Assembly (NCBI GenBank): GCA_947258385.1
Contig: CAMYII010000116.1
Location: 3,984 to 67,983 of the forward strand
Direction of reading: 5' to 3'
Source: Acidiferrobacterales bacterium
Lineage (GTDB): Bacteria; Pseudomonadota; Gammaproteobacteria; Acidiferrobacterales; SZUA-150
Length of the DNA: 64,000 nucleotides
Under the pieces are notes generated by a model. The model made no database searches. It was not told the DNA's origin and saw only the letters and a list, made by a program, of their open reading frames with translations. Positions 1-64,000 of the stretch are shown piece after piece; positions within the stretch are counted from its first letter, which is position 1; every line of letters begins with the position of its first letter. Made by a program: the position numbers and the translations under genes.

Positions 1-475
1 GGAGATCACAAAGGCCTTCGTGTACTCGTTTGAGGAACAGGCCGAGGCGCTGTTCCAGAACTATCTGGATCACACCGAGGCCTATGTCAACAAGGCGAGG
101 GTAAAGGACCGCAACACCGGTGAAGAGCTGCAACCCGATGAAGGCTTCCTCAAATCAGTGGAGGAACAGATCGCCATCGTCGGCGCCTCGGCCCTGGGGT
201 TCCGCCAGGAGGTCATGTCTTACCTGTGGGCAAAGAGCCGGCGCGGCGAGAAGGTCAGCTACCATGTCTACGAGCCACTCAAGGAGGCGATCGAGAAGAA
301 ACTGATGGCCTCCGTGCGCGAGATGAGCCGCGTCATTACCAAGGCGCGCACTCGGGATGAAGAGCAGGTGAAGAAGTACACCGATCTGGTCAAGGCGCTG
401 CTCGAACGCGGTTACAACGAATACTCCGCGGAAGTGGTGCTCAAATACGCCGCCAACAATCTCTGGAAGGACTGA
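1..475 (+). CDS. yeaG: PrkA/YeaG-family serine protein kinase, C-terminal part (5' end lies outside the window)
   Basis: The frame is open from the window edge (frame of ORF 20..475). The C-terminal sequence ..SYLWAKSRRGEKVSYHVYEPLKEAIEKKL.. is typical of the PrkA C-domain. It is followed by yeaH and ycgB homologues in the conserved order. Confidence 0.8.
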   Translation, partial: EITKAFVYSFEEQAEALFQNYLDHTEAYVNKARVKDRNTGEELQPDEGFLKSVEEQIAIVGASALGFRQEVMSYLWAKSRRGEKVSYHVYEPLKEAIEKKLMASVREMSRVITKARTRDEEQVKKYTDLVKALLERGYNEYSAEVVLKYAANNLWKD

Positions 476-503
476 GATTGCATACATGGTCGATTAGAGG
501 CTC

Positions 504-1691
504 ATGACCGACACTGTCTTCCGTCCGTATTCCGAGTCCGACGCGCTGCGCTCGGACCGCAGCGCCGGTGACCGCGTACGGCACCGGCAGAAAGTGCGCG
601 ATGCGATCCGGGAGAACATCTCCGACATCGTGGCCGAGGAATCCATCATCGGTCAGAGCCGGGACAAGATCGTCAAGGTCCCCATCCGCGGGATTCGCGA
701 ATACCGCTTTGTCTATGGCGAGGACGAGCCCGGGGTCGGCGCCGGCGACGGCGAGACGAAGCCGGGGCAGGTGATCAGCACGAGCGATGAGGGAGAGGGG
801 CAGGCGGGCACGGCGGGCGACCGTCCGGGAATCGATTACTATGAAACCGAGATCACCCTGGAGGAGCTGGTCGATATCATGTTCGAGGACCTGGCGCTGC
901 CCGATATGGAGCGCAAGAAGCTGAGGGAGATCCCGGAGGAAAGCGCGCGCAAACGCAAGGGTTTTCGCAAGGTGGGCATACGCGTGCATCTCGACAAGAA
1001 GCGCACGGCCATCTCCCGCATCCGGCGCAAGGTGGCCACGCAAAAAGCAATCAGTGATGAGGACGAGGCACCGCGCTTTCCGTTTCACCGCGATGATCTC
1101 AAATACCGGCGGCTGGTGCGCGACATACGCATGCAGTCCAACGCCGTCGTGCTGTGTATCATGGACACGTCCGGGTCCATGGATACGATGAAGAAATACC
1201 TCGCGCGCAGCTTTTTCTTCCTGCTCTACCAGTTTGTGCGCACACGCTACAACAACGTCGACGTGGTATTCATCGCCCACCATACCGAGGCGCGCGAGGT
1301 GAGCGAAGAGGAATTCTTCACCAAGGGCGAGTCCGGCGGCACCATGATCTCCTCCGGTTATCACAAGGCGCTGGAGATCATCGAGGAGCGTTACCACCCT
1401 TCTCTGTGGAATATCTACGCGTTTCACTGCTCGGATGGCGATAACTGGAGCCACGACAACGCCGCCACGCTCAAATCGGCGAGGGCGCTGTGTGAAATCA
1501 GCAATCTGTTCGGTTACGGCGAGATCAAGCCACTCAACTCCGGCTACTACGGTGAATCGCTGCTCAAATTCTTCGAAAAGATCAAGGCCACGAATTTTCA
1601 GGCCTTGCTGATCGAGGGCAAAAACGATATCTGGCCGAGCTTCAAGACCTTCCTGTCGCACGAACAGGTGGCGGAAACGGCGACCTACTGA
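504..1691 (+). CDS. yeaH: YeaH/DUF444 (UPF0229) protein with vWA-like MIDAS block
   Basis: 395-aa ORF with the block VVLCIMDTSGSMD. It sits 28 nt after yeaG, giving the conserved yeaG-yeaH-ycgB synteny. Confidence 0.85.
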   Translation: MTDTVFRPYSESDALRSDRSAGDRVRHRQKVRDAIRENISDIVAEESIIGQSRDKIVKVPIRGIREYRFVYGEDEPGVGAGDGETKPGQVISTSDEGEGQAGTAGDRPGIDYYETEITLEELVDIMFEDLALPDMERKKLREIPEESARKRKGFRKVGIRVHLDKKRTAISRIRRKVATQKAISDEDEAPRFPFHRDDLKYRRLVRDIRMQSNAVVLCIMDTSGSMDTMKKYLARSFFFLLYQFVRTRYNNVDVVFIAHHTEAREVSEEEFFTKGESGGTMISSGYHKALEIIEERYHPSLWNIYAFHCSDGDNWSHDNAATLKSARALCEISNLFGYGEIKPLNSGYYGESLLKFFEKIKATNFQALLIEGKNDIWPSFKTFLSHEQVAETATY

Positions 1692-1712
1692 GCGGGTCCG
1701 CGATCTAATCCG

Positions 1713-3143
1713 ATGCCAAGCAGCTGGACCATCAAAGACCTGGAACACTGGGACGCGAAAATCCGCGAAAAGGTGGAGGAGTTCGGACTGTCGTGCTTTC
1801 CGCAGGAATTTGCGGTGTGCGATCACGAACAGATGCTGGGCTACATGGCCTACCAGGGCATGCCCGCGCATTATCCCCACTGGTCCTACGGCAAGTCCTA
1901 TGAGAAGCTGAAGACGCTCTATAACTACGGCGTGACGGGGCTGCCCTATGAAATGGTCATCAACGCCAATCCGGCACTGGCTTACCTGATGGGGGCCAAT
2001 TCCCTGTGCCTGCAGATCCTCACCATCGCCCACGTCTACGGACACAACGATTTCTTCCGCAATAATTTCATGTTCCGGGACACGCGCCCGGAACTTGCGC
2101 TGAGCCAGTTCAAGCTGCGCGCCGACCGCGTGCGTCGTTACGTCGAAGACCCGTCCATCGGGCTGCAGCAGGTGGAGGAGGTGCTGGACGCCGCCCACGC
2201 GCTTTCGCTGCAGTGCCGGCGCGACACCGCCATCCGCAAACTGTCACAGGAAGAACAGCAGACACAGGCTCTGGCCGCGGCCGAGCCGCCGCACGACCCC
2301 TTCGCCAGCATTCACAAGCCCCAGCAATACGAGGCGCCGGACCTGCACAAGGTGCCGCTTGAACCCGAAGCGGACATCCTGCTGTTCATCGCCGAGCACA
2401 ATCGGTATCTCGCCGAATGGCAGAAGGACCTGTTGCATATGGTGCACGAGGACGCGCAGTATTTTATTCCCCAGATCGAAACCAAGATCATGAACGAGGG
2501 CTGGGCCAGTTATTGGCACCATAAGATCGTGAACAGCCTGGACCTGCCCGAGAATCTGCATCTCGAGTTCCTGGTTCACCACAACCAGGTCATAAGCCCC
2601 CATCGCGGCAGTCTCAATCCCTATCACGTCGGGTTCAATATCTGGCACGACATCCAGCGCCACTACGACGAACCGACGGACGAGGAGATCGCGCAATATG
2701 GCGCGCCGGAGAAGAGCGGGATGGACAAACTCTTCGAGGTGCGGGAAACCGACCGGGATATCTCCTTCCTGCGGCGTTTTCTCACCGAAAGGCTGATGCG
2801 TGAGATGGACCTGTTCGAGTATCAACGCAAAGGCAGCCGCTATGTCGTCTCCCACGTCTCCGACGAGGAACACTGGCAGACCGTTAAAGAGACCCTGCTG
2901 CACAACACCGGCATGGCCACGGTGCCGATGATCCGTATCATTGATGCCGATCATGAGCATAACCGCGTGCTGCTGCTCGAGCACGAGCATGACGGCCGCG
3001 GGCTGCACCCGGAGTACGTGGAAAAGACCCTGGGCTACATTTACCGGCTCTGGGGACGTAAGGTGCTGCTGCAGACCGTGGTCGGCGACAAACCGGTGAC
3101 GCTGTCTTACGATCACGCCGGCTTCGGGCGGCGCGAGGACTGA
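1713..3143 (+). CDS. ycgB: SpoVR/YcgB family protein
   Basis: 476-aa ORF with SpoVR-type blocks (..CLQILTIAHVYGHNDFF.., ..KIMNEGWASYWH..). It is the third gene of the prkA module. Confidence 0.85.
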   Translation: MPSSWTIKDLEHWDAKIREKVEEFGLSCFPQEFAVCDHEQMLGYMAYQGMPAHYPHWSYGKSYEKLKTLYNYGVTGLPYEMVINANPALAYLMGANSLCLQILTIAHVYGHNDFFRNNFMFRDTRPELALSQFKLRADRVRRYVEDPSIGLQQVEEVLDAAHALSLQCRRDTAIRKLSQEEQQTQALAAAEPPHDPFASIHKPQQYEAPDLHKVPLEPEADILLFIAEHNRYLAEWQKDLLHMVHEDAQYFIPQIETKIMNEGWASYWHHKIVNSLDLPENLHLEFLVHHNQVISPHRGSLNPYHVGFNIWHDIQRHYDEPTDEEIAQYGAPEKSGMDKLFEVRETDRDISFLRRFLTERLMREMDLFEYQRKGSRYVVSHVSDEEHWQTVKETLLHNTGMATVPMIRIIDADHEHNRVLLLEHEHDGRGLHPEYVEKTLGYIYRLWGRKVLLQTVVGDKPVTLSYDHAGFGRRED

Positions 3144-3147
3144 GGCC

Positions 3148-4435
3148 TCAGGGCCTGGCCACCCCGCCGACGGCCCACACCGAATCGGGCGGCAAGGACA
3201 AACACTCCCGCACTTGCTCGACAAGGCTCAAGGAGCAGATCTCGGCCGACAGCGCCTCGGCCTTGCTCGTGTCGGTCTGCCTGACGGTCTGCGCGAGCCA
3301 CGGAATGAGCAGCGGTTCCACGGAAAACGTCCGGTAACCCAGGCCCAGCATCACCGGCATCGCGCCCGGGAGCTGCGGCAACAGGCCGCAGACCTGCAAC
3401 TGGCCCAGATGCCCGCCGGCCGCCAGCGCCGCCTGACGCAAGAAACGAAACAGCACGGGCGCGTAAGGATCCAACAGCCCCCGCAGCTCGGGCTGATCGC
3501 GATCGGCCGCGAACAGGCATTGCATCAAATCATTGCAGCCGATGGCCACGAAGTCGGCCAACTCAAACCAGTCGGTCAACGCCAGCACCGCCGCCGGGGT
3601 TTCCGCCATGGTCCCGATCGGAAGCGGTATTGGCAACCGCCGTTCGATCTCGCCACGCCAGTACTGAAATTCCTCCAACCGGACTACGTAAGGCAGCAGC
3701 AGCCGCAAATCGAACTGTCCGCTCAGTCGCCCCACGGCCTCGACCTGGGCGCGCAACACACTCGCCACCGGCTCGATGTCATACAGGCGCACGCCCTGGA
3801 GGCCGAGCGCGCCCTGCAGGCCCGGTACCGGGCCCAACCAGGCGGGCACCTTGTCGGCGGCGAGATCCAACAGGCGGACGGTCACCGCCAGCGGCTGCGC
3901 CGCATGACACAGTGTCTTCAGGGCGGTCTCAAAAAAGGACGCGTCCGGCGGCAGACCGTCGCTCGGGACCAGGAACTCCGAACGCACCAACCCGATGGCG
4001 GCGGCACCGTGCGTCACGGCCCGGGCCGCGCCGGCGATATCGGCGACACTGGCGCGCAGTTCCACCGGGACACCGTCGGCAGTGAGCACCGGGGCTCCGG
4101 CGGCGGGTGCCGGCGGCACGGCCCCAGGCTCACCGACCTCTTCCGGCGCGGGGCTGGCGAGTCGGCCGGTGAGGCCGTCGAGCGACACCTCATCGCCGTC
4201 CGTGAGCCCTTGCGCGTGCCGGGCGCTGACAATGACCGTCGGAATACCCAGGCTCAGGAGACGGATCATAGGGTGCGCCGTCCACCACGATCAGGCCGGC
4301 GGGCAACACCGCAAAAGACTTGATCTCCTGCTGCGAGATTATTGCGATAGTGTCATGCCCGGTCGCGGCCATGCCGCGCCGCAGCACGCCGCGCGCGCGC
4401 CCCGGAACAAACGGTGTTGCCTGCAAGGTTGGCAT
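3148..4435 (-). pseudogene. PEP-utilising enzyme (EI/PtsP-like swivel phosphohistidine domain plus PEP-binding barrel) with a broken reading frame
   Basis: ORF 4190..4435 gives the swivel-domain N-terminus (..GRARGVL..AGLIVVDGAP). ORF 3148..4269 gives the rest (..LSLGIPTVIV.. and GCNDLMQC). The expected T-x-H phosphohistidine (TAHPM) lies in the downstream frame just after an in-frame TGA at 4291-4293. Joining the parts therefore needs a frameshift within about 4272-4290. Confidence 0.6.
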
Positions 4436-4667
4436 GAGCCGTTCTCATGAGTCAGGAGATGCGTGACCGAAGGAACCTCTGCCTTCAGTAGGAGCTTCCC
4501 TAAGCGCACATCAACCACCGATGGTTCGACCACTTGCCGCGGGCTGCCCCCTGGGCGGCAATCTACCACGCCGCGTACCGCTTAGAAACTGCAGCGCCCG
4601 GATCGCCACAGCGGTAGAATCACACCATGGCACAACGGTTGGGCGCATCGTTAACGACCACATCGTA

Positions 4668-5693
4668 ATGAAGCCGTATCTTCATCCGCAACCCGTCAAT
4701 GACGCCTTCGGAGACCCGGCGGTCTACGTCGATTTCCTGTTCGAGAAGCGGGCGTTGCTGCTGGACCTGGGCGACATCCAGGCGCTGCCCCCGCGCAAGA
4801 TCCTGCGCATCAGTCATGTGTTCGTCTCTCACACCCACATGGACCACTTCATCGGCTTCGACCGCATCGTGCGAATCTGCCTGGGACGGGAACGGCAACT
4901 GGAAATGTTCGGGCCACCCGGCTTTATCGACCAGGTCGAGCACAAGCTCGCGGCGTACACCTGGAATCTGGTGCAGAACTACGAGACCGACTTCACCATC
5001 GTCGCGACCGAATGGCATCCGCACGGCGCGATACAGGCCGCACGCTTTCGTTGCCCGGAATGCTTCCGGCGCGAGCGCTGTCCGCCGGCCGTAACCGATG
5101 ACGGTATCCTGCTCGATGAAGAGGTGCTTCGGGTGCGCGCGGTGGCGCTGGATCACCGCATCCCCTGTCTCGCCTTCGCCATCGAAGAGAAGCAGCATAT
5201 CAACGTATGGAAGAACCGTCTCGACGAGTTGGGGTTGCCGACCGGTCCCTGGCTGCAGGAGCTGAAGGCCGCGGTCCGGCGCGGCGATGCCGACGACATG
5301 CCGTTTAGGGTCTGGTGGCATGAGCACGGCGAGACCCATGAGCGTTACCTGCCGTTGGGCCTGCTGAGGAGCAAAGTATTGCGCCTGGCGCCGGGCCAGA
5401 AAATCGGCTATGTCGTCGACACGGTCTATCACGCGGACAACGCGCGTCGCATCATCGATCTGACGCGCGACGCCGATGTCTTGTTCTGTGAAACGGTCTT
5501 TCTCGATGAAGACGCCGAGCGTGCCGCGAAGACCTATCATCTGACCGCCACCCAGGCCGGTCGCCTGGCACGCGAGGCGGCGGTCAAGCGCCTGGTTCCC
5601 TTGCATTTTTCAGCGCGCTACAGCGAGCGGGAAGAGGTGCTCCATCGCGAGGCCCAGGCGGCCTTTACCGGAACAGTCGCAACCCCGGACTGA
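4668..5693 (+). CDS. MBL-fold metallo-hydrolase (RNase Z/ElaC-like)
   Basis: HxHxDH motif (SHTHMDHFIGFD). I chose the in-frame ATG at 4668 (MKPYLHPQPVND..) rather than the longest ORF start at 4521. Confidence 0.75.
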   Translation: MKPYLHPQPVNDAFGDPAVYVDFLFEKRALLLDLGDIQALPPRKILRISHVFVSHTHMDHFIGFDRIVRICLGRERQLEMFGPPGFIDQVEHKLAAYTWNLVQNYETDFTIVATEWHPHGAIQAARFRCPECFRRERCPPAVTDDGILLDEEVLRVRAVALDHRIPCLAFAIEEKQHINVWKNRLDELGLPTGPWLQELKAAVRRGDADDMPFRVWWHEHGETHERYLPLGLLRSKVLRLAPGQKIGYVVDTVYHADNARRIIDLTRDADVLFCETVFLDEDAERAAKTYHLTATQAGRLAREAAVKRLVPLHFSARYSEREEVLHREAQAAFTGTVATPD

Positions 5694-5736
5694 TGTGATT
5701 CCCCAACAATGCCTGGCCGCCGCGTCCGGCAATGTC

Positions 5737-6009
5737 TCACGCGCCTTCCTGTTCCCCCACCGGCTCGGCGTCGTGGCTCTGCGGGTGTGCGGTGCGCAGG
5801 CAGTTGCCGTTGGTATCCCAATAGATCGGTTTCTCGGTCTGCAGCAAGGTTAACAGATTCCGAAAATCGTCGGAATGCAGATTCTTGATACAGTACAGAT
5901 CGGTAAGCCGCAGCGCGTTGCGCAGGATGACCCTGCCGCACCCGGGCTTGTCCGGATTGCCTGAAGGAACCCACTCGGCATAGTAGTTACTGATGGTCAC
6001 AACAGCCAT
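5737..6009 (-). CDS. hypothetical 90-aa protein
   Basis: A strong SD (GAAGGAGG) lies 5-6 nt upstream of the ATG at 6009. No family was recognised. Confidence 0.5.
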   Translation of the reverse strand: MAVVTISNYYAEWVPSGNPDKPGCGRVILRNALRLTDLYCIKNLHSDDFRNLLTLLQTEKPIYWDTNGNCLRTAHPQSHDAEPVGEQEGA

Positions 6010-6173
6010 GGTTCGCCTCCTTCTTTGAACGTTGCAACACCGCTGAACAGGTTAACACCTTCCTGCCAGCGACGCCTGGAAACAGGCATCCGTGTGCGCG
6101 CCCTGTGTTATGATGGCAGCCTGACCGTGACCCATCACGCCCGGGTCACGGGGCCGCCGCCGGGAGGTAGAAA

Positions 6174-7058
6174 ATGCATGTGTCGGATGTGCGCCGTTTT
6201 TACCGCGGGCGATTGCGTACGACACTCCTGTTCTTCGCCAGGCAATTCCACAGGCCGTGGCGACGGCTGGCCAGAGCCATGAGGCTGAGCGCGGCGCTGC
6301 CGCTTGTCGCGATGCTGGGCGCCTGCGCCACCGTCCCCGAGACCGGTCGCTCGCAACTGCTGTTGATCAGCCCGGAGCAGGAGTTTCAACTGGGCTTGAG
6401 CGAATTCTCCAGGCTCAAGCAAGCGACACCGCCCTCCAGGGATGCGGTGCAAAACGCCATGCTGCAACGCGTCGGCCAGCGCATCGCCGCGGTGGCGCCG
6501 CTGCCGAATGCGCGCTGGGAATTCGTCCTGTTTGATAAGGCCGGCACCGCCAATGCCTTCTGCCTGCCGGGCGGCAAGGTCGGCGTTTATACCGGCATGC
6601 TGCCCATCACCCAAAATGAGGCCGGACTGGCGACCGTGATCGGCCACGAGGTCGCGCACGCCGTCGCCCGCCACGGTGCGGAGAGGATCTCGGAAGGATT
6701 GTTGGTCCAACTGGGCGGTGAGCTGCTGGAACAAGCGCTGCAAACCAGGCCGGGGGCGACCCAGCAGCTGATCCTCGGCGCCTACGGCATCGGCGCCGAT
6801 GCCGGCATCATGCTGCCGCATTCGCGCCAACAGGAACTGGAGGCCGATCACCTCGGTCTGCTCTACATGGCGCGTGCGGGCTACTATCCGCGCGAGGCGG
6901 TGGCCTTCTGGCAACGCTTCAGCGCCTACGCGCGGCAACAGGGCGGTCGCCGCATCGAGTTCCTGAGCACGCACCCGCTGGACGACACCCGCATTGCGCG
7001 GCTCAACGCCCTGATGCCCAGGGCGCTCGCGGAGTACCGCGCCGCGGGCGGGCGATAG
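6174..7058 (+). CDS. M48-family Zn metallopeptidase, probable lipoprotein
   Basis: HExxH (GHEVAHAVARH), a downstream E..EADHLG block and a lipobox (VAMLGAC). GGAGG lies 6 nt before ATG 6174. An alternative start at ATG 6279 (MRLSAALPL..) would give a classical lipoprotein signal. Confidence 0.8.
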   Translation: MHVSDVRRFYRGRLRTTLLFFARQFHRPWRRLARAMRLSAALPLVAMLGACATVPETGRSQLLLISPEQEFQLGLSEFSRLKQATPPSRDAVQNAMLQRVGQRIAAVAPLPNARWEFVLFDKAGTANAFCLPGGKVGVYTGMLPITQNEAGLATVIGHEVAHAVARHGAERISEGLLVQLGGELLEQALQTRPGATQQLILGAYGIGADAGIMLPHSRQQELEADHLGLLYMARAGYYPREAVAFWQRFSAYARQQGGRRIEFLSTHPLDDTRIARLNALMPRALAEYRAAGGR

Positions 7059-7154
7059 CGGCTCATGCGGGCCGTCACGGCATGCACCGTTGGGCCCGCG
7101 GCCCCAAGCATGGCATGAACCACTTACGAGTGTGTTGCGGCGCGGAGACCGGCC

Positions 7155-9077
7155 ATGGCAAACAAGCGCAAGAATAACCAACGCCCTTTGCTGAATGCGA
7201 TGCAGCTGAAATGGTGGCCCTGGCTACTGCTGCTGCTGTTGCTGATGCTGCCCTATCTGTTCTTTCTGCGCGAGGCCGTAGTGGCACCCGCGTACGAGAT
7301 CCCCTACTCCGAGTTCAAGACGCTGCTGAAGGCCGGCAAGGTCACCGAGGTGCAACTGCACGGCGAGGCCGCCACGGGCAGGCTCAGCGCGCCGATGCCG
7401 ATCGGACCGCAGGGCAAGGCAGGCGAGCGCTTCAAGACACGCATCCCGGCGTTCGGCGATGAGTCGCTGCTCCCGGCGCTGGAGGCGCAGGGGGTCGAGG
7501 TGCACGTGGGCGAGCCCAAGGCGGCAGGCGGATGGTTCGCGGTGGTGATCGCCATCTTGCCGTGGTTGTTCCTGATGGGGCTGTTGTTCTGGGCCATGCA
7601 GCGGGCGAGCCGGAACCTCTCCGGCGGGCTCGGCGGGCGCGGCGATCTGCAGCAATTCCTGCGCGGCGCGACCCGCAAGGCCGAGGTCCCGCATGTCACT
7701 TTCGCCGATGTGGCCGGACAGGAGAACGCCAAGCGCGAGGTGCAGGAACTGGTCGAGTTCCTGCGCCAGCCCCAGCAGTATCGGAAACTCGGCGCCGAGG
7801 TGCCGCGCGGCGTGCTGTTGATGGGGGCGCCGGGCACGGGCAAGACCCTGCTCGCCCGCGCGCTGGCCGGCGAGGCGGGGGTGCCGTTTTACTCGATCTC
7901 AGGGTCCGAATTCATCGAGGTCTTCGTGGGGGTGGGGGCCTCACGCGTGCGCAACCTGTTTCAGGAGGCGAAGAAAAACGCGCCTTCGATCATCTTTATC
8001 GACGAACTGGACAGCGTCGGCCGCACGCGCGGCACCGGTCTCGGCGGCGGCCATGATGAGCGCGAACAGACCCTGAACCAGATCCTGGCCGAAATGGACG
8101 GCTTCACCGGCCACGAGGCGGTGATCGTGCTGGCGGCCACCAACCGGCCCGATGTGCTGGACCCGGCGCTGCTGCGCCCCGGCCGCTTCGACCGGCACGT
8201 CACGCTCGATCTGCCCGATCGCAACGACCGCGTCGCGATCTTGAAGGTCCACATTCGCAAGGTCCCCATCGCCGCCGATGTGGACCTCGAGCATATCGCC
8301 GCCGGGACCCCCGGCTTCTCCGGGGCGGATCTCAGGAACCTGGTGAACGAAGCGGCCCTACTGGCGGCGCGGGAGCGGTCTAAAACCGTGACCATGCAAC
8401 ACTTCGAGGACGCGCGCGACAAGCTGCTGCTCGGCAGCGTGCGCACCCTCGCCATTCAACCGGAGGAGCGCCACCGCCTGGCGGTGCACGAGGCCGGCCA
8501 CACGCTGGTCGCCTATTTTGTCCCCCACGCCGACCCGCTGTACAAGGTCACCATCATTCCGCGCGGCCGGGCGCTGGGCGGCACGCAGCAGTTGCCGGAA
8601 GAGGAACGCCACACCCTACCGGAGGAATACTTGCGGGACCGGCTGGCCGTGGTGCTGGGCGGGCGGGCGGCCGAGAAGCAGCTGCTCAGCAGCGTGAGCT
8701 CCGGCGCCGACGACGACATCCAGAAGGCCACCCAGCTGGCACGGGCCATGGTCACGCGCTGGGGCATGTCTGAGGAGATCGGTCCGGTGGACCTGCGCGA
8801 AAGCGAGGAGCACCCCTTCCTCGGGCGCGAGATTGCGCAGCCGCGCCGGTTCAGCGAAAGCTCCGCCCAGGCGGTGGACACCGCCGTACGCCGTCTACTG
8901 AGCGAGGCCGAACAGGCGGCCACGGACATCATCGACAGCCACCGTGCCGCGCTCGATACCCTGATCCACCGCCTGGAGGAACGCGAGACGCTACATCGGG
9001 AGGAAATCGAGCAATGCCTCGCGCCGCAGGAACGGGCGGCAGCAACGGCAACGCGTGACAACTTACCGCAGGGATAG
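7155..9077 (+). CDS. ftsH: ATP-dependent zinc metalloprotease FtsH
   Basis: N-terminal TM helices, Walker A GAPGTGKT, Walker [12 protein letters not shown] ..[19 protein letters not shown] and the Zn site HEAGHTLV. Confidence 0.9.
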
Positions 9078-9121
9078 CAACGTCAACAGAGACGTCAGCA
9101 ATACCCTTTGCCTGCCCCTTT

Positions 9122-9673
9122 TCATGAATCAGGCGGGCGCACCTTCACCGTTTGCGTGAACAGCACGGCGTTGGGGATGAGCACCTGGCCGTCCGCGGTC
9201 CTCAGGGTGGTGTAACGCAGATCGACCGAGATCACCTGCCCCTCGAACCCGCCGGCGGTGACATGATCATTGCGCTGAAACGGGCGGTAAAAAAGCACCA
9301 GAATGCCCGCCACGGCATTGGCCAGCACGTCCTTGAGGGCAAAGCTGAGCGCAAAACCGGTCAGCCCCAGGCCGGCGACCATCGCCGCCACGTTGATGCC
9401 CAGCGTCCCCAGCGCGGAGACCAACCCGACCAGCACCAGGGACACCTTGATGATCTGGCCAAAGAGCCGCAGGATGTCGCGCCGCTCGGGATCGCCGCGT
9501 CGTGCGACGCGTTTCAGTAAATGCTGTACCGTCACGCCGCCGAACCAGAAGCCCAGAAAGACCGCGAGGCTCCCGGCAATGCGGGGCGTGTAGAGGCTGA
9601 TGTCGCTGATCAGACCCTGAAGATAGTCTTCCATTGCGTGACCCTGGCCGAAGTGAGACCGAAACGGAGGCAA
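9122..9673 (-). CDS. small MscS-family mechanosensitive channel
   Basis: Three TM helices followed by an MscS beta-domain (..FYRPFQRNDHVTAGGFEGQVISVDLRYTTLR..). The start may instead be ATG 9634 (MEDYLQGL..). Confidence 0.75.
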   Translation of the reverse strand: MPPFRSHFGQGHAMEDYLQGLISDISLYTPRIAGSLAVFLGFWFGGVTVQHLLKRVARRGDPERRDILRLFGQIIKVSLVLVGLVSALGTLGINVAAMVAGLGLTGFALSFALKDVLANAVAGILVLFYRPFQRNDHVTAGGFEGQVISVDLRYTTLRTADGQVLIPNAVLFTQTVKVRPPDS

Positions 9674-9806
9674 ATACTAGCACAGGCGCCGGGCCTGTCG
9701 CGTGGATCACTGCATCGACAGCAGGCGGCACGACCATTATAGTGGCCGCTGATGGCGGGACGCCCGCCAGTCATCCCGGGCATGCCCGGCACCGCACGAG
9801 GCGCAC

Positions 9807-9989
9807 ATGGAGCCTTACCGTTATCTCGAGAAAGTGGCAAGCGCCCTGGATTCCCTGGACGATCCCGAGGAGATCGGCGAGATACTCGATGAGTTGGAGT
9901 TTCTCTATGAGGCACTGGAACCGGAGTTGCAGGGGCTCGCCACCGACCTGATCGCGCGGCTGAGTGCCCGCCTCAAATCCCTGCGCTGA
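9807..9989 (+). CDS. hypothetical acidic 60-aa protein
   Basis: The ORF has coding-like composition (E/L/D-rich helix). It lies immediately upstream of the next ORF. No family was recognised. Confidence 0.35.
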   Translation: MEPYRYLEKVASALDSLDDPEEIGEILDELEFLYEALEPELQGLATDLIARLSARLKSLR

Positions 9990-10005
9990 AAACCTCCCAC
10001 CGGAC

Positions 10006-10921
10006 ATGGCTCAACCCGATTGCTACAGTATCCGGCGCCTGGCCCCGTTCCTGGGCATGACCGAGGTGATCGACACCGGCGAGGCCCGCGCCGTGAGCGT
10101 CGATGGCCTGAACTGGCAGATCCAGGTGCGCTGCCAAGGCGCACGCCGCCAAATGGGGGCGGCTCGATCAGCGTGAGCCGCTCTGGCGCTACGCCCGCGT
10201 CGGGGCCTGGTCGCCATCAGAAGGGCTGCGCCGGCTGCCGCTCGATCCGGCCCTCGACACCCAGGACATAGAGCGCCGCGCGCAGGCGCTGCTGGGCACG
10301 CTCGCGAGCAAACGCAGGCAGGTCCCGTTTCCGCCGCGGGACCGCATCGAATGGTGGCTGCTGGACGCGGCGGACAAGCGCCCGCTCGCACTGCTGGCGA
10401 GCGCGGTTGACGAGAGGTCGTTACCGCAGACCCCCACAGGTACGGAATGGATCCCGATGCGACCGGACGAGACCAGCCCCGTCCCAGGCCGGGATCACCG
10501 CCTGCATCCCCAGGCCCTGACCGCGCTGGTGGGGCGCGCGGCCGGCAAACCGGCGAGCGCCCAATGGTTCCGGCGCATCGAGAACGGGGACGGTCTGGGC
10601 CTGACCGGCGTGCACCTCGAGCCGGTGCTGCGGGGCAGGGAGCTGCCGCGCGCGTCGTTTCCGGTGCTGCTGCTGCGCGAAGACTGGGAAAATCCCGCCG
10701 AGCGTGCACTGATCCAGGATTTTTTCAACTGGCAGGCGCCGTGGTTGCTGACCCTGCCCGCGCTGTCCCCGAGCCTGCGCGACCGGCTCGAGCATGCCGC
10801 CTGTGCGCGGCCGCTGGCCGTCGATGCGGTCCACCGGTTCTACCCGCGGATTTTGAACCCGGACCTGATCAATCAAGCGCTAATCGAGGCGGCCCTGCGT
10901 CGATCCGCTTCGGAGCGCTGA
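10006..10921 (+). pseudogene. hypothetical ~300-aa protein split over two frames
   Basis: The frame starting at ATG 10006 (MAQPDCYSIRRL..) stops at 10174-10176. A second frame is open from 10112 to 10921, has no ATG before 10457, and reads as continuous protein (..KWGRLDQREPLWRYARVGAWSPSEGLRRLPLD..). The 10112-10176 overlap contains a G5 run. Confidence 0.45.
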
Positions 10922-10991
10922 ACCGTAGCATGGGGCCGCTTTCGTGTCCCTCACTCCAAACGATAATGAGATTGCGACCAAACTTGTTTTC

Positions 10992-11020
10992 TTGACAGGT
11001 CTTTGTACTACTGCGATAGT
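10992..11020 (+). promoter_or_regulatory. sigma-70-like promoter of the blaI-like gene (TTGACA-17 nt-GATAGT)
   Basis: A perfect -35 TTGACA lies at 10992-10997. A 4/6 -10 lies at 11015-11020 and overlaps the palindromic operator. Confidence 0.4.
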
Positions 11021-11028
11021 AACAAAAC
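11005..11028. promoter_or_regulatory. palindromic operator-like site 1 (GTACTA-N6-TAGTAA)
   Basis: An inverted repeat TACTA/TAGTA. About 19-20 of 24 positions are identical to a second copy at 12415-12438 (TACTACnnnGATAGTAACnAAAC). Confidence 0.55.
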
Positions 11029-11092
11029 CGTCACAAAACCGTCCCACCCGCGGCGTTCAACCGCCCGAGCACCGTGGAGCGCAACCGCACAC

Positions 11093-11482
11093 ATGGAAAA
11101 CAGCCCCGACCGTTTGGGTGATCTCGAACTGGCGATCATGAATGTGCTCTGGCGTGCCGACGGCCCACTCGAGGTCAAAGCGGTCGCGGCGCGACTGGGG
11201 CGACAGCGGGCCTATACCACGGTCATGACCACGCTGAGCCGATTGCACAAGAAGGGCTATCTGACACAGCAAAAGCACGGACGGGCGTTCGCCTACAGCC
11301 CGCGTGTCAGCCAGAAGACGATTCTCAAGAAAACGCTCTCACGCGTCGCCGCCACCCTGTTCAACGGTGATCTCCAGGAGTTGGTGCCACATCTGCTGGG
11401 CATCGACCGGCCACTCAGCGACGCGGAGCGCCGAAAACTGCAGGAGCTCGCCCTCAGCATCAAGGATCGCGATCATGACTAA
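11093..11482 (+). CDS. BlaI/MecI/CopY-family winged-helix repressor
   Basis: ..LELAIMNVLW..GPLEVKAV..AYTTVMTTLSRLHKKGYL..FAYSP.. is typical of Penicillinase_R-type repressors. The start is set at ATG 11093. Confidence 0.85.
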   Translation: MENSPDRLGDLELAIMNVLWRADGPLEVKAVAARLGRQRAYTTVMTTLSRLHKKGYLTQQKHGRAFAYSPRVSQKTILKKTLSRVAATLFNGDLQELVPHLLGIDRPLSDAERRKLQELALSIKDRDHD

Positions 11483-12365
11483 TCAGATCCTGGGCTTTCT
11501 GGTGGGCGCCGCAGTGATCACGGCGCTGTGGTCCGTGCTCGCCTGGGCGCTGGTGAAACTGTTCCGCATCCATTCACCGGCGGGTCGATTTGTCATTTTT
11601 CTGGCGCCGCTGCTGGCCGCCTTCGTCGTCAGGCTGCGCCTGAATCCGGGGGCGATGCTCCCGGTCCTGGTGCTGTGCGTGGGCGTCGCCGTGGCCTTGC
11701 TGGCCAGAGACCTGCTGCGTTGCCGGGCGCTGCGCAGACGCATAGAGGCCGAGGCCCGACCAGCGCCGGCAATCCAGGAACTCGTGGATGAACTCGCCCG
11801 GTCCTTCAAGATGCGCGCCCCAACAGCGCTGACCTGGAACCAGGGCCAGCTGGGGCCGTTCACGGGGGGGATACGCAGACCTTACGTCGTACTGACCACG
11901 GAATTGCTTTCCACCCTGGAACCCGATGAGCTCCGTGTGCTGCTGGCGCATGAGCTGGCGCATGTCCGGCGCCGGGACGCCTTATGGAAATGGCTGTTGC
12001 TGTTTCTGCGACATCTATCGTTCCTGAACCCCGCGGTCCATTGGCCCTATCGTTGGCTCAATCTGGAGATGGAACGCAGCTGTGACGAAGCCGCAAGCGC
12101 AATCATCCGCAAACCCGGCGCGCTCGCCCGCGCGCTGCTGAAAGTGGAGAGCGTCATCGCAAAACGAGGCGACAGCTGTGCACCGCGCCGGACCGAGTTC
12201 CTTGCCCACGCGGAATCGCACCTGGCGGCGCGCATTCACTCGCTCGCGACGACAGCGCCCACCCACACGGATTGGCTGACGCTGCTCAAGGTGCCCGCCG
12301 TCTTTCTGATCTTCTTCACGATCTGCCTTCAACCCGCACAAATCTGGCTCAAATTCTTCAATTAG
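11475..12365 (+). CDS. M56-family (BlaR1/MecR1-like) membrane metalloprotease transducer without a penicillin-binding sensor domain
   Basis: HExxH (LLAHELAHVRRRD) after N-terminal TM helices. The ATG at 11475 overlaps the blaI-like stop (11480-11482). At about 296 aa it is too short to carry a C-terminal PBP-type sensor. Confidence 0.8.
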   Translation: MTNQILGFLVGAAVITALWSVLAWALVKLFRIHSPAGRFVIFLAPLLAAFVVRLRLNPGAMLPVLVLCVGVAVALLARDLLRCRALRRRIEAEARPAPAIQELVDELARSFKMRAPTALTWNQGQLGPFTGGIRRPYVVLTTELLSTLEPDELRVLLAHELAHVRRRDALWKWLLLFLRHLSFLNPAVHWPYRWLNLEMERSCDEAASAIIRKPGALARALLKVESVIAKRGDSCAPRRTEFLAHAESHLAARIHSLATTAPTHTDWLTLLKVPAVFLIFFTICLQPAQIWLKFFN

Positions 12366-12414
12366 TTCAAGCATATAGCAAACACTCGGCCACACCGGGC
12401 TACGGAGACTTGAA

Positions 12415-12438
12415 TTACTACCAGGATAGTAACTAAAC
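12415..12438. promoter_or_regulatory. palindromic operator-like site 2 (TTACTA-N6-TAGTAA)
   Basis: A perfect 6-bp inverted repeat with a 6-bp spacer. It lies about 70 bp upstream of the MBL gene at the edge of an AT-rich block and is a near-copy of site 1. Confidence 0.55.
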
Positions 12439-12506
12439 TACGTTTTTATAAAATACTTCTATATATACATTATAATTTTTTATAATCTACTAGAGGAAGG
12501 AAAACG

Positions 12507-13541
12507 ATGAGGAACCATCACAACAATGCCTTACCCCTTACCGCGGCGGCCCTGCCGCTACTCACACACGCCCACCGGCATGTTGCCCGACTCATGTCGC
12601 TGGTCCTATGCGGACTCGTGCTCGGGCTGACGTCGCCCGGGAATGCCGCCCATGCGGGAGAACTGTCCGTCACCGTGTTGGGCAGTGGCGGCCCGATGGC
12701 GCTGGTCGACCGGGCCTCGGCCGGGTATCTGATAGATATCGACGGCGTGCCGCGGATCTTCATGGACGCCGGCGGGGGCACCCTGGTCAGATTGGGTCAG
12801 GGCCGCATATTCAATCTTGAGCGCGTGGATTTGTGGCTGCTCACCCATCTGCACATCGATCATGTCTCGGAATTCCCCGCCATCGTGAAATCCATGTATT
12901 ACCTGCGCCGGGCCTATAACGTAAGGACACCGTTGACGATCATCGGACCCGAGGCCTGGGGGAAATTTCCAAGCACCACGAAGTTCGTGGCCGATCACTT
13001 CAATGGGGCCGACGGGACCTATGCCTATCTGCATGATTTTCTGAACACCGTGTACAGCCCGGACATGAAGCTCGAGACCATCAATGTGCCTTACGACTAT
13101 GAAACGGTGCGAACGCCCGAGCTGGCTTTTGACAAAGACGGTGTGCGCGTGTCGACCATCCCGGTCATGCATGGACCGCGCGAATCGCAGACCCCCTCGG
13201 TCGCGTTCCGCGTCGACTATGACGGCAAGTCCATTACCTACTCGGGCGATTTGAATTCCGACAGCGGCAACCTGCTGACCCTGGCCATGGGCACGGATAT
13301 CCTTATTTACGATACCGCTCTGGGCCCCGCGCAGCGGTTTGATCCACCGGACCTGTTTCACTCCCTGCCCGCCGAGATCGGACAGACCGCTGAGGCGGCC
13401 GGGGTGAAAAAGCTGGTACTGTCTCACTTCATGCCGCCCTATACCGATCAAAAAATCGAGCGGATCGTCTCGCGGGTCAAGGAACACTATTCGGGAGAGG
13501 TGATCGTGGCCCACGATCTGCTTTCAATCCCCGTCCAGTAA
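12507..13541 (+). CDS. secreted MBL-fold metallo-hydrolase
   Basis: HxHxDH (THLHIDHVSE), an N-terminal hydrophobic signal (..LVLCGLVLGLTSPGNAAHA) and the SD GAGGAAGGA before ATG 12507. Confidence 0.75.
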   Translation: MRNHHNNALPLTAAALPLLTHAHRHVARLMSLVLCGLVLGLTSPGNAAHAGELSVTVLGSGGPMALVDRASAGYLIDIDGVPRIFMDAGGGTLVRLGQGRIFNLERVDLWLLTHLHIDHVSEFPAIVKSMYYLRRAYNVRTPLTIIGPEAWGKFPSTTKFVADHFNGADGTYAYLHDFLNTVYSPDMKLETINVPYDYETVRTPELAFDKDGVRVSTIPVMHGPRESQTPSVAFRVDYDGKSITYSGDLNSDSGNLLTLAMGTDILIYDTALGPAQRFDPPDLFHSLPAEIGQTAEAAGVKKLVLSHFMPPYTDQKIERIVSRVKEHYSGEVIVAHDLLSIPVQ

Positions 13542-13563
13542 GACGTTTGCGGTCACCGGTTTT

Positions 13564-13587
13564 GATGGGGGAGCTTCGCTCCCCATC
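13564..13587 (+). terminator. stem-loop downstream of the MBL gene
   Basis: GATGGGG(G)AGC-TTC-GCTCCCCATC forms a stem with one bulge. No T-run follows, so it is weak as an intrinsic terminator. Confidence 0.3.
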
Positions 13588-13939
13588 ATGCCACCCGGGA
13601 TTTCGATTCCCCGCTGTTCAGAAAAGCGACTTCGCCGAAGACCGTCGCTCGGACCCGGATGCTCGCAGCAAGCCGACATTAACCGTTGCAAGTAGGTCGC
13701 CGGCCAGGTCGCCTAGACCGCCGAAGGAGGGCTTTTTTGCCTGAGTTTGGACACATCCGCTACCCAAAGAGACACATACATTTAATGGGGGTATACTGTC
13801 CGCCGGGGTGGGGTCATCGACTGAGTACCGTGCTACTCGAATCCCCGCTCAGAAAACGCTCTTCTACTTGGACAGTAAACGGCCCGGCCCGCGCCACGAT
13901 GGCAGGGACGCGCCGCAATGAATCAGGAGGATTGGGGCA

Positions 13940-14833
13940 ATGTGGGAGGAGCTGAACAGTGACGTCAATGAAGACACCGAAAAATTCCTGATATCGCAAC
14001 AAAGACTCGAAGAATCGTACGCGCGATGCGCGAGCGCGGAGCTCTATCGCGAGATTGACCGCCCAAATGTCAGTTTGAATGGCGAGGCGCTTCAACGGCT
14101 GCTGGCCGGGCATGCCTCGCTGATCGCCTACGCGCATCTTTTGTTCGCCGACACGCACCGGTTTTTCCCGGATCCGCGACAGGTATTACTGCTGACGGAC
14201 GCCAACGCCTGTGTCCTTGACCTCTACTCACCGTCCAGAATCCTTGAGGCCGCCAGCTCCCGATGCGGGCTCTGCGTGGGGGTATCACTGGGTGAAAGCA
14301 GCTGTGGCACCAACGCCATTGCGCTGGCGCTGCGCCATCGCGAAGTTGCCGTCCTGCAAGGACAGCAGCATTTCTGTCGCCTGTTCCACGATTGTTGTAC
14401 GGTCGCCGCCCCGGTGCTGTCGCTGCAGGGGCGCCCCATCGCCTGTGTCGGTATCGGTTATCCCTATAACTCGCCGCTGGCGGAGAAGCCCGCCCTCATC
14501 CGATGCCTCGCCCAGAAGCTGGGGCACTTTGCCGATGCGGACATACCCTGCCCCAGCGCGGCACGTGCGTATGGTGAGTCCAGCGAAAAGGACGGAAACT
14601 ACTCCGGGGTAGCATTGACCTCGCGCCAGCGTCAGGTACTGCTCTCCTTCGCCAAGGGCTTGAGCTACAAGCAGATCGCGAGAAAACTGGGCATCAGCTC
14701 GACCAAGACCGTGGAGGAGCATCTGGATGCCGTGCGCAAGAAGCTGGGCGTCGAGTGCCGCCGGGAATGCATCCAACGGGCGACCGAGCTTGGGCTGTTA
14801 ACCGGCGGCTCAAACCACGTACCATCCCACTGA
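13940..14833 (+). CDS. LuxR/FixJ-type HTH regulator with an AcoR-like GAF sensory domain
   Basis: C-terminal LuxR HTH (LTSRQRQVLLSFAKGLSYKQIARKLGISSTKTVEEHL). The N-terminal block ..SCGTNAIALAL.. is as in AcoR-type GAF domains. AGGAGG lies before the ATG. Confidence 0.75.
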   Translation: MWEELNSDVNEDTEKFLISQQRLEESYARCASAELYREIDRPNVSLNGEALQRLLAGHASLIAYAHLLFADTHRFFPDPRQVLLLTDANACVLDLYSPSRILEAASSRCGLCVGVSLGESSCGTNAIALALRHREVAVLQGQQHFCRLFHDCCTVAAPVLSLQGRPIACVGIGYPYNSPLAEKPALIRCLAQKLGHFADADIPCPSAARAYGESSEKDGNYSGVALTSRQRQVLLSFAKGLSYKQIARKLGISSTKTVEEHLDAVRKKLGVECRRECIQRATELGLLTGGSNHVPSH

Positions 14834-14842
14834 ATACGTCTA

Positions 14843-14876
14843 CCCGCAGGGGCAATGTATTAATCGCCCCTGCGGG
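14843..14876. terminator. bidirectional hairpin between convergent genes
   Basis: A perfect 11-bp stem CCCGCAGGGGC/GCCCCTGCGGG with a 12-nt AT-rich loop. It lies between the luxR-like stop (14833) and the cytochrome stop (14904). Confidence 0.6.
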
Positions 14877-14903
14877 GGAACGATGCCGCTGGCGGCGCTT
14901 TCG

Positions 14904-16025
14904 TTAGGGCGCCGGCAGGCACTTGGCCTGGTATGCCGCCCGGATGTCCTTCTGGAGTTGCAGCATATCCGCCCACGGACCGTACTTGTGCTGCGCGGCC
15001 GTAAACACTTGCGGGTAGCTGGTATCCGGTTCGGCCGTGCTGCACGCCGCAATGTAGTCCATGTAATCCGATCTTGGGAAATAAATCGCGTAGCCGGCGT
15101 CGACCCGTTTCTTCATCCAGTTGGGCACGTCATCCGGCCCCACGCCCGACCAGTCGGACTCATGGTTGACAAAGACGGGTCGTTCCTCGGAGATAACATA
15201 AGACATTACATCCCAGGCATCCTCGTCACTCAACAGTGATTCCGGATTGGTGGCATCGGCACGTCCGTAGGGCATATTGCCTTTGACAAAGCGCACGCCC
15301 GTGCGCAGGCGATACATGCCGGCACCGTTATTGAAGGTGTCCGGTCCCCAGAGCGCCGGGAAGATAAAGGCCTGCGTATCCGGGTTCCACACGCCTTCAC
15401 CGTTATTGCCGTGGCAGGGCAGGCACTGTTTTTCGTAGAGCTGCCGGCCGCGCACCGGGTCGGCGGCGCGATCCATGTCGGGCAGGGCCTTGACGAAGCC
15501 CGTTCCCTCGACCAGCCTCCAGTCGTCGACCTGCATGCCGGTGACCAGCCAGTCAAAATAGGCAATGATGGATTGCATCTCGTAGCTGTTTTCCGGCAAC
15601 TGGCGGGAATCGATCGAGTTCATCGAACGCTGCATGCAACCGTTGATGCGCACCGGGACATTGCGGTACTCATTGGTGCGGCTGGAGAAGATGCCGGGAT
15701 CGGCATACTTCAAGGACACCACCGACCAGGGCCCCCCGTACGCAGCGGTCCCGTCATCCAGATGGCAGTTGGTGCAGGCCAGCTTGTTGCCGGTAATCGG
15801 CATCGCGCTCTCCGCCCCCAGATACTTGTAGGTTTCGGTCAGCAGCAGCTTGCCGTAACGGATCATGTCGCCTGCGGGCGTATTGGGAATGTCGGCCTCA
15901 TCGGGTGCAATCCAGGTGCCTGCAAACCCATCCTCCGGCGGCGGGGGGGGTTCCGGTTTTTTCGCCTGTGCCGTTACGGCCGTCACCAGTATTAAAACAA
16001 ATAAAGTAATGACATATCTGTTCAT
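14904..16025 (-). CDS. TsdA-like dihaem cytochrome c with a C-terminal extension
   Basis: Signal peptide MNRYVITLFVLILVTAVTAQA. Two CxxCH motifs (CTNCH, CLPCH). RINGC lies about 40 residues after haem 1. The block PALWGPDTFNNGAGM resembles thiosulfate dehydrogenase TsdA. The start is set at ATG 16025. Confidence 0.7.
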   Translation of the reverse strand: MNRYVITLFVLILVTAVTAQAKKPEPPPPPEDGFAGTWIAPDEADIPNTPAGDMIRYGKLLLTETYKYLGAESAMPITGNKLACTNCHLDDGTAAYGGPWSVVSLKYADPGIFSSRTNEYRNVPVRINGCMQRSMNSIDSRQLPENSYEMQSIIAYFDWLVTGMQVDDWRLVEGTGFVKALPDMDRAADPVRGRQLYEKQCLPCHGNNGEGVWNPDTQAFIFPALWGPDTFNNGAGMYRLRTGVRFVKGNMPYGRADATNPESLLSDEDAWDVMSYVISEERPVFVNHESDWSGVGPDDVPNWMKKRVDAGYAIYFPRSDYMDYIAACSTAEPDTSYPQVFTAAQHKYGPWADMLQLQKDIRAAYQAKCLPAP

Positions 16026-16064
16026 GGCTAAAATCCTTTTTGAGGAAAGCAACGTACCCATCGT

Positions 16065-18044
16065 TTATTTCTCACCGCGACCCCTGTGACCGCGTGCGCG
16101 CCAGGTGGTGGAGGCCATGACATAGGGCTCCGCCATGCCGGTATTCAACCAGGCATCCAGTAAGTTGACACCTTCGTCGGCGAGAAAAGCGTTGCTCCGG
16201 GTGTTAGCGAGATACAGGAACTGGATGTATTCCCAACTCGTGGGTTGATAGAGCAGCGCGATGTCAGCGCGCACGGCACCGGCCGGCGGATCGAGCCTGA
16301 CCCGATCCCAATAGTTATAGCGCCCACCGGGCCCGGGATCGCCGTACTGGCTCGCCGGCACCGGCAACGCATTGCGCCGCCTGGCCTCGTCATAGTCCAT
16401 GCCGTATGGCGGAATGCGGTTGTCCTTGGCCAGGTAGTTGTTCAGCACGAAGTGGAAAGACTCCTCGTAGCTGCCCGGTTCCTCATCGGCCAGTTGCTCT
16501 AAGGTGACCGCCACCTCACCGCTCACCCGGTCAAAGCTCACCGGGAGCTCGCCGGGCAGCCCGAATCCCAATAACTGCACGGCCCACTCCTGGGTCATGG
16601 CACCGTGGGCCTCGTAGATCCTGTTGTTGGGATCGTGCAGATCCAGAATGGTGTTTACCGTCCTGAACTCGCCATTGATTCTTACCATCAGAGCGCCATA
16701 AGCACCGTCCTCTCGAATCAGCGCGCCGTCCTCGTCATACCATTTCATGTTCAGCCACATGCGACGGCCTTCGGGGTACCCCGAGATCAGCTTATGACCC
16801 GTGAGGTTCGTGACCTTGAGGGTTTTGCCGTTGACTTTGATGGTGGCGGCCCACGTGAGATTGCGCTTGGCGCGCTCGATGCCGTCGACGATGGCCGCGT
16901 GCTGCCAGTCCTCCAAGCCGCCGCCCAGCCTGAGCTTGTCCTGCGCATCCAGGTATTGAATCGCGACCGGCGTCCAGTAGTTGCCGCCGGTCAGATCGTG
17001 CGAGGGCATGTCCTTGCGCAGCTTCGGCTGATTGTGAATGCGGCTGCTGGCCTCGCCGACGACGGGCGACAAATGGCAGGTCTGGCAGCTGAAATAACGC
17101 GGCGTGCCGTCCTCGTAGTCGCCGCGCTCCCCGGCCAGCAGGGCCTGCTCATAGGCGGCCTTGATTGCGCCCTTTTGCAGATCCTCGGGCAAGGATTTGT
17201 ATTTCGACACCCGCGTCTGGGATAACAGGCCGGCCTTGTACTCGCTATAGGTCCGTTCCACGATCCCGTATTGATACGGGAGATTATTGAACGCGGCCTT
17301 GGTCTCCAGCGGAGCGCCCGGGATGCCGCTAAACGTACCGGCCGCAAGCGGGATCTGTGCGCCGTTGTTATGCGCAAGATCACCGACCGCCGGATTCGAG
17401 ACATCGTGACAGGTGCCGCAAAGATCCACCGAACGGTGATAGTTGGACTGCAAGGAGGGATGCTTGGCCACCGCGTCACTGAAGGGTCCCAGTTTGTCCA
17501 GGCCCGGCCACACGACATATTGTCCCGCGCCGTAATGACCGATCGCGGGGTCGCCTTCGTCATTGGCAATAAACGGCGGGTTCTGCACGCCGAGGTGTTC
17601 GGACTCGTCCGGATTGGTCAACCGGTGACAGAAATCGCATTCGATACCGTCATGATCCCGGTCGGTCAGCGCGGAGCCATCGGTCGGTACCGAACGACCC
17701 GCGAGCCAACCGGACGCCGAATGGCAACGGATACACAGATCCCCCGAGCCATCGATATCCTGCTCGGCAACGGCAAGCGTGGCCCAGAACAGCGGATCAC
17801 GGCCGGCCAAAGACATCATGCTTCCCTGCCAGTTGTGACCCGGCTCGACGTCAGTATTGTAACCGCCGTGACAGAACAGGCACTGCGCAGCCGGGTCCAG
17901 GCTATTGAAGTCGCCGGGCTGAGGCACCGGACTGGCGACCTGCCCTGGCTGTGTACCAGGCATCCGGATTTCATTGGGAACGGTATCGGCGGCGTAAGCA
18001 ACACCGCACACCAAGGTAAGCACGAACGAGAGTACGAGTTTCAT
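16065..18044 (-). CDS. periplasmic pentahaem c-type cytochrome (659 aa)
   Basis: Signal peptide MKLVLSFVLTLVCGVAYA. Five CxxCH motifs (CLFCH, CIRCH, CDFCH, CGTCH, CQTCH). It lies 39 nt upstream of the TsdA-like gene on the same strand. Confidence 0.8.
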   Translation of the reverse strand: MKLVLSFVLTLVCGVAYAADTVPNEIRMPGTQPGQVASPVPQPGDFNSLDPAAQCLFCHGGYNTDVEPGHNWQGSMMSLAGRDPLFWATLAVAEQDIDGSGDLCIRCHSASGWLAGRSVPTDGSALTDRDHDGIECDFCHRLTNPDESEHLGVQNPPFIANDEGDPAIGHYGAGQYVVWPGLDKLGPFSDAVAKHPSLQSNYHRSVDLCGTCHDVSNPAVGDLAHNNGAQIPLAAGTFSGIPGAPLETKAAFNNLPYQYGIVERTYSEYKAGLLSQTRVSKYKSLPEDLQKGAIKAAYEQALLAGERGDYEDGTPRYFSCQTCHLSPVVGEASSRIHNQPKLRKDMPSHDLTGGNYWTPVAIQYLDAQDKLRLGGGLEDWQHAAIVDGIERAKRNLTWAATIKVNGKTLKVTNLTGHKLISGYPEGRRMWLNMKWYDEDGALIREDGAYGALMVRINGEFRTVNTILDLHDPNNRIYEAHGAMTQEWAVQLLGFGLPGELPVSFDRVSGEVAVTLEQLADEEPGSYEESFHFVLNNYLAKDNRIPPYGMDYDEARRRNALPVPASQYGDPGPGGRYNYWDRVRLDPPAGAVRADIALLYQPTSWEYIQFLYLANTRSNAFLADEGVNLLDAWLNTGMAEPYVMASTTWRARGHRGRGEK

Positions 18045-18466
18045 CGAAGCTGTCTCCTTCCTGGAATTCCACTTTGTTCACGCGATCGACTCGCATGAAC
18101 ACTGCTCAACCGTGAACGCCACAGGCGCTTAAGGGAAAGTAAAGTGAGTTGCGCCCTTTAATGACTTTAACGAATGACATAGGAATACACCGCAAGACGA
18201 TGTCTGTAAATGATATAAATCAATCGCTGCGCGCAATCACAACATTAACAACGTTGCGATGTTATATGTGTGTCCGCGGACCCCGGTAAAGAACGGGGTA
18301 CCTCTGATATCGATACCTATGTCTTTGGCGGGTTGCCGTTCACAGGCAGCCATGATTGACTGTAAACCACACCGCGTTTGTGCCTTTGACATCCAATCCT
18401 TTGGATGGCCCACAAGGCGTTTGTGTTGACGCGACATTGCACCCTAAGCTCCAGGGAGGTTGAGCC

Positions 18467-20311
18467 ATGTTGACCCATCGAGCATCGACTGAAACTAATC
18501 CTTGTCGGTTTTTTTCCACCATTGCTTTTAAACTGTCTCTGTCGCACGAAGGCCGTTTAGTGACTAGCGTCGCCCTAGTGCGCAGCCTGATGTACCTTGT
18601 CGTTCTCGCCGCCATCACATTCGCGGTTAGTGCCAATGCGAATCAAGGTGCAACCGGTAATGATGATGATGACGATGATCAGGATAAAGAAATATCGCTG
18701 ACCCTGATCCAGATCGGTGACCTGCACGGTCATATGGTCCCGCGTCCGAATCTGCGAATCGACAGTGTAGATGGTGTCAAGGAAGGAGGGCTTGCCCGCA
18801 TCGCCGGCAAGATCAAACAGATTCGCGCAAGCGATCCGGATGCCTTGCTGTTCAACGTCGGCGACACCATCCAGGGCGGCGCCGAGGCGCTCCATACCAG
18901 TGGCCAGGCCATGGTCGATGTGGTGGACACCTTCGGCGTCGACGGCTTCGCGCCCGGCAACTGGGAATATCTCTACGGCGCGGAGCGCTTTGTCGAACTT
19001 TTTGGCAGCGGACGCTGGGGCTCGGTGGCGGCCAATCTTTATTACGAAGACACTGGCGAACGGGTGCTACCGCCGTATCTGATTAAGGAGGTCAAGGGTA
19101 TCAAGGTCGGTTACATGGGATTGACGACTGACCGTGGCCTGCCGGCGATTCCCAACGCTACCGAGGGTCTGGTCTTCACCGGCGACGCGGCGGAAATACC
19201 GGTGCTCATCGACAAGCTGCGCAACGAAGAGAGGGTCGATGTGGTGATCCTGTTGTCCGAGTTCGGGCTGGCCAAGAATGTCCTGCTGGCGGAACGCTAC
19301 CCGGGTATGGATGTGATCCTATCCTCCGACATGCACGAGATCACGCCGCGGGCGGTCGTCACCTCGACGGGCACCCTGGTCTCCGAGGTGGGACAGGACG
19401 GCACCCGCATGGGCAAAGTGGTGTTGCGCCTGGTCGACAAACAGATCGTGAAGCGCAAGTACAAATTCATAAACATAGACGCTACGATCGAATCGGACCC
19501 CGAGACCGCCAAGCTGGTACGCAAGATCCGCAAGGCCTTTGTTACAGGCTCTGGGTTCCAGTCGCATATCAATCCGATCAGCGGCGCCATCCTGAATACG
19601 CCCATTAATACCGTAGTAGGGATCGCGGAGGTCGGCCTGCATCGCTCCAACTTCACCGACCACCCGCTGCCCGGTGTGATCGAGGGCACCTCGCATGATT
19701 TTCTGACCGACGCCTTCCGCGATCAGGGCATGTCGGACTTCGCCTCCATCCGCGGCTTCCGTTACGGCACGCACGTGCGGCCCGGGCCAATCAGACTGGA
19801 GGATCTCTACCATTACCTGCCCACCGGCGCACAGATCGCCCGCGGCACCATCCCGGGTCTGCAATTGAAAACTGTCATGGAGAACACCATCAACGGCTCG
19901 CTCAACAAGGATCCGTTCAAGTGGGGCGGCGGCTGGGTGTTCGGCTTCAGCGGTATCACCTTCGATCTGGACCTGACCGCACCCAGAGGCTATCGCGCGC
20001 AGAACATCATGATCAAACGCCATGATACGGGTCTATGGGAACCGCTCGATGTGGAGGCCTTTTACACGGTAGCCGGCTTTTTCTTCGACGACGATCCCAA
20101 CCGTGTCGGCGCCTTTCGTAACGCCAAAGACATCACCGTGCTGAATGCGGAGGACGGTGGGCTCCTGGATGGGACCGAGGTGGTCGTCGATCACCTCGAG
20201 ACCCACACCGCGAATCCGCAGACGGGACGCATTCGTTTATTGCAGCCGTTACCGCCACCGGTCTACGGCAACCCCGAGATTCAACCGCTGTTGGGCGCCA
20301 CCGCGGACTGA
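18467..20311 (+). CDS. SoxB/5'-nucleotidase-like metallophosphoesterase, paralogue 1
   Basis: Metallophosphatase motifs IGDLHGH and VGDTIQGG, a variant GNWEY, and a 5'-nucleotidase-type C-domain. GGGAGG lies 7 nt before ATG 18467. The signal-like segment (LMYLVVLAAITFAVSANA) starts only at residue ~41, so the true start may be GTG 18578 or ATG 18590. Confidence 0.75.
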   Translation: MLTHRASTETNPCRFFSTIAFKLSLSHEGRLVTSVALVRSLMYLVVLAAITFAVSANANQGATGNDDDDDDQDKEISLTLIQIGDLHGHMVPRPNLRIDSVDGVKEGGLARIAGKIKQIRASDPDALLFNVGDTIQGGAEALHTSGQAMVDVVDTFGVDGFAPGNWEYLYGAERFVELFGSGRWGSVAANLYYEDTGERVLPPYLIKEVKGIKVGYMGLTTDRGLPAIPNATEGLVFTGDAAEIPVLIDKLRNEERVDVVILLSEFGLAKNVLLAERYPGMDVILSSDMHEITPRAVVTSTGTLVSEVGQDGTRMGKVVLRLVDKQIVKRKYKFINIDATIESDPETAKLVRKIRKAFVTGSGFQSHINPISGAILNTPINTVVGIAEVGLHRSNFTDHPLPGVIEGTSHDFLTDAFRDQGMSDFASIRGFRYGTHVRPGPIRLEDLYHYLPTGAQIARGTIPGLQLKTVMENTINGSLNKDPFKWGGGWVFGFSGITFDLDLTAPRGYRAQNIMIKRHDTGLWEPLDVEAFYTVAGFFFDDDPNRVGAFRNAKDITVLNAEDGGLLDGTEVVVDHLETHTANPQTGRIRLLQPLPPPVYGNPEIQPLLGATAD

Positions 20312-20451
20312 GACGGGCATCACGGGCGGCTCACGAGGCGGCACAAGCGACGCCGATCGTGAGCCGACCCGAGCCAGGGAGCTCATGCGACCAGGCAAGG
20401 TTGAGCTGATAACACGTCCGATAAAGCCGTATCAGCCAAGGAGGTTCAGAC

Positions 20452-22197
20452 ATGACGGTCATCCTACCCATCACAACGCGCCTCACTTCGCTCGTATTGG
20501 CCGCATTGGCCTGCTTTGCCATCCCCAGTGCCACGGCCACTGAAAGTAACGATACGACAACGTTAGTCATGATGCTGATTGGCGATACCCACGGCCACAT
20601 GCTGCCGCGGTCCAATCTGCGACGGGATTCTCTGGATGGCGTTAAGGAAGGGGGCTATGCCCGGTTGATGACCAAGGTCAAAGAGATTCGCCAACACGAT
20701 CCGGAGGCGCTGCTGTTCATGTCCGGCGATACGCTGCAGGGTGGGGTCGAGGCGCTTTACACAAAGGGTCAGAGCGCCATCGATGTGTTCGACACCTTCG
20801 GCATCAACGCCTTCGCCCCGGGCAACTGGGACTTTCTTTATGGGCGCGAGCGCTTTGTCGAAGTCTTCGGCGCTGACCGCTGGGGCATTGTCTGCGCGAA
20901 CCTGTACTACGAGGAAGGCTTCGAGAACCCCGAGACGCGACAGCGGGTAGTGCCCCCCTATCGCATACTGGACGTCAAAGGCATCAAGATCGGGGTCATC
21001 GGCATGACCGCCGAGCGCGGCATTCTGGCGGTACCCGGCGCCAATGATGGCTTCATTCTGACCAAGGCCCAGGACGAGTTGCCCGCCTTGATCGCCGAGC
21101 TGCGTCCCCAGGTCGATGTGCTGATGCTGCTCTCGGAGCTCGGACTGGCCAAGAACTCATTGCTCGCCGAGCGCTTTCCGGACTTCGATCTGGTGTTCTC
21201 TTCGGACATGCATGAAGAGGTACCGAACCCCATCATCATCGGCGATAAAGGCATCATCGTCACCGAGATGGGTCACGACGGGACCGGCATGATCAAAATC
21301 AGTCTTCGCCTTGACGACAAACAGATCGTGGACAAGCACTACAGCTGGCTCGACATTAATAATCTAATCATGCCGGATCCCGATGTCGTGCAGCTCATAA
21401 AACGCATCAGCGCGGAATTCGATAAAGGCGCCGCCTTCAAGACCCATATTAATCCGCTCAGCGGCTATGTACTGACAACCCCGGCCAATACCGTGGTCGG
21501 CCGTAACGCCACCCGCCTGTACCGCTACGATTTCACCGACGACCCGCGCCCCGGGGTCATCGAAGGGGCCTCGCATGACTTTCTGACTGATGCCTTCCGC
21601 GAGCGGGCGGCGGCAGACTTCGCCATGATCGTGGGTTTCCGTTACGGCACCCACTTGCGTCAGGGGCCGATCCGCTTGCGCGACCTGTACCACTATCTGC
21701 CGGCCGGCGCCCAGATCGCCAAGGGCACGGTCAGCGGTCAGCAGATCAAGAATGTGCTGGAAAACAACACCGACGGTGCGCTCAACAAGGACCCCTTCAA
21801 ATGGACCGGCGGCTGGCTGTTCGGCTACAGCGGCGTCCAGTTCGATGTGGACTTGACGGTCCCCAAAGGCAGCCGCGCGCAGAATGTGATGATCAAACAC
21901 CAGGCGAGCGGGATGTGGAAATCCCTGGAGCTTGGGGCGAGCTACACCGTGGCAGGGTTCTGGTTCCCGCTGCGCCCGAACCGCATCGGTGTCTTTCCCA
22001 TCGCCGATCCGTCCACCGTCATCCGCCTGACGCTCCCGGACGGCTCACCCAAGGATGCCACGGAGGTGGTCGTTGATTATCTCCAGACCACGACCGCCAA
22101 TCCGGACATGGGCCGCATCCGCTTACTGACACCGTTGCCGCCACCGGTATTCGGCAACCCCGAGGTCCAGCCCCTGCGGGGCGCCACGCTGGAGTGA
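20452..22197 (+). CDS. SoxB/5'-nucleotidase-like metallophosphoesterase, paralogue 2
   Basis: AAGGAGG SD and a Sec signal (..LAALACFAIPSATA). The motifs IGDTHGH, SGDTLQGG and GNWDF are collinear with paralogue 1 over the full length. Confidence 0.8.
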   Translation: MTVILPITTRLTSLVLAALACFAIPSATATESNDTTTLVMMLIGDTHGHMLPRSNLRRDSLDGVKEGGYARLMTKVKEIRQHDPEALLFMSGDTLQGGVEALYTKGQSAIDVFDTFGINAFAPGNWDFLYGRERFVEVFGADRWGIVCANLYYEEGFENPETRQRVVPPYRILDVKGIKIGVIGMTAERGILAVPGANDGFILTKAQDELPALIAELRPQVDVLMLLSELGLAKNSLLAERFPDFDLVFSSDMHEEVPNPIIIGDKGIIVTEMGHDGTGMIKISLRLDDKQIVDKHYSWLDINNLIMPDPDVVQLIKRISAEFDKGAAFKTHINPLSGYVLTTPANTVVGRNATRLYRYDFTDDPRPGVIEGASHDFLTDAFRERAAADFAMIVGFRYGTHLRQGPIRLRDLYHYLPAGAQIAKGTVSGQQIKNVLENNTDGALNKDPFKWTGGWLFGYSGVQFDVDLTVPKGSRAQNVMIKHQASGMWKSLELGASYTVAGFWFPLRPNRIGVFPIADPSTVIRLTLPDGSPKDATEVVVDYLQTTTANPDMGRIRLLTPLPPPVFGNPEVQPLRGATLE

Positions 22198-22269
22198 CAC
22201 GCGGCGACGCGCAATGTTTAAGCCGGCCCGCCTTAAGGCGGTAGACCCGTTTCCACGGAGGAGAGCACC

Positions 22270-25200
22270 ATGACACGTCTTAGCAGAGCCTTCATCACCG
22301 CACTCGGCCTCGTTGTCCTGCTCATGTCAACGCCGCCGCTGACCCTGGCCAACGTTAGCGAGCGCCCCACCTGCTCGCCTGAGCTGTTGCAGTCGCTGGA
22401 CATGTTCAACTGCATCGCGAGACAGGAGCTGCCGCCGATCGAGTTCGGGCCACCCGACACCTTTCTCGATCGCCGCGCGCGCGAGGCGTTTCCACAAAAC
22501 TGGACTCAGCTCGGATTCGATCAGCGCCACAACCCGGTGTTTCCCGTACCGGACACGGCCCCGCCATTCCTGCGCTTCGGCACCTTCTGGGCCGCAAACA
22601 TTACTGGACTGGACTTTCTACGCCTGGGCCGGGCCCTTGACACCATCGGTAACCCGGAGGCCTGGGGCTCCAAGACCGCCCAGTACCTGGGAAACGTCAT
22701 GGGGGTATCGGCCGCCCAGGGCATCGTCTATGTCCAGCTCGGCCGCCACGAGATCTGGGCCCTGGACGGCGCCAGCGGCAGAGCAATCTGGCAGGCCGAT
22801 CTCACAACATCGGCCGGTATGGGTGAGACCCTGGTCGAGGAGATCAACGGCCGGCTGATGGTGTTCGTGCCCGTCGGCGATGCCGCCTTCACCGTGCAGA
22901 ATGCCATCGACTTCGCCAACGGCCAAGCCCACGACCGCGGCGCCAATTTCTCAGGCGTGTATGCCTTTGACGGCGTCACCGGCGAGCGGCGCTGGCGCTT
23001 CGCCACCAAGGGCGCGTCACGCCCGACGCCCGTCTATCGCAACGGCAAGCTTTACCTGGCGACTGGCGGCGGTGAGTTCTTCGTGCTCAACGCAGAAGAC
23101 GGCAAACAACTGGGCAGCTTCACCAACCCCGGCGAGGGCTTTCCCGGCCTGGCCTCGCTGAACTGGTTCGAGACCGCGGACGACCGGATGTTTCTGATCT
23201 ACGGGACCATCCGCCCGCGGAGAATCCTGGCGGTCGATGCGACGGATCCGAGTGCACCGGTGTTGGGCTGGCAATACACGCCGGCCAACGCCACCGCCAA
23301 TGCCCCGGGTGATACCCCGGTCGCGGTCGACCCGGAGTTGGGCATGGTGTTCACCACCGTGTTCAGCAGTGTCTCAGGGCAATTTACAACCAATGTGCTG
23401 GCGCTGGACGCGACCACCGGCGAGGTACGCTGGAATGATTTCGCCGGCGGCATCGACAGCCCGCCCGGTTACAAGGGCAGCGTGCCCATGGTACACGCGG
23501 GTGGGCTATACGTGGGCAACACCAGCAACGGCAGGTATCGCGCCTATGACGCGCTCACCGGCACCTTGCGCTGGGAGGCCGATCTGAGCGAGGCGGACGA
23601 CCCGCCGGGGCTGATCCACCGGCCGCGGGCCGCCGCCGTATTCCACGACGGGAAGCTGATCGTCGCCGAGGGCCGCGATATCCACACCTTCGACCCCGAG
23701 ACCGGCATTGAGCTCAATCGCTTCGAGACGCCCGGCACCTTCGCCGTCTGGGGCATCAACCAGCCGGTCATCATCGGCCAGCTGATGATCCTGAGCTCCA
23801 TCTCCGGTTGGGTGTTCGCGGCACCGGTCGATGTCATCACCAACTTTCCCGGCTTCGAGGGCGGCACAGCGCTCCCGCTCCCGGGTGGGGATACGCCGCC
23901 ACCCCCGCAGCTACCCGAGTTTTTCAATCCGCTGGCCCTGCCCACTCGCTCGGAGGCCAAGCAGTTCCCGAGCACCTGGCTGGCCTACGCCGGCGGCCAG
24001 GACCATAACGGTGTGGCGAACCAGGGTCCGAGCGGCGTCGCCTGGCAGACCGCGCTCAATAGTGCCCTATCGCTGGACGCGCCGCCGCTGGACGAGTTCA
24101 TCTACGGCACAGAGATCGCCACCCACATGACCCACCTGGCGTTCGGGGTCGGCACCGGCGTGTCGCCGGCCAACGGTATTCTCTATGTCGGCAGCGACCG
24201 TTATACGATCAATGCCCTGAACGCGTTGACCGGGGAGCCGATCTGGCGCTTCCGCACCATTAACGCCAACTTCGGTCAGCCGCTGGTGACAGCGGATACG
24301 GTCATCGTCAGTGGCGGTGATCCCTGGATGAACCTCGGCAATACGGGAAGGTTCCGGTCCAACTCGCCGGCCACGGTCATCGGCGACAGCTTCCCCACGG
24401 TGCATGGGCTCGACCCCAAAACCGGGCTCGAGAAGTGGACTTTCTACAGCGACGGCGGCACCAGCGCCATGACCCCGCTGTATCATGACGGCAAGCTGTA
24501 CTGGGTCAACGGCGAGGCCAAGGTCTGGGCCATCAATGCCGAGACCGGCGAACCGGTGTCTCCCTTCATGGACCCGGACGGGCTGCCGGTCCTGTCGCTG
24601 GGCGGCTTCAACGCCATCTCCTCGGCCAACGTATACAACGAGCCGGGCGGACCCGATCTCATGGTCGTCGGCACCGCCATGCCCAATCGGATCTGGGCCA
24701 TCGATCTGGCCACGGCCGAGGTGGCCTGGAGCTACGACCTAGCGGGAGTGAATACGTATGTGACGGGATTTGCCACCGTGTCGCCGACGTTGGAGCAGAA
24801 TCGCGGGCTGGTGATCAGCACGGTGCTGACCGATGCGGATCCGTTGACGAACACCGTGACCGTGCTCGCGTTCGCGCTCGACGGCAAGACCGGCGCGCCG
24901 GTCTGGACCCAAGCCCTGGGCACGGGGTCTATCCCGACCGGCTTCACCGGTCCCGTGCCGCTGATCGCAAAGAGCAGCGTTTACCTGCACAACCCGCTGA
25001 CTCAAACCATGACCGCGCTAAATGCGCTAACCGGTGCCGTAAAATGGCAGATGCCGATCTCCACACCGGAGGGCAAGTTCAGTTGGGGTCCGGGCGTGGT
25101 CGTGGGCAACAAACTGATCGTGCCCGCCGGGCCCGATCTGTACACCTTCGACGCCAAGACCGGTGCCGTACTCGCCCAGCGGCGGATCGGTGGGTCGTTT

Positions 25201-25320
25201 ACCTATAACAACCCGACGGTGGCCGGCAAAACACTTTATATCGGCAATTCCTGGGGCTGGGTGTCAGCCATCCCGCTTGGCACGGAAACCAACGACGACG
25301 ACGACGAGAAAGACGATTGA
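22270..25320 (+). CDS. secreted 1016-aa protein of PQQ/BamB-type beta-propeller repeats (probable double propeller)
   Basis: GGAGGAG SD and the signal peptide MTRLSRAFITALGLVVLLMSTPPLTLA. At least 13 repeats of the type (A/N)xD..(T/S)Gxx.W occur (IWALDGASGRAIWQ, YAFDGVTGERRWRF, LALDATTGEVRWND, YDALTGTLRWEA, LNALTGEPIWRF, LDPKTGLEKWTF, FALDGKTGAPVWTQ, LNALTGAVKWQM ...). Confidence 0.75.
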   Translation: MTRLSRAFITALGLVVLLMSTPPLTLANVSERPTCSPELLQSLDMFNCIARQELPPIEFGPPDTFLDRRAREAFPQNWTQLGFDQRHNPVFPVPDTAPPFLRFGTFWAANITGLDFLRLGRALDTIGNPEAWGSKTAQYLGNVMGVSAAQGIVYVQLGRHEIWALDGASGRAIWQADLTTSAGMGETLVEEINGRLMVFVPVGDAAFTVQNAIDFANGQAHDRGANFSGVYAFDGVTGERRWRFATKGASRPTPVYRNGKLYLATGGGEFFVLNAEDGKQLGSFTNPGEGFPGLASLNWFETADDRMFLIYGTIRPRRILAVDATDPSAPVLGWQYTPANATANAPGDTPVAVDPELGMVFTTVFSSVSGQFTTNVLALDATTGEVRWNDFAGGIDSPPGYKGSVPMVHAGGLYVGNTSNGRYRAYDALTGTLRWEADLSEADDPPGLIHRPRAAAVFHDGKLIVAEGRDIHTFDPETGIELNRFETPGTFAVWGINQPVIIGQLMILSSISGWVFAAPVDVITNFPGFEGGTALPLPGGDTPPPPQLPEFFNPLALPTRSEAKQFPSTWLAYAGGQDHNGVANQGPSGVAWQTALNSALSLDAPPLDEFIYGTEIATHMTHLAFGVGTGVSPANGILYVGSDRYTINALNALTGEPIWRFRTINANFGQPLVTADTVIVSGGDPWMNLGNTGRFRSNSPATVIGDSFPTVHGLDPKTGLEKWTFYSDGGTSAMTPLYHDGKLYWVNGEAKVWAINAETGEPVSPFMDPDGLPVLSLGGFNAISSANVYNEPGGPDLMVVGTAMPNRIWAIDLATAEVAWSYDLAGVNTYVTGFATVSPTLEQNRGLVISTVLTDADPLTNTVTVLAFALDGKTGAPVWTQALGTGSIPTGFTGPVPLIAKSSVYLHNPLTQTMTALNALTGAVKWQMPISTPEGKFSWGPGVVVGNKLIVPAGPDLYTFDAKTGAVLAQRRIGGSFTYNNPTVAGKTLYIGNSWGWVSAIPLGTETNDDDDEKDD

Positions 25321-25345
25321 CCGCCACCTGTCCTCGACCTTAACG

Positions 25346-25370
25346 CCCCCCGGGGCTTAGCCCCGGGGGG
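25346..25370 (+). terminator. GC-rich hairpin after the propeller gene
   Basis: CCCCCCGGGGC-TTA-GCCCCGGGGGG forms an 11-bp stem and is followed by TT. Confidence 0.55.
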
Positions 25371-25497
25371 TTCGCCACACACTGATCACCCACCCCTGGT
25401 GGGGAAACCATCCACCCCTGGCTGGTTGTAAGCGCTCCCATCCATCGTTTATCATGGTTTTTTCGTCGGAAATGAGTTCCGTAGGAGATTCGGTCCT

Positions 25498-26091
25498 ATG
25501 TACAAGCGCCTTCCGTATACCACCTTGACCCCCGGTGCCGCGCTTTATAAGCCTGACCTGCCGTTGCCGGGCCATGTCACCATGGATGACCCGGCCACCT
25601 ATGTGATGACGGATTTGCACAACGCCACCGCCTTCACGATCCCGGGGACCGCCTCCATCGATGCAGCGAATGACAAAATGATCGCCTGCGGGGTGCGCTC
25701 GCTGTTCGTCACCGACAGCGACGGGCCCATTCTCGGGCTGATCACGGCCAGCGACATTCTCGGCGAGAAACCCGTGATGTTTCTCAAAGAGCATGGCGGC
25801 ACGCGCAACGGCATACAGGTCCAGGACATCATGACGCCGCGCGATACACTGGAGGCCTTGCGCATATCCGACATCGAGAAGGCCAGGGTCGGCGACATCG
25901 TCGAGTCCATGAAGATGTTCGGCCGCCAGCACGTCCTGGTGGTCGAAAGAAACCCGAAGGGTTCGGCGGAGTCGGTACGTGGGATTATTTCCACCACCCA
26001 GATCGGCAGGCAACTTGGGATCGAGATCAAGCCTTCCAACGAGGTCAATACCATCCTTTCGCTGATGAAATTCGAGGAACCTGCCGCATAA
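25498..26091 (+). CDS. CBS-pair domain protein
   Basis: Two CBS-like units (..VRSLFVTDSDGPILGLITASDIL.. and ..RQHVLVVERN..VRGIISTTQI..). Confidence 0.75.
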   Translation: MYKRLPYTTLTPGAALYKPDLPLPGHVTMDDPATYVMTDLHNATAFTIPGTASIDAANDKMIACGVRSLFVTDSDGPILGLITASDILGEKPVMFLKEHGGTRNGIQVQDIMTPRDTLEALRISDIEKARVGDIVESMKMFGRQHVLVVERNPKGSAESVRGIISTTQIGRQLGIEIKPSNEVNTILSLMKFEEPAA

Positions 26092-26376
26092 GGCACAGGC
26101 ATCGTTCTCTAGTCGTCACGGTATTTGATTTAATTCGGATCCAGACTCCTTCAGCGCTAGACCCCGGAGCGCCGGCCAACCCCACCGACCGCTGAACGGC
26201 ACCGCACTAACGGTGGCATCGCCTGCCCGGCGGGTGCCGCCAACGCTGCCCGCACATCAATATCCGCCGCCATCGGGCACAGGGCCGCCGACCACTATTG
26301 CCAGTCCACTCCCACGAGGTTTCCCGTCCCGGAAAACACCCACCATGACATTGCCAGAGCCGGCAAAGGCCGAGAA

Positions 26377-26392
26377 TGGCACGGGAATTGCT
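26377..26392 (+). promoter_or_regulatory. sigma-54 (RpoN) -24/-12 promoter
   Basis: TGGCAC-GGGAA-TTGCT matches the TGGCAC-N5-TTGCW consensus exactly. It lies about 130 bp upstream of the 62-aa ORF. Confidence 0.6.
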
Positions 26393-26521
26393 TGATATTG
26401 GACAGAGGCGCAGGGGACTGGGATGCAAGTGGTTTTCCCTGGCGAAACAGAGCCAACCAGCCCGCTGCATATGATCGAAACAGACAGACTTTGCGAGGCA
26501 ACGGACAGGAGGAGGTGGGTC

Positions 26522-26710
26522 ATGGTAATGCACAAGAAGCCCGACTTCAGCGTCCACTATTACCCGGACATGATCGTGATTTCAGGCTCGACGCGCGTTA
26601 TTCATATCGAGGCCTACAAGATCCTCCGGCGTTTCCAATGCAGCGCCAAACCCTACCAGGTGACCGAGGACGCGGACGATCACATCGTACTGACCCTCGC
26701 CAAGCACTAA
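26522..26710 (+). CDS. hypothetical 62-aa protein
   Basis: AGGAGGAGG lies 6-8 nt before ATG 26522 (MVMHKKPDFSVHYYPDMIVISG..). A strong terminator follows. Confidence 0.5.
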   Translation: MVMHKKPDFSVHYYPDMIVISGSTRVIHIEAYKILRRFQCSAKPYQVTEDADDHIVLTLAKH

Positions 26711-26752
26711 AGACTCCCGTCGCAAGGCAGATCAAAGCAAAAAAATGAGCCG

Positions 26753-26785
26753 AAAAAAAGGGCAGCCGTTGGCTGCCCTTTTTGC
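26753..26785. terminator. bidirectional rho-independent terminator
   Basis: A7-GGGCAGCC-GTT-GGCTGCCC-T5 lies between the convergent micro-ORF and fccB. Confidence 0.75.
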
Positions 26786-26810
26786 GCTCCCACGATACGG
26801 CGGGTTCCTT

Positions 26811-28112
26811 TTACGAGAACATGTCAGCGGTGATGCTCGCGTACCAGCCCGAGGCATAGTCGGCCTCCTTCTTGCGAAACTCATCGCTTGCATCCATGGG
26901 GCTGAGCCCGCCCGATCCCTTGACCTTCCTGATGCCCTCCTCGGTCACATTGTAGACGGCCGCCACCGAGATCCCGTAGTCGGGGGCGACCAGACTGTAG
27001 CAGGTGTTGACATAGGAAGGATCCGGCATCGCCGTACCGCTCAGACTTGATACGATCGCCGCCGCGCAGACCTTGCCCTGGCTGTTGGCGGCATACCCGG
27101 ATTTCGGCATCTGCCCGGCGATCGAGGCATCGCCGATGACATACACGTCCTTGTGCACGCTGGACTCGAACGTGCGCTGATTCACCGGACACCAGCCATC
27201 GGCGTTCACCAACCCCGCCTTGTGCGCGAGCTCACCCGCTTTTTGCGGCGGAATGAGATTGACCACATCACCGGTATGCGCCTCCCCGAATTCGGCATAA
27301 AGCGTTCGCTTGGCCATATCGATACGGTCAATCTTGCCGCCGGCGCTCGCCTTCACCCACTCGATCATCCCCGGATAACGCTTCTCCCATCCCTGCATGA
27401 ATAATCCCTGCTTGGAGAACTTGTCCTTGGCATCGAGGATCAAAACCTTGGACTTCGGTTTATTCTGGGTCAGATAATGCGCGATCAGACTCGCGCGTTC
27501 GTAGGGCCCGGGGGGACAGCGGAATGGATTGCCGGGCGGTACGATGATCACCACCCCGCCATCCTGCATCGCTTCCAGCTGCTTGCGCAGCGTACGGGTC
27601 TGCGGCCCGCCCTTCCAGGCGTGCGGAACCGTCTCACAGGCCGCCTCGTCATAACCCTCAATGGCGTCCCAGCGGAAATCGATCCCGGGAGACACCACCA
27701 GGCGGTCATACTGCATGGTCTTGCTGCCTTTAAGCGTAAGCTTTTTGGCCGCGGCATCGATATCGGTCACGGCCCCACGGATCACGTTGATCCCGTAGTT
27801 ATCGCCTAACTTGTCATAGCCGTGGGAGATCGACTCAAAGCTGCGCCCACCGACCAGAAACAGGTTGCTGAACGGACAGGTCACGAACCGCGCATCACGC
27901 TCGATCAACGTGACCTCAACGGCGGGATCGAACTTACGAATGTATTTCGCGCACGTCGCGCCGCCGAACCCGCCGCCGACCACGATGACGCGCCCCCCTG
28001 CTTTGGCCTTCTTCTGGCAGCCGCCGAGCGGCCAGGCCAGCGCCCCCATCGCCGACAGCGCACCCGCGGTACCCGCCAGCCTAATGAACCCTCTGCGTGA
28101 TAACTTGCTCAT
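26811..28112 (-). CDS. fccB: flavocytochrome c sulfide dehydrogenase, flavoprotein subunit
   Basis: Tat motif SRRGFIRL and FAD fold VIVVGGGFGGATCA. It lies immediately downstream of a small cytochrome c gene (fccAB order). Confidence 0.88.
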   Translation of the reverse strand: MSKLSRRGFIRLAGTAGALSAMGALAWPLGGCQKKAKAGGRVIVVGGGFGGATCAKYIRKFDPAVEVTLIERDARFVTCPFSNLFLVGGRSFESISHGYDKLGDNYGINVIRGAVTDIDAAAKKLTLKGSKTMQYDRLVVSPGIDFRWDAIEGYDEAACETVPHAWKGGPQTRTLRKQLEAMQDGGVVIIVPPGNPFRCPPGPYERASLIAHYLTQNKPKSKVLILDAKDKFSKQGLFMQGWEKRYPGMIEWVKASAGGKIDRIDMAKRTLYAEFGEAHTGDVVNLIPPQKAGELAHKAGLVNADGWCPVNQRTFESSVHKDVYVIGDASIAGQMPKSGYAANSQGKVCAAAIVSSLSGTAMPDPSYVNTCYSLVAPDYGISVAAVYNVTEEGIRKVKGSGGLSPMDASDEFRKKEADYASGWYASITADMFS

Positions 28113-28124
28113 TGCGGCCTCCTC

Positions 28125-28439
28125 CTACATGCTCGCAAAATACTCTGCGATCAGTCTGATTTCCTCGTCGGTATAGCCCTTGATATGGCGTCCCATCACG
28201 GTTGACGGAATCTCGCCCGAGCGGAAGCCCTTCAGGATCTGCTCCAGGAACTCCGCGGACTTGCCGGAGATACTCGGGATCGATCCGGGGCTCCTGCCAT
28301 CCGTTCCATGACAACCGGCGCATGATGTGCCCAGCATCGCACCGCGCGTCACCTCGGCTGCCTGAAGCGGGAAGGATTGCGATATCAAGATGGCCATCGC
28401 GGCCACAACCAGGCCTGGTATTCGATATGATCTACACAT
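28125..28439 (-). CDS. fccA: monohaem cytochrome c subunit of flavocytochrome c
   Basis: 104 aa with a signal peptide and a single CAGCH. It lies 12 nt upstream of fccB. Confidence 0.8.
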
Positions 28440-28829
28440 GATTCCCCTCCGATTCCCTCTGCACTTCGTGATCGATTACATCGTCAACTGCGTCCCTTGT
28501 GTTATACGTTTTGATCCCGGCCAGTCGCATGCGGGCGGATAGTCCCGGTGATCAGGCCCGCTGGGGCGGCCTCACACGCTCGGTTCCTTCATAGACGCCG
28601 CCTGGAGCAGGATTTTTCTCCGCCGGTTGGCCGCTCGGGTCTTTATGGTACACCAAATTACAAGCAACACGATGACCTGATTCGTGATCCATTCACAGAA
28701 AACAGAAACACGTTCGTGTCATCATACTCCCTGTTGGATGCTTGTCGTATTAGCGTATTAGCGTATTATGATGTACGAACCGTCCGGCGTGAAACGGACG
28801 AACCTTGGCCTGATTGATAAAAGCAACCC

Positions 28830-29534
28830 ATGGAATCGGAAAACATTGTGGTATCGCTGCGCGGCTTGAGCCGCAGCTATCGCGAAGGTGAGCAGACCCG
28901 GGTTGTTCTCGATCACCTCGATCTCGACATCGCCCGCGGCGAGTGCGTCGCGTTGCTGGGGCGAAGCGGGTCGGGCAAATCGACGCTGTTGAATCTCATC
29001 AGCGGCATCGATCTGCCCACCGCGGGCACCATACGTGTCGACGGGGTTGAGCTGACGGCACTCAATGAACGCGAGCGCACGCTGTTTCGCCGCCGGCATG
29101 TCGGGTTTGTGTATCAATTCTTCAATCTGATCCCCACCCTTACGGTGGAGGAGAACCTGCTGCTGCCGCTCGAGCTCAACCGGCGTGACAAAGGTGCAGC
29201 GCGGCGCACGGCGATCGCCTTATTGGAGGAGATCGGCCTGGGCGATCGCCGGACGGCGTTCCCGGACCAGCTTTCCGGGGGCGAGCAACAGCGGGTGGCC
29301 ATCGCCCGCGCCCTGGTGCACGACCCCTTGCTGGTGCTGGCGGACGAGCCTACCGGCAACCTCGACGCCGATACCGGCCGGCATGTACTCGCGCTGCTCG
29401 ATAGGCTGACGCGCCAGGCGGGCAAGACGCTGATTGTGGTGACCCATTCCAAAGCGGTGGCGGGGTTGGCCGACCAGGTCCTGACGCTAGCCAACGGACA
29501 TATCGCAGCACAAGCGCGCGAGGTCGCCTGGTGA
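28830..29534 (+). CDS. ABC transporter ATP-binding protein (MacB/LolD-type, AttE-like)
   Basis: Walker [13 protein letters not shown], signature [14 protein letters not shown] and Walker [12 protein letters not shown]. Confidence 0.88.
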
Positions 29535-32065
29535 GGGCGCTCGTCCGGCGTGCAAGCTGGCGCCACCTGTGGCGCCACCCCTGGCAGATGGTGCTGGCCA
29601 TTCTCGGCGTGGCCCTGGGCGTGGCGGTGGCCGTGGCGGTGGATCTCGCCAATACCAGCGCCGAGCGTGCCTTCCGCCTGTCGATGGCGAACCTCGCCGG
29701 TGAGGCCACCCACCAGATTATCGGCGGCGCCACGGGCGTCGACGAGCGCTTGTATACCCGGCTGCGCATCGACGCCGGTCTCCGCGCCAGCGCCCCGGTG
29801 GTGGAGGCCTACGGCAAGAGCGGCGACGAGACCTTGCACGTGCTGGGTGTGGACATCTTCGCCGAGCAAAGCATTCGCGGTCACCTGAACGGCATCAGCG
29901 AAGTCGCGCTGCAGCGGCTGCTCTCGCACCCGAATACGGTACTGATGGCGGATCTCACCGCCAGGCGCCTCGGCCTGGCGCCCGGCGGGCGCTTCACCTT
30001 ACGGCTCGGCGGCCGTCGCACCGAGGTTGAGCTGACCGGGGTACTGGCGACCAGCGCGCGAACGGCAGCGGCACTGGACGGTCTGGTCACCACCGATATC
30101 GCGACCGCGCAAGAGCTTGCGGGCGTGGTCGGACGATTGAGCTGGATCGACCTGGTGCTGCCCGAGGGCGAACAGGGCAAGGACTTGCGCCGTCGCGTGG
30201 AGCGCCTGTTGCCGCCTGAGGTCACGCTCGTCGCCGCGGCCGCGCGCACCGAGGCCATGACCCAGATGACCCGCGCCTTCCACATCAATCTGACCGCCAT
30301 GAGCCTGCTGGCCTTACTGGTCGGTGTGTTTCTGATCTACAACACCATGACCTTCGCGGTGCTGCAGCGCCGCGGCCTGATCGGCACCCTGCGCGTGCTG
30401 GGCGTCACCCGCGCGGAAATCTTCCGCGTGGTGCTCGGCGAAGCGGTGCTCATCGGGGTGGTCGGGACCGTGCTGGGCATCGTCATCGGCATTGTGCTCG
30501 GGCAGGGACTGGTGCGGCTGGTGACACGCACCATCGACGACCTCTACTTCGCGCTCACGGTAGGGAGCTTGCTGCTGACACCCGCGCCGCTGATCAAGGG
30601 CAGTTTGATGGGGCTAGCAGCCACCTTGCTGGCGGCGCTGGCGCCGGCGATGGAGGCGGCCACGACCGTTCCGCGCACGGCGCTGACCCGCTCGGAGCTC
30701 GAACGGCGCGTCCGCTCTCTGGCGCCGCGGCTCGCCCTGCTCGGCGCCCTGCTTGCGCTCGGCGCGCTTGTGATCCTGCTGTTACCGACGCGCGACCTCG
30801 TCACCGGCTTCGTGAGCCTGTTCATGTTGATCCTCGGCATGACCTTGATCGCACCTGCTGTCGTCGCAGGCGTCACCCACCTGCTGGCCCCGGTCGCCGG
30901 CCGCCTGTTCGGCATTCAGGCGCGGCTCGCGATTCGCGGCATTGCCGCCTCGCTCAGCCGCACGGGGGTCGCCATCGCCGCGTTGATGCTGGCGGTATCG
31001 ACCACCGTCGGGGTCGGTGTAATGGTGTCTAGCTTTCGTTCCACCGTAGCGGTCTGGCTGGATGCGACGCTGCGGGCGGACATTTACATTTCGGCGCCCA
31101 GCCTGCGCTCCAGCCGCACAGCCTCACAACTTGACCCGCAGATTGTGCAACACGTCCGCGCGGTGCCCGGCATTGAGGCGATCGCGAGCGGCCGTTCGGT
31201 GACCGTGGAATCCGGGCACGGGCTGACCGAGGTGTTCGCGCTGGAGCGGCCGCCGGGTCGGGGCCCGCGCTACCTGCTCCGGGCCGGCGACCCCGCGGCG
31301 GTGTGGCGGGCGTTCGGCGCCAACGAGGCGGTGTTGGTCTCCGAGCCCTATGCCTACCGGCATGGCATCGGTATCGGTGATCGCGTCCGGCTGCGCACGG
31401 ATGACGGCGAGCGAACCTTTCCGGTGGCCGGCGTGTACTACGATTATGAGTCTGGTCCCGGGGTGGTGCTGATGAACCGTGAGCTGTACGAGCGCCACTA
31501 TCGCGACCGCGCGATCGGCGCCCTCGGCCTGTACCTGCGGCCCGACGCCGCTATGGATGAAGTGATGGCGGCCTTGCGAGCGGCGCTCGGCGGCGGTCAG
31601 GAGGTATTGATCCGTTCCAACCGTGAGATCCGCCAGGCATCGCTGGAGATTTTCGATCGCACCTTTACCATCACCAATGTGTTGCGCCTGCTCTCTATCC
31701 TGGTGGCCTTCATCGGCATCCTGAGCGCGCTGATGGCGCTGCAACTGGAACGGGCGAAAGAGCTGGCCATACTGCGTGCCACAGGTTTTACGCCGGCGCA
31801 GGTGACGGGTCTGGTGACCGTGCAGACCGGTTTCATGGGCCTAGTGGCCGGTGTGCTCGCGGTGCCGGTGGGCCTGGTGATGTCGCTGATCCTGATCCAC
31901 GTGATCAACCGCCGCGCCTTCGGCTGGAGCATGCAGACCCTGGTGCCGGCCGATGTGCTTATCCAGGCGGTATTGCTCGCATTGCTGGCGGCGCTGATCG
32001 CCGGCCTGTATCCCGGCTGGCGCATGGCCCGCACCCGTCCCGCAGCCGCGCTGCGCGAGGAATGA
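29531..32065 (+). CDS. FtsX-family ABC permease, duplicated (844 aa, AttF/AttG-like fusion)
   Basis: Its start overlaps the ATPase stop. It has two FtsX-type 4-TM modules separated by a large loop. Confidence 0.85.
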
Positions 32066-33246
32066 ACGTGCGTGCGCGGATAATAACCGCGGGGGTCGGT
32101 GCCATTACGGGGGCGGCATTGGCACTGGGCCTGCTGTGGCTAACGACAAGCGGCCCGCGCGCTGCCAGGGAAGACGCCAGTTCGAACCTCACGCTCTCCG
32201 GCACGCTCGCCACGCGCGAGGCGGCCGGCTTCGCCCGGGCGGACCGGATACGGCCGCTGCGCTTCCCCCGTGACCACGGACCCCATCCGGCGTTCCGCAA
32301 CGAATGGTGGTATTTCACCGGCAACCTGCAAAGCGGGGACGGGCGTCGCTTCGGCTACGAGCTCAGCCTGTTTCGCTTCGCGCTGCGGCCGCCACCGCAC
32401 CCGGCGCGGCACTCCCAATGGGCGACCGACCATGTCTATATGGCTCACTTTGCCGTCACCAATGCGGCCGGTAAACACTTCCATTTTTTCGAGCGCTTTG
32501 CGCGCAACGCCGTGGGCCTGGCCGGGGCCCAGGCGGCACCATTTCGCGTCTGGGTGGAAGACTGGTCGGTCGAGGCGGATACGACCAACGGCTTTCCGTG
32601 GCGGCTGCGCGCGGCCGCCGACGGGCTGGAGCTCACCCTGGAACTAACGGCGGTCAAGCCCATCGTGCTGCAGGGCGATCGCGGCTTGAGCCAAAAGAGC
32701 GCCGAGCCGGGCAATGCGTCGTACTACTACTCCATCACCCGCCTCGACAGCCGCGGGACATTGCTCTTGAACGGTGAACGCCTGCAGGTCGCCGGGCAAT
32801 CCTGGATGGACCGGGAATGGGGGACGAGCGCCCTGAGTGAGGCGCAGCAGGGCTGGGACTGGTTTGCCCTGCAGCTTGCCGATGGCCACGATTTGATGTT
32901 TTACCAGCTGCGCCGTAAGGACGGCAGCATCGACCCTCACAGCGCCGGGGCCCTGGTGGACCCGCGGGGACGAATCACCCGTTTAGGGCCTCAAGACGTA
33001 GGCGTCGAGGTGCTCGAGGTCTGGCACAGCCCGCGCGGCGGCCGCTACCCGGCGCGTTGGCGTCTGACCGTCGAGCCGCTCAATATGACGCTGGAGGTCG
33101 CCCCGGTGCTGGCCGACCAGGAGCTCGATGTCTCCATCCGCTACTGGGAGGGCGCGGTGGATGTCGGCGGCCGGCGCAACGGTGAGACGCTCGGCGGCCG
33201 CGGTTACGTGGAGCTGACCGGTTATGGCACCGGCGGCGATGAGTAG
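32062..33246 (+). CDS. AttH/CrtC-like (carotenoid 1,2-hydratase fold, lipocalin-like) protein
   Basis: ..FPRDHGPHPAFRNEWWYFTGNL.. is typical of AttH/hydroxyneurosporene-synthase-like proteins. It is translationally coupled to the permease. Confidence 0.75.
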   Translation: MNVRARIITAGVGAITGAALALGLLWLTTSGPRAAREDASSNLTLSGTLATREAAGFARADRIRPLRFPRDHGPHPAFRNEWWYFTGNLQSGDGRRFGYELSLFRFALRPPPHPARHSQWATDHVYMAHFAVTNAAGKHFHFFERFARNAVGLAGAQAAPFRVWVEDWSVEADTTNGFPWRLRAAADGLELTLELTAVKPIVLQGDRGLSQKSAEPGNASYYYSITRLDSRGTLLLNGERLQVAGQSWMDREWGTSALSEAQQGWDWFALQLADGHDLMFYQLRRKDGSIDPHSAGALVDPRGRITRLGPQDVGVEVLEVWHSPRGGRYPARWRLTVEPLNMTLEVAPVLADQELDVSIRYWEGAVDVGGRRNGETLGGRGYVELTGYGTGGDE

Positions 33247-33285
33247 CGCGGTTTCAGGCCGCGCGATACGCCGGGCAGGACCCGG

Positions 33286-33606
33286 TCAGTCCCAGCGATC
33301 GTCTTTGACCTGTACCGTACCGTTTTGCAGGCGCACCGGAAAGGTGCTGACGGCCTCGTAGGCCGGCGGGGCGGTCACCTCGCCGGTCTTGATATTGAAG
33401 CGGGCGCCGTGGCGCGGGCAGATGATCTCCTCGCCGTCGACCTCGCCACAGGCCAGCTCGCCGCCGTCGTGGGTGCACACGTCCTCGATGGCGTAGAAAT
33501 CGCCGCCGAGATTGAACACCGCGATCATCGCCCCGTCCACCTCAACCACCCTGGACTCGCCCGGCTTCAGCGATGCCGCCGGCGCCACGTCGACCCAGTC
33601 TGACAT
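33286..33606 (-). CDS. Rieske [2Fe-2S] ferredoxin
   Basis: CTHDGG ... CPRHGARF (CxH..CxxH). It is the last gene of the suf operon. Confidence 0.8.
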   Translation of the reverse strand: MSDWVDVAPAASLKPGESRVVEVDGAMIAVFNLGGDFYAIEDVCTHDGGELACGEVDGEEIICPRHGARFNIKTGEVTAPPAYEAVSTFPVRLQNGTVQVKDDRWD

Positions 33607-33640
33607 CAGCTTCCGTCGACTTTGTTAAGACCGGCCAGCT

Positions 33641-33997
33641 TCACAGCAGCCCGAGCTGCAGCTTGACCGCCTCGGACATCTGATCCTGCGTCCACGGCGG
33701 GTCCCACACCAGTTCGACGTGCGCGTCGAGCACGCCCGGCACGCATTTGACGGCACATTCCACGGTCGCGGGAAACGTGCCGGCGACCGGACAACCGGGC
33801 GCCGTCAGCGTCATTTGTATCGCGACGGTCCCCGCGGGGTCGATATCGAGCCGGTAAATGAGCCCCAGGTCATAGATGTTCACGGGGATCTCGGGATCAT
33901 GCACGCCGCGCAGCGCCTGAATGACCCGCTGCCGCAGCTCATCACCCTGTTCCGGCGCCTGCTGTTGTTTGGCGAGCTTGGTCAGATCAAGACTCAT
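33641..33997 (-). CDS. sufT: SufT-like DUF59 Fe-S assembly protein
   Basis: ..VHDPEIPVNIYDLGLIY..MTLTAPGCP.. is a DUF59 signature. The start is set at ATG 33997. Confidence 0.8.
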   Translation of the reverse strand: MSLDLTKLAKQQQAPEQGDELRQRVIQALRGVHDPEIPVNIYDLGLIYRLDIDPAGTVAIQMTLTAPGCPVAGTFPATVECAVKCVPGVLDAHVELVWDPPWTQDQMSEAVKLQLGLL

Positions 33998-34014
33998 GAT
34001 GCCACCTCGAATCG

Positions 34015-34458
34015 CTATTCCGTAGAAACGGTTTTGTCTTCGTTTCTGAGCGCGGCCTGCATGGTATGCCAGGCGAGCGTCGCGCACTTCACGCGCGCCG
34101 GATACTCGCGCACGCCGGCCAGCACCCTGAGCTTGCCCACTTCGGACGCGTCGACGTTCGTGGTCAACAGCGCGTGCATGTCCTCGAACAGCGCCCGGGC
34201 CTGCGCTTCCGTCTTGCCGATGAGGGCTTCGGTCATCAAGGAGGCGGAGGCCGTGGAAATCGCGCAGCCGGCGCCTTCGAAGCCGGCGTCCTTGATCACG
34301 CCATCCTCCACTTCCAGGTTGATGGTGAACTCGTCACCACAAAGCGGATTGAAGCCGTGCGCGTGCCGGTTGGTCCCGCCGGGCTTCTTGTGAAAATTGC
34401 GCGGGTTGCGGTTGTGGTCCAGGATGACCTCCTCATAGAGTTGGCGCAGATCAGACAT
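34015..34458 (-). CDS. sufU: SufU/IscU-type sulfur-transfer scaffold
   Basis: ..NPLCGDEF..GAGCAISTASAS..KCATLAWH... The ATG at 34458 overlaps the sufS TGA (TGATG). Confidence 0.85.
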   Translation of the reverse strand: MSDLRQLYEEVILDHNRNPRNFHKKPGGTNRHAHGFNPLCGDEFTINLEVEDGVIKDAGFEGAGCAISTASASLMTEALIGKTEAQARALFEDMHALLTTNVDASEVGKLRVLAGVREYPARVKCATLAWHTMQAALRNEDKTVSTE

Positions 34459-35717
34459 CAGCCGAACACCTCCTTGGCCTCGTGGATCGCGGCGGCCAGC
34501 GCATCGACCTCCTCCGAGGTGTTGTAGAACGCGAGCGAGGCGCGCGCCGTCGCCGGCACACCGTAGCGCTGCATCACCGGCATCGCGCAATGGTGGCCCG
34601 TGCGGATCGCGACACCCTGATGGTCGAAGATGGTGCCGATGTCATGGGGATGCACCCCGGCGAGGGTAAACGACAGAATGCTCGCCTTGTCACGCGCGCA
34701 GCCGATGAGGCGAAGACCCGGAATCCCGGACAGCATCACCGTGGCATAGTGTAAGAGCTCCCGTTCGTAGTCGGCGATGGCATCGAGCCCGAGCCCGGTG
34801 AGGTAATCGATCGCCGCTCCAAGGCCGATGACCCCGGCGATATGCGGCGTGCCGGCCTCGAACTTATAGGGCAGGTCATTGTAGACGGTCTTATCGAAGC
34901 TGACGTACTTAATCATCTCACCCCCACCCTGATAGGGCGGCATGGCCTCCAGTAGCGCCTCCTTGCCGTAGAGCACGCCGATACCGGTGGGACCGTACAT
35001 CTTGTGCCCGGACAAGACATAGAAGTCGCAATCCAACGCCTGCACATCCACTGCGAAATGGGGCGCGGCCTGTGCACCGTCGACCAGCACCACCGCGCCC
35101 GCGTCATGGGCCAGGCGGGTCATCCGTTTCACGGGATTAATGCTGCCGAGCGCATTGGAGCAGTGCGCGATACCGACGAGCCGGGTGCGCGGACTCAGCA
35201 GTTTCTCGTAATCCTCCAGCACCACCTCGCCGGCATCGTTGATGGGCGCGACCCGCAGCGTGGCGCCAAGCTGCCCGGAGAGCAACTGCCACGGGACGAT
35301 ATTGGAATGGTGCTCCATTTCCGTGATCAGGATCTCATCACCGCGGCCGATGTTGGCGCGGCCAAAGCTCTGCGCGACCAGGTTGATGGCCTCCGTGGCG
35401 CCGCGCACGAAGACGATCTCTCTACTCGAATGCGCATTCAGGAACACCCTCGCCTTCTCGCGCGCGCCTTCGTAGTCCGCCGTGGCACGCTGGCTCAGGG
35501 TGTGCACGCCGCGGTGCACATTGGCGTTGTCCCTCCTGTAGTAACGCTCCACGGCGTCAATGACGGTGAACGGCTTCTGCGTGGTGGCGGCGTTATCGAG
35601 ATAGGCCAGGGGCCTGCCATGAACCTCCTGGTGCAACGCCGGAAAATCGGCGCGCACCCGGGCGACATCGAGTGGAGGCATCGGCGTTTCGATGACGGAT
35701 TCGCGTCTCATGCTCAT
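34458..35717 (-). CDS. sufS: cysteine desulfurase SufS
   Basis: PLP lysine block SGHKMYGPTGIG and catalytic Cys block RTGHHCAMP. Confidence 0.9.
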   Translation of the reverse strand: MSMRRESVIETPMPPLDVARVRADFPALHQEVHGRPLAYLDNAATTQKPFTVIDAVERYYRRDNANVHRGVHTLSQRATADYEGAREKARVFLNAHSSREIVFVRGATEAINLVAQSFGRANIGRGDEILITEMEHHSNIVPWQLLSGQLGATLRVAPINDAGEVVLEDYEKLLSPRTRLVGIAHCSNALGSINPVKRMTRLAHDAGAVVLVDGAQAAPHFAVDVQALDCDFYVLSGHKMYGPTGIGVLYGKEALLEAMPPYQGGGEMIKYVSFDKTVYNDLPYKFEAGTPHIAGVIGLGAAIDYLTGLGLDAIADYERELLHYATVMLSGIPGLRLIGCARDKASILSFTLAGVHPHDIGTIFDHQGVAIRTGHHCAMPVMQRYGVPATARASLAFYNTSEEVDALAAAIHEAKEVFG

Positions 35718-37080
35718 GCCAGCTCCAGCTCCTTAGTATCGCGACCGTGCAGCAAACCGCGAGCCAGACGCCGCTCGAGCTGCAGGCGCACCGGTTCGAG
35801 GCCGATGCGCTGCAATACATCCCGGGCGAAGGCGTAGGTCAGCAAATCCCGGGCCGCGGCCTCGTCCATCGCGCGTGAACGGAGATAGAACAGGGCGTCC
35901 GCATCGAGCTGGCCAACGGTCGCCCCGTGGGAGCACTTCACGTCATCGGCGTAGATCTCGAGCTGCGGTTTGCTGTCGGCCTCGGCGTCGCGGGACAACA
36001 GCAGATTATGATTGAGCTGTTCCGCATCGCTGTGCTGCGCGTGCGGATGCACCACGATACGGCCATGAAACACCCCCCGCGCACGGCCATCGAGGATCCC
36101 CTTGTAGAACTCCCGGCTGGTGCCGCGCGGGCTGGCATGATCGATGTGCGTATGGTTGTCGACGTGTTGACGGCCGCCGAGCACGCTCAGGCCGTTGAGA
36201 TGGCACTCGGCGCCTTCAGCATCGAGCACGCTGCGCAGGTCGTTGCGCACCAGCCGCCCGCCCAGATCGATGCCATGAGAGGTGAAACGGCTGTCGCGAT
36301 CCAGATTCACATGCAGCCCGCCGACATGGAAGGCCCTGGGGCCCTCCTCCTGCAGCCGGTAGTGCGTCACGCTCGCGCTGACTTCGGCGACGACCTCGGT
36401 CAGGGTATTGGTCCAATAGGCCGCCTCACCGTTGGCCACGTAGTGTTCGATGAGGGTCGCCTGACTGCCGGGCTCCGCCACGATCAGGTTGCGCGGCTGC
36501 ATCAGCATCGCCTCGGCCTCATCCGTGGTGACGTAGAGTATATGGATGGGCTGCTCGAGACTCACACCGCGGGAAAGATGAACAAAGGCGCCGTCGGCCA
36601 GCAAGGCGGAATTCAACGCCGTGAACCCATGCGAGGCATCGGGCAGACAACGTCCGAGATAAGCCTCCAGGGTCTCCGGCCGCTCGCTCAGCGCGTCGGC
36701 CAGACCGGATACGGTCACGCCCGCGGGCAGCCCGCCGAGCTGCGAGAGCGCCGGCGCGTAATAGCCGTTGACGAACACCAGCCGGTGGCAGCTGAGGTCC
36801 TCGAACAAAAACCCCTCGAGCCCCGTGATATCGACGCCGTTCAGGCCCTTGGGCGCGGGCGTGAAGCCGGCGCGCGCGATCGGCCCCACATCGGTGTATT
36901 TCCATTCCTCCTGCTGCGCGGCCGGGAAGCCCACCTCGGCAAAACGGGACGCCGCCCTCGCCTGAAGCTCGCTGATCCAGGCGGGCATACCCGCGGGCGC
37001 CCGTTTGCCGGCCGCGGCAATCGTCTCGAGATAGATCTGCTGCGTTGCGCTGTTCTGACTCATGACCTGCCCGCCCCTAC

Positions 37081-37084
<4 letters not shown>
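35714..37084 (-). CDS. sufD: Fe-S cluster assembly protein SufD
   Basis: It has an ATGA overlap with the sufC stop. The C-terminal SufBD beta-helix region (..EIYADDVKCSHGATVGQLD..) is present. Confidence 0.85.
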
Positions 37085-37842
<758 letters not shown>

Positions 37843-37894
37843 TCGATGTTCCTCGTTTGTCAACGTTTGGCCTGTCTTAAAGTCATACCGATTC

Positions 37895-39343
37895 CTACCC
37901 GACCGCCCCTTCGAGGCTGATGCCGAGCAGCTTCTGCGCCTCAACGGCAAACTCCATCGGCAGCTCCTTGAAGACCGCCTTGCAGAAGCCGTTGACGATC
38001 ATGGAAACGGCATCCTCGGCGGACAACCCGCGCTGGATCAAGTAGAACAGCTGGTCCTCGCTGATCTTGGACGTGGTCGCCTCATGCTCCACCTTGGCCG
38101 TCGGATTCTTGACCTCGATATAGGGAAAGGTATGGGCACCGCATTGATCGCCCATCAGCAGCGAGTCGCACTGGGTATAATTGCGCGCGTTCTCGGCGCC
38201 CTTCAAAATCTTGACCAGGCCGCGATAGGTGTTCTGCCCACGCCCCGCCGAGATACCCTTGGAGATAATGGTCGAGCGGGTGTTGCTGCCGATGTGCACC
38301 ATCTTCGTGCCGGTGTCGGCCTGCTGGCGGTTGTTGGTGAGCGCCACCGAATAGAATTCCCCGACGCTGTTGTCGGCCTCCAGGATCACGCTGGGATATT
38401 TCCAGGTGATGGCCGAGCCGGTCTCGACCTGGGTCCACGAGATCTTGGCGTTCGCCCCGCGGCAGGCCCCGCGCTTGGTGACGAAATTGTAAATACCGCC
38501 ACGACCCTCTTCGTCGCCGGGGTACCAGTTCTGCACCGTGGAATACTTGATCTGCGCATCTTTCAGGGCGACGAGCTCGACCACGGCGGCATGCAGTTGG
38601 TTCTCATCGCGCATCGGCGCCGTGCAGCCCTCGAGGTAACTCACGTAGGCGCCCTCCTCGGCGATGATGAGCGTGCGCTCGAACTGCCCGGTGTTAGAGG
38701 CATTAATTCGGAAATAGGTCGACAGCTCCATGGGGCAGCGCACCCCCTTGGGCACGTAGACAAACGACCCGTCGCTGAACACCGCCGAATTCAGCGCGGC
38801 ATAGAAGTTGTCCGTGTGCGGTACCACCGAACCCAGATACTGCTCCACCAGCGCAGGGTGCTCCCGCACCGCCTCGGAAAACGAGCAAAAGACAATGCCG
38901 AGCTCGCCCAGCTTCTCCTTGAAAGTGGTCGCCACGGAGACGCTGTCGAACACCGCGTCCACGGCGACCCCGGCCAGCATTTCCTGCTCCTTCAAGGGGA
39001 TTCCGAGCTTTTCGTAGGTCTCCAGCAACTTGGGATCGACCTCATCGAGACTCGTGGGGCCGTCTTTTCCCGACTTCGGCGCGGAGTAATAAACGATGTC
39101 CTGATAATCGATCGGCGGGTAGTGCACATGGGCCCACTGCGGCGTGGTCATGGTGAGCCAGTGGCGGTAGGCCCGCAGGCGCCACGCCAGCATGAACGCG
39201 GGCTCGTTCTTTTTGGCCGAGATCACCCGGATCGTGCCCTCGTCGAGCCCCGCGGGCACGGCGTCGGCCTCCAGCTCGGTGACGAAACCCGCCTGGTAGT
39301 CCCGTTTGATGAGCGCATCGATTTTCTGATCTGCTGTGGCCAT
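37895..39343 (-). CDS. sufB: Fe-S cluster assembly scaffold SufB
   Basis: Highly conserved SufB blocks (..[23 protein letters not shown].., ..[17 protein letters not shown]..). The start is set at ATG 39343 (MATADQKI..), preceded by a GGAG SD. Confidence 0.92.
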
Positions 39344-39799
39344 ACCGGTCTCCGCCTTCTCAAATCTGTGCCCAAACCGCTGTTCACCAGAAGTGAGCAC
39401 ATTGAGCCAGACAATACCTGACTAGATTACTTGGTTATTTGTACAATACCTTATCAAAACAGTCAAGTTTATTAACCCCCTGATGTTGTGGGAAAAAGCA
39501 AAACCCGGCGCTGCGGCCCACAGGATCGCCAACGCTCGCGCGGGCGGGGGAGCCCTCGCTGCTGCCGCGCCGCCGGGCGTTCGCGACGGATCCACTATCC
39601 CGCCCAAGCCCTGGCGAGGGCCTGTCGCTTACGGCTGTCGCATCCGCACCCCGCGATCGAGCCGAAGCCTCACTTCCGGCTGCCCTGCGTTATCCCCGCC
39701 CGCTGGGGATACCCGCAATCCACAAATGCACCCAATCCATTTATGATGTTGCTTGGGCAGATGTGCGAAGCCCATTGGCGATCCCGGCATTGAAATAAC

Positions 39800-41254
39800 G
39801 TGGAAACAGTAATCGTCTGGTTCCGAAACGACCTGCGACTGGCGGACAATCCGGCACTGCACGCCGCGGTCGCCGGCGGGGCCCGCGTGGTGCCGGTCTA
39901 TATCCACGCGCCGGAAGAGGCCGCCCCCTGGCCCGCCGGGGCCGCCAGCCGCTGGTGGCTGCATCACAGTCTCGCGTCTTTGAATGCCTCGCTCCAGACG
40001 CTGGGCGGTGGGCTGATCCTACGCCGCGGGCCGAGTGTGGACACATTGCGGGAACTGGCCGCGGCCTGCGGCGCCCGGCAGATCTACTGCAACCGCTGTT
40101 ACGAACCCGCGTTGCGCAGCCGCGACCAGGCGCTGCAATCAGCCCTGGCGGACGAGGGCATCGAGTGTCTCTTCTCCAACGGCAGCCTGCTGCACGAACC
40201 CTGGAAGCTGAAAACCAAATCGGGCAACCCCTACCGGGTATTCACGCCGTTCTGGCGGGCCTGCCAGCAGCAACGCACGGGGGCGATGCCAGTGCCAGCG
40301 CCGGAAACCCTGGCACCCTTACCCCCGGCGCTCGTGTCTTTGTCGTTGGCGGAACTGGATCTATTGCCCAGCATCGCCTGGGACCCGGGACTGCACGAGA
40401 CCTGGCGCGCGGGCGAGGCGGCGGCACAGGCACGGCTGCGGGCGTTCGCTGAGACCACGCTGGCCCACTATCCCGAATGGCGGGACCTGCCGGACAAGAC
40501 AGGCAGCTCACGGCTGTCGCCGCACCTGCATTTTGGCGAGCTCAGCCCGCGGCAGGCCGCCTTGACCCTGCAACAGCACGCCCAGGCCGAGCCGGCGCCC
40601 AACCTGATCAGGGGTACGGAGGCGCTGGTGCGTGAGCTCGGCTGGCGCGAGTTCGCCTACCACGTGCTCTATCACTACCCGCACACCACCGACGAACCGC
40701 TGGACGCACGTTTCGCAAAATTTCCCTGGCGCGAAGACGCCGATTCATGGCGGCGCGCCTGGCGACGCGGCCGCACCGGCTATCCCATCGTTGACGCCGG
40801 CATGCGGGAGCTGTGGCACACGGGCTGGATGCACAACCGCGTGCGCATGATCGTCGCCTCTTTCCTGACCAAAAACTGCCGTATCGCCTGGCAGCAGGGC
40901 GCGCGCTGGTTCTGGGACACCCTGGTCGACGCCGATCTCGCCAACAACAGCCTCAACTGGCAGTGGGTCACGGGCTGCGGGGCGGACGCCGCGCCCTACT
41001 TTCGCATTTTCAATCCCGTGACCCAGAGCCGGAAGTTCGACCCGCAGGGGGGCTATTTGCGGCGCTGGCTGCCGGAGCTGGCACCGCTGCCGGCGCCTTG
41101 GCTGCACGAGCCATGGACCACGCCGCCGGCCGTGCAGCGGGCCTTGGGCCTTGAGATCGGCGTGGATTATCCACTGCCGATCCTGGACCTGAAGCAGACC
41201 CGCGAGCAGGCACTGGCCGTCTTCCGCTCGCGCGTGCGCCGCGCCGGTTCGTAA
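39800..41254 (+). CDS. phrB: deoxyribodipyrimidine (CPD) photolyase
   Basis: ..VWFRNDLRLADNPAL.., ..WREFAYH.., ..TGYPIVDAGMRELWHTGWMHNRVRMIVASFL.. and ..DADLANNSLNWQW... It has a GTG start. Confidence 0.9.
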   Translation: METVIVWFRNDLRLADNPALHAAVAGGARVVPVYIHAPEEAAPWPAGAASRWWLHHSLASLNASLQTLGGGLILRRGPSVDTLRELAAACGARQIYCNRCYEPALRSRDQALQSALADEGIECLFSNGSLLHEPWKLKTKSGNPYRVFTPFWRACQQQRTGAMPVPAPETLAPLPPALVSLSLAELDLLPSIAWDPGLHETWRAGEAAAQARLRAFAETTLAHYPEWRDLPDKTGSSRLSPHLHFGELSPRQAALTLQQHAQAEPAPNLIRGTEALVRELGWREFAYHVLYHYPHTTDEPLDARFAKFPWREDADSWRRAWRRGRTGYPIVDAGMRELWHTGWMHNRVRMIVASFLTKNCRIAWQQGARWFWDTLVDADLANNSLNWQWVTGCGADAAPYFRIFNPVTQSRKFDPQGGYLRRWLPELAPLPAPWLHEPWTTPPAVQRALGLEIGVDYPLPILDLKQTREQALAVFRSRVRRAGS

Positions 41255-41401
41255 TAACGGGCTGAGACCGGAATGCCGAAGTGGCGTACGCCGGATGAAA
41301 CCGCTACGCTGGCGCCATGCCGACCTACCGATGTTTCAGCATCCTGCGAGCAGCGCAGCGCTTGATTGCTGAAATGTTGATTAACGAATGATTACCGCGA
41401 G

Positions 41402-42411
41402 GTGAATGCCATGCAGGCCGTTGTCATGACGGCCCCAGGGGGTCCCGGAGTCCTGCAAACGCAAGCGGTCGCTGACCCGGTGATCCAACGCGACACCGAG
41501 GTGCTGGTGCGCCTGAAGGCCGCCGGCGTCAATCCCATCGACACCAAGATCCGCAGCAAGGCGAGCGCCTTCCCGGTGCGCCTGCCGGCGGCGGTCCTGG
41601 GCTGCGACGGGGCCGGGGTGGTCGAGGCCGAGGGCGGCGGGGTCCGGGATTTCAAGGTCGGCGACGAGGTCTATTTTGCCGCTGCGGCTTCGGCGCCTGT
41701 CCGGGCAACTATGCGCAGTACGCGGCGGTCGATCAGCGGCTGGTCGCCATGACGCCCGCATCCTTGAGTTTCGCCGAAGCGGCGGCCGCCCCGCTGGCCC
41801 TGATCACGGCCTGGGAATCGCTGTTTGATCGCGCCCGGCTCGAGCCGGGCCAGCAGGTCCTGATCCACGGCGGCGCCGGCGGCGTGGGCCATCTGGCGAT
41901 ACAACTGGCGAAACATGCAGGCGCGCGGCTCTGCACGACCGTGGGCTCGGAAGACAAGGCGGCCTTCGCGGAACAACTCGGGGCGGAAGAGCCGATTTTG
42001 TATAAAGACGAGAACTTCGTGCTGGCCATCCTGGCCTGGACCGACGAGCAGGGCGTGGATGTTGCGCTGGGTACCGTGGGCGGGGAGACCTTCGAGCACA
42101 GCTTCACCGCGGTGCGCTGCTACGGCGATCTGGTCACCTTGCTACAGCCCGCCGCCAACACCAACTGGATGGTCGCGCGGCAACGCAATCTGCGTATCAG
42201 CCTGGAGCTCATGCTGACCCCGATCTACCTCGGCATGGAAGACGCCCAGCGGCATCAGGGGGAGATACTGCGCCGATGCGCCGGCCTGTTCGACAACGGC
42301 GAGCTGCGGGTGCATGTGGCGCAAAGCTTTCCGCTGGCCGAGGCCGCCGCCGCGCACCGTGTGCTGGAATCGGGATCAATGAGCAGCAAGCTCGCGCTGG
42401 TCATCGATTGA
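41402..42411 (+). pseudogene. NADPH:quinone oxidoreductase / zeta-crystallin-type MDR, frame broken near 41678-41685
   Basis: ORF 41402..41752 carries the GroES-like domain up to ..VGDEVYF and then goes out of frame. The frame of ORF 41749..42411 is open upstream and reads CGFGACPGNYAQYAAVDQRLVAMTPASL.. then the Rossmann block VLIHGGAGGVGH. A 1-nt indel restores one ~335-aa protein. Confidence 0.65.
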
Positions 42412-42445
42412 TTAAGCGGCCAACCCGAACAGCGCACGGAGTCGG

Positions 42446-43420
42446 CTAGATGGCGTTGCGCAGCATCAAGGCCTGGGGATGGGGGTCGAAATAGTGCTGC
42501 CCACCGAGATACCGGTCTGGCAGCCGCCGCAAATAATGCTTGAGTAACGTCATCGGAACGACCAGGGGAATCCGGCCGGCACGATAGGCCTCGATCAGCG
42601 CCAGCAGTTCCGCCTTGTCGCCGGCATCGAGCCGTTGTTTTAAATATCCGGCCAGGTGCAGCAACACATTGCTGTGGCGCTTGCGGGTGGCGCGCCGTCG
42701 CAGTGCCTGCATCAGTTGCGTGAGATACCTCGCGGCAAGCGTATTCAGATCTTCCGTTCCCGCCTTGGCCACCAGCCGGCCGAGCTGGCGATAACGACGC
42801 TCGTCGTGAGCCAGGATGATGAATTTGTGGTTCGTATGAAACCCCACCAGCTTTGCCGCCGTGAGGCCTGATGCCGCCAGCGACTGCCAGCGGTGGTAGA
42901 CGAACACCCGCTGGATGAAATTCTCCCGCAGCACCGGGTCCATCAAACGCCCCTCCTCTTCAACGGGCAACGCCGGCAATTGCTCCATGATTTCACGCGC
43001 ATAGACCCCCACGCCGTGACGGGGCGGACCGCCGTGCCCTGAATACACCTTTACCCGTTCCATGCCGCAACTCGGCGAGCCGCGTTTCAGGATATAGCCG
43101 CTGAGATCATGCAGCTCTGCGGCCTTTGTCCGTCCGTAGTCTTGCAGGGCCGCGGTGACATCCAGTGTAGGGTCTTTGGTGCCCACCACGCGCGGCCGCC
43201 GGGCGTCACCCACGAGCCGCACCGGCTGCCGTGGGGTGCCCAGGCCGATGGCCACCTCGGGACACACGGGAACGAATTCAAAGTGCCTGCCCAGGGTGTC
43301 GATGACATAGTTATTGCGCTTGTGGCCGCCGTCAAAGCGTACCGCCTGCCCCAGCAGACAGCTGCTGATGCCGATACGAATCGCCGGACCCCTCTCATGC
43401 CTTGGTACATCCATCGCCAC
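42446..43420 (-). CDS. DUF523 (TudS-like) plus DUF1722 (YbgA-like) fusion protein
   Basis: The N-terminal ..IGISSCLLGQAVRFDGGHK..VPVCPEV.. is DUF523-type. The C-terminal half resembles E. coli YbgA, the gene that precedes phr in E. coli. Confidence 0.8.
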   Translation of the reverse strand: MAMDVPRHERGPAIRIGISSCLLGQAVRFDGGHKRNNYVIDTLGRHFEFVPVCPEVAIGLGTPRQPVRLVGDARRPRVVGTKDPTLDVTAALQDYGRTKAAELHDLSGYILKRGSPSCGMERVKVYSGHGGPPRHGVGVYAREIMEQLPALPVEEEGRLMDPVLRENFIQRVFVYHRWQSLAASGLTAAKLVGFHTNHKFIILAHDERRYRQLGRLVAKAGTEDLNTLAARYLTQLMQALRRRATRKRHSNVLLHLAGYLKQRLDAGDKAELLALIEAYRAGRIPLVVPMTLLKHYLRRLPDRYLGGQHYFDPHPQALMLRNAI

Positions 43421-43470
43421 ACCCTCGCGCTCGATCTTGTTGCCGCAGGCTCAACTCGTCACTAACAATT

Positions 43471-43503
43471 TACTTATACAAAACTTATACGAAATATGCA
43501 AGT
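43471..43503. promoter_or_regulatory. three tandem 11-bp direct repeats overlapping a candidate promoter of the ybgA-like gene
   Basis: The repeats are TACTTATACAA / AACTTATACGA / AATATGCAAGT. On the minus strand TTGCAT-17 nt-TATAAG falls inside them. More CTTATAC-type copies lie at 43502-43508 (inverted) and 43515-43521. Confidence 0.35.
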
Positions 43504-43603
43504 ATAAGAAAACCATTATACGTTAAACAGTTACGATAAATTAATATTGTGCCAATCTGATATAACGTGTCGCCTGGCCAGGCGGTCCGCACACACCCAC
43601 GGG

Positions 43604-44203
43604 TCACATCTCAAGGCCCTTTTTCATCAGCCTGTCGATAAGATCGCGCCGCTGCAGTTGTTCGCTGTCGCCACCGCGAAAAATCAGTGCGCCGGAGGAA
43701 TAGCTCGTGCCATAGCTTGCCGCCAGGTTCATGACCTGCCCAAGACCGGAGAGGAACTCCTTATCGGTCAAGACGCTCAGCGGATGAATGAACGCGCTCC
43801 ACAGCACGTCCTTGGCAATGGCATAGCGGGCGTCCAACGCGGAATCAAAATTCGACTGCATGAGTCGGTACAGGGCCTTACGGCCCAACTCACCGGCCTC
43901 GGCCACAGGGAGGATAATGCGCATGCGGTCGGCGCGCTCGTCGGTGATAACCGAGACGCGCTGACCGTCGAGATCGATTTTCCAGAATCCCGGCTCCCCA
44001 ACAGCGTGCTCGTCCAGGCGATGGATCAGGCGATCCAGCCGGGCATTGGTCATGGGTTCGGTTGTGGCGCCGGATCGCCGCGGTGGCGTCTTGCCCTCGG
44101 CGCTGTCCGGGCTGTCGGCGCCCAGCACCCCGGCGCATGACAAAAAGCCTACTACCGTGAGTCCGATTCGTACCGGCCGAAACAGCTCTGAGGGCACGTT
44201 CAT
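43604..44203 (-). CDS. putative lipoprotein, YbjN/T3SS-chaperone-like fold (tentative)
   Basis: Lipobox VGFLSCAG. The remainder resembles YbjN-type sensory-transduction-regulator-like proteins only loosely. Confidence 0.5.
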   Translation of the reverse strand: MNVPSELFRPVRIGLTVVGFLSCAGVLGADSPDSAEGKTPPRRSGATTEPMTNARLDRLIHRLDEHAVGEPGFWKIDLDGQRVSVITDERADRMRIILPVAEAGELGRKALYRLMQSNFDSALDARYAIAKDVLWSAFIHPLSVLTDKEFLSGLGQVMNLAASYGTSYSSGALIFRGGDSEQLQRRDLIDRLMKKGLEM

Positions 44204-44279
44204 GGCTTTGACTCCTTATCTATCCGCTCTGCGAATTCAGCCGGGCCCAACGGCGCATAGTGCTAGCCCCAATGTTGCA

Positions 44280-46667
44280 TCATTCTGTGGGCGCGCTGTC
44301 ATCCTCACCGGTGGGCTCCGGGGGAAGGCGACCGGACGCCGGCCAGTCGCGGATGTGCAGGTCGCGCTGCGGGAACGGGATCTCGATACCGTCACGGCGG
44401 AAGGCCGCGTCGATGGCAAAGTTGAGATCGCTGATGACCTGCAGGCGCTGATCGATATTCCGGATGTGGCAGCGCAGCTCGAAGTTCAATGAGCTGTCGC
44501 CAAAGGCCAGGAACAGTGCAGTGGGTTCCGGGGCACTGGCATCGTTGACCACCAGCGGGTGTTCCGCCGCGACCGCCAACAGCACCTGCCTGACTTTCTC
44601 GGTGTCGCTGCCGTAGGCCACGCCGATGGGTACGCGCACGCGCCCGCCGGGATCATAGAGCATCCAGTTGGTCACCTGGGCCGAGATCAGCTCGGAGTTG
44701 GGCACGATCACATCGGCCCGGTCAAAGGTCTGGATCTGGGTGGCACGGATGCGGATGCGCTTGACATAGCCCTCGGTGGTCCCCGTCACGATCCAGTCCC
44801 CGGTCTTGATCGGTCGTTCGAACAGCAATATGAGGCCGGAGATGAAGTTATTGACGATGTTCTGCAAGCCAAAACCGATACCGACGGACAATGCGCCGGC
44901 GATGAGCGCCAGCTTGCCGAACTCCAGTCCGGCGACGGCGAGGCCCACAATGACTGCGATGGCGATCCCGGTGTAACCGCTCATGGTCACCATCGCCTCG
45001 CGCGCGCCACGATCCATGCGCGTCTTGGTCAACCACTTGCGTTCGAGCTTGGCGCGAAACCAGCCACTGACCGCCAATAAAACGGTAATGCTCACCACCG
45101 CCAGCAGGATGCGCGTCGGGAGAATGCGCAGCGAACCAATGGTGAAACCTTCCACCACGTATTCACGCATCTCCTGCAAGGCGGCCGCCGACAACCCCCA
45201 GACGCGCAGCACCGCCAGGGCAAAGACCACCCAGAGCGCGAGGAAGGTGATCACGCGCAGCCAACCCAAGCCGGGCACGTGATCACCGGGTTTCAAGCCC
45301 ATGAAACGCCGCAAACGCCGCTGCCATAAATACCGCCCAAGCTGCAGGCCGTCGAACATTTCCCGCAGGAGCCGGCCGACGAGCAGCGCCAACCCGAGCA
45401 CGAACAGCGTGCCGAGCACGGTGCGCAGCACCGCAAGCGAGAGATTACGGTAGCCCAGCCACTCGGCTACGACCGTGCTGAATAACAGCGTGTGGACACC
45501 GACGCGCAATATCAGTGTCTTGGCAAAACGCGGGAGACGTCCGAGCAGCCACACCGCCCACATCAGATTAAGGACAAAGACGGCGAAAAACACCGCCCTC
45601 GTCAGGAGAAAGGCGGGCTCGGGCAGGCGCTGCGCCAACAGCGTGGTAAACAGCAGAAACCCAAGGAACACCAGCAGCGCGAGCACCTTCAGGCGCTGCG
45701 CCAGTGCCCTGGCGATCGCCTCGGGCAGGGCAAAAAGCGCGCCCCCGGGGGCATAGGGCACCAGCAGCAGGTGGATCACGGCAACGGAGACGAAGTACAC
45801 TGGCAGGCCGTAGGCCACCACGCTGATAAACGGAATGGACTCAGTGTCGTGGGTTACGTAAAAGGAAAACAAAGCGGCCGCCAGGCTGACCAGCAGGTGG
45901 GGGGCGTAACGGGCGAGGCTTGCGGTCAGGCTGCGGCTAAACCGGCTGGAAAAATCCGCTCGCCAGCGGTGTGTCTCCGTCCACGCGGACAGTTCTCGGC
46001 GCATGAGCACGCCGCCGATCAGTGCCGCCAGCAACAGCAGCGTCAATACGGCCCGCTCGCCCAGGGACAACTGCTTGAGCTCGCGCTGTTCCAGCAAGAA
46101 AGACTTGGTGGAGGTCACCCAGATGGCCGGCTGTTCCCAATTGTCCTGGAGCAGCTCGAAGAATGTCGGCCCGCGGACCGTTAAGCGCCGGGCCAGCAGT
46201 TGTTTCTGTAACGCGGCAAGGGCCGTGAGGGCCTCGTCACTGCGCAGCACCAGCAGACGGCAGGTCGCCAGCCGTTTCTCGACGCCCGCCTTTTCTTCCT
46301 GCACCGCGGCCCGTTTGCGCGTGACCTCGATGGGCTCGCCCCGGGCGACCTCGCCCAGCTTGGAAAGATCCTGATTGAGCTTTCCGAGCGCCTCCTCGGT
46401 CCGGGTCAGGCAGGTGTTGGCGCGGCCCTTGGCAGCATTGACCTGCTTGACCCATCTCTCGAGGGTGCGTTGTCTCTCGGTGCCGCGCTTGATGCCCTGC
46501 TCAACCGTGTCAAGATCGCGCGCGGCGGCGTCCAGTTCCTCCGCCGCGGTCTGCGCCCACGCCCCGGGACCACCGACCAGGCCGATCCAAAAAACAATAA
46601 TACGGGCAAGCCACATCTTGCGTGCCAGCATCGAAAGTGAACCGGGTTGTGCCGTCGTGAAAGCCAT
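44280..46667 (-). CDS. large MscS-family mechanosensitive channel (MscK/YbiO-like)
   Basis: A signal peptide and periplasmic coiled coil, about 11 TM helices, and a C-terminal MscS core (..LLFERPIKTGDWIVTG..GYVKRIRIRATQIQTFDRADVIVPNSELIS..). Confidence 0.85.
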   Translation of the reverse strand: MAFTTAQPGSLSMLARKMWLARIIVFWIGLVGGPGAWAQTAAEELDAAARDLDTVEQGIKRGTERQRTLERWVKQVNAAKGRANTCLTRTEEALGKLNQDLSKLGEVARGEPIEVTRKRAAVQEEKAGVEKRLATCRLLVLRSDEALTALAALQKQLLARRLTVRGPTFFELLQDNWEQPAIWVTSTKSFLLEQRELKQLSLGERAVLTLLLLAALIGGVLMRRELSAWTETHRWRADFSSRFSRSLTASLARYAPHLLVSLAAALFSFYVTHDTESIPFISVVAYGLPVYFVSVAVIHLLLVPYAPGGALFALPEAIARALAQRLKVLALLVFLGFLLFTTLLAQRLPEPAFLLTRAVFFAVFVLNLMWAVWLLGRLPRFAKTLILRVGVHTLLFSTVVAEWLGYRNLSLAVLRTVLGTLFVLGLALLVGRLLREMFDGLQLGRYLWQRRLRRFMGLKPGDHVPGLGWLRVITFLALWVVFALAVLRVWGLSAAALQEMREYVVEGFTIGSLRILPTRILLAVVSITVLLAVSGWFRAKLERKWLTKTRMDRGAREAMVTMSGYTGIAIAVIVGLAVAGLEFGKLALIAGALSVGIGFGLQNIVNNFISGLILLFERPIKTGDWIVTGTTEGYVKRIRIRATQIQTFDRADVIVPNSELISAQVTNWMLYDPGGRVRVPIGVAYGSDTEKVRQVLLAVAAEHPLVVNDASAPEPTALFLAFGDSSLNFELRCHIRNIDQRLQVISDLNFAIDAAFRRDGIEIPFPQRDLHIRDWPASGRLPPEPTGEDDSAPTE

Positions 46668-47177
46668 AATGTGTGGTTGCAGGCGGTTGTTATTAGCGAT
46701 TGACAGGCAGCGGGGCCAGGGTTACGCAACGTTAAACGTAGGTTAATGGAAATGGCTCCATGACCACAAGGGATTTGACTAGGACCTGTCTCAAAATCAA
46801 AAATGTTCAGCAAGCCTTCACGCCCTGGAAGCAACGCAAAGCACGCCAAGGCGCGAAGGACGCAGAGAAGACTTCAGAATATAAAGCGTTGTTGCTTTCT
46901 TCTCGTACTGTGCGTCTCCGCGAACCCTGCCTTGGTCCCACAGCGCCAGGGGGCGGAAGATATTCTGAAATTCGATCCTGCCCGCAGGCCATCCCGGCAC
47001 CGTCCGGCGGCTGCGAGCCACTACCCCACGGCTGACGGGCACTCACGTCTTACGTCCAGCGGCTCGCCCGCAAATTCCGGCGGTCACGTATCACGATACC
47101 GGGGGCGCGGCCGGCGACGGCACCGGATTGCACACAGCTTCCCCGGTTTTACACCCCGATTTGGCAACAGATAATAC

Positions 47178-47206
47178 TTGACTATTTTAGTCAGTTTTTA
47201 TATCTT
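47178..47206 (+). promoter_or_regulatory. candidate sigma-70 promoter with an overlapping inverted repeat
   Basis: TTGACT (47178-47183), a 17-nt spacer, then TATCTT (47201-47206). The inverted repeat TGACTA-TTT-TAGTCA (47179-47193) overlaps the -35. Confidence 0.35.
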
Positions 47207-47252
47207 GATCTTGTTCGATACATGAAATTGTCAGCCCCAGGAGGAGACAGCC

Positions 47253-47477
47253 ATGTTCAACATCATCTGCACAACCGATCCCATTAGCGGCAAGGACCTG
47301 AAAGACATATCGAAACTGCCTCATGTGATAGAAGGCAGCGGCAACGGCAATCTCACCATCTATTTCGAGTCTGAGGCGACACGCAAGGCCTATCTCGATA
47401 TCCCGGTACAACGGCCCGCGACTGAACACCGGCTGAATCTCGACAACCCCACTGAGGTCTTCATCGACGAAGGCTGA
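47253..47477 (+). CDS. hypothetical 74-aa protein
   Basis: AGGAGGAG SD before the ATG. GC is lower than in neighbouring genes. No family was recognised. Confidence 0.5.
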   Translation: MFNIICTTDPISGKDLKDISKLPHVIEGSGNGNLTIYFESEATRKAYLDIPVQRPATEHRLNLDNPTEVFIDEG

Positions 47478-47588
47478 ATCGCTGAATGCCGGCCGCGGAC
47501 GGCGGTGCGTGGCATTTCAAACCAAGGCGCCACGCACCGCCCTTCCTGAGGCAGTTTGGTTATCTGGTTATTTGGAAGGAGGGCAATC

Positions 47589-48095
47589 ATGTTAAGACGC
47601 TTGTATTTCCTGTTCCCGGATGAGCACAGCACCCGGCGGGCGGTCGAGGACCTGGTACGGGCGGGCGTGAAGGAGAACTTCATGCACGCCGTTGGCCGGG
47701 AAGGCATCAAACTGGCTTCTCTACCGCCGGCGACGTTACGTCAGAGACGCGATACCTTGTGGCTCATAGAACGTATCCTCTGGAACAGCGACCTGGCTGT
47801 CTTCGGGATCGCGCTGATTGGCTTGATGCTCTCGCTGATCGGGGGCTTCTCGATCTGGTCGGTGGCGGCCATTGCGGTCATGTTTGCCACCGTCCTCGCC
47901 GGCGCGCTCTATACTAACTTCGTACCCAACACCCATCTGGATGAATTTCGCGGTGCGCTCGGACACGGAGAAGTCGTCCTGATGGTCGACGTGCCAAAGC
48001 GGCGCGTCCTGGAGATCGAAGACCTGGTTGAGCGTCGCCATCCGGGGGCCATCGCCAGCGGCACAGGCTGGACCATCGACGCCCTCGGCGTGTAG
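47589..48095 (+). CDS. hypothetical membrane protein (2-3 TM)
   Basis: GGAAGGAGGG SD before ATG 47589 (MLRRLYFLFPDEH..). It has a central hydrophobic pair of helices. Confidence 0.6.
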   Translation: MLRRLYFLFPDEHSTRRAVEDLVRAGVKENFMHAVGREGIKLASLPPATLRQRRDTLWLIERILWNSDLAVFGIALIGLMLSLIGGFSIWSVAAIAVMFATVLAGALYTNFVPNTHLDEFRGALGHGEVVLMVDVPKRRVLEIEDLVERRHPGAIASGTGWTIDALGV

Positions 48096-48105
48096 CAGGT
48101 TGCTG

Positions 48106-48130
48106 AAAAAGTCCTTCCATAGGACTTTTT
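48106..48130 (+). terminator. rho-independent terminator
   Basis: AAAAAGTCCT-TCCAT-AGGACTTTTT forms a perfect 10-bp stem ending in T5, 10 nt after the stop. Confidence 0.75.
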
Positions 48131-48132
48131 GC

Positions 48133-48327
48133 ATCCGTAGCTCCGCAGGCGGTACGTCCGTGTACCGCTGCTATAGCATCGATTTGCCGCGGCGCATGGG
48201 CTCGCCGCCTCCTTGCGGCTTGCCGCTTCGGGGCTGGCGCGCAAATTCCATCCTTAGGTCCGCATTCGGTACATCCATGTACCGCTTCTCGCCCCCGGCG
48301 GATTTGTGCTCACCGCCTCGATGCGGC
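48133..48327. repeat. two tandem copies of an ~80-90-bp intergenic repeat, each with an internal GGTAC..GTACC hairpin
   Basis: Copy A is 48133-48219 and copy B is 48250-48327. They share ATCCnTAGnTCCGCAnnCGGTACnTCCnTGTACCGCTnCT...GATTTG...CTCnCCGCCTC...GCGGC. Confidence 0.6.
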
Positions 48328-48597
48328 ACGTCCTGTGGCACCGGAGTTGGGCCGGTGTAACGTTCAGGACAGAGTGTGTGGCACGTCGTCACGCACCCCG
48401 TCGATCCCGGAATCATTGCCTTTTCGCGCGTTTTATCGCGGCGTGCAGGCGCGGCAAAGGCCACCATCGTACCCAAGCAGCCCAGGCTATCGCGGTAAAA
48501 TTTTGCCGCGGCCAGCGTGCCAAAGTCCGGATTCCACCTCCTGCCAGAGAAGTAGTGTACAATTTTTCCGGCAATTCGGCGGCTCTCAGGCACCTTA

Positions 48598-49527
48598 GTG
48601 AAAAAAACGGCTGACAAGACAAGCGCGGACGACGGCGAGGCGTCCAGGCACCTCTATCCCATCCGAACGGTTTCGGATCTCACGGGCGTGCACGCGATTA
48701 CGCTGCGCGCGTGGGAAAGACGCTACGGTCTGATTCAACCGAAGCGGACGCCCAAGGGGCACCGCCTGTACACTGAGGATGATATCCACCGCATCCATCA
48801 AATCCTCGAGCTGCTGGACAAAGGCGTATCCATCGGCCAGGTCAGCGACGCGCTGCTCAGTGGGCCGGCCGCCGGGACCGGAGAGACCGATCCTTGGGTA
48901 CGCCAGCGGGAACGGATGATCGCGGCCGTGGCGCGATTCGATGAAACCGCGCTTGAGCAGCTCTATAATGAGGCGCTTTCACTCTACCCCGTGGACATGG
49001 TGACCCGTTACCTGCTTACCCCCATGCTGCGGGAGCTGGGTGAGCGTTGGCAACAGCTCGAAGGCGGCATCGCCGAGGAACATTTCTTCGGTATGTATCT
49101 CAGAAACAAACTGGGGGCCCGCCTGCACCACCGGCGCAGCGGCAACGATGGCCCCAAGCTGCTGCTCGCCTGCCTGCCCGGTGAGCACCACGAAATCGGC
49201 CTGCTGCTGTTCGCCCTCGGGGCCCATGACCGTGGCTACCGACTCGTATTACTCGGCGCCGACACGCCGCTGGAGGAAATTCCAGTGGCCGCCCGGCGCT
49301 CGAAAAGCGATGCGGTGATACTTTCCGGTTCCGTCGAACTGGCACCGGAGATGCTGGAGCAGGGCCTGCCTTTGATGGTCAAATCAAGCAAGCTACCCGT
49401 GTTCGTGGGGGGACAGACGTCGGTCAACTACCGCGATCTCATCGTCCGGGCGGGTGCGATTTCCACGGGCACCGATATCCCCCAAGGCCTGCGCAAGATC
49501 GATGAGGTCCTGGGAAACCATGGCTGA
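48598..49527 (+). CDS. MerR-family regulator with a C-terminal cobalamin-binding domain (CarH/LitR-type light sensor)
   Basis: MerR HTH (YPIRTVSDLTGVHAITLRAWERRYGL). W-x9-E-H (WQQLEGGIAEEH). E-x-H-x-x-G (EHHEIG) lies about 35 residues later. It has a GTG start. Confidence 0.8.
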   Translation: MKKTADKTSADDGEASRHLYPIRTVSDLTGVHAITLRAWERRYGLIQPKRTPKGHRLYTEDDIHRIHQILELLDKGVSIGQVSDALLSGPAAGTGETDPWVRQRERMIAAVARFDETALEQLYNEALSLYPVDMVTRYLLTPMLRELGERWQQLEGGIAEEHFFGMYLRNKLGARLHHRRSGNDGPKLLLACLPGEHHEIGLLLFALGAHDRGYRLVLLGADTPLEEIPVAARRSKSDAVILSGSVELAPEMLEQGLPLMVKSSKLPVFVGGQTSVNYRDLIVRAGAISTGTDIPQGLRKIDEVLGNHG

Positions 49528-49590
49528 GTCGGGGCTCGCCGGTGTGTATGGGCGCGCCCGGGGTCAAGTCGAATTTTTTGAGAGACGCGT

Positions 49591-50256
49591 ATGGAATTGG
49601 AACTGATCAGCTTCAAGCTCTGCCCCTTCGTTCAGCGCTCGGTTATCGTGCTGAAGCACAAGCAGATACCGTACAAGATCACCTACATCGAACTGGCCAA
49701 CCCACCGGATTGGTTTCGTGAAATCTCACCGTTCGGCAAGGTCCCGATACTGCGTGTCGAAGATCAACACACGATCTTTGAATCGGCCGTTATCAGCGAA
49801 TTCTTAAACGAGATCACGCCGGACAGCCTGCTGCCGGATGAACCCTTAGAACGCGCCATCAATCGCGGCTGGATCGAATTTGGTTCCGCCTGCGTGCTGG
49901 ATCTCGCGGGAATCATGCACGGCGGGAACGCCGAAAAATATGACACAGCGCACGCGGCCCTGACAAAAAAAATGATCCGGCTGGAGTCGGCGCTCGGCGA
50001 AGGCCCCTATTTCAATGGCAAGGAACTCTCACTGGTCGATTTCGCCTACGCGCCCCTGTTCATGCGAACCGAACTGCTGGGTCTGGGCGAAGAGGTGTAT
50101 CCGGCGGCAAGTTGCCCGGACATCGCCCATTGGAGCCAGGCGCTGCTCGGGCTTGCCGCGGTCAAGGATTCGGTCGTGCTGGAGTTTCCCGAGTTACTGC
50201 GGACGCATATCCGCAAAAAGGCACCCTATGCCGCATCTCGATTGGGCCTTGCTTGA
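49591..50256 (+). CDS. glutathione S-transferase family protein
   Basis: Thioredoxin-like N-domain (..CPFVQR.., ..FGKVPIL.., ..ESAVISEFL..) and a helical C-domain. Confidence 0.85.
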   Translation: MELELISFKLCPFVQRSVIVLKHKQIPYKITYIELANPPDWFREISPFGKVPILRVEDQHTIFESAVISEFLNEITPDSLLPDEPLERAINRGWIEFGSACVLDLAGIMHGGNAEKYDTAHAALTKKMIRLESALGEGPYFNGKELSLVDFAYAPLFMRTELLGLGEEVYPAASCPDIAHWSQALLGLAAVKDSVVLEFPELLRTHIRKKAPYAASRLGLA

Positions 50257-50431
50257 ATATGTCCGAGGCGAGAGGTCCATGCCGGCGAATCCGACTCCCT
50301 TGCGACCGGACGAGGCAGGCTCCCAGTCCAACGGCAGGATAGTGCCGGGACAGACCGTCCGGGCAGGGGAAAGGCTCGATAAGGGGCCGGCTATCGCAAG
50401 TCGGTCAACCATCCTGAGGCGCGGCTGCCGC

Positions 50432-50635
50432 TCAGCGACCGAGTCGATTCAATTCTGCGCATTTTATACACAGGCGTTTGCCTCCCGTGCCCTGTCGACG
50501 ACTCTGACGCTTGATCTCCAACTCCGCGATCGGATCGGTGTTGTCCTCGATCACTTCATCATTGCCCGTTCGGCACTCGGTATTACTATGATAAACAAAC
50601 TGATGCAGATAATGCCAAGGCGTCTTCCAAGCCAT
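50432..50635 (-). CDS. hypothetical 67-aa protein
   Basis: AAGGAGG SD 7 nt before the ATG. It has Cys at ECRTG and CIKC (possible small Zn-binding fold). Confidence 0.45.
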   Translation of the reverse strand: MAWKTPWHYLHQFVYHSNTECRTGNDEVIEDNTDPIAELEIKRQSRRQGTGGKRLCIKCAELNRLGR

Positions 50636-50913
50636 TGATCAGCCTCCTTGCCTGAAAAAAGTCTGAAGTGCCGGATGTACTGGCTAATTGTTTATAATAA
50701 CTTTAGTCGAAACCGGGTGGTTTGAAAACGTCTCTGTCCGGGGCAAGCAGCACCGAACCGACATTACCCCAGTGGCGATCCGGAATTCCGCAACGCCGGA
50801 TGCCGGGCTTCTCCTCTGCCACCGGGTTGAACGACAAACCGCCAACGCCGTCCGGCTTAAACGACGGCATCTATGCCGTCAACCAGGCCATGTGGACCGT
50901 CACCGGCAGGGGT

Positions 50914-52230
50914 TCAGTCAGCCTGGATTTCCCTAAATTGATCCTGGATTCTCTCGACTTCCGCGCGGTTGCGTTCAAGTGCGTCCACGCATTCACGGTC
51001 CAGCCGTGAGCCGGCGAGCCGTCGCAGCACGGCGAATGCCTTGTCGTTGGTCCATGGCGCTTTGTACCTCCGACGGCTGGCCAGGGCATCGAAGACATCG
51101 GCGACCGCAACGATGCGGGCCTCAATGGGAATATCGCCACCTTCCAGACCATAAGGATAACCGGAACCGTCGATGGATTCGTGGTGATACTGGGCGATAT
51201 TTCTCAGGATATCGACATACTGGAAACCTTCGAGACCGAAATTCTGCAGCATGTCGTCGATAATCTGGCGGCCCTTCTGCACATGACCCTTCATCTGCTC
51301 GAATTCCCGGCCCGACAGCTTATCGGGCTTGAGCAGGATGCGATCGGGAATGCCGATCTTTCCGATATCATGCAACGGGGCAAAGAGAAAAATATGCTCG
51401 ATATATTCGTCATCAAAGTCATACTTGCCGGATAATTCCTTGGCGATGAGCTGGGCGTAGCGTGACATGCGGTCCAGATGCTCGGCGGTCTCCACATCGC
51501 GGTGATGCGTGATCTCGCGTGCGGTCTTGAGTGCCGCAAGCAGCGTATGAATAGCACTCATCTCGCCGGTAATCACCAGGGAGATGAGATGCCCGAATGT
51601 ATCGAGACAATGCAATGCATCGGGAGTAAACGGGTGTTTGCGGTAGGAATTAAAGAAAACGAAGCCAAAGAAATGGCCGTTTAGGAACATGGGCAGGGTA
51701 TAACTGGAACGATAACCCTGTTTAAGGATCTGCTGCGTATGGATGTGCCCTCCCGCGGCGAAGACCTCGAGATCGTTGACTACGCGTGGCCGGCCATGCC
51801 CGAGGATGTCCCGCAGGGACCCGGCGTCCGCCAGACGGGCCTGGTAATGTTGTAGCGGTTCGTCGGTCCCGCTGGAATCGACAAACGTCTTCAGGATGTC
51901 CGTTTTCGCGTCATAGACCGTGACCGAAATCCTGTCGATGAAGTCGTACTGCTGCTTCAATACCCCGTGGATGCACTCCAGCTTCTCACGCAGGGGAATG
52001 TCCTCATTGAGCGCGCCGAGGGAGTCCTGATGGTCAAACATGACCATGTCATGCGGCTCATCGGAAAGACGGTTTTGCATCAGTATCGATACTAAAACTA
52101 CCAACCCAGCGCTTCTCGCGCGGGGAATCCACCTTAGTTTGTCGGCGGCCCGCTGACGAGCGGCGAAGCCATGTTCAATGGCAAAATTCCAGGGTATGCC
52201 CGCGATGGGAAAAATTGCGCCGGCGCCCAC
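50914..52230 (-). CDS. GAF-domain HD-GYP c-di-GMP phosphodiesterase
   Basis: HD-GYP blocks (HHRDVETAEH, HDIGKIGIP, HHESIDGSGYP). The N-terminal start is uncertain; an internal MQNRL.. start is possible. Confidence 0.85.
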   Translation of the reverse strand: MGAGAIFPIAGIPWNFAIEHGFAARQRAADKLRWIPRARSAGLVVLVSILMQNRLSDEPHDMVMFDHQDSLGALNEDIPLREKLECIHGVLKQQYDFIDRISVTVYDAKTDILKTFVDSSGTDEPLQHYQARLADAGSLRDILGHGRPRVVNDLEVFAAGGHIHTQQILKQGYRSSYTLPMFLNGHFFGFVFFNSYRKHPFTPDALHCLDTFGHLISLVITGEMSAIHTLLAALKTAREITHHRDVETAEHLDRMSRYAQLIAKELSGKYDFDDEYIEHIFLFAPLHDIGKIGIPDRILLKPDKLSGREFEQMKGHVQKGRQIIDDMLQNFGLEGFQYVDILRNIAQYHHESIDGSGYPYGLEGGDIPIEARIVAVADVFDALASRRRYKAPWTNDKAFAVLRRLAGSRLDRECVDALERNRAEVERIQDQFREIQAD

Positions 52231-52390
52231 GGATGACGGGATATGATCTGCCTAAATGCACCGAAACACAATCCCATCGCCTGGCTCGTAAACACATCGG
52301 CCGCGGCGGTATCTGAACAACGCGGCACATCAACGGGCCAATATGTAAGATTTGAGGACGCCCGGAGTCGTTGGTTCCGCACCGCCGGCG

Positions 52391-54883
52391 TTAAAGCTCC
52401 CGCAGGGTCTTTAAAGGGGGCTGCCGCAGGACCGGGCGGGCACCCAGGGTCCCGGCGATACCCACACCGAGGGCCCCGGCGATCGTGCCGAGCAGCCAGA
52501 TCCAGGGATTAAACGCGTAGCTGAAGTGAAAGACCTGCTGCGCCAGCACGCGGGCCAACACGCTTGCCGCCAGCGCGGCCAACAGCCCCGCCAGCAAGCC
52601 CAGCGTAACGAACTCCGCGAACAGGCCGTTTAACAAGTGCCACCGTCTTGCGCCGAGGGTCCGCAAGATCGCACCCTCGAAACGCCGCTCATCCTGTGTC
52701 GCCTCGATCGCGGCGTAAAGTACGGTTAATCCGGCCAACAGCGTGAACAGAAAAACAAACTCCAGGGCCAAGCTTACACGATCCATGATCGCCCGCACCT
52801 TGTTCAACAGGGCCTCGACATCGAGCACTGTCACATTCGGAAACTGTTTTATCAGTGTTGCCAGCAGAGGCTTGTCGGCGGCCGGCAGGTACAGGCTCGT
52901 GACATAGGTGGCCGGATAGGCCTCGAGCACGCCCGGCGGGAGTACGGCAAAGAAGTTGACATTGAACGAGTCCCATTCGACCGAGCGCAGGTTCGTAATC
53001 TTGAGCTCCAGCTGCGTACCGGCGATATTGAAGACCAGGACATCGCCCAGTCTCAAGCCCAGGGTCTCGGCCAGGCCCTGCTCGAACGAAATCCATCGCT
53101 TGGCTTGCTCATCGGCAGGCCACCATTTCCCAACGACAACGCGGTTATCCGACTGTGGCCGGGAGGCCCACGACAAGTTGAATTCACGCAGCGCCAGGCG
53201 CTGCGCACGCGGGTCCGCATACGTCTCGGCGGTCACGGCCTGCCCGTTAATGGCGACCAACCTCGCTCTCACCATCGGATAGAGTCCGGACGCACCGATG
53301 CCGTGGTTGGCTAGAAACCGCTGCAGCGGTGCGACCTGATCGGGTTGCACGTTTATCAGAAAATGATTTGGCGCATCCGGCGGGACCGTGCGACGCCAAC
53401 CCTCCAACAAATCGTTGCGGACAATGGAAAGCAGCAGCAGCACCATGATGCCGAGTCCCAGCGCGACAATTTGCACCATACTGCCACGGGCGCGGCGGGC
53501 GATATTGGCAAAACCGAAACGCCAGGCAACGCCGACGCGTTGACGCAACCCGTTCAAAATGTGCACCAACAGATAAGCGACGAGGCCCAGGCCCAGCAGC
53601 GTGACGGTGGCGCCGCCCAGCAAATAGCCCACCAGCGTGAGGTCCCGCGCCTGCCACCACATCAAACTGCCCATGGTCGCCAGGGCCACGGCGTAGACCG
53701 TGACGCTGCGCGGCGGCACGGGCCCCAGTTCACGGCGCAGCACCCGTGCGGGCGGCACATGCTTTAATGCCAGAATGGGCGGCATCGCAAAACCCAAGAG
53801 CACAATCATGCCGGCGGGCAGACCGATCAGCGCCGGCCGCAGCGAGGGGGCGGGCAGCTCGCCGGCGACGAATCCCGACAGGATTTGCGCCAGCACCGTC
53901 TGTGCCGCGTAGCCGGCCAGACAGCCCGCAAGACTCCCGGCCAACCCGAGCCACGCCATTTGCCACAGGAATACGCGGGTGATGTCGGCCTGGGTCGCGC
54001 CCAGACAGCGCATGATGGCGCTGGTATCCAGGTGCCGCTGCGCATAGCGCCGGGCGGCCATCGCCACCGCCACCCCGGCGATCAATACGCTGACCAGCGA
54101 GACCAGACCGAGAAAGCGCTGCGCGCGCTCGAGCGCCGCGCGCAGCTCCGGGCGCCCTTCCTTCAGGGTGAGCACGCGCTCGTTGGCCGCGAGCCGGGGC
54201 GAGAGCCAGCGCCGAAAGGCCTGCACCTGCTGCGGCGTGCCGGCGAGCAACAGCCTGTGATTCGCGCGGCTCCCGGCCTGCATCAGTCCAGTGGCCGGTA
54301 CATCCTTGATGTTCATCATCAACCGGGGCGCAATGCTGAAGAGATCGCCTCCCCGGTCGGGCTCATAGCTCAACACGCGGGTGACGCGAAATCCCGCCCT
54401 GCCGAGTCGGACCTTGTCCTGGACCTTGATCGCCAAGCCCGGCAGCAGGCGTGCCTCCACCCATGCCTCGCCGGGCCCTGGGATCGCGCGCACCGCCTCA
54501 TCCGGGACAAACGGCTCAGCCGCCGCGCGCAGCAAACCGCGCAGCGGATAACCCGGGCTCACGGCCTTGACCTCCACGAGCTGGGTCTTGTCGCCAACCA
54601 GTACGATACTGCGAAAACTCAGCGTCTCCGCGCTGCGCAGTCCCAGCCGCCGGGCCTGTTCGAGGCGTCCGCCGCGTAACGGATCGGAAGAGGCGAGCAC
54701 CAGATCCGCGGCCAGGAGTTCGGCCGCCTGCTGGTCCATGGCCTTGCGCACCCGATCGGTGAAAAACCCCACCGCCGTCATGCTGGCGACGGCGATCACC
54801 AGCGCGATGACCAGAATCCGCAGCTCGCCGGCGTGCCAGTCCCGGCGCAACGCCCGCAGGGAGAAAGCCAAGGTATTTCTCAT
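52391..54883 (-). CDS. ybbP: FtsX-family ABC permease, duplicated (YbbP-like)
   Basis: 830 aa with two FtsX modules. It is translationally coupled to the upstream ATPase and shows the conserved tesA/ybbA-ybbP synteny. Confidence 0.85.
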   Translation of the reverse strand: MRNTLAFSLRALRRDWHAGELRILVIALVIAVASMTAVGFFTDRVRKAMDQQAAELLAADLVLASSDPLRGGRLEQARRLGLRSAETLSFRSIVLVGDKTQLVEVKAVSPGYPLRGLLRAAAEPFVPDEAVRAIPGPGEAWVEARLLPGLAIKVQDKVRLGRAGFRVTRVLSYEPDRGGDLFSIAPRLMMNIKDVPATGLMQAGSRANHRLLLAGTPQQVQAFRRWLSPRLAANERVLTLKEGRPELRAALERAQRFLGLVSLVSVLIAGVAVAMAARRYAQRHLDTSAIMRCLGATQADITRVFLWQMAWLGLAGSLAGCLAGYAAQTVLAQILSGFVAGELPAPSLRPALIGLPAGMIVLLGFAMPPILALKHVPPARVLRRELGPVPPRSVTVYAVALATMGSLMWWQARDLTLVGYLLGGATVTLLGLGLVAYLLVHILNGLRQRVGVAWRFGFANIARRARGSMVQIVALGLGIMVLLLLSIVRNDLLEGWRRTVPPDAPNHFLINVQPDQVAPLQRFLANHGIGASGLYPMVRARLVAINGQAVTAETYADPRAQRLALREFNLSWASRPQSDNRVVVGKWWPADEQAKRWISFEQGLAETLGLRLGDVLVFNIAGTQLELKITNLRSVEWDSFNVNFFAVLPPGVLEAYPATYVTSLYLPAADKPLLATLIKQFPNVTVLDVEALLNKVRAIMDRVSLALEFVFLFTLLAGLTVLYAAIEATQDERRFEGAILRTLGARRWHLLNGLFAEFVTLGLLAGLLAALAASVLARVLAQQVFHFSYAFNPWIWLLGTIAGALGVGIAGTLGARPVLRQPPLKTLREL

Positions 54884-55593
54884 CGTGGCGGCAGGCAGTC
54901 CTCGCTGGGATCCTGGGCCAAGCGCCCGGCGACCAGTTCCAGGCGGCGCTTGCAGTGGCCGGAGAGCTCACGGTCGTGCGTGACCAGGATTAAGGTCGTG
55001 GCGAGCTCCGTATTGAGGGAAAACAGCAGTTCGATGATGCGCGCGCCGGTGTTCTGATCCAGGTTGCCGGTCGGCTCATCGGCAAACAGCACTTTCGGCT
55101 TTGCCGCGAAGGCGCGGGCAATGGCGGCACGCTGCTGCTCGCCGCCGGACAGCTGACTGGGATAATGCTGCAGGCGCGCGCCCAGCCCGACACGATCCAG
55201 CACCTCGGTTGCCGCGGCACGCGCCGATGCGTTACCCGCAAGCTCCAAGGGCAACATGACATTCTCTAATGCGGTCAGGCTCGGCAGAAGTTGAAACGAC
55301 TGGAACACAAAACCCACCCTGTCCGCCCGCAGACGGGCGCGGCCGTCCTCGTCGAGCGAACCGAGCTCCGCGCCATCCAATATCACGCTGCCGCGCGTGG
55401 GGACATCCAGTCCCGCCAGCAGGCCTAATAGGGTAGACTTGCCGGAACCCGACGCACCAAGGATGGCGATGGCCTCACCCGGACACACGCGAAAACTCAC
55501 ATTATCGAGGATCAACAACTCGCCTGCCGGACTCGCAACCTGCTTACTCAAATGCTGCGCCTGCACGATGGGCACAACAGATTCCTGAACCAT
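54880..55593 (-). CDS. ybbA: ABC transporter ATP-binding protein (YbbA-like)
   Basis: [25 protein letters not shown] and [11 protein letters not shown]. The start is set at ATG 55593 ([17 protein letters not shown]..), which matches the usual YbbA N-terminus. Confidence 0.88.
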
Positions 55594-56245
55594 GCGAAAA
55601 CTGCTCCTTCTTTGGGCCTTCTTCGGAGTGTGGCTCACCGCGACCGCCGATGAACCGGTTATCCTGGTCGTCGGCGACAGCCTGAGCGCCGCCTATGGTA
55701 TCGATGCGCGCCGCGGATGGGTAGCGTTACTTCAGCAACGCCTGCAACAGCAGCGCCATGGGTATCGTGTGGTCAATGCCAGTATCGGCGGCGACACCAC
55801 CCGCGGCGGTCTCAACCGCCTGCCCCGGGCGCTCGCCCAGCACCGGCCCCGTGTCGTGATCATCGAACTCGGCGGCAATGACGCCCTGCGCGGCCTGCCG
55901 CTCGAGGAGATACACAAGAATCTTGCTGCGATGATCGACACAAGCCAAGAACATCGGGCCGAGGTTGTGCTCGTGGGCGTCAGGCTACCGCCTAACTACG
56001 GCACGACCTATACGCAAACGTTTCACAGCATCTATCGTCAGCTGGCACAAAGCTATCAGGTCCCGTTGGTGCCGTATCTATTAGAGGGGGTCGGCGGACA
56101 GGATGAGCTCATGCAGGCCGACCGTCTGCATCCGAGCGATGAGGCCCAAAGGCGTATGCTCGACAACGTCTGGCCGCACCTCCTGCCGGTGCTGCAAGGC
56201 GCGGGGCCGCGATCCAAAACACGAACGCGCGCAGATCCATCTTGA
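55592..56245 (+). CDS. tesA: SGNH arylesterase / acyl-CoA thioesterase I (TesA)
   Basis: Signal peptide, GDSLSA (block I), GGNDALRG and DRLHPS (DxxH). Confidence 0.85.
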   Translation: MRKLLLLWAFFGVWLTATADEPVILVVGDSLSAAYGIDARRGWVALLQQRLQQQRHGYRVVNASIGGDTTRGGLNRLPRALAQHRPRVVIIELGGNDALRGLPLEEIHKNLAAMIDTSQEHRAEVVLVGVRLPPNYGTTYTQTFHSIYRQLAQSYQVPLVPYLLEGVGGQDELMQADRLHPSDEAQRRMLDNVWPHLLPVLQGAGPRSKTRTRADPS

Positions 56246-56289
56246 TCGCTTGGGCGCCAAAAAACCGAGGCTTCCTTTCATTTAAGCCG

Positions 56290-56811
56290 TCAGGATGATT
56301 TGCCCATTACACCCTGCGCCCGGAACAGGCCGATGATGGTCTTGGCATCGCGGATCTCGCCGGCGCCGGCCATCGCCACCGCCTCGGCAAACGGCAGCCA
56401 GTGAACCTCGATCACTTCATGTTCTTCGTGCCGTTGCTCGACCGCCTGCAGCTCACGTGCAAGAAAAAGATGGATGACTTCAGTAAAAATCCCGGGTGAG
56501 CTGAATAAGGACCCAAGCGGTTCCCAACGCCCGGCCCGCAGCCCGGCCTCCTCCTGCAACTCGCGTCTGGCGGTGGCCAACGGTTCTTCCCCGGGGTCGA
56601 TCCGGCCGGCCGGCAGCTCCCACAGCCAGCCGTCGGCGGCATGCCGATACTGCCTCAGCAGGCAGACCTTGGCATTATCATCCAGCGCGACCGCCGCCGC
56701 CCCGCCCGGGTGCCGAACGATCTCGAGCTCACAGGCGCGCCCGTCGGGCAGCTCCACCCACTCGGCGTTCACGTCTATGACCTTGCCGTGATAAATCGAT
56801 TTGCTACGCAT
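56290..56811 (-). CDS. Nudix hydrolase (ADP-ribose pyrophosphatase-like)
   Basis: Nudix box GRIDPGEEPLATARRELQEEAGL. The start is set at ATG 56811. Confidence 0.85.
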   Translation of the reverse strand: MRSKSIYHGKVIDVNAEWVELPDGRACELEIVRHPGGAAAVALDDNAKVCLLRQYRHAADGWLWELPAGRIDPGEEPLATARRELQEEAGLRAGRWEPLGSLFSSPGIFTEVIHLFLARELQAVEQRHEEHEVIEVHWLPFAEAVAMAGAGEIRDAKTIIGLFRAQGVMGKSS

Positions 56812-56876
56812 GCTCAATGCCCTTCCCGTTCCAACCCGTGCAAACGGACAAACCATCATTACTATGACATCTACAT

Positions 56877-59099
56877 CTACATCGTGATCCGTCGGTAGAT
56901 ATCCGACACCCTATAGGGCAACTTGTGCACGTCTTGAATGACCGTGAAATTCACCGCCCCGTACATATGGGGCAGGTATTCCATGGCCTCGTCGTCGATC
57001 GTGATACAGAAGGGATGGATACCCTGGTACTTGGCCTCGAGCAGGGCCTGACGGGTATCCTCGATGCCATAAACGCCGCGGTATCCATCCTGGTCATCGG
57101 GCCTGCCATCCGAAAGCGTGATGAGCAGCTTGGTCCTGGCCTCGATATCCTGAAAGAGCCTGGTGACGTGGCGGATGAAGACGCCCATGCGCGTATAGTC
57201 CTGCGGCTTGATCCCGCTGATACGGCTGCGCACCTCCTCGCCATAGGGCTCGTGCAGATCCTTGATGCGAAACAGATCGCAACGCCTGTGCGTGAGCCCG
57301 GAAAATCCGTAGATCGCGTAACGGTCGCCCAGGATCTCCAGCGCCTCACACAGCAAGACCAGAGACTCGCGCTCGATCTCATTGATCCAGCCCTTGGTTG
57401 AACCGCTCATGTCGACCAGGAACACCACCGCGATATCACGATCGACGCGCTTGCGCCGGGTAAACAGGCTCTCGCTCGGCTCAAACCCTGCCTTTTGGTC
57501 GGTATAGGCTTGGACGACGGCGTCTATGTCGATGCCATCACCTTGAGGCTGCCTTTTCACGATCTTGTCCTCGCCGCGCAGGGCCTCAAAGGTACGGTAA
57601 AGATGCTTCAACAGTCCCCTGTACTTCTGCCGCGTGAGATCAACGAAGTTATCCCTTACCGGGTGGACCCTGCGCTCCCGCAACAGACACCAGTTCCGCC
57701 GGTGCTGCTTGCGCATGTAGTCCCATTCATCATAGATATATTCACTGTGACCAACCTCAAAGCGCGTGTCGTGGCCCGCACCCCTGCGGGCGGTGAAATC
57801 GTACGCGCCATGGCCGGCAGGCACCAGATACTCATCGGGGATGTATCCGTTATCCTGAACGATCGAATCGAGTAGCTGCTGCATGTCTTCGGCCGGGGCG
57901 ACCGGCTCGCCCTCAAGCCGCAATTCGAAGCGAAACCCGTCAGGCATGTCCAGAGCCGGAACCTTCAGGATCTGAAATTCGCCTTCCTTGTCACCATCGT
58001 TTGTATCACGGGGGGCTTCGACGCCACCTTCGGGATCAAGTGCCGCCAGCAGCTCCTGCAACGCCTGTTTGTCGCGCTGCCCGCGCTCGCCGATCACCTG
58101 TTCGGTCCGGTCGGGAAAGAGCACGCCCTGATAGCAGACCGTCTGGGGGATCCCGTCACCGCCGTACAGCCGCGGCACCAGCGCCTGGCTGTCCATGGCC
58201 GTGGCCTCCGGTGACCGCAGGCACCGCGCCGCAAGCGCCCACTCGGCGGACAGCGCCGCGGCATGACTCAGTTCACGCAATCCTGTCAGTTCACGGTAAA
58301 TACCCGGCAGCTCCCTCGCGACACAGGCATCGAGCCGGATGGTCTCGAGCGCGTGAAACACGAGCACGGCCCGTTCCGGATCCGCAAAACGCTCGGCCAG
58401 CCGCGACAGGCCCTCACTCCAGGTTCCGAACCAGGTTTGTGCCCATAGATACACGGCCATGGCTTTATACAGGCGATAGTTGTCCGCCTCACCGTCGAAT
58501 CGGTCGATAACGGCCGGCAGGAACAGGGTTTCGGTGTCGGTATAGACGTCATCACCGATCGCGAGCTTTAGCCCACGCCCGTTCAGCCCCCGCACAAAGG
58601 GCTCCAGTATCCGCACGACGTTGCCAAATCGTACCCCTTCGCAGGCCCGCCGGAGCGAATCGATGTACTCGTCGACCTTCTGCATGGCAACGATGGTCGG
58701 CAACACACCGCCCTCGGCATACCGGTCCAGCAGATGCTGCACCCACGCCGGCCATTCCGCCTCTTCCAGCCGCTCCAGGCTGTCGATACCAAACATCGCG
58801 AAGTTATACGCCAGCTCGGTGGTCTCCTGACCGATGAATTCGACCGCCTGCAGGAAGCGTTCCTGCCGCGCACGATCAAATCCCGCCAGGGCCGCGGCCG
58901 ATGCACTCATCGTGCGCCGCGTTGAAAGCACCATGAATACGAGCGATTCAAGGCGCTGCCGCAGCGCGCCGGCATCGAGGGGATCCGAGGAAATCGCGTC
59001 GACCATAATGCAGACATAACAGATCGACATCCGGATTTCAAAATCTAACTCTATGCGGAGCGTGGTAGCGCCTGGTTTCATCCGGTGCGGATCAAACAC
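56877..59099 (-). CDS. CbbO/NorD-family vWA-domain protein
   Basis: A long helical N-region plus a C-terminal vWA domain with MIDAS VDMSGST ... TLSDGRPDD ... ITID. The start is uncertain (ATG 59099, 59030 or 59006). Confidence 0.75.
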   Translation of the reverse strand: MFDPHRMKPGATTLRIELDFEIRMSICYVCIMVDAISSDPLDAGALRQRLESLVFMVLSTRRTMSASAAALAGFDRARQERFLQAVEFIGQETTELAYNFAMFGIDSLERLEEAEWPAWVQHLLDRYAEGGVLPTIVAMQKVDEYIDSLRRACEGVRFGNVVRILEPFVRGLNGRGLKLAIGDDVYTDTETLFLPAVIDRFDGEADNYRLYKAMAVYLWAQTWFGTWSEGLSRLAERFADPERAVLVFHALETIRLDACVARELPGIYRELTGLRELSHAAALSAEWALAARCLRSPEATAMDSQALVPRLYGGDGIPQTVCYQGVLFPDRTEQVIGERGQRDKQALQELLAALDPEGGVEAPRDTNDGDKEGEFQILKVPALDMPDGFRFELRLEGEPVAPAEDMQQLLDSIVQDNGYIPDEYLVPAGHGAYDFTARRGAGHDTRFEVGHSEYIYDEWDYMRKQHRRNWCLLRERRVHPVRDNFVDLTRQKYRGLLKHLYRTFEALRGEDKIVKRQPQGDGIDIDAVVQAYTDQKAGFEPSESLFTRRKRVDRDIAVVFLVDMSGSTKGWINEIERESLVLLCEALEILGDRYAIYGFSGLTHRRCDLFRIKDLHEPYGEEVRSRISGIKPQDYTRMGVFIRHVTRLFQDIEARTKLLITLSDGRPDDQDGYRGVYGIEDTRQALLEAKYQGIHPFCITIDDEAMEYLPHMYGAVNFTVIQDVHKLPYRVSDIYRRITM

Positions 59100-59222
59100 T
59101 CAATTAGCAACACTTGCCGAGGGAGTTGGCGGAATGTGCGCCGGAAAACCGGAATCCGTTATAGGGGTTGACAATCAGGGCCTGGCAGAAGATCGACCGT
59201 CTTGGCGGACTCGACGCGGCCT

Positions 59223-61469
59223 TCAGCCCGCCCGCTGCCAGATCGATACCGAAGACCCGTCGGAGGCCAGCGTCTGCTCGTCTTCGACTTCGTGCTCCGG
59301 ATCAGGACTGGCGGGGTGCAAGTAGTTACCCTGGGCATAGTCCACGCCGCTGCTGAACAGCACCGAGAACACCTCCGCCTGCTCGACCCCACTGGCGATG
59401 GTCGGGCATCCCAGCGCCTGCGCGGCGGCAACAATCCCACTCGGGTCCTTTTCGCCGCCCGGGCTACAGTCGATTTTGACAAAATCAATACCCGATCCCG
59501 CCAGCCGCACCTGTTCACTGAGCCCGGTACCAAAACCGTCTACCACGACACCCGCACCGATCTTCTTCGCCTCCCTGACAAATGCCAGGGCCGGCTCACT
59601 ATGGGCGGCGAACGCCGACCCGTCGAGTTGGAAGTAGAGCTTGTCTGCGCTAACACCCATTGTCTTGATATGTTGCTCGATGGCGCGCAGCAGCGTACCG
59701 TCAGCGAAGCATGCCGCTGAAAGACCGATAAAGAACGCGCTCTGCCGACCCTGCTTGTGCAGCGTTGCAAGCGTATCGATCGCGTGTTTGACGACTAAGC
59801 GGTCCAGCTTGTCCGCAATTCCCACGCGCCGCGCGGCCTGCATGAAGTCCGCAACCGGTATCGGCCCATCATCACCGCTGATAAACAGCTGGACTTCGAA
59901 GAAATCGCGCGGCTCGCCGTGAAGGTGCGTGATCGGCTGATACCAGAGTTGCACGTTGTTCTGCTGCAGGGCCGCCTGCAGCACTTGCAGTTGATCCGTA
60001 TTGGCCCCCGTCCGTGGCGCAGCCTCGGTGACTGACTGCGACTCTGTCTCTGTCTCTGTCTCTGTCTCTGTCTCTGTCTCTGTCTCTGTCTCTGGCAGGG
60101 CGCCGGGCTCGGCCTGTGCGACGGGCTCGGCCTGGGCCTGTGTCTGCACCGGCGACTGAGCAACAGGCCCCTCTGTGACCACCGGCTCGGCCTGCGTTGT
60201 CTCAGACGGTGGCGTCTCCTCTTTAACATTAAACCCGGCACGTAGCACCGCTTGCCGGTCCCCGGCGGTTTCGTCGATCACGATCAATCTGCTCGTGAAA
60301 TCACACTCAATGCTCTTACCGCCTTCGGTCAACCGCAAAGCCTTAATCATGCTCTCGAGATTCGCTTTGACCTGCTCGGCTTCCGGCATCGACTTTTCAT
60401 TGAACAGCACAGCGAACTGTCCGCCTCCGATCCTGGCCAGCAGGCCTTGATCCGCTACCTGTTCACGCAGTTTCCGCGCCAGCATGAGCAATAGGCGATC
60501 GCAAGCGGCATAGCCGAGGGTATCATTGATTTCCTTGAGCCGGTGCAGCTCCAGGCATAGTAGCGGACTGGCCACCTTACCTGATTTGACCTTTTCAATT
60601 GTTTTGCCCAACGCCTGCAGGAAACAATGCCGGTTAAACAGGCCGGTGAGTACATCTCGCTGATGGAGGTGCTGCAGCTTGTTCTCTAGCGCCTTGTGCT
60701 TGGAGACATCGGTAACACAAACCTGAACGCAGTGTTCGCCCGCGATGGTGATCGGCGACATCGTGATTTCAACAGGAAACGTGCTGCCGTCAGCGGTCAC
60801 GGCGAGAAACTCTTGCGGCGTCTCCACGCCCTGGGCCTTGCGCAGACAGGCTTTGAATCGATTGTGGTCCTTGCCCTCGAGCAGATTGAGCACGGGAATC
60901 ACTCTCAGCTGTTCCAGGTCATCGTAGCCAAAAAGCTGAAGATAGGCGGTATTGGCATCGATATGGATGCCGTCATGGCAGTAACAAATCGCTTCCCTGG
61001 AGCCCTCGACCATGACCCGGTAGCGCTCTTCGAGCTGTTGCAGCGCGTCCTTGGCCTGTAGGCAGCCACGGCGCTGTTCCGCCACCCGGAGCTCGCGGGC
61101 AACGGCAGGCAGCAGGCGCGCCCACTGCCCCTTGATGATCACATCGTGGGCCCCCTGGGACATGATCTCGCCCAGTTCATCATCGCTAATCTCACGGGTC
61201 AGAACCAGAAACGGCAGCTGCGACTCGCAGCCCTTTATCATAGTGAGGGCCCGGGCGGCACCAAGATTGGCGATATCGTTTTCGGAAAGCACAATATCCC
61301 ACTCCCCGCCCGCCAACGCCGCCTCCAGGGCGGGGGCAGTATCCACCCGATGGCTCTTGAGCAGATAACCGCTGTGCCGCAGCACATTCATTGCCTGGTC
61401 GGCATCATCTGCCGAACCGTCAATGACGAGGAGTCGGAGATTTTTTTTACCGGCTTGTTCTTCGGCCAT
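59223..61469 (-). CDS. FimX-like REC-PAS-GGDEF-EAL protein with degenerate signature motifs
   Basis: In the REC-like N-terminus the acceptor position reads Glu (WDIVLSEND). A PAS domain follows. GGGQF replaces GGDEF. A (TE)n linker is present. In the EAL-type domain FEVQLF replaces EALxR, FIGLS replaces the N-containing block, and YFQLDG replaces ExxE. The start is set at ATG 61469 (MAEEQAGKKNLRLLVIDG). Confidence 0.8.
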   Translation of the reverse strand: MAEEQAGKKNLRLLVIDGSADDADQAMNVLRHSGYLLKSHRVDTAPALEAALAGGEWDIVLSENDIANLGAARALTMIKGCESQLPFLVLTREISDDELGEIMSQGAHDVIIKGQWARLLPAVARELRVAEQRRGCLQAKDALQQLEERYRVMVEGSREAICYCHDGIHIDANTAYLQLFGYDDLEQLRVIPVLNLLEGKDHNRFKACLRKAQGVETPQEFLAVTADGSTFPVEITMSPITIAGEHCVQVCVTDVSKHKALENKLQHLHQRDVLTGLFNRHCFLQALGKTIEKVKSGKVASPLLCLELHRLKEINDTLGYAACDRLLLMLARKLREQVADQGLLARIGGGQFAVLFNEKSMPEAEQVKANLESMIKALRLTEGGKSIECDFTSRLIVIDETAGDRQAVLRAGFNVKEETPPSETTQAEPVVTEGPVAQSPVQTQAQAEPVAQAEPGALPETETETETETETETETESQSVTEAAPRTGANTDQLQVLQAALQQNNVQLWYQPITHLHGEPRDFFEVQLFISGDDGPIPVADFMQAARRVGIADKLDRLVVKHAIDTLATLHKQGRQSAFFIGLSAACFADGTLLRAIEQHIKTMGVSADKLYFQLDGSAFAAHSEPALAFVREAKKIGAGVVVDGFGTGLSEQVRLAGSGIDFVKIDCSPGGEKDPSGIVAAAQALGCPTIASGVEQAEVFSVLFSSGVDYAQGNYLHPASPDPEHEVEDEQTLASDGSSVSIWQRAG
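60042..60089. repeat. hexanucleotide microsatellite (CTCTGT)x8 inside a coding region
   Basis: Eight perfect tandem CTCTGT units, followed by CTCTGG. On the coding strand they encode the (Thr-Glu)n linker. Confidence 0.9.
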
Positions 61470-61849
61470 CGTGAGTCCTGTGTGTCGCCGGTAGACCCCG
61501 GAGCCTGGCGCTCGGAAGGTTTCCGGTATCTGGTCAACGGGCCATCCTCGCCCCGGGTTCGGGTCCTCGATACAGAATAAGCAAAAACCGGGCCAGGCGT
61601 AGAACGGCCGGATTAGCGCATTTTTCCGCGATTTCAATGTCTTAAAGCGGGCGCCACCGGCGTCCCGCGGGACTGTGACGCCCGGCACGGTGACACGCAG
61701 CGACGGTTGAGACGGCCACGCCCGTTGGGGAGATAAGCGAAGGACAAAGGCGGTAAACGCACCCGCCGTGAGGAACTGATTACGCCGCTGGCGGGTATCG
61801 GCCGAACGCGACGGCGATCCTGGCCAGTGCCTGCCGCGTATGACCCGCA

Positions 61850-63622
61850 TCAAGCAGGCGTAGTGTGCGACGGCGTGTACTCGGGGATACGAACATGGAA
61901 GGTCGTGCCATTTTCACTGCTGCTTTCAAAGAAAATACTCCCACCCATCTTCTCAACGAGGAATTTGGTGATGGCCAACCCCAGACCGGTGCCCCCCTTC
62001 TCCCGCGCGTCAGAGGCGTCGGCCTGGGCGAACTTCTGAAACACACGGCTCCGGAACTTTCCGGGAATACCCGGGCCACGGTCGCTTACGGCGATGTGGA
62101 TGTTGCCCTCTTCCCGGCGCATCGAAATGTCGACACTTTGTCCCGCCGGAGAGAACTTGACCGCATTGGAAAACAGGTTTGTCAGAACCTGAATGAAACG
62201 CTCTTTGTCGATGTTGGCCGAGGCCGCGGCCAACCGCTGCGTGACCGTCAACCTCACATCGTACTGATCGGCGAATGCCTGGTTGATCTCAACCGCATGA
62301 TCAACTAATGCTGGAAGCTCACATATCTCAAAGCTGAACCGCATCTCACCAGACTCCAGTTTCTGGATATCCAGAAGATCATTGATGAGATTCAACAAAC
62401 GGTCGCAGTTCTTGTACGCGATTTCAGTAAACTGCTTGGCCTGCTCGGGCAACTCGCCGCCGATGTCTCCCCGCATGAGCCCCAGGGAGCCGCGAATGGA
62501 GGTCAGTGGAGTCCTGAGCTCATGACTGACGGTCGAAATAAATTCGTCTTTCATACGTTCGACCTTTTTGCGCTCGGTAATATCCTCCGCCGTACCGACT
62601 ACCGCGCTGATCCCGCCTTCTTCACGCATCGGGGCGCCGCTAAAAGAAATGACGCAAATGTGGCCGTCCTTGCGCACAATCTCGGTTTCCTGGCTTCGAA
62701 CCGCTTCGCCATGAACAGCGGCACGCATAAACTGTTCCTGCACGGGCGGCAACGTATTAGGAGTGAACAAGACTGAAAACGGCTGGCCTATCAGCTCCTC
62801 AATCTCATAACCGGTCAACACGCTTGCGGCGTGATTCAGGCGCACAAACCTGCCTCCCAGATCAATGACGTAAATCGCATTTGTCGCGCAATCCATGATG
62901 CGTTCGAGAAATTGATAGCTGTCTCGCAACTCCCCTTCTATGCGGGTACGTTCGGCGATCTCGTCTATGAGTTTACGATTGGTTGCCTCCAGCTCATCCT
63001 TGGACTGCCCCAGATCATTAATCAAATCAATGTTCTCATACCTCAGTCTCAGTGATTCGCTCAAGGTGTCATTGATCCGGCGAGATGTGGCTACCAATAC
63101 GACGAAAAATAGCAGCACCATGAGACCGATATAGACGTGAATGGTACCTTCCTGCAGAAAGAGCCAGATCGCCAGCGGGAGAATTGTCGGCACGAGGTAG
63201 GCAATATAGACCCGCGTAACGGACGAAAGAAATGGCACGGCGCCGGCTGACATACCGGCAAGGGTGATCAGAACAAGCATCTGATGGCCGACACTGTGGA
63301 CGGGAAACAGCAGTGTTCCTGCCAGGCCCCAGCAGATGCCCGTTGCTGCCGCGCCGACCAAAAACAAATCGCGCCAGCGCCTCGGCTCACTCTCCGGGGC
63401 CAAGGCGCGAGCATAGTATTTGACCAGGGCATAGCGCGCACCGATTATCGACAGCATCAGGGCATACCAGGCAAGCAGAACCCTGTGATCGAGGACTTCC
63501 AGCAAAACGGCAACGAGTACCGTGGCATTGAATACGGTGGCAAGAAAGCCCAGAGTCGTCTGCTTGTAAAGAAGCCTGACCTGCTCGGCCAGGATATGGT
63601 GGCTTACCGCTTTGGTCTGCAT
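61850..63622 (-). CDS. membrane PAS sensor histidine kinase
   Basis: Five or six N-terminal TM helices, a PAS domain, the H-box FISTVSHELRTPLTSI and ATPase boxes (NLFSNAVKFSP, DRGPGIP, GGTGLGLAI). Confidence 0.85.
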   Translation of the reverse strand: MQTKAVSHHILAEQVRLLYKQTTLGFLATVFNATVLVAVLLEVLDHRVLLAWYALMLSIIGARYALVKYYARALAPESEPRRWRDLFLVGAAATGICWGLAGTLLFPVHSVGHQMLVLITLAGMSAGAVPFLSSVTRVYIAYLVPTILPLAIWLFLQEGTIHVYIGLMVLLFFVVLVATSRRINDTLSESLRLRYENIDLINDLGQSKDELEATNRKLIDEIAERTRIEGELRDSYQFLERIMDCATNAIYVIDLGGRFVRLNHAASVLTGYEIEELIGQPFSVLFTPNTLPPVQEQFMRAAVHGEAVRSQETEIVRKDGHICVISFSGAPMREEGGISAVVGTAEDITERKKVERMKDEFISTVSHELRTPLTSIRGSLGLMRGDIGGELPEQAKQFTEIAYKNCDRLLNLINDLLDIQKLESGEMRFSFEICELPALVDHAVEINQAFADQYDVRLTVTQRLAAASANIDKERFIQVLTNLFSNAVKFSPAGQSVDISMRREEGNIHIAVSDRGPGIPGKFRSRVFQKFAQADASDAREKGGTGLGLAITKFLVEKMGGSIFFESSSENGTTFHVRIPEYTPSHTTPA

Positions 63623-63948
63623 CAGACGTGCCTAGATCAAAGAACGATTTCCCCAGTTTAGCAGGCGGGGGGCGAGGCCCGGCAGGCGTGGACTTCTCAT
63701 AGCCGTGGCCACACGCCCCCCCACTTTGACGCAGATCATGGTAATTTGGCGGTTATGGGCTATTATTGTTGTTGGAAAGTGGTCCTGCCGGCCGAATTGA
63801 GACCGGGGGTATCTGCGACGGCTCGGGACTTGTACCTACAGGCGCCCGAATCCCTTCCAGAAAGTCCAAGGTCATTACCGGTTAGTGACAATTCCAGAGT
63901 CAAACGCAGGGACCCAACCTATTTGATCAGCGATAGGAGAACACGACC

Positions 63949-64000
63949 ATGAGAATCAGCACCACAGACCCGATCACGCTGAACGACATTCCTGACCCGG
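63949..64000 (+). CDS. 5' end of an unidentified gene running off the window
   Basis: AGGAG lies 9 nt before ATG 63949. The frame stays open to the window end (MRISTTDPITLNDIPDP..). Confidence 0.3.
   Translation, partial: MRISTTDPITLNDIPDP

What the first reader, a model, noticed from the sequence alone, without database searches (positions are those of the whole stretch)
10992..13541. BlaI/BlaR1-like repressor-protease pair apparently controlling a secreted MBL-fold hydrolase through a shared palindromic operator
A BlaI/MecI/CopY-type repressor gene is translationally coupled to an M56 (BlaR1-like) membrane metalloprotease. That protease has HExxH but, at about 296 aa, no penicillin-binding sensor domain.

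A near-identical 24-bp element TACTACnnnGATAGTAACnAAAC, built around the inverted repeat (T)TACTA-N6-TAGTA(A), occurs twice. One copy overlaps the promoter of the repressor gene (11005-11028, TTGACA-17-GATAGT). The other lies 70 bp upstream of the next gene (12415-12438), which encodes a signal-peptide-bearing HxHxDH metallo-beta-lactamase-fold hydrolase.

The layout mirrors blaI-blaR1/blaZ logic, but with an unknown signal and an MBL-fold effector.
Basis: partly seen in the sequence, partly recalled or inferred. Interest (0 to 1): 0.65.

Follow-up and report, generated by a model that had tools for sequence, protein, structure and literature searches.

The report
Sensor-less BlaI/M56 switch controlling exported hydrolase
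A repressor gene and a membrane-protease gene of the BlaI/BlaR1 family sit next to an exported metallo-hydrolase gene and share a conserved DNA operator with it; this is a real but fairly ordinary member of a widespread class of "sensor-less" BlaIR switches, and neither its signal nor its enzyme substrate is known.

Summary
The window encodes three adjacent genes:
- a Penicillinase_R repressor (11093-11482);
- a 296-aa M56 protease (11475-12365) that overlaps the repressor gene by 8 nt, has HELAH and ExxxD motifs and four TM helices, and has no sensor domain;
- a signal-peptide-bearing MBL-fold protein (12507-13541).

The shared element occurs exactly twice in 64 kb (11006-11028 and 12416-12438), against 0 expected.

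Comparative genomics supports the interpretation. In ten related loci the 16-bp dyad TACTAC-N4-GTAGTA lies just after the M56 stop, in front of the next gene. In eight of the ten it also lies in the blaI promoter beside a TTGACA -35. The same dyad precedes BlaI-like genes in about 13 distant phyla-spanning M56 loci, and it matches the canonical mec/bla operator (TACANNTGTA core). It is therefore the family's own operator.

Three caveats apply:
- Sensor-less M56/BlaI pairs are the majority of the family, and several have been characterised (PetRP, mycobacterial BlaIR, CenIR, PvmSR).
- The MBL belongs to the ElaC/RNase Z-PNGM-1-arylsulfatase branch, not to the true beta-lactamases.
- The downstream target varies among relatives: MBL, SoxB/5'-nucleotidase-like hydrolase, beta-propeller or aminotransferase.

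Verdict: a new member of a known kind, of moderate interest.

The parts
10992..11020 (+). Predicted sigma-70 promoter of the blaI-M56 operon (TTGACA-17-GATAGT)
   Evidence: 10 of 12 consensus matches, with TG before the -10. The -10 hexamer lies inside operator O1.
11006..11021 (.). Operator O1: 16-bp dyad TACTACTGCGATAGTA. The element shared within the window extends to 11028.
   Evidence: Equivalent sites lie next to a TTGACA -35 in front of blaI in L006, L007, L085/L089, L088, L172 and L173, and in about 13 distant BlaI loci.
11093..11482 (+). BlaI/MecI/CopY-family winged-helix repressor, 129 aa, no cysteine
   Evidence: PF03965 E=1.2e-27. The closest solved structure is M. tuberculosis Rv1846c, 2g9w. 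The recognition helix RAYTTVMTTLSRL is almost invariant in 7 orthologues.
11475..12365 (+). Sensor-less M56 membrane zinc protease, 296 aa, 4 TM helices, overlapping blaI by 8 nt
   Evidence: PF05569 E=1.7e-25. HELAH, D168 and E200xxxD204 are invariant, and C284 is invariant in 21 sequences. The subfamily has about 18 clusters, separated from other M56 proteins by a sharp gap.
12410..12439 (+). Candidate MBL promoter (TTGAAT-18-TAAACT) enclosing O2
   Evidence: Read directly from the sequence. It was not reported by the consensus scan. A -35-like T-rich hexamer 0-8 nt upstream of the dyad recurs in the orthologous O2 sites. This part is inferred.
12416..12431 (.). Operator O2: 16-bp dyad TACTACCAGGATAGTA. 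The shared element extends to 12438.
   Evidence: A dyad with at most 2 mismatches lies in the M56-to-next-gene spacer in all 10 related loci.
12507..13541 (+). Exported MBL-fold binuclear metallo-hydrolase (ElaC/RNase Z-PNGM-1-AtsA branch), 344 aa
   Evidence: PF12706. H114, H116, D118, H119, H222, D248 and H307 are invariant in 39 homologues. The AF2 model has pLDDT 83, and its best PDB folds are 8gyg arylsulfatase, 1zkp ElaC homologue, PNGM-1 and RNase Z at about 20% identity. The close clade (57-94% identity) is linked to blaI-M56; the ~41% clade is not.
13940..14833 (+). Context: LuxR/GerE-type regulator conserved in the island
   Evidence: PF00196. Homologues at 48-53% identity are present in L005 and L088. 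GerE-domain genes are also called in L172 and L173.
18467..22197 (+). Context: two paralogous SoxB/5'-nucleotidase-family periplasmic hydrolases (18467-20311 and 20452-22197)
   Evidence: Metallophos plus 5_nucleotid_C. The best NCBIfam hit is TIGR04486 SoxB, far below its cut-off. No operator lies in front of them in this window.
22270..25320 (+). Context: 1016-aa PQQ_2/BamB-like beta-propeller protein conserved in the island
   Evidence: Homologues at 48-61% identity occur in L005, L006, L007, L087, L088 and L089. PQQ_2 proteins of ~1010-1017 aa are also called in L172, L173 and L174.

Best explanation
This is a BlaIR-family proteolytic switch of the sensor-less type.

The 129-aa BlaI-like dimer binds the dyad TACTAC-N4-(G/A)TAGTA at two places. 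O1 overlaps the -10 of its own promoter. O2 lies between a -35-like and a -10-like hexamer in front of the MBL gene. Binding at these sites keeps blaI-M56 and the exported MBL-fold hydrolase repressed.

On an as yet unknown cue, the four-TM M56 zinc protease cleaves the repressor on the cytoplasmic side. The protease is made from the same, translationally coupled mRNA. Cleavage derepresses both transcription units.

The unit belongs to a conserved island of chemolithoautotroph genomes. The island carries SoxB/5'-nucleotidase-like hydrolases, a 1016-aa beta-propeller, multihaem cytochromes, a LuxR-type regulator and, in relatives, HupE. In relatives the same operator also fronts SoxB-like hydrolases or other genes.

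Shown here: the gene families, the operator and its conserved positions, and the linkage. Inferred: DNA binding, repression rather than activation, proteolysis, and the signal.
For: 1. Families and catalytic motifs.
2. The motif occurs twice in the window against 0 expected. Across 8 related loci (159 kb) there are 12 sites with at most 1 mismatch against 0.24 expected, all of them intergenic.
3. A dyad lies in the M56-to-next-gene spacer in 10 of 10 loci and in the blaI promoter in 8 of 10, including loci found from the M56 side only.
4. The same dyad lies 20-140 bp upstream of BlaI-like ORFs in about 13 loci from Planctomycetota, Acidobacteriota, Verrucomicrobiota and others. The motif therefore belongs to BlaI and not to another island regulator.
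5. The published BlaI/MecI operators have the core TACANNTGTA, and the mecA half-operator is ATAAGACTACAT (PMC1935004). Mirroring that half-site gives ACTACATATGTAGT, which equals the core of the L006 site TACTACATATGTAGTA.
6. The recognition helix is nearly invariant among orthologues.
7. The blaI stop and M56 start overlap in all loci.
8. Precedents exist for sensor-less pairs that work by regulated proteolysis or repression of a nearby gene: PetRP (10.1101/2020.07.31.226407) and CenIR with cdr_0474 215 bp downstream (PMC13492132).
Against: - There is no experimental datum for this system.
- In the window the inner core is degenerate (TACT..GATA instead of TACA..TGTA).
- L005 has no recognisable O1, and the L088 MBL has no operator in front of it.
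- The best -10 hexamers near the MBL (two perfect TATAAT at 12471-76 and 12481-86) lie downstream of O2. The site could therefore sit upstream of the real promoter and act positively, as PetR does at petJ.
- The S. aureus N101-F102 cleavage site is not conserved; the equivalent region here is LVPHLLG.
- The M56 protein exposes almost nothing to the periplasm, so how it would sense anything is unexplained.
Confidence: 0.75

Rival explanations
1. Same proteins and sites, but at the MBL promoter the BlaI-like protein acts as an activator or has a dual role, as PetR does at petJ. In this reading the real MBL promoter is the AT-rich TATAAT region downstream of O2, and O2 is an upstream site.
For: Two perfect TATAAT hexamers lie at 12471-76 and 12481-86, 40-55 bp downstream of O2. 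The consensus scan did not report the TTGAAT-18-TAAACT promoter. [quoted passage not shown]
Against: In the orthologous O2 sites a -35-like T-rich hexamer lies 0-8 nt upstream of the dyad, and the right half-site coincides with a -10 position. This is the geometry of promoter occlusion. The AT-rich patch is not conserved in L005. Family members are repressors in nearly all studied cases.
Confidence: 0.12
2. The palindrome is the site of a different regulator encoded in the island (the LuxR/GerE protein at 13940-14833, or an OmpR-type response regulator in relatives). BlaI/M56 would then be merely a co-regulated neighbour.
For: The 7-2-7 layout TACTACT-GC-GATAGTA resembles NarL-type heptamer pairs; this is recalled from memory and was not tested. 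A GerE-type gene is present in the window, L005, L088, L172 and L173.
Against: The dyad is present in Thiogranum loci and in L085/L089 and L174, where no full GerE gene is seen in the flanks. It is absent from L087, which lacks blaI. It precedes blaI genes in unrelated phyla that have no such island. It matches the published BlaI/MecI operator (PMC1935004).
Confidence: 0.04
3. It is a genuine beta-lactam resistance module. The MBL-fold enzyme would be a beta-lactamase induced via BlaI/M56 in response to beta-lactam damage sensed indirectly.
For: The layout mirrors blaI-blaR1/blaZ. PNGM-1, one of the closest structures, has weak B3-type beta-lactamase activity alongside tRNase Z activity; that activity is from my own knowledge.
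Against: There is no penicillin-binding domain. The MBL is about 20% identical to PNGM-1 and equally close to arylsulfatase, ElaC and RNase Z. All NCBIfam hits are far below their cut-offs. In relatives the same operator position controls SoxB-like hydrolases, a beta-propeller or an aminotransferase. The characterised sensor-less systems do not affect beta-lactam resistance (PMC13492132; 10.64898/2026.08.03.742534).
Confidence: 0.04
4. The two copies are a chance or selfish repeat with no regulatory role.
For: Only two copies are present in the window. The 3' extension is shared only within this genome.
Against: None of 100 shuffles gave any match. The position is conserved in 10 loci that are otherwise diverged to 37-50% protein identity. 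There are no other copies in 64 kb.
Confidence: 0.01

Closest known systems
BlaI-BlaR1/blaZ and MecI-MecR1/mecA (Staphylococcus aureus, Bacillus licheniformis)
   Same: Both have a winged-helix Penicillinase_R repressor and an M56 HExxH membrane protease encoded in one operon. Both show autoregulation plus control of an adjacent gene for an exported hydrolase, through dyad operators with a TAC-N4-GTA core. The mec half-operator core ACTACAT matches the sites found here (PMC1935004).
   Different: The protease here has no C-terminal penicillin-binding sensor domain and ends just after TM4. The N101-F102 cleavage motif is not conserved. The target is an ElaC/PNGM-1/AtsA-type MBL fold, not a class A beta-lactamase or a PBP. 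The host is a Gram-negative chemolithoautotroph.
PetR/PetP of Synechocystis sp. PCC 6803
   Same: Both pair a BlaI/CopY-family regulator with a sensor-less M48/M56 protease. Both have a small regulon of a few nearby or specific genes. In PetRP, regulated degradation of the regulator is the demonstrated mechanism (10.1101/2020.07.31.226407).
   Different: The PetR operator is GAC-N5-GTC, whereas here it is TACTAC-N4-GTAGTA. PetP's proposed copper ligands (two conserved Met in the TM2-TM3 loop) are not conserved here. The regulons differ: plastocyanin and cytochrome c6 there, exported hydrolases here.
Mycobacterial BlaI/BlaR (Rv1846c/Rv1845c; M. abscessus orthologues)
   Same: Rv1846c (2g9w) is the closest solved structure to the repressor. 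The partner BlaR also lacks the sensor domain (PMC13492132; 10.64898/2026.08.03.742534).
   Different: The mycobacterial regulon includes blaC and ATP-synthase-linked genes. The system here is from a different phylum, and no overlap with that regulon was seen.
CenIR (Clostridioides difficile) and PvmSR (Pseudomonas aeruginosa)
   Same: [quoted passage not shown] CenIR strongly represses a gene for an exported protein located 215 bp downstream of the operon (PMC13492132). That is the same architecture as blaI-M56-O2-MBL.
   Different: CenR has a ~125-residue unstructured extracellular tail, whereas the protease here has essentially none. The target genes are unrelated. PvmR carries an extra N-terminal domain.
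CopY copper repressors
   Same: They share the Penicillinase_R fold and operator type. The best NCBIfam hit is TIGR02698, but far below its cut-off.
   Different: The repressor here has no CxCx4CxC motif and no cysteine at all. It is paired with a protease instead of being metal-released.
PNGM-1, RNase Z/ElaC/ZiPD and the Pseudoalteromonas MBL-fold arylsulfatase (for the effector)
   Same: The MBL shares the alpha-beta/beta-alpha MBL fold and a complete HxHxDH...H...D...H binuclear site. These are the best sequence and structure matches.
   Different: Identity is only about 20%. The protein here is exported, unlike RNase Z. It scores far below the RNase Z equivalog cut-offs (81 bits against 293). 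Its substrate is unknown.

Membership tests
BlaI/MecI/CopY (Penicillinase_R) repressors | N-terminal winged-helix domain plus C-terminal helical dimerisation domain matching PF03965 over its full length | tested here: met
   residues 8-119 match profile positions 1-112 of 115, 96.9 bits against a cut-off of 22.6. PDB hits are 2g9w, BlaI and MecI.
BlaI/MecI/CopY (Penicillinase_R) repressors | Dyad operator with a TACANNTGTA-type core in its own promoter (autoregulation) | tested here: met
   The dyad TACTAC-N4-GTAGTA (inner TAC-N4-GTA) overlaps the blaI promoter in the window and in 7 further related loci. The canonical core is given in PMC1935004. In the window itself the inner positions are degenerate.
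BlaI/MecI/CopY (Penicillinase_R) repressors | Inactivation by site-specific cleavage in the dimerisation domain (N101-F102 in S. aureus) | not testable with these tools
   The equivalent region, GDxxELVPHLLG, is conserved among orthologues but lacks the N-F pair.
CopY copper sensors | C-terminal CxCx4CxC (or CxC) metal site | tested here: not met
   The repressor contains no cysteine. TIGR02698 scores 46.5 bits against a cut-off of 122.
M56 (BlaR1/MecR1-type) membrane metalloproteases | HExxH, Asp five residues after the second His, and ExxxD, located between TM3 and TM4 | tested here: met
   H159-E160-L-A-H163, D168 and E200-x3-D204 are invariant in 21 sequences. PF05569 scores 90 bits.
M56 (BlaR1/MecR1-type) membrane metalloproteases | Cognate blaI-like gene adjacent | tested here: met
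   The overlapping upstream blaI is present in every locus.
Canonical beta-lactam sensor BlaR1/MecR1 | C-terminal extracellular penicillin-binding (transpeptidase-like) sensor domain | tested here: not met
   The protein is 296 aa and ends about 10 residues after TM4. There is no PF00905 hit. NF000326 blaR1_generic scores 43.5 bits against a cut-off of 400 and covers only the protease part.
PetRP copper switch | GAC-N5-GTC operator and a conserved Met pair in the TM2-TM3 loop of the protease | tested here: not met
   The operator is different. Loop residues are variable; only R55 and L56 are conserved. The defining features are taken from 10.1101/2020.07.31.226407.
Metallo-beta-lactamase superfamily (fold and metal site) | HxHxDH plus distal His/Asp/His ligands | tested here: met
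   H114, H116, D118, H119, H222, D248 and H307 are invariant in 39 homologues. The model has pLDDT 83.
True beta-lactamases of subclass B1/B2/B3 | Sequence or profile membership in a beta-lactamase family; beta-lactam hydrolysis | tested here: not met
   No NCBIfam beta-lactamase model was hit. The best matches are phosphodiesterase, GntH and RNase Z models, and arylsulfatase, ElaC, PNGM-1 and RNase Z structures. Enzyme activity cannot be tested here.
RNase Z / ElaC | Equivalog-level profile score; cytoplasmic tRNA 3' processing enzyme | tested here: not met
   TIGR02651 scores 81 bits against a cut-off of 293. The protein carries an N-terminal export signal.

The most novel reading that the evidence does not exclude
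The M56 protease of this subfamily is itself the sensor. Its single invariant residue outside the cytoplasmic domain is Cys284, at the periplasmic end of TM4 and followed by (Q/R/K)P. This cysteine would react with a periplasmic oxidant, reactive sulfur species or metal. That reaction would switch on an uncharacterised extracytoplasmic pathway shared horizontally by sulfur- and iron-oxidising chemolithoautotrophs (Thiogranum, other Gammaproteobacteria, Nitrospirota). The pathway would comprise ElaC-like MBL esterase, SoxB-like hydrolases, HupE, a giant beta-propeller and multihaem cytochromes. If so, this would be a thiol-based, domain-less mode of BlaR signalling tied to a new piece of sulfur or mineral metabolism.
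Probability: 0.1. Interest if true: 0.6.

Novelty: new member of a known kind. Interest (0 to 1): 0.35.

Why it matters
BlaIR-type proteolytic switches are now recognised as a large, mostly uncharacterised class of envelope signalling systems. Only about 6% sense beta-lactams.

This subfamily offers an unusually clean case for study:
- a minimal protease with no extracellular domain;
- a sharply defined 16-bp operator;
- a small, predictable regulon of exported metallo-hydrolases.

Working out its inducer would show how a domain-less M56 protease perceives a signal. It could also point to the function of a conserved island of unknown role (SoxB-like hydrolases, beta-propeller, cytochromes) in groundwater and sediment chemolithoautotrophs. 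It has no evident bearing on clinical beta-lactam resistance.

Tried and rejected
- Exact look-up of the window MBL in the assembly index found nothing.
- The genome-collection scan with an M56 alignment gave only three close genomes. The other 77 loci were distant M56 systems.
- The metagenome scan gave one further close locus, L089.
- I meant to use the distant loci as negative controls for the motif. Instead they showed that the same dyad is the general BlaI autoregulatory operator.
- I tested whether the broader (~41% identity) MBL clade is also linked to blaI/M56. It is not.
- I tested whether the '5'-nucleotidase' neighbours are SoxB. SoxB is the best NCBIfam hit but far below its cut-off, and PDB ranks a 5'-nucleotidase and SoxB about equally, so the question stays undecided.
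- I looked for CopY-type or PetP-type metal ligands. None are conserved.
- I could not retrieve Sala et al. 2009 or Bonefont et al. 2024 to compare the mycobacterial operator. My recollection that it is a TAC..GTA dyad is unverified.
- Literature searches for the island (multihaem/nucleotidase/PQQ/Thiogranum) and for BlaI-controlled MBL-fold genes found nothing relevant.
- No intrinsic terminator was found between the M56 and MBL genes, so read-through co-transcription cannot be excluded.
Full report
**What is in the window**

Reading 10700-13800 and listing ORFs gives three co-directional genes.
- The first is at 11093-11482 (129 aa). It is a full-length Penicillinase_R (BlaI/MecI/CopY) repressor: PF03965, E=1.2e-27. 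Its closest solved relative is M. tuberculosis Rv1846c, 2g9w.
- The second is at 11475-12365 (296 aa). It is an M56 peptidase: PF05569, E=1.7e-25. It carries HELAH (159-163), D168 and E200xxxD204. It overlaps the repressor gene by 8 nt (ATGACTAA).
- Hydropathy gives the M56 protein four TM segments, and the chain ends about 10 residues after the last one. The only blaR1 model hit covers the protease part, at 43.5 bits against a cut-off of 400. It is therefore sensor-less.
- The third is at 12507-13541 (344 aa). It is an MBL-fold protein (PF12706) preceded by a good Shine-Dalgarno sequence. It has a long, non-conserved N-terminus containing a hydrophobic core and an AHA|GE site.

**The repeat**

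TACTACNNNGATAGTAACNAAAC occurs at 11006-11028 and 12416-12438. It occurs nowhere else in 64 kb, even with three mismatches allowed. None of 100 dinucleotide-preserving shuffles gave any match. The first copy overlaps a strong promoter-like site, TTGACA-17-GATAGT at 10992-11020. The second is framed by TTGAAT and TAAACT.

**Related loci**

Homologues of the MBL fall into two groups:
- a tight clade at 57-94% identity, about 21 clusters;
- after a gap, a large clade at about 40% identity.

Contigs carrying close-clade members all carry a blaI-M56 pair. These are L001/L005 (an uncultured gammaproteobacterium), L003/L006 and L004/L007 (two Thiogranum MAGs), L085/L086, and L088. L087 does too, once the rest of its contig (L172) is read. 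Two members of the ~40% clade are not linked to blaI/M56.

The M56 protein defines a small subfamily of about 18 clusters (276-306 aa, 39-100% identity). A sharp gap separates it from all other M56 proteins: E-values jump from 1e-47 to 1e-12. Only three species genomes in the GTDB-based collection and one extra metagenome contig (L089) carry it.

Three loci were reached from the M56 side, which is unbiased with respect to the MBL. In these the gene immediately downstream varies:
- a Vgb-lyase/SGL-like beta-propeller (L172);
- a 667-aa SoxB/5'-nucleotidase-like hydrolase (L173);
- an aminotransferase (L174).

All loci belong to one conserved island. It carries SoxB/5'-nucleotidase-family hydrolases of three subtypes, a ~1016-aa PQQ_2 beta-propeller, multihaem cytochromes, a LuxR/GerE regulator and, in some loci, HupE/UreJ_2. 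In the window these genes lie at 13940-25320. A flavocytochrome c sulfide dehydrogenase at 26811-28112 points to a sulfur-oxidising host.

**The operator is conserved**

The core shared across loci is the 16-bp dyad TACTAC-N4-(G/A)TAGTA.
- In 159 kb of related loci there are 12 sites with at most 1 mismatch, against 0.24 expected. All are intergenic.
- With the three further loci, a dyad with at most 2 mismatches lies between the M56 stop and the next gene in 10 of 10 loci.
- A dyad also lies in front of blaI in 8 of 10 loci, usually a few nucleotides after a TTGACA -35.
- In Thiogranum and L088, further copies precede SoxB-like genes.
- In most O2 sites a T-rich, -35-like hexamer lies 0-8 nt upstream, so the right half-site falls at the -10 position. 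This is the geometry of promoter occlusion.

**The dyad belongs to BlaI**

I intended the about 160 distant M56 loci (1.6 Mb) as a background control. Instead they contain 18 sites with at most 1 mismatch, against about 2.4 expected. About 13 of these lie 20-140 bp upstream of a BlaI-like ORF, again just after TTGAC. These loci come from Planctomycetota, Acidobacteriota, Verrucomicrobiota and others.

The published BlaI/MecI operators have the central palindrome TACANNTGTA, and the mecA half-operator is ATAAGACTACAT (PMC1935004). Mirrored, that gives ACTACATATGTAGT, which is identical to the core of the Thiogranum site TACTACATATGTAGTA. The recognition helix RAYTTVMTTLSRL is almost invariant among the orthologues. 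Together these results make binding by the BlaI-like protein the only well-supported reading. They disfavour the LuxR-type or OmpR-type regulators of the island.

**The effector**

The MBL has a complete binuclear site: H114, H116, D118, H119, H222, D248 and H307 are invariant in 39 homologues.
- By sequence, its nearest solved relatives are an MBL-fold arylsulfatase (8gyg), PNGM-1, a Bacillus ElaC homologue, YhfI and RNase Z.
- By structure, the same set comes up using an AF2 model of pLDDT 83, at about 20% identity.
- NCBIfam hits (cyclic-nucleotide phosphodiesterase, GntH, RNase Z) are all far below their cut-offs.

It is therefore an exported phosphodiester- or sulfate-ester-type hydrolase of unknown substrate, not a recognisable beta-lactamase.

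**How it most likely works**

By homology, the repressor dimer occupies O1 and O2. The M56 protease, made from the same coupled mRNA, cleaves it on a cue. Cleavage releases both the operon and the hydrolase gene.

This mechanism is demonstrated for BlaIR/MecIR. For the sensor-less PetRP pair, degradation needs the protease and copper (10.1101/2020.07.31.226407). CenIR represses an exported-protein gene 215 bp downstream by about 500-fold (PMC13492132).

The signal here is unknown.
- The repressor has no cysteine, so a CopY-type metal site is excluded.
- The PetP-type methionines are not conserved.
- The only invariant residue outside the cytoplasmic domain and first loop is Cys284, near the periplasmic end of TM4. 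It is a candidate sensing residue, and this is speculative.

**Uncertainties**

- O1 is not recognisable in L005 or L174, and the L088 MBL lacks an operator.
- In the window, two perfect TATAAT hexamers lie downstream of O2. A positive or dual role at the MBL promoter, as for PetR at petJ, therefore cannot be excluded.

**Novelty**

A 2026 survey found that only about 6% of ~15,000 M56 proteins carry a penicillin-binding domain, and that 96% have a blaI-like neighbour (PMC13492132). Sensor-less systems have been studied in Synechocystis, mycobacteria, C. difficile and P. aeruginosa (10.64898/2026.08.03.742534).

The absence of a sensor domain and the blaZ-like layout are thus expected features of the family. 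What is new is limited to:
- this rare subfamily;
- its defined operator positions;
- its predicted regulon of exported MBL-fold and SoxB-like hydrolases within an uncharacterised chemolithoautotroph island.

I rate it a new member of a known kind, with moderate interest (0.35).

Noticed in passing
window 13940-25320 (and L005, L006, L007, L087, L088, L089, L172-L174): A conserved island is shared by Thiogranum MAGs, other Gammaproteobacteria and a contig whose M56 protein is labelled Nitrospirota. It holds a LuxR/GerE regulator, a dihaem cytochrome c (14904-16061, minus strand), a 659-aa multihaem cytochrome (16065-18044, minus strand), two SoxB/5'-nucleotidase-like paralogues and a 1016-aa PQQ_2 beta-propeller. 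Relatives add HupE/UreJ_2 and a 252-aa protein. Its function is unknown.
   Followed up: partly
L011, L012, L013, L015, L017, L021, L024, L026, L031, L036, L037, L047, L057 (sites listed): The dyad (T/A)NCTAC-N4-GTAGTA lies 20-140 bp upstream of BlaI-like ORFs, right after a TTGAC -35, in distant phyla. The mec-type operator thus appears to be a near-universal autoregulatory site of sensor-less BlaIR systems.
   Followed up: partly
window 12440-12500: A patch of about 75% A+T in a 62% G+C genome lies between O2 and the MBL Shine-Dalgarno sequence. It contains two perfect TATAAT hexamers (12471-12476 and 12481-12486). It could be the real MBL promoter or a UTR element.
   Followed up: no
window 11023-11044: A tandem 11-bp repeat, CAAAACCGTCA/CAAAACCGTCC, lies immediately 3' of operator O1, in the presumed 5' UTR of blaI.
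   Followed up: no
window 13862-13877: The weak dyad TTCTACTTGGACAGTA (3 mismatches) ends 63 bp upstream of the LuxR/GerE gene start. At this stringency about 32 chance hits are expected per 159 kb, so it may mean nothing.
   Followed up: no
L088 10975-10990 and 11148-11163; L173 10923-10938: In L088 the operator upstream of the 661-type SoxB-like gene is duplicated as part of a ~170-bp direct repeat. Each copy is followed by a GC-rich inverted repeat (CCCGGTAC...GTACCGGGG). A similar hairpin follows the L173 site.
   Followed up: no
M56 residue 284 (window about 12324-12326); alignment A5: Cys284, near the periplasmic end of TM4 and followed by (Q/R/K)P, is invariant in all 21 subfamily members. 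The short periplasmic loop is variable.
   Followed up: partly
L003 5855 versus 6001; L088 10057 versus 10123: Some called gene starts in the related contigs look wrong. The Thiogranum MBL probably starts at L003 5855 (AGGAAG Shine-Dalgarno, signal-like N-terminus). The L088 M56 probably starts upstream of the called start.
   Followed up: partly
L001 4533-4551: L005/L001 lacks a normal O1. Upstream of its blaI it has ATAGTAGCCTGCTAT, a palindrome with the half-sites in the opposite orientation.
   Followed up: no

What the first reader, a model, noticed from the sequence alone, without database searches (positions are those of the whole stretch)
13940..25320. Periplasmic cytochrome / SoxB-like hydrolase / giant propeller cluster with no characterised counterpart (candidate thiosulfate-polythionate module)
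The genes are arranged divergently around a 420-bp lower-GC intergenic region (18045-18466). Leftward lie a pentahaem cytochrome c and a TsdA-like dihaem cytochrome, 39 nt apart. Rightward lie two tandem paralogous SoxB/5'-nucleotidase-like metallophosphoesterases and a 1016-aa protein made of at least 13 PQQ/BamB-type propeller repeats. A LuxR-HTH regulator with an AcoR-type GAF domain closes the left edge.

All five structural proteins carry Sec-type signal sequences. Three known facts point to sulfur chemistry. TsdA enzymes interconvert thiosulfate and tetrathionate. SoxB hydrolyses carrier-bound thiosulfonate. Tetrathionate hydrolases are PQQ-like propellers. In addition, fccAB lies 1.5 kb downstream. 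A reduced-sulfur role is therefore plausible but unproven.

No soxXYZA, doxDA or separate tetH-type partners are present, so this is not a canonical Sox or S4I arrangement. By eye the cluster is a few percent lower in GC than its flanks.
Basis: partly seen in the sequence, partly recalled or inferred. Interest (0 to 1): 0.8.

Follow-up and report, generated by a model that had tools for sequence, protein, structure and literature searches.

The report
Thiosulfate-tetrathionate module with fused double TetH
This is a real, conserved periplasmic gene cluster of sulfur-oxidising bacteria: a thiosulfate dehydrogenase, its five-haem partner, two SoxB-like hydrolases and a previously undescribed fused double tetrathionate hydrolase, which gives testable candidates for how neutral-pH bacteria break down polythionates.

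Summary

- **Giant propeller.** It is not an orphan. It is a tandem fusion of two tetrathionate-hydrolase (TetH) modules (PDB 6L8A, E 5e-48; model TM 0.90).
  - Module 1 keeps the catalytic Asp (D348, 80 of 80 homologues).
  - Module 2 never has an acidic residue at that position.
- **Hydrolases.** The two paralogues are closest to SoxB but score far below its curated cut-off. Two metal-ligand histidines are replaced by Glu and Asp.
- **Dihaem protein.** It is a TsdA with all active-site residues intact.
- **Conservation.** The same five-gene divergent layout recurs in a metagenome contig, and the same gene set, differently arranged, in a Sulfurirhabdus and a groundwater gammaproteobacterial MAG.
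  - The double TetH plus SoxB-like pair recurs in Thiobacillus, Thiogranum, Acidiferrobacteraceae and "Nitrospiraceae" MAGs.
  - fccAB and the lower-GC claim do not hold up as part of it.
- **Precedents.** "No characterised counterpart" is overstated. TsdA plus TetH is the S4-intermediate pathway, and TsdA plus SoxB-like hydrolases was shown genetically in Erythrobacter flavus.

Verdict: a new variant of a known kind, of moderate to high interest.

The parts
11093..11482 (+). BlaI/CopY-type (Penicillinase_R-like) repressor, 129 aa from the internal Met
   Evidence: tblastn finds 51-58% identity to the genes called Penicillinase_R in L001, L003, L010, L012 and L020. Pfam was not run on this ORF itself.
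11475..12365 (+). BlaR1-type membrane metalloprotease/sensor (Peptidase_M56), overlapping the BlaI stop codon
   Evidence: Pfam PF05569 at E 4e-25. Orthologues of 37-50% identity sit in the same position in five related loci.
12507..13541 (+). Secreted MBL-fold hydrolase (Lactamase_B_2), mature size about 32 kDa
   Evidence: Pfam PF12706. The best solved relatives are an MBL-fold arylsulfatase, 8gyg (E 8e-10), and PNGM-1. Orthologues of 60-72% identity lie in L001, L003, L010, L012 and L020.
13940..14833 (+). Regulator with a GerE/LuxR HTH (aa 225-280) and an N-terminal domain (aa 15-198) that matches the N-terminal part of the DhaR model
   Evidence: Pfam GerE at E 2e-13. NCBIfam DhaR N-terminal region at E 2e-20, below cut-off. 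Orthologues of 34-48% identity occur in six related loci.
14904..16061 (-). TsdA-type dihaem thiosulfate dehydrogenase/tetrathionate reductase. The start may instead be Met13 at 16025.
   Evidence: PDB TsdA 4wqc at E 3e-34 and TsdBA 5lo9 at E 1e-34. Haem 1 is C96xxCH with Cys142, equivalent to Av Cys96. R128, R138 and S146 are conserved. Haem 2 is C213xxCH with N262-M263, as in C. jejuni N254/M255.
16065..18044 (-). 659-aa pentahaem cytochrome c with a beta-rich C-terminal domain; candidate redox partner of TsdA
   Evidence: It has five CxxCH motifs and no Pfam, NCBIfam or PDB sequence family. The weak best fold match is the T. tepidum pentahaem c552, 5ze8 (E 1.6e-3). The gene order 5haem then TsdA is conserved in L016, L017, L025, L027 and L028.
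18045..18466 (.). Divergent intergenic control region, 49.5% GC
   Evidence: No consensus sigma-70 promoter was found in it. An SD-like GGGAGG lies 7 nt before the ATG at 18467.
18467..20311 (+). SoxB-like dimetal hydrolase 1 (Metallophos + 5_nucleotid_C)
   Evidence: TIGR04486 SoxB scores 190 bits against a cut-off of 550. The best PDB hit is SoxB 2wdc at E 3e-24. Family-invariant residues are D85, H87, D133, N165, W166, E265, D288 and H290.
20452..22197 (+). SoxB-like dimetal hydrolase 2, a paralogue 56% identical to hydrolase 1
   Evidence: TIGR04486 scores 164 bits against a cut-off of 550. It carries the same motifs and is 76% identical to its counterpart in L025.
22270..25320 (+). Fused double tetrathionate-hydrolase homologue (two eight-bladed propellers)
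   Evidence: PDB 6l8a/7cqy at E 5e-48. The AF2 model has pLDDT 90.1 and pTM 0.89. Foldseek to 6l8a gives TM 0.90 and rmsd 2.1 A.
22489..23841 (+). TetH module 1 (aa 74-524), with the catalytic Asp348 at codon 23311-23313
   Evidence: It aligns end to end with Af-Tth residues 33-467. D348 aligns with Asp325, which reads GIGD in 6l8a and GIGN in the D325N entry 7cqy. D348 is invariant in 80 of 80 homologues.
23962..25287 (+). TetH module 2 (aa 565-1006), lacking the catalytic acid (Thr836)
   Evidence: It is 29% identical to module 1 at E 8e-43. Position 836 is A, T, S, G or P, and never D or E, in 80 homologues.
26811..28439 (-). fccB (26811-28112) and monohaem fccA (28125-28439): neighbours, not part of the conserved unit
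   Evidence: Pfam FCSD domains and Cytochrom_C. They are absent from all related loci.

Best explanation
This is a periplasmic S4-intermediate-type module for thiosulfate and polythionate oxidation in neutrophilic sulfur oxidisers.

1. **Oxidation step (inferred from family).** TsdA couples two thiosulfate molecules to tetrathionate at its Cys-ligated haem. It passes the electrons to the co-transcribed pentahaem cytochrome, which here takes the place of TsdB or HiPIP.
2. **First hydrolysis (inferred from the conserved fold and catalytic Asp).** The fused double TetH hydrolyses tetrathionate, and probably higher polythionates, at the module-1 site (Asp348). The products are sulfate plus disulfane monosulfonate. 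Module 2 lacks the acid. It probably acts as the built-in second subunit of what is a homodimer in Acidithiobacillus.
3. **Second hydrolysis (inferred from SoxB chemistry and E. flavus genetics).** The two SoxB-like hydrolases work without a SoxYZ carrier. They cleave terminal sulfonate groups from the sulfane-sulfonate products, trithionate or tetrathionate. This yields sulfate plus thiosulfate or zero-valent sulfur. The thiosulfate re-enters at TsdA.
4. **Accessory parts (conserved association shown, roles inferred).** The secreted MBL hydrolase, the LuxR-type regulator and the BlaI/BlaR pair are conserved neighbours of the hydrolase genes.
For: **Family assignments**
- TsdA matches solved TsdA structures at E 3e-34 and keeps Cys142, R128, R138, S146 and Met263.
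- Module 1 aligns end to end with Af-Tth, and the structural match has TM 0.90.
- The catalytic Asp is invariant in 80 of 80 homologues. An acidic residue occupies that position in 15 of 16 single-module TetH-like representatives.
- SoxB is the best-scoring curated family for both hydrolases and the best-scoring solved structure for hydrolase 1. The catalytic His of the nucleotidase GNHE motif is replaced by Trp, as in SoxB.

**Co-conservation**
- L025 has the same five-gene divergent layout.
- L016 (Sulfurirhabdus) and L017 carry TsdA, the pentahaem protein, a SoxB-like gene and the double TetH, in a different arrangement.
- A SoxB-like gene lies within 10 kb of the double TetH in 14 of 15 loci with adequate flanks.
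- The 5haem then TsdA pair recurs without the double TetH in L027 and L028.

**Hosts and precedents**
- The carriers that bear a genus or family name are mostly sulfur oxidisers.
- E. flavus needs TsdA plus a SoxB-like protein to convert thiosulfate via tetrathionate to sulfur (PMC7608252, PMC9426585).
- TetH is a homodimer with Asp325 essential for activity (PMC10859504).
Against: - No expression or enzyme data exist for any member of these three clades.
- All characterised TetH enzymes are acidophilic and work only at acid pH, with Asp325 proposed as a general acid (PMC10859504). Activity at neutral periplasmic pH is therefore unproven.
- The TsdA has the Asn-Met haem-2 pocket of C. jejuni TsdA (PMC6879331). 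From my own recollection of the literature, not checked here, that enzyme serves tetrathionate respiration in vivo, so the direction of catalysis is not settled.
- The cytochrome pair accompanies the double TetH in only 3-4 of about 15 loci, so the hydrolase core can work without it.
- The altered metal ligands (E265, D288) could mean chemistry different from SoxB.
- Some related loci add HupE/UreJ-type and unknown genes whose role is not explained.
Confidence: 0.65

Rival explanations
1. This is a tetrathionate-respiration module. TsdA runs in reverse as a tetrathionate reductase, fed by the pentahaem cytochrome. The hydrolases process other polythionates into reducible or assimilable species.
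For: TsdA enzymes are bidirectional (PMC6879331). This one has the Asn262-Met263 haem-2 pocket of C. jejuni TsdA rather than the Lys-Met of A. vinosum. From my own recollection, C. jejuni uses that enzyme for tetrathionate respiration. The best, though weak, fold match for the pentahaem protein is the low-potential pentahaem c552 of T. tepidum (PMC11976967).
Against: The named hosts are mostly sulfur-oxidising lithotrophs. A hydrolase that destroys tetrathionate encoded beside a tetrathionate reductase would compete for the acceptor. fccAB, a sulfide oxidation system, lies nearby. The E. flavus homologous system runs in the oxidative direction (PMC7608252).
Confidence: 0.12
2. The conserved hydrolase core (double propeller, SoxB-like pair, MBL, BlaI/BlaR) acts on a substrate that is not a polythionate. 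Candidates are organic sulfate or phosphate esters, nucleotides or a cell-envelope compound. On this view the cytochromes are only occasional neighbours.
For: The cytochrome pair is missing from most double-TetH loci. The hydrolases fail the SoxB cut-off and have changed metal ligands. The best solved relative of the MBL protein is an arylsulfatase. BlaI/BlaR-type regulation is typical of envelope or metal stress.
Against: The catalytic Asp of TetH is strictly conserved. The nucleotidase catalytic His is lost. SoxB-like genes also follow the 5haem-TsdA pair where no double TetH is present (L028). The hosts that bear a genus or family name are mostly sulfur oxidisers.
Confidence: 0.13
3. The double propeller is a non-catalytic scaffold or binding protein, BamB-like, that organises the SoxB-like enzymes or binds sulfur globules. 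All the hydrolysis is done by the SoxB-like proteins, as proposed for E. flavus.
For: Module 2 has lost the catalytic acid. BamB is the next-best fold match. E. flavus is reported to manage with TsdA plus SoxB-like proteins, and no TetH is mentioned (PMC7608252).
Against: Module 1 keeps Asp348 in 80 of 80 sequences, within a conserved G-D-T/V motif. The fold match to TetH (TM 0.90, E 4e-38) is far better than to BamB (TM about 0.7, E 1e-18).
Confidence: 0.07

Closest known systems
S4-intermediate (Kelly-Trudinger) pathway of Acidithiobacillus: thiosulfate oxidation to tetrathionate (DoxDA/TQO or TsdA) plus tetrathionate hydrolase TetH/Af-Tth (PDB 6L8A)
   Same: The logic is the same: a thiosulfate-to-tetrathionate oxidase is encoded next to a TetH-fold hydrolase. 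The eight-bladed propeller fold matches (TM 0.90), and the catalytic Asp325 equivalent is conserved.
   Different: TetH is fused here into a two-module protein, and only one module keeps the Asp. Sequence identity to Af-Tth is about 30%. The hosts are neutrophiles, whereas all characterised TTHs are acidophilic (PMC10859504). There is no DoxDA. Two SoxB-like hydrolases and a pentahaem cytochrome are added.
Erythrobacter flavus 21-3 TsdA/SoxB thiosulfate-to-sulfur pathway (cluster D0Y83_01340-01450)
   Same: Both have a thiosulfate-related cluster with TsdA, a cytochrome partner, several SoxB-like proteins of the 5'-nucleotidase family and an MBL-fold protein. Neither has SoxYZ (PMC7608252).
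   Different: The E. flavus partner is a TsdB. Its MBL protein is described as a persulfide dioxygenase-rhodanese (SdoA), not a Lactamase_B_2 hydrolase, and no TetH-like propeller is reported. I could not fetch the E. flavus sequences, so orthology of the SoxB-like proteins is untested.
Canonical SoxB thiosulfohydrolase (TIGR04486; Thermus thermophilus 2WDC)
   Same: Both have the two-domain Metallophos plus 5_nucleotid_C architecture. SoxB is the best-scoring curated family and, for hydrolase 1, the best solved structure. Trp replaces the nucleotidase catalytic His in motif III.
   Different: Scores of 190 and 164 bits fall far below the cut-off of 550. Motif IV His is replaced by Glu265 and the first motif V His by Asp288. 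Motif III keeps the Asn of nucleotidases. The N-terminus has no twin-arginine motif. No soxYZ or soxAX lies in the 64 kb.
TsdA/TsdB of Allochromatium vinosum and Marichromatium purpuratum (4WQ7, 5LO9) and C. jejuni TsdA
   Same: It is a dihaem protein with a His/Cys active-site haem. The two substrate-binding Arg residues and the Met ligand of haem 2 are conserved.
   Different: It has an extra C-terminal tail of about 80 aa and an Asn-Met (C. jejuni type) haem-2 pocket. Its conserved neighbour is a 659-aa pentahaem protein instead of dihaem TsdB.
Pentahaem cytochrome (PHC) family: T. tepidum c552 (5ZE8), Geobacter ExtKL/Gsu2801
   Same: Both have five c-type haems followed by a beta-rich domain. 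5ZE8 is the only PDB fold match with high Foldseek probability (PMC11976967).
   Different: The match is weak (E 1.6e-3, TM 0.2-0.3), and the haem region of the model is poorly predicted (pLDDT below 50). There is no sequence-level similarity. Membership is therefore not established.

Membership tests
Tetrathionate hydrolase (TetH/TTH) | Eight-bladed PQQ_2-type beta-propeller fold like Af-Tth | tested here: met
   phmmer against 6l8a gives E 5e-48, and module 1 aligns over Af-Tth residues 33-467. The AF2 model compared with 6l8a gives TM 0.90 and rmsd 2.1 A.
Tetrathionate hydrolase (TetH/TTH) | Catalytic Asp equivalent to Af-Tth Asp325 | tested here: met
   This is met in module 1 only. D348 aligns with Asp325 and is invariant in 80 of 80 homologues. 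Module 2 has Thr836, and the family has A/T/S/G/P at that position.
Tetrathionate hydrolase (TetH/TTH) | Homodimeric single-propeller subunit of about 50 kDa | tested here: not met
   The protein is a 1016-aa fusion of two modules that are 29% identical.
Tetrathionate hydrolase (TetH/TTH) | Hydrolysis of tetrathionate to thiosulfate, sulfur and sulfate, with an acid pH optimum | not testable with these tools
   This needs an enzyme assay.
SoxB thiosulfohydrolase (TIGR04486) | Score above the curated equivalog cut-off | tested here: not met
   The scores are 190.1 and 164.1 bits against a cut-off of 550.
SoxB thiosulfohydrolase (TIGR04486) | SoxB-type dimetal ligand set (the His residues in LSHNG and SGHTHD) | tested here: not met
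   In the alignment to 2wdc, E265 replaces the motif IV His and D288 replaces the first motif V His. Both residues are invariant across 20 family members.
SoxB thiosulfohydrolase (TIGR04486) | Genomic and functional coupling to the SoxYZ carrier and SoxAX | tested here: not met
   The window has no ORF with a SoxY GGCGG C-terminus and no further c-type cytochromes. The rest of the genome is unknown.
UshA-type 5'-nucleotidase | GNHE motif with the catalytic His | tested here: not met
   The motif is PGNW(D/E), and the Trp is invariant. UshA models score only 58-60 bits against a cut-off of 600.
TsdA thiosulfate dehydrogenase | Two CxxCH haems, with the Cys distal ligand of haem 1 (Av Cys96) | tested here: met
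   C96xxCH and C213xxCH are present. Cys142 aligns with Av Cys96 (PMC6879331).
TsdA thiosulfate dehydrogenase | Conserved substrate-binding Arg pair and the Met ligand of haem 2 | tested here: met
   R128 and R138 align with Av R82 and R92 (R109/R119 in precursor numbering). M263 aligns with Av M209. The preceding residue is Asn, as in C. jejuni N254.
TsdA thiosulfate dehydrogenase | Thiosulfate/tetrathionate interconversion activity and its direction | not testable with these tools
   This needs enzyme assays or electrochemistry.
PQQ-dependent alcohol dehydrogenase | Membership of the methanol/ethanol PQQ dehydrogenase family, with its PQQ/Ca ligands | tested here: not met
   TIGR03075 scores 69 bits against a cut-off of 480. 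PDB sequence hits are TetH, then designed propellers, a kinase propeller domain, a PQQ-repeat protein (3hxj) and BamB, with no quinoprotein dehydrogenase. Individual PQQ ligands were not examined.
Pentahaem cytochrome (PHC) family / T. tepidum c552 | Shared fold and haem arrangement | tested here: inconclusive
   Foldseek to 5ze8 gives E 1.6e-3 and TM 0.20/0.32, from a model whose haem region has pLDDT below 50. There is no sequence match.

The most novel reading that the evidence does not exclude
The conserved module is a complete, carrier-free periplasmic pathway for polythionate hydrolysis in neutrophilic sulfur bacteria. The SoxB-like clade with the Glu/Asp-substituted metal site, or else the roughly 32-kDa secreted MBL hydrolase, would be the trithionate hydrolase (EC 3.12.1.1). 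Its gene was still unknown in 2016 (PMC5037610), and I found no later identification in the searchable library. Thermithiobacillus tepidarius, the organism in which that activity was partly purified, carries a tandem pair of orthologues 56% identical to the window's hydrolase 1. On this reading the fused double TetH is the first neutral-pH tetrathionate hydrolase. It would be built as an intramolecular pseudo-dimer with one catalytic and one degenerate site.
Probability: 0.25. Interest if true: 0.75.

Novelty: new variant of a known kind. Interest (0 to 1): 0.58.

Why it matters
**The open question.** Thiosulfate oxidation via tetrathionate is widespread in neutral-pH environments such as mine waters, sediments and groundwater. 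The enzymes that consume tetrathionate there are unsettled. TetH has been characterised only from acidophiles (PMC10859504). Recent work states that TetH and SoxB are both proposed for this second step, and that an unidentified enzyme may exist (bioRxiv 10.64898/2025.12.01.691697).

**What this cluster adds.** Homologues of both hydrolase types are encoded side by side and are co-conserved across several lineages of sulfur oxidisers. That suggests they act in sequence rather than as alternatives. It names concrete proteins to express and assay.

**What the fused TetH offers.** One active-type and one degenerate module make a natural experiment on why TetH is dimeric.

**What the cytochrome pair offers.** The pentahaem-TsdA pair points to a new electron-accepting partner for TsdA.

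Tried and rejected
- **Exact-sequence contig look-ups.** Look-ups for the window's own double TetH, and for P0001, P0005 and P0229, returned nothing. Cluster look-ups carry no names either.
- **Pentahaem protein, sequence level.** Single-sequence and profile searches against the PDB gave only noise.
- **Pentahaem protein, fold level.** The only meaningful hit, 5ze8, rests on a poorly modelled haem region. I treat it as a lead only.
- **Plasmid collection.** It holds no double-TetH homologue. The Bosea sp. AS-1 plasmid SoxB-like locus was uninformative.
- **GC argument.** I rejected lower GC as a sign of foreign origin.
- **Second MBL gene.** The gene at 4521-5693 is not a paralogue of the cluster's MBL: 25% identity over 80 aa.
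- **Intergenic region.** The promoter scan found no consensus sigma-70 site there, and the totals matched shuffled expectation.
- **fccAB and CBS gene.** Neither is co-conserved with the cluster.
- **Thiosulfate-grown proteome.** I looked for a proteome of Sulfurirhabdus autotrophica in the supplements of PMC6397845. The protein tables are not held.
- **Pseudo-dimer test.** I could not check whether the two modules pack like the Af-Tth homodimer, because model coordinates are not exposed to the scripting tool.

Full report
**1. Observation**

- regulator, 13940-14833 (+)
- dihaem cytochrome, 14904-16061 (-)
- pentahaem cytochrome, 16065-18044 (-)
- two metallophosphoesterase/5'-nucleotidase-type proteins, 18467-20311 and 20452-22197 (+), 56% identical to each other
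- 1016-aa propeller protein, 22270-25320 (+)

These are GerE/LuxR HTH, Cytochrom_C, Metallophos plus 5_nucleotid_C, and PQQ_2. CxxCH counts are 5 and 2. The divergent spacer 18045-18466 is 49.5% GC. fccB and a monohaem fccA lie 1.5 kb downstream on the other strand.

The GC claim is weak. The cluster is 60.9% GC against 61.9% for the window, and a third of equal-sized windows are lower.

**2. The giant propeller is a fused double tetrathionate hydrolase**
- Against all PDB sequences, the only strong hits are the Acidithiobacillus ferrooxidans tetrathionate hydrolase entries 6L8A and 7CQY, at E 5e-48.
- Residues 74-524 alone align end to end with Af-Tth residues 33-467.
- The second half, residues 565-1006, is a diverged copy: 29% identical to the first, E 8e-43.
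- An AlphaFold2 model built on 31 homologues is confident (pLDDT 90.1, pTM 0.89).
- Its best structural match is again 6L8A (TM 0.90, rmsd 2.1 A, E 4e-38). BamB follows far behind at E 1e-18.
- Asp325 of Af-Tth is essential; the D325N variant is inactive (review PMC10859504). The two PDB entries differ at exactly that residue (GIGD against GIGN), which fixes the alignment column.
- Module 1 has Asp348 there, invariant in 80 of 80 full-length homologues.
- Module 2 has Thr836. Across the family that position is Ala, Thr, Ser, Gly or Pro, and never acidic.
- Single-module TetH-like representatives have Asp in 13 of 16 cases and Glu in 2.
- Af-Tth is a homodimer (PMC10859504). The fusion therefore looks like a covalent pseudo-dimer with one catalytic and one degenerate site. 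That last point is inference; I could not superpose coordinates.

**3. The hydrolases are SoxB-like but not SoxB**
- SoxB (TIGR04486) is the best curated family for both, but at 190 and 164 bits against a cut-off of 550.
- T. thermophilus SoxB is the best solved relative of hydrolase 1, at E 3e-24.
- In an alignment of 20 family members, motif I (GD-x-HG), motif II (GDT-x-QG) and His290 are invariant.
- Motif III is PGNW(D/E). It keeps the Asn of nucleotidases and has the Trp of SoxB in place of the nucleotidase catalytic His.
- The motif IV His is replaced by Glu265.
- The first motif V His is replaced by Asp288.
- This is therefore a distinct clade with a carboxylate-enriched second metal site. 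It is not a UshA-type nucleotidase and not a canonical SoxB.
- The window has no SoxY-type ORF and no SoxAX-type cytochrome.

**4. The dihaem protein is a TsdA**
- It matches A. vinosum TsdA and the M. purpuratum TsdBA fusion at E about 1e-34.
- Cys142 aligns with the active-site haem ligand, Av Cys96.
- Arg128 and Arg138 align with the substrate-binding arginines. Ser146 is conserved.
- Haem 2 has Asn262-Met263. This corresponds to Asn254/Met255 of C. jejuni TsdA rather than Lys208/Met209 of A. vinosum (PMC6879331).
- TsdA enzymes are bidirectional, so sequence alone does not settle the direction.

**5. The pentahaem protein**
- It has no Pfam, NCBIfam or PDB sequence relative.
- It nevertheless belongs to a very large family: more than 5000 hits, at 62-68% identity, even in proteins labelled TA06, Anaerolineae, Pirellulales and Phycisphaerae.
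- In the AF2 model only the C-terminal beta-rich half is well predicted.
- The only notable fold match is the T. tepidum pentahaem c552, and it is weak.
- Its gene directly precedes a TsdA-type gene in the window and in L016, L017, L025, L027 and L028.
- It does not do so in the FN3 and dockerin forms from Anaerolineae and Phycisphaerae.
- I infer that it is the TsdA electron partner in this lineage.

**6. Conservation**
- The double TetH forms a small family. About 80 clusters at 90% identity are known, all unnamed or from MAGs. Only three full-length clusters remain at 50% identity among 1.8 billion representatives.
- A genome scan found it in MAGs of Thiobacillus, Thiobacillaceae, Thiogranum, Acidiferrobacteraceae and Sulfurirhabdus. 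It also found it in MAGs labelled Nitrospiraceae, Nitrospiria, Gammaproteobacteria and Candidatus Saccharibacteria (a 2.4-kb contig), and in Alicyclobacillus sp. ALC3.
- Of 15 loci with adequate flanks, 14 have a SoxB-like gene within 10 kb, and 11 of those are close orthologues.
- L025 reproduces the complete divergent five-gene layout. L016 and L017 carry the same gene set in a different arrangement.
- A BlaI-like repressor, a BlaR/M56-like protein and a secreted MBL hydrolase recur in five loci.
- The best solved relative of the MBL protein is an MBL-fold arylsulfatase.
- The LuxR-type regulator recurs in six loci. fccAB never does.

**7. Comparison with what is known**
- TsdA plus TetH is the logic of the S4-intermediate pathway (PMC10859504).
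- TsdA, a cytochrome partner and several SoxB-like proteins, without SoxYZ, is the pathway shown genetically in Erythrobacter flavus 21-3. There SoxB is proposed to release sulfate from tetrathionate and leave zero-valent sulfur (PMC7608252, PMC9426585).
- Four things appear to be new:
  - the fused, half-degenerate TetH
  - its tight coupling to a SoxB-like clade with altered metal ligands
  - the pentahaem partner of TsdA
  - the occurrence of all of these in neutrophiles, where the enzyme for the second step of the pathway is openly debated (bioRxiv 10.64898/2025.12.01.691697)
- The gene for trithionate hydrolase was unknown in 2016 (PMC5037610), and I found no later identification in the searchable library.
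- Thermithiobacillus tepidarius, in which that activity was studied, carries a tandem pair of close orthologues of the SoxB-like genes.
- SoxB chemistry, R-S-SO3 to R-S plus sulfate, is exactly the trithionate hydrolase reaction when R is sulfonate. This is a lead, not a result.

**8. Verdict**
- The sulfur interpretation is supported.
- The claim of having no counterpart is not.
- I classify this as a new variant of a known kind of system. Confidence in the general function is about 0.65, and lower for the assignment of individual steps.

Noticed in passing
window 16065-18044 (-); L027, L028, L030, L032: The pentahaem protein belongs to a very large uncharacterised family. It has more than 5000 homologues at 62-68% identity, including proteins labelled TA06, Anaerolineae, Pirellulales and Phycisphaerae. 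Many carry extra FN3, dockerin, MG2 or IPT domains. It has no Pfam, NCBIfam or PDB family. Only the 640-665-aa forms examined pair with TsdA.
   Followed up: partly
L003 7959-9769; L001 15806-17737: In Thiogranum and in an uncultured gammaproteobacterium, a HupE/UreJ_2-type membrane protein (364-403 aa) and an unknown protein of about 238 aa sit among the SoxB-like and double-TetH genes. They may supply metal to the altered dimetal site. Neither gene is in the window.
   Followed up: no
L024 4071-13842 (Thermithiobacillus tepidarius DSM 3134): A tandem pair of SoxB-like orthologues, the first 56% identical to the window's hydrolase 1, follows a 512-aa NHL-repeat propeller and a PAS histidine kinase with a GerE response regulator. 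No TetH-type gene lies nearby. A different propeller may take the TetH role there.
   Followed up: partly
L027 4627-5469; L028 1437-2294: A PhnD-like periplasmic binding protein (Pfam Phosphonate-bd), with a signalling protein (sensor kinase or GGDEF), lies upstream of the 5haem-TsdA pair in two unrelated contigs. It may be an oxyanion sensor.
   Followed up: no
window 18467-20311 (aa 65-73) and 22270-25320 (aa 1008-1016): Poly-Asp tracts occur at the predicted mature N-terminus of SoxB-like 1 (NDDDDDDQD) and at the extreme C-terminus of the double TetH (NDDDDEKDD). Most homologues lack them, and their role is unknown.
   Followed up: no
window 18467-18590: SoxB-like 1 has about 40 residues before its hydrophobic signal-like segment. 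Only the closest homologue (P0108) shares this extension. The true start may be the GTG at 18571, although the ATG at 18467 has a good GGGAGG ribosome-binding site.
   Followed up: partly
window 504-3143 (+): A DUF444 (YeaH-like) and SpoVR-like gene pair lies at the left end of the window. It is unrelated to the finding.
   Followed up: no
window 28830-33246 (+): A MacB-type ABC transporter (ATPase plus an 844-aa FtsX/MacB_PCD permease) is followed by a protein with CrtC-like lipocalin domains. This lies just beyond fccAB and is not co-conserved with the cluster.
   Followed up: no

What the first reader, a model, noticed from the sequence alone, without database searches (positions are those of the whole stretch)
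22270..25320. 1016-aa secreted double beta-propeller of PQQ/BamB-type repeats
At least 13 repeats of the form hydrophobic-x-(A/N)-x-(D/N)-x-x-(T/S)-G-x-x-x-W are spread over the whole length. That is enough for two 6-8-bladed propellers in one polypeptide. The size is about twice that of quinoprotein dehydrogenases, BamB or tetrathionate hydrolase.

I saw no obvious cytochrome or other catalytic domain. An N-terminal ~110-aa non-repeat region carries two Cys residues (CSPELLQSLDMFNC). The gene directly follows the two hydrolase genes and has its own strong SD and terminator.
Basis: partly seen in the sequence, partly recalled or inferred. Interest (0 to 1): 0.6.

Follow-up and report, generated by a model that had tools for sequence, protein, structure and literature searches.

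The report
Fused double tetrathionate-hydrolase-like propeller
This exported 1016-residue protein is two tetrathionate-hydrolase-like propellers joined in one chain, only the first keeping the catalytic residues, and it sits in a conserved gene set that may explain how non-acid-loving sulfur bacteria break down tetrathionate.

Summary
The ORF is real: 22270-25320 (+), 1016 aa, with a Sec-type signal peptide by eye. It is neither a quinoprotein nor BamB. Its only close solved relative is tetrathionate hydrolase (TetH/TTH, PDB 6L8A): phmmer E 4.5e-48, Foldseek target TM 0.90.

The two halves are 29% identical to each other (E 3e-43). The AlphaFold model (pLDDT 94.8, pTM 0.92) shows 8 + 8 blades.

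About 100 full-length relatives exist. In every N-half the TetH catalytic Asp (Af Asp325 = D348 here) and Arg223 are kept, and in most also Lys402 and Arg453. No C-half keeps this set; there it reads V/I/L-A/T-V-W. Both halves are equally conserved, so the C-half is a constrained partner that lacks the TetH site.

The gene is linked to a SoxB-like hydrolase gene in 15 of 21 distinct loci. These come from beta- and gammaproteobacteria and from MAGs labelled Nitrospirota. A TsdA thiosulfate dehydrogenase and a ~650-aa multihaem cytochrome are often present too. The whole six-gene set occurs twice in this genome.

Best reading: a periplasmic, cofactor-free polythionate hydrolase that is a covalent pseudo-heterodimer with one active site. 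It would act after TsdA in a tetrathionate-intermediate pathway. The architecture is well supported; the substrate is inferred.

The same stretch was noted earlier in this scan (e1-3577702). I found no paper describing the fused form.

The parts
22257..22263 (+). Shine-Dalgarno GGAGGAG, 6 nt before the ATG
   Evidence: read directly
22270..22350 (+). Sec-type signal peptide, residues 1-27 (MTRLSRAFITALGLVVLLMSTPPLTLA|NV); no lipobox Cys, no twin-Arg
   Evidence: by eye; pLDDT below 70 here
22351..22488 (+). N-terminal non-repeat segment, residues 28-73, holding the only two Cys (C35, C48; family consensus CxxxxLxxxxMFxC)
   Evidence: a disulfide is inferred
22489..23859 (+). N-terminal TetH-like 8-bladed propeller, residues ~74-530. 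Keeps the TetH signature R223, D348 (= Af Asp325), K402, R453, plus M184, M407, Q138
23311..23313 (+). Codon of Asp348, the counterpart of the catalytic Asp325 of A. ferrooxidans TetH; D in 101 of 101 N-halves
23860..23940 (+). Pro-rich inter-propeller linker, residues ~531-557 (pLDDT dips to 59)
23941..25287 (+). C-terminal TetH-like 8-bladed propeller, residues ~558-1006. The catalytic signature is replaced (V704, T836, V893, W939), yet this half is as conserved as the N-half
24775..24777 (+). Codon of Thr836, at the position of the catalytic Asp in the C-half. Family counts: A 57, T 25, G 6, S 6, D 2 of 102
25288..25317 (+). Acidic C-terminal tail, residues 1007-1016 (ETNDDDDEKDD)
25346..25370 (+). 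Perfect 11-bp GC-rich hairpin after the stop codon, terminator-like, with a weak T tail
   Evidence: read directly; the consensus scan did not list it
20452..22197 (+). SoxB-like metallophosphoesterase 2 (581 aa), directly upstream with a 72-nt gap
   Evidence: linkage
18467..20311 (+). SoxB-like metallophosphoesterase 1 (614 aa)
   Evidence: its orthologue lies next to the propeller gene in most loci
16065..18044 (-). 659-aa multihaem cytochrome, divergently transcribed; 63-66% identical orthologues lie beside the propeller gene in L001, L016, L017
14904..16061 (-). TsdA-type dihaem thiosulfate dehydrogenase (385 aa). Keeps CTNCH, the Cys ligand in RINGC, CLPCH and GAGM

Best explanation
The gene encodes a periplasmic, cofactor-free polythionate hydrolase of the tetrathionate-hydrolase (TetH/TTH) family. 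An ancient tandem duplication turned the usual homodimer of 8-bladed propellers into one chain, a covalent pseudo-heterodimer.

Only the N-terminal propeller keeps the TetH active site: the general-acid Asp348 and the anion-binding Arg223, Lys402 and Arg453. The C-terminal propeller has swapped these for hydrophobic residues but remains under equal constraint. It would therefore act as the obligatory structural partner, possibly completing the N-half's site or handling the sulfur product.

In the cell it would work after the neighbouring TsdA and multihaem cytochrome, which oxidise thiosulfate to tetrathionate. It would split tetrathionate into sulfate plus a sulfane-sulfonate, thiosulfate or S0. 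The two SoxB-like hydrolases would remove further terminal sulfonate groups.

Shown: fold, duplication, residue asymmetry, gene linkage. Inferred: substrate, reaction, role of the C-half.
For: Homology and fold:
- phmmer against PDB finds TetH 6L8A/7CQY at E 4.5e-48. Query 74-283 aligns to TetH 33-241 and query 802-1006 to TetH 264-466.
- Foldseek with the AF2 model (pLDDT 94.8, pTM 0.92) ranks all twelve TetH chains first, E 5e-37, target TM 0.90. BamB follows at about 0.72.
- N-half against C-half: 29% identity over 487 aa, E 3e-43.
- N-halves, C-halves and single-domain TetHs form three clean clades (SH-aLRT 100/100/98), which implies a single fusion event.

Active-site asymmetry:
- At the Asp325 column, D occurs in 101 of 101 N-halves, in the six single-domain homologues taken from loci L025-L030 and in 24 of the 27 non-fused library representatives (two have E, one A). 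Only 2 of 102 C-halves have D.
- The R-D-K-R signature is present in 7 of 7 single-domain sequences (the six locus homologues plus Af-TetH) and in 77 of 101 N-halves; R-D is in all 101. No C-half has it.
- These positions map to Asp353 and Arg460 of the M. cuprina enzyme, named as the catalytic and the substrate-contacting residue in PMC11818568.
- Mean pairwise identity within the family is 0.511 for both halves.

Gene context:
- TsdA homologue at PDB E 1e-34, with the Cys ligand kept.
- A SoxB-like gene lies within 10 kb in 15 of 21 distinct loci, and is the immediate upstream neighbour on the same strand in 8 of them. TsdA plus multihaem cytochrome occur in Sulfurirhabdus and in a gammaproteobacterial MAG.
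- The whole six-gene module is present a second time on contig C40 of this genome.
- The genome is a Sox plus rDsr sulfur oxidiser.
Against: - No activity has been measured for any member of the fused family.
- All characterised TetHs work only at acid pH, with Asp325 acting as a protonated acid (PMC10859504). Most carriers of the fused gene are neutrophiles, for example Sulfurirhabdus, which grows at pH 5.2-8.1 (PMC6397845). The chemistry or the substrate may therefore differ.
- The second Arg named for M. cuprina TTH (Arg497) is not kept in the N-half. It is also absent from the A. ferrooxidans enzyme.
- In Sulfobacillus and Alicyclobacillus the gene stands alone, without SoxB-like or TsdA neighbours.
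- I could not inspect model coordinates. That the conserved residues line one pocket, and that the two halves pack like the TetH homodimer, is untested.
Confidence: 0.6

Rival explanations
1. It has the same fold and active site but a different sulfur substrate. It would be a hydrolase or lyase for trithionate, higher polythionates, sulfane-monosulfonates or organic thiosulfonates, adapted to neutral pH, rather than a tetrathionate hydrolase proper.
For: - The carriers are mostly neutrophiles, whereas all known TetHs need acid pH.
- The fused clade is as far from characterised TetHs (about 30% identity) as its two halves are from each other.
- One substrate-contact Arg of the M. cuprina enzyme is not kept.
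- Two SoxB-like sulfonate-releasing hydrolases are co-encoded, which suggests a multi-step polythionate breakdown.
Against: - The R-D-K-R set is kept exactly as in TetHs.
- TsdA, whose product is tetrathionate, is encoded in the same module here and in three other taxa.
Confidence: 0.22
2. It is a non-enzymatic scaffold or binding protein. The double propeller would hold the SoxB-like hydrolases, TsdA and the multihaem cytochrome together in the periplasm, or bind sulfur globules, as BamB-like propellers organise partners.
For: - Beta-propellers often act as interaction platforms.
- The C-half has no catalytic signature yet is strongly conserved.
- Linkage to several periplasmic partners is tight.
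Against: - The catalytic Asp and Arg223 are invariant in 101 of 101 N-halves. A scaffold alone would not need them.
- In Firmicutes the gene occurs without any of the supposed partners.
Confidence: 0.1
3. It is a BamB-type outer-membrane assembly factor or a PQQ-dependent dehydrogenase, as public annotations of its relatives state.
For: Pfam PQQ_2 and PQQ match. [quoted passage not shown]
Against: - TIGR03300 scores 100.7 bits against a cut-off of 285. TIGR03075 scores 69 against 480.
- There is no lipobox. The only two Cys are 13 residues apart in the N-terminal segment, so there is no vicinal Cys pair.
- The genome has its own BamB, scoring 411 bits on contig C105.
- No pqqC was found, although the control was silent.
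- TetH outranks BamB in both sequence and fold searches.
Confidence: 0.03

Closest known systems
Tetrathionate hydrolase (TetH/Af-Tth, A. ferrooxidans; PDB 6L8A, 7CQY) and archaeal TTH (Acidianus, Metallosphaera cuprina Mcup_1281)
   Same: - Eight-bladed, PQQ_2-type, cofactor-free propeller fold (target TM 0.90).
- Exported.
- Conserved N-terminal FPxxW...HN motif.
- The catalytic Asp and the Arg/Lys/Arg set are retained in the N-half.
- Encoded in sulfur oxidisers alongside a thiosulfate-to-tetrathionate enzyme.
   Different: - Two propellers in one 1016-aa chain instead of a homodimer of ~500-aa subunits.
- The second propeller lacks the whole catalytic set.
- About 30% identity to known TetHs, and a separate clade.
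- Carriers are mainly neutrophilic beta- and gammaproteobacteria and MAGs labelled Nitrospirota.
- Partnered with TsdA and SoxB-like hydrolases rather than with DoxDA/TQO.
TsdA plus SoxB thiosulfate-to-zero-valent-sulfur pathway of Erythrobacter flavus 21-3 (PMC7608252, PMC9426585)
   Same: A TsdA-type thiosulfate dehydrogenase combined with a SoxB-family hydrolase, proposed to process tetrathionate at neutral pH.
   Different: - That system uses a canonical SoxB and has no TetH-like protein.
- Here the SoxB-likes fall below the SoxB equivalog cut-off (164-190 bits against 550), and a true SoxB lies elsewhere in the genome.
- Here a fused TetH-like protein is the conserved partner.
BamB (YfgL) outer-membrane assembly lipoprotein
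   Same: An eight-bladed propeller of the same Pfam clan; this is the source of the public annotation.
   Different: BamB is a ~390-aa lipoprotein with a single propeller. Family thresholds are not met here, and the genome has a separate true BamB.
Pseudo-dimeric enzymes formed by gene duplication and fusion with one dead active site (general principle, from my own knowledge)
   Same: Tandem duplication of a homodimeric enzyme, followed by loss of catalytic residues in one half while that half stays conserved.
   Different: As far as my searches show, this has not been described for the TetH family.

Membership tests
Tetrathionate hydrolase (TetH/TTH) | Significant sequence homology to experimentally characterised TTH | tested here: met
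   phmmer against PDB gives 6L8A/7CQY at E 4.5e-48, covering both ends of the protein. Single-domain TetH homologues from Sulfobacillus, Saccharolobus and Metallosphaera are 28-34% identical.
Tetrathionate hydrolase (TetH/TTH) | Eight-bladed beta-propeller fold like Af-Tth | tested here: met
   AF2 pLDDT 94.8, with 8 + 8 blades by DSSP. Foldseek target TM 0.90, E 5e-37, to 6L8A.
Tetrathionate hydrolase (TetH/TTH) | Catalytic Asp (Af Asp325 / Mc Asp353) | tested here: met
   Met in the N-half: D348, D in 101 of 101 N-halves. Not met in the C-half: T836, with A/T/G/S in 94 of 102 C-halves.
Tetrathionate hydrolase (TetH/TTH) | Conserved basic residues near the substrate (Mc Arg460 = Af Arg428; also Af Arg208 and Lys381, invariant in all single-domain homologues examined) | tested here: met
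   N-half: R453 (80 R and 10 H of 101), R223 (100%), K402 (96%). C-half: W939, V704, V893. Mc Arg497 is not kept, but it is also absent from Af-Tth.
Tetrathionate hydrolase (TetH/TTH) | Architecture: subunit of about 500 aa that forms a homodimer | tested here: not met
   A single 1016-aa chain with two diverged copies. All ~100 relatives are about 1000 aa. This is the variant feature.
Tetrathionate hydrolase (TetH/TTH) | Hydrolysis of tetrathionate to thiosulfate, S0 and sulfate, with an acidic pH optimum and no cofactor | not testable with these tools
   Needs an enzyme assay. The carriers are mostly neutrophiles.
Tetrathionate hydrolase (TetH/TTH) | Export to the periplasm or cell exterior | tested here: met
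   N-terminal Sec-type signal peptide, residues 1-27, read by eye. No dedicated predictor was available.
BamB (TIGR03300 / NF008351) | Score above the equivalog cut-off, a lipoprotein signal, and being the genome's single copy | tested here: not met
   100.7 bits against a cut-off of 285.2, and 88.2 against 423. No lipobox. A true BamB of 411 bits lies on contig C105.
PQQ-dependent dehydrogenase (TIGR03075 / TIGR03074) | Score above the family cut-off; vicinal Cys disulfide and PQQ/Ca ligands; PQQ biosynthesis genes in the genome | tested here: not met
   69.2 bits against 480, and 30.6 against 833. The only Cys are C35 and C48. No pqqC match, but the control was silent, so that part is inconclusive.

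The most novel reading that the evidence does not exclude
The C-terminal propeller is not just a structural partner but has a new function. Its former anion-binding catalytic pocket (R-D-K-R) has become a conserved hydrophobic one (V/I/L-A/T-V-W). It could capture the sulfane or S0 chain released by the N-half and pass it to the co-encoded SoxB-like hydrolases. Together with TsdA and the multihaem cytochrome, this would form a channelled, neutral-pH tetrathionate-intermediate pathway. That would be the missing second step of S4I in neutrophilic sulfur oxidisers.
Probability: 0.15. Interest if true: 0.8.

Novelty: new variant of a known kind. Interest (0 to 1): 0.6.

Why it matters
Tetrathionate hydrolase has been purified and characterised only from acidophiles (review PMC10859504). 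How neutrophilic sulfur oxidisers deal with the tetrathionate made by TsdA is stated to be an open question, with both TetH and SoxB proposed (bioRxiv 10.64898/2025.12.01.691697).

This family puts a TetH-derived protein, SoxB-derived hydrolases and TsdA into one conserved module in neutrophiles such as Sulfurirhabdus, Thiobacillus and Thiogranum. That gives a concrete, testable candidate.

It would also be a clear case of a homodimeric enzyme turned into a one-site pseudo-heterodimer by gene fusion.

In public databases these proteins are labelled 'BamB family' or 'PQQ-binding-like'. Metagenomic surveys that search for tetH may therefore miss or misfile them.

Tried and rejected
- BamB and PQQ-dehydrogenase readings. 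Rejected on family cut-offs, missing lipobox and Cys pair, and a separate true BamB in the genome.
- The C-half as a decaying relic. Rejected: mean pairwise identity is 0.511 in both halves.
- Stand-alone C-like or naturally split forms. A search of 1.84 billion representatives with the C-half found only fused proteins, fragments of them, and ordinary single-domain TetH-likes that almost all carry R-D-K-R. The apparent split genes in L042 and L043 sit beside similarly broken neighbours or in short assemblies, so they look like frameshifts.
- A sigma-54 promoter upstream of the hydrolase operon. None lies in 18045-18466. The only exact match in the window is at 26377, downstream.
- The consensus promoter and terminator scan gave nothing above shuffles.
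- The TetH structure paper (PMC7784748) is not held, so the dimer-loop positions could not be mapped.
- Proteome supplements of PMC6397845 hold no entry for this protein.
- A genome-level co-occurrence test was not feasible. Only 1 of 399 other sampled genomes of the class carries the gene.
Full report
**Observation.** The ORF at 22270-25320 (+) is open for 1016 codons. A GGAGGAG lies 6 nt before the ATG. A perfect 11-bp GC hairpin at 25346-25370 follows the stop. The N-terminus reads as a Sec signal peptide (MTRLSR, hydrophobic core, TLA|NV) with no lipobox. About 14 copies are visible by eye. Pfam gives PQQ_2 in five stretches, E 9.7e-52, and nothing else of substance.

**What it is.** A sequence search of the PDB gives one strong relative, tetrathionate hydrolase of A. 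ferrooxidans (6L8A, and 7CQY, the D325N mutant), at E 4.5e-48. BamB and designer propellers appear only at E of 1e-7 or weaker. Residues 74-283 align to TetH 33-241, and residues 802-1006 to TetH 264-466. The two halves of the protein align with each other end to end: 29% identity over 487 residues, E 3e-43. It is therefore a tandem duplication of a TetH-like unit joined by a Pro-rich linker.

An AlphaFold2 model built from 102 homologues has pLDDT 94.8 and pTM 0.92. DSSP groups the strands into 8 + 8 four-stranded blades, and only the signal peptide and the linker (about 531-557) have low confidence. The high pTM for a two-domain chain suggests a fixed packing of the propellers. I could not inspect the coordinates. 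Foldseek against the PDB places all twelve TetH chains first (E 5e-37 to 1.5e-31, target TM 0.84-0.90). BamB follows at about 0.72.

**Family.** About 100 full-length proteins of ~1000 aa are 43-78% identical. They come from Sulfurirhabdus autotrophica, Thiobacillus and Thiobacillaceae, Thiogranum, Acidiferrobacteraceae, MAGs labelled Nitrospiraceae or Nitrospiria, Sulfobacillus thermosulfidooxidans and Alicyclobacillus. [quoted passage not shown] The gene is rare and patchy:
- 0 of 5 genomes of the same family carry it, and 1 other genome of the same order carries the full-length fused gene.
- 1 of 399 other sampled genomes of the class carries it.

In a tree of 25 N-halves, 25 C-halves and 7 single-domain TetHs (including Af-TetH, Metallosphaera and Sulfobacillus), the three groups are clean clades with SH-aLRT 100/100/98. 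N and C subtrees are broadly parallel. This points to one ancient fusion followed by co-divergence. The root, and hence the order of events, is not determined.

**Asymmetry of the halves.** I aligned 101 N-halves, 102 C-halves, six single-domain homologues and the Af-TetH fragments printed by HMMER. The column of the catalytic Asp325 was checked through the N in the 7CQY mutant and through Cys301 for numbering. The counts at that column are:
- D in 101 of 101 N-halves (D348 here).
- D in all six single-domain homologues.
- A 57, T 25, G 6, S 6 and only 2 D among the C-halves (T836 here).

The Metallosphaera javensis homologue has the same numbering as the characterised M. cuprina enzyme, with its Asp at 353. 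This let me map the residues named in PMC11818568. Arg460 corresponds to R453 in the N-half (80 R and 10 H of 101) and to W939 in the C-half (91%). Gln140 corresponds to Q138 and T618.

Columns invariant in the single-domain sequences and conserved at 95% or more in N-halves, but lost in C-halves, are Af Arg208, Gly324-Asp325, Lys381, Met386 and Gly395. Af Met172 follows the same pattern at 90% in N-halves. The four-residue signature R-D-K-R is distributed as follows:
- 7 of 7 single-domain sequences have it (Af-TetH counted through the engineered N of the 7CQY mutant).
- 77 of 101 N-halves have it in full, and all 101 have R-D.
- No C-half has it; those read V/I/L-A/T-V-W.
- 15 of 27 further non-fused, mostly single-domain representatives from a 1.84-billion-protein library carry R-D-K-R exactly, and 24 of 27 have Asp at the catalytic position (two have Glu, one Ala).

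The C-half is not decaying. Mean pairwise identity within the family is 0.511 for both halves. The C-half also keeps some TetH-invariant positions that the N-half has lost: Af Pro175, Gly322, Gly463 and Asn482. This complementary pattern is what one expects if a symmetric dimer with two sites became an asymmetric one with a single site completed by the partner. That reading is an inference.

**Context.** The neighbours are:
- Upstream on the same strand, two paralogous SoxB-like metallophosphoesterases. TIGR04486 scores 190 and 164 bits against a cut-off of 550. They share the GxWE[FY] motif with the genome's true SoxB.
- Divergently transcribed, a 659-aa multihaem cytochrome and a 385-aa dihaem cytochrome. 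The latter is a TsdA homologue: 4WQ7 and 5LO9 at E 1e-34 to 2e-33, with both CxxCH motifs, the Cys ligand in RINGC and GAGM retained.

A tblastn of these neighbours against 21 distinct loci carrying the fused gene gave the following:
- A SoxB-like gene lies within 10 kb in 15 of them. It is the immediate upstream neighbour on the same strand in 8 (L003, L005, L006, L009, L010, L013, L021, L042).
- TsdA plus multihaem orthologues, the latter at 63-66% identity, occur in Sulfurirhabdus (L001, L016) and in a gammaproteobacterial MAG (L017). L043 shows the same from its gene table.
- A LuxR-type regulator and a BlaI/BlaR/MBL trio recur.
- In the Firmicutes (L002, L018) the gene stands alone.

In this genome the whole six-gene module occurs a second time on contig C40. 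Identities to the window copy are TsdA 74%, multihaem 82%, SoxB-likes 58-78% and propeller 60%. The genome also has a true SoxB, SoxA and SoxY, and two dsrAB sets. Its FtsH is closest to those of Thiogranum longum and an Acidiferrobacterales MAG. So this is a gammaproteobacterial Sox plus rDsr sulfur oxidiser.

**Mechanism proposed.** TsdA oxidises two thiosulfate to tetrathionate and passes the electrons to the multihaem cytochrome. The fused protein binds tetrathionate in the N-propeller pocket through R223, K402 and R453. D348 acts as in Af-Tth, protonating the alpha sulfur so that water attacks the terminal sulfonate. This releases sulfate and disulfane monosulfonate, which decays to thiosulfate and S0 (mechanism from PMC10859504). 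The C-propeller replaces the second subunit. The SoxB-likes may hydrolyse remaining sulfonate ends (trithionate, sulfane sulfonates). S0 would go to rDsr.

The fold, the residues and the linkage are shown. The substrate, the pH behaviour and the C-half's role are inferred. The main caveat is that known TetHs are active only at acid pH, while most carriers are neutrophiles (Sulfurirhabdus grows at pH 5.2-8.1; PMC6397845).

**Comparison and novelty.** It works like TetH, and its N-half passes the residue tests for membership. It fails the defining architecture of a ~500-aa homodimeric subunit, and half of it lacks the active site. The TTH review, the M. cuprina paper with its similarity network, the Sulfobacillus comparative genomics paper and five text searches gave no description of a fused form or of this module. 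A recent preprint states that the step after TsdA in neutrophiles is open, with TetH or SoxB as candidates. I class it as a new variant of a known kind.

**Limits.** Model coordinates could not be inspected. The Af-Tth structure paper is not held.

Noticed in passing
G000 contig C40:194656-206135 (outside the window): A second complete copy of the six-gene module (TsdA-like, multihaem cytochrome, two SoxB-likes, fused propeller) exists in the same genome, 51-82% identical gene by gene to the window's copy.
   Followed up: partly
window 18467-22197: Both SoxB-like paralogues carry GNWE[YF]. The genome's true SoxB (C58) has GHWEF, and 5'-nucleotidases have GNHE (the last from my own knowledge). 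So the Trp is a SoxB-type trait, not a defect. They also read SSDMHE where true SoxB has GGHTHD, and they lack SoxB's ~40-residue insertion after motif I.
   Followed up: partly
window 11003-13541; also L003, L008, L010, L012, L014, L021: The BlaI/BlaR1(M56)/MBL-fold hydrolase trio upstream of the module recurs next to the fused-propeller gene in at least six loci from other organisms. It may belong to the same functional neighbourhood.
   Followed up: partly
window 13940-14833 (+): A 297-aa LuxR/GerE-type regulator lies between the MBL gene and tsdA. Orthologues (38-48% identical) lie near the module in L005, L006, L009, L010 and L013, and a GerE-type gene is present in L042.
   Followed up: partly
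L001 1-1963 and 13645-15081; L043 482-4687: In Sulfurirhabdus and in one metagenome contig the module is flanked by a phosphonate-binding-like periplasmic protein, a PAS/HAMP histidine kinase and a sigma-54 activator. This suggests a dedicated sensor in those taxa. No such genes lie next to the window's copy.
   Followed up: no
window 26377-26391 (+): The only exact TGGCAC-N5-TTGC match in the window, a sigma-54 promoter consensus, lies downstream of the propeller gene. It is not upstream of either operon of the module.
   Followed up: no
window 26811-28112 (-): An FccB-type flavocytochrome c sulfide dehydrogenase flavoprotein with a Tat-like signal lies 1.5 kb downstream. This is one more sulfur-oxidation gene in the neighbourhood.
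   Followed up: no
L004 (DMKB01000350.1): The closest homologue (78% identical) is labelled 'Nitrospiraceae bacterium UBA9217'. The window's FtsH is nearest to those of Thiogranum and Acidiferrobacterales. Either the label or the bin is doubtful, or the gene moves between phyla.
   Followed up: no
L003/L011, L005, L015, G184: Several genomes carry two fused-propeller paralogues within a few kb of each other (48-60% identical to the query). Duplication of this gene is therefore recurrent.
   Followed up: no
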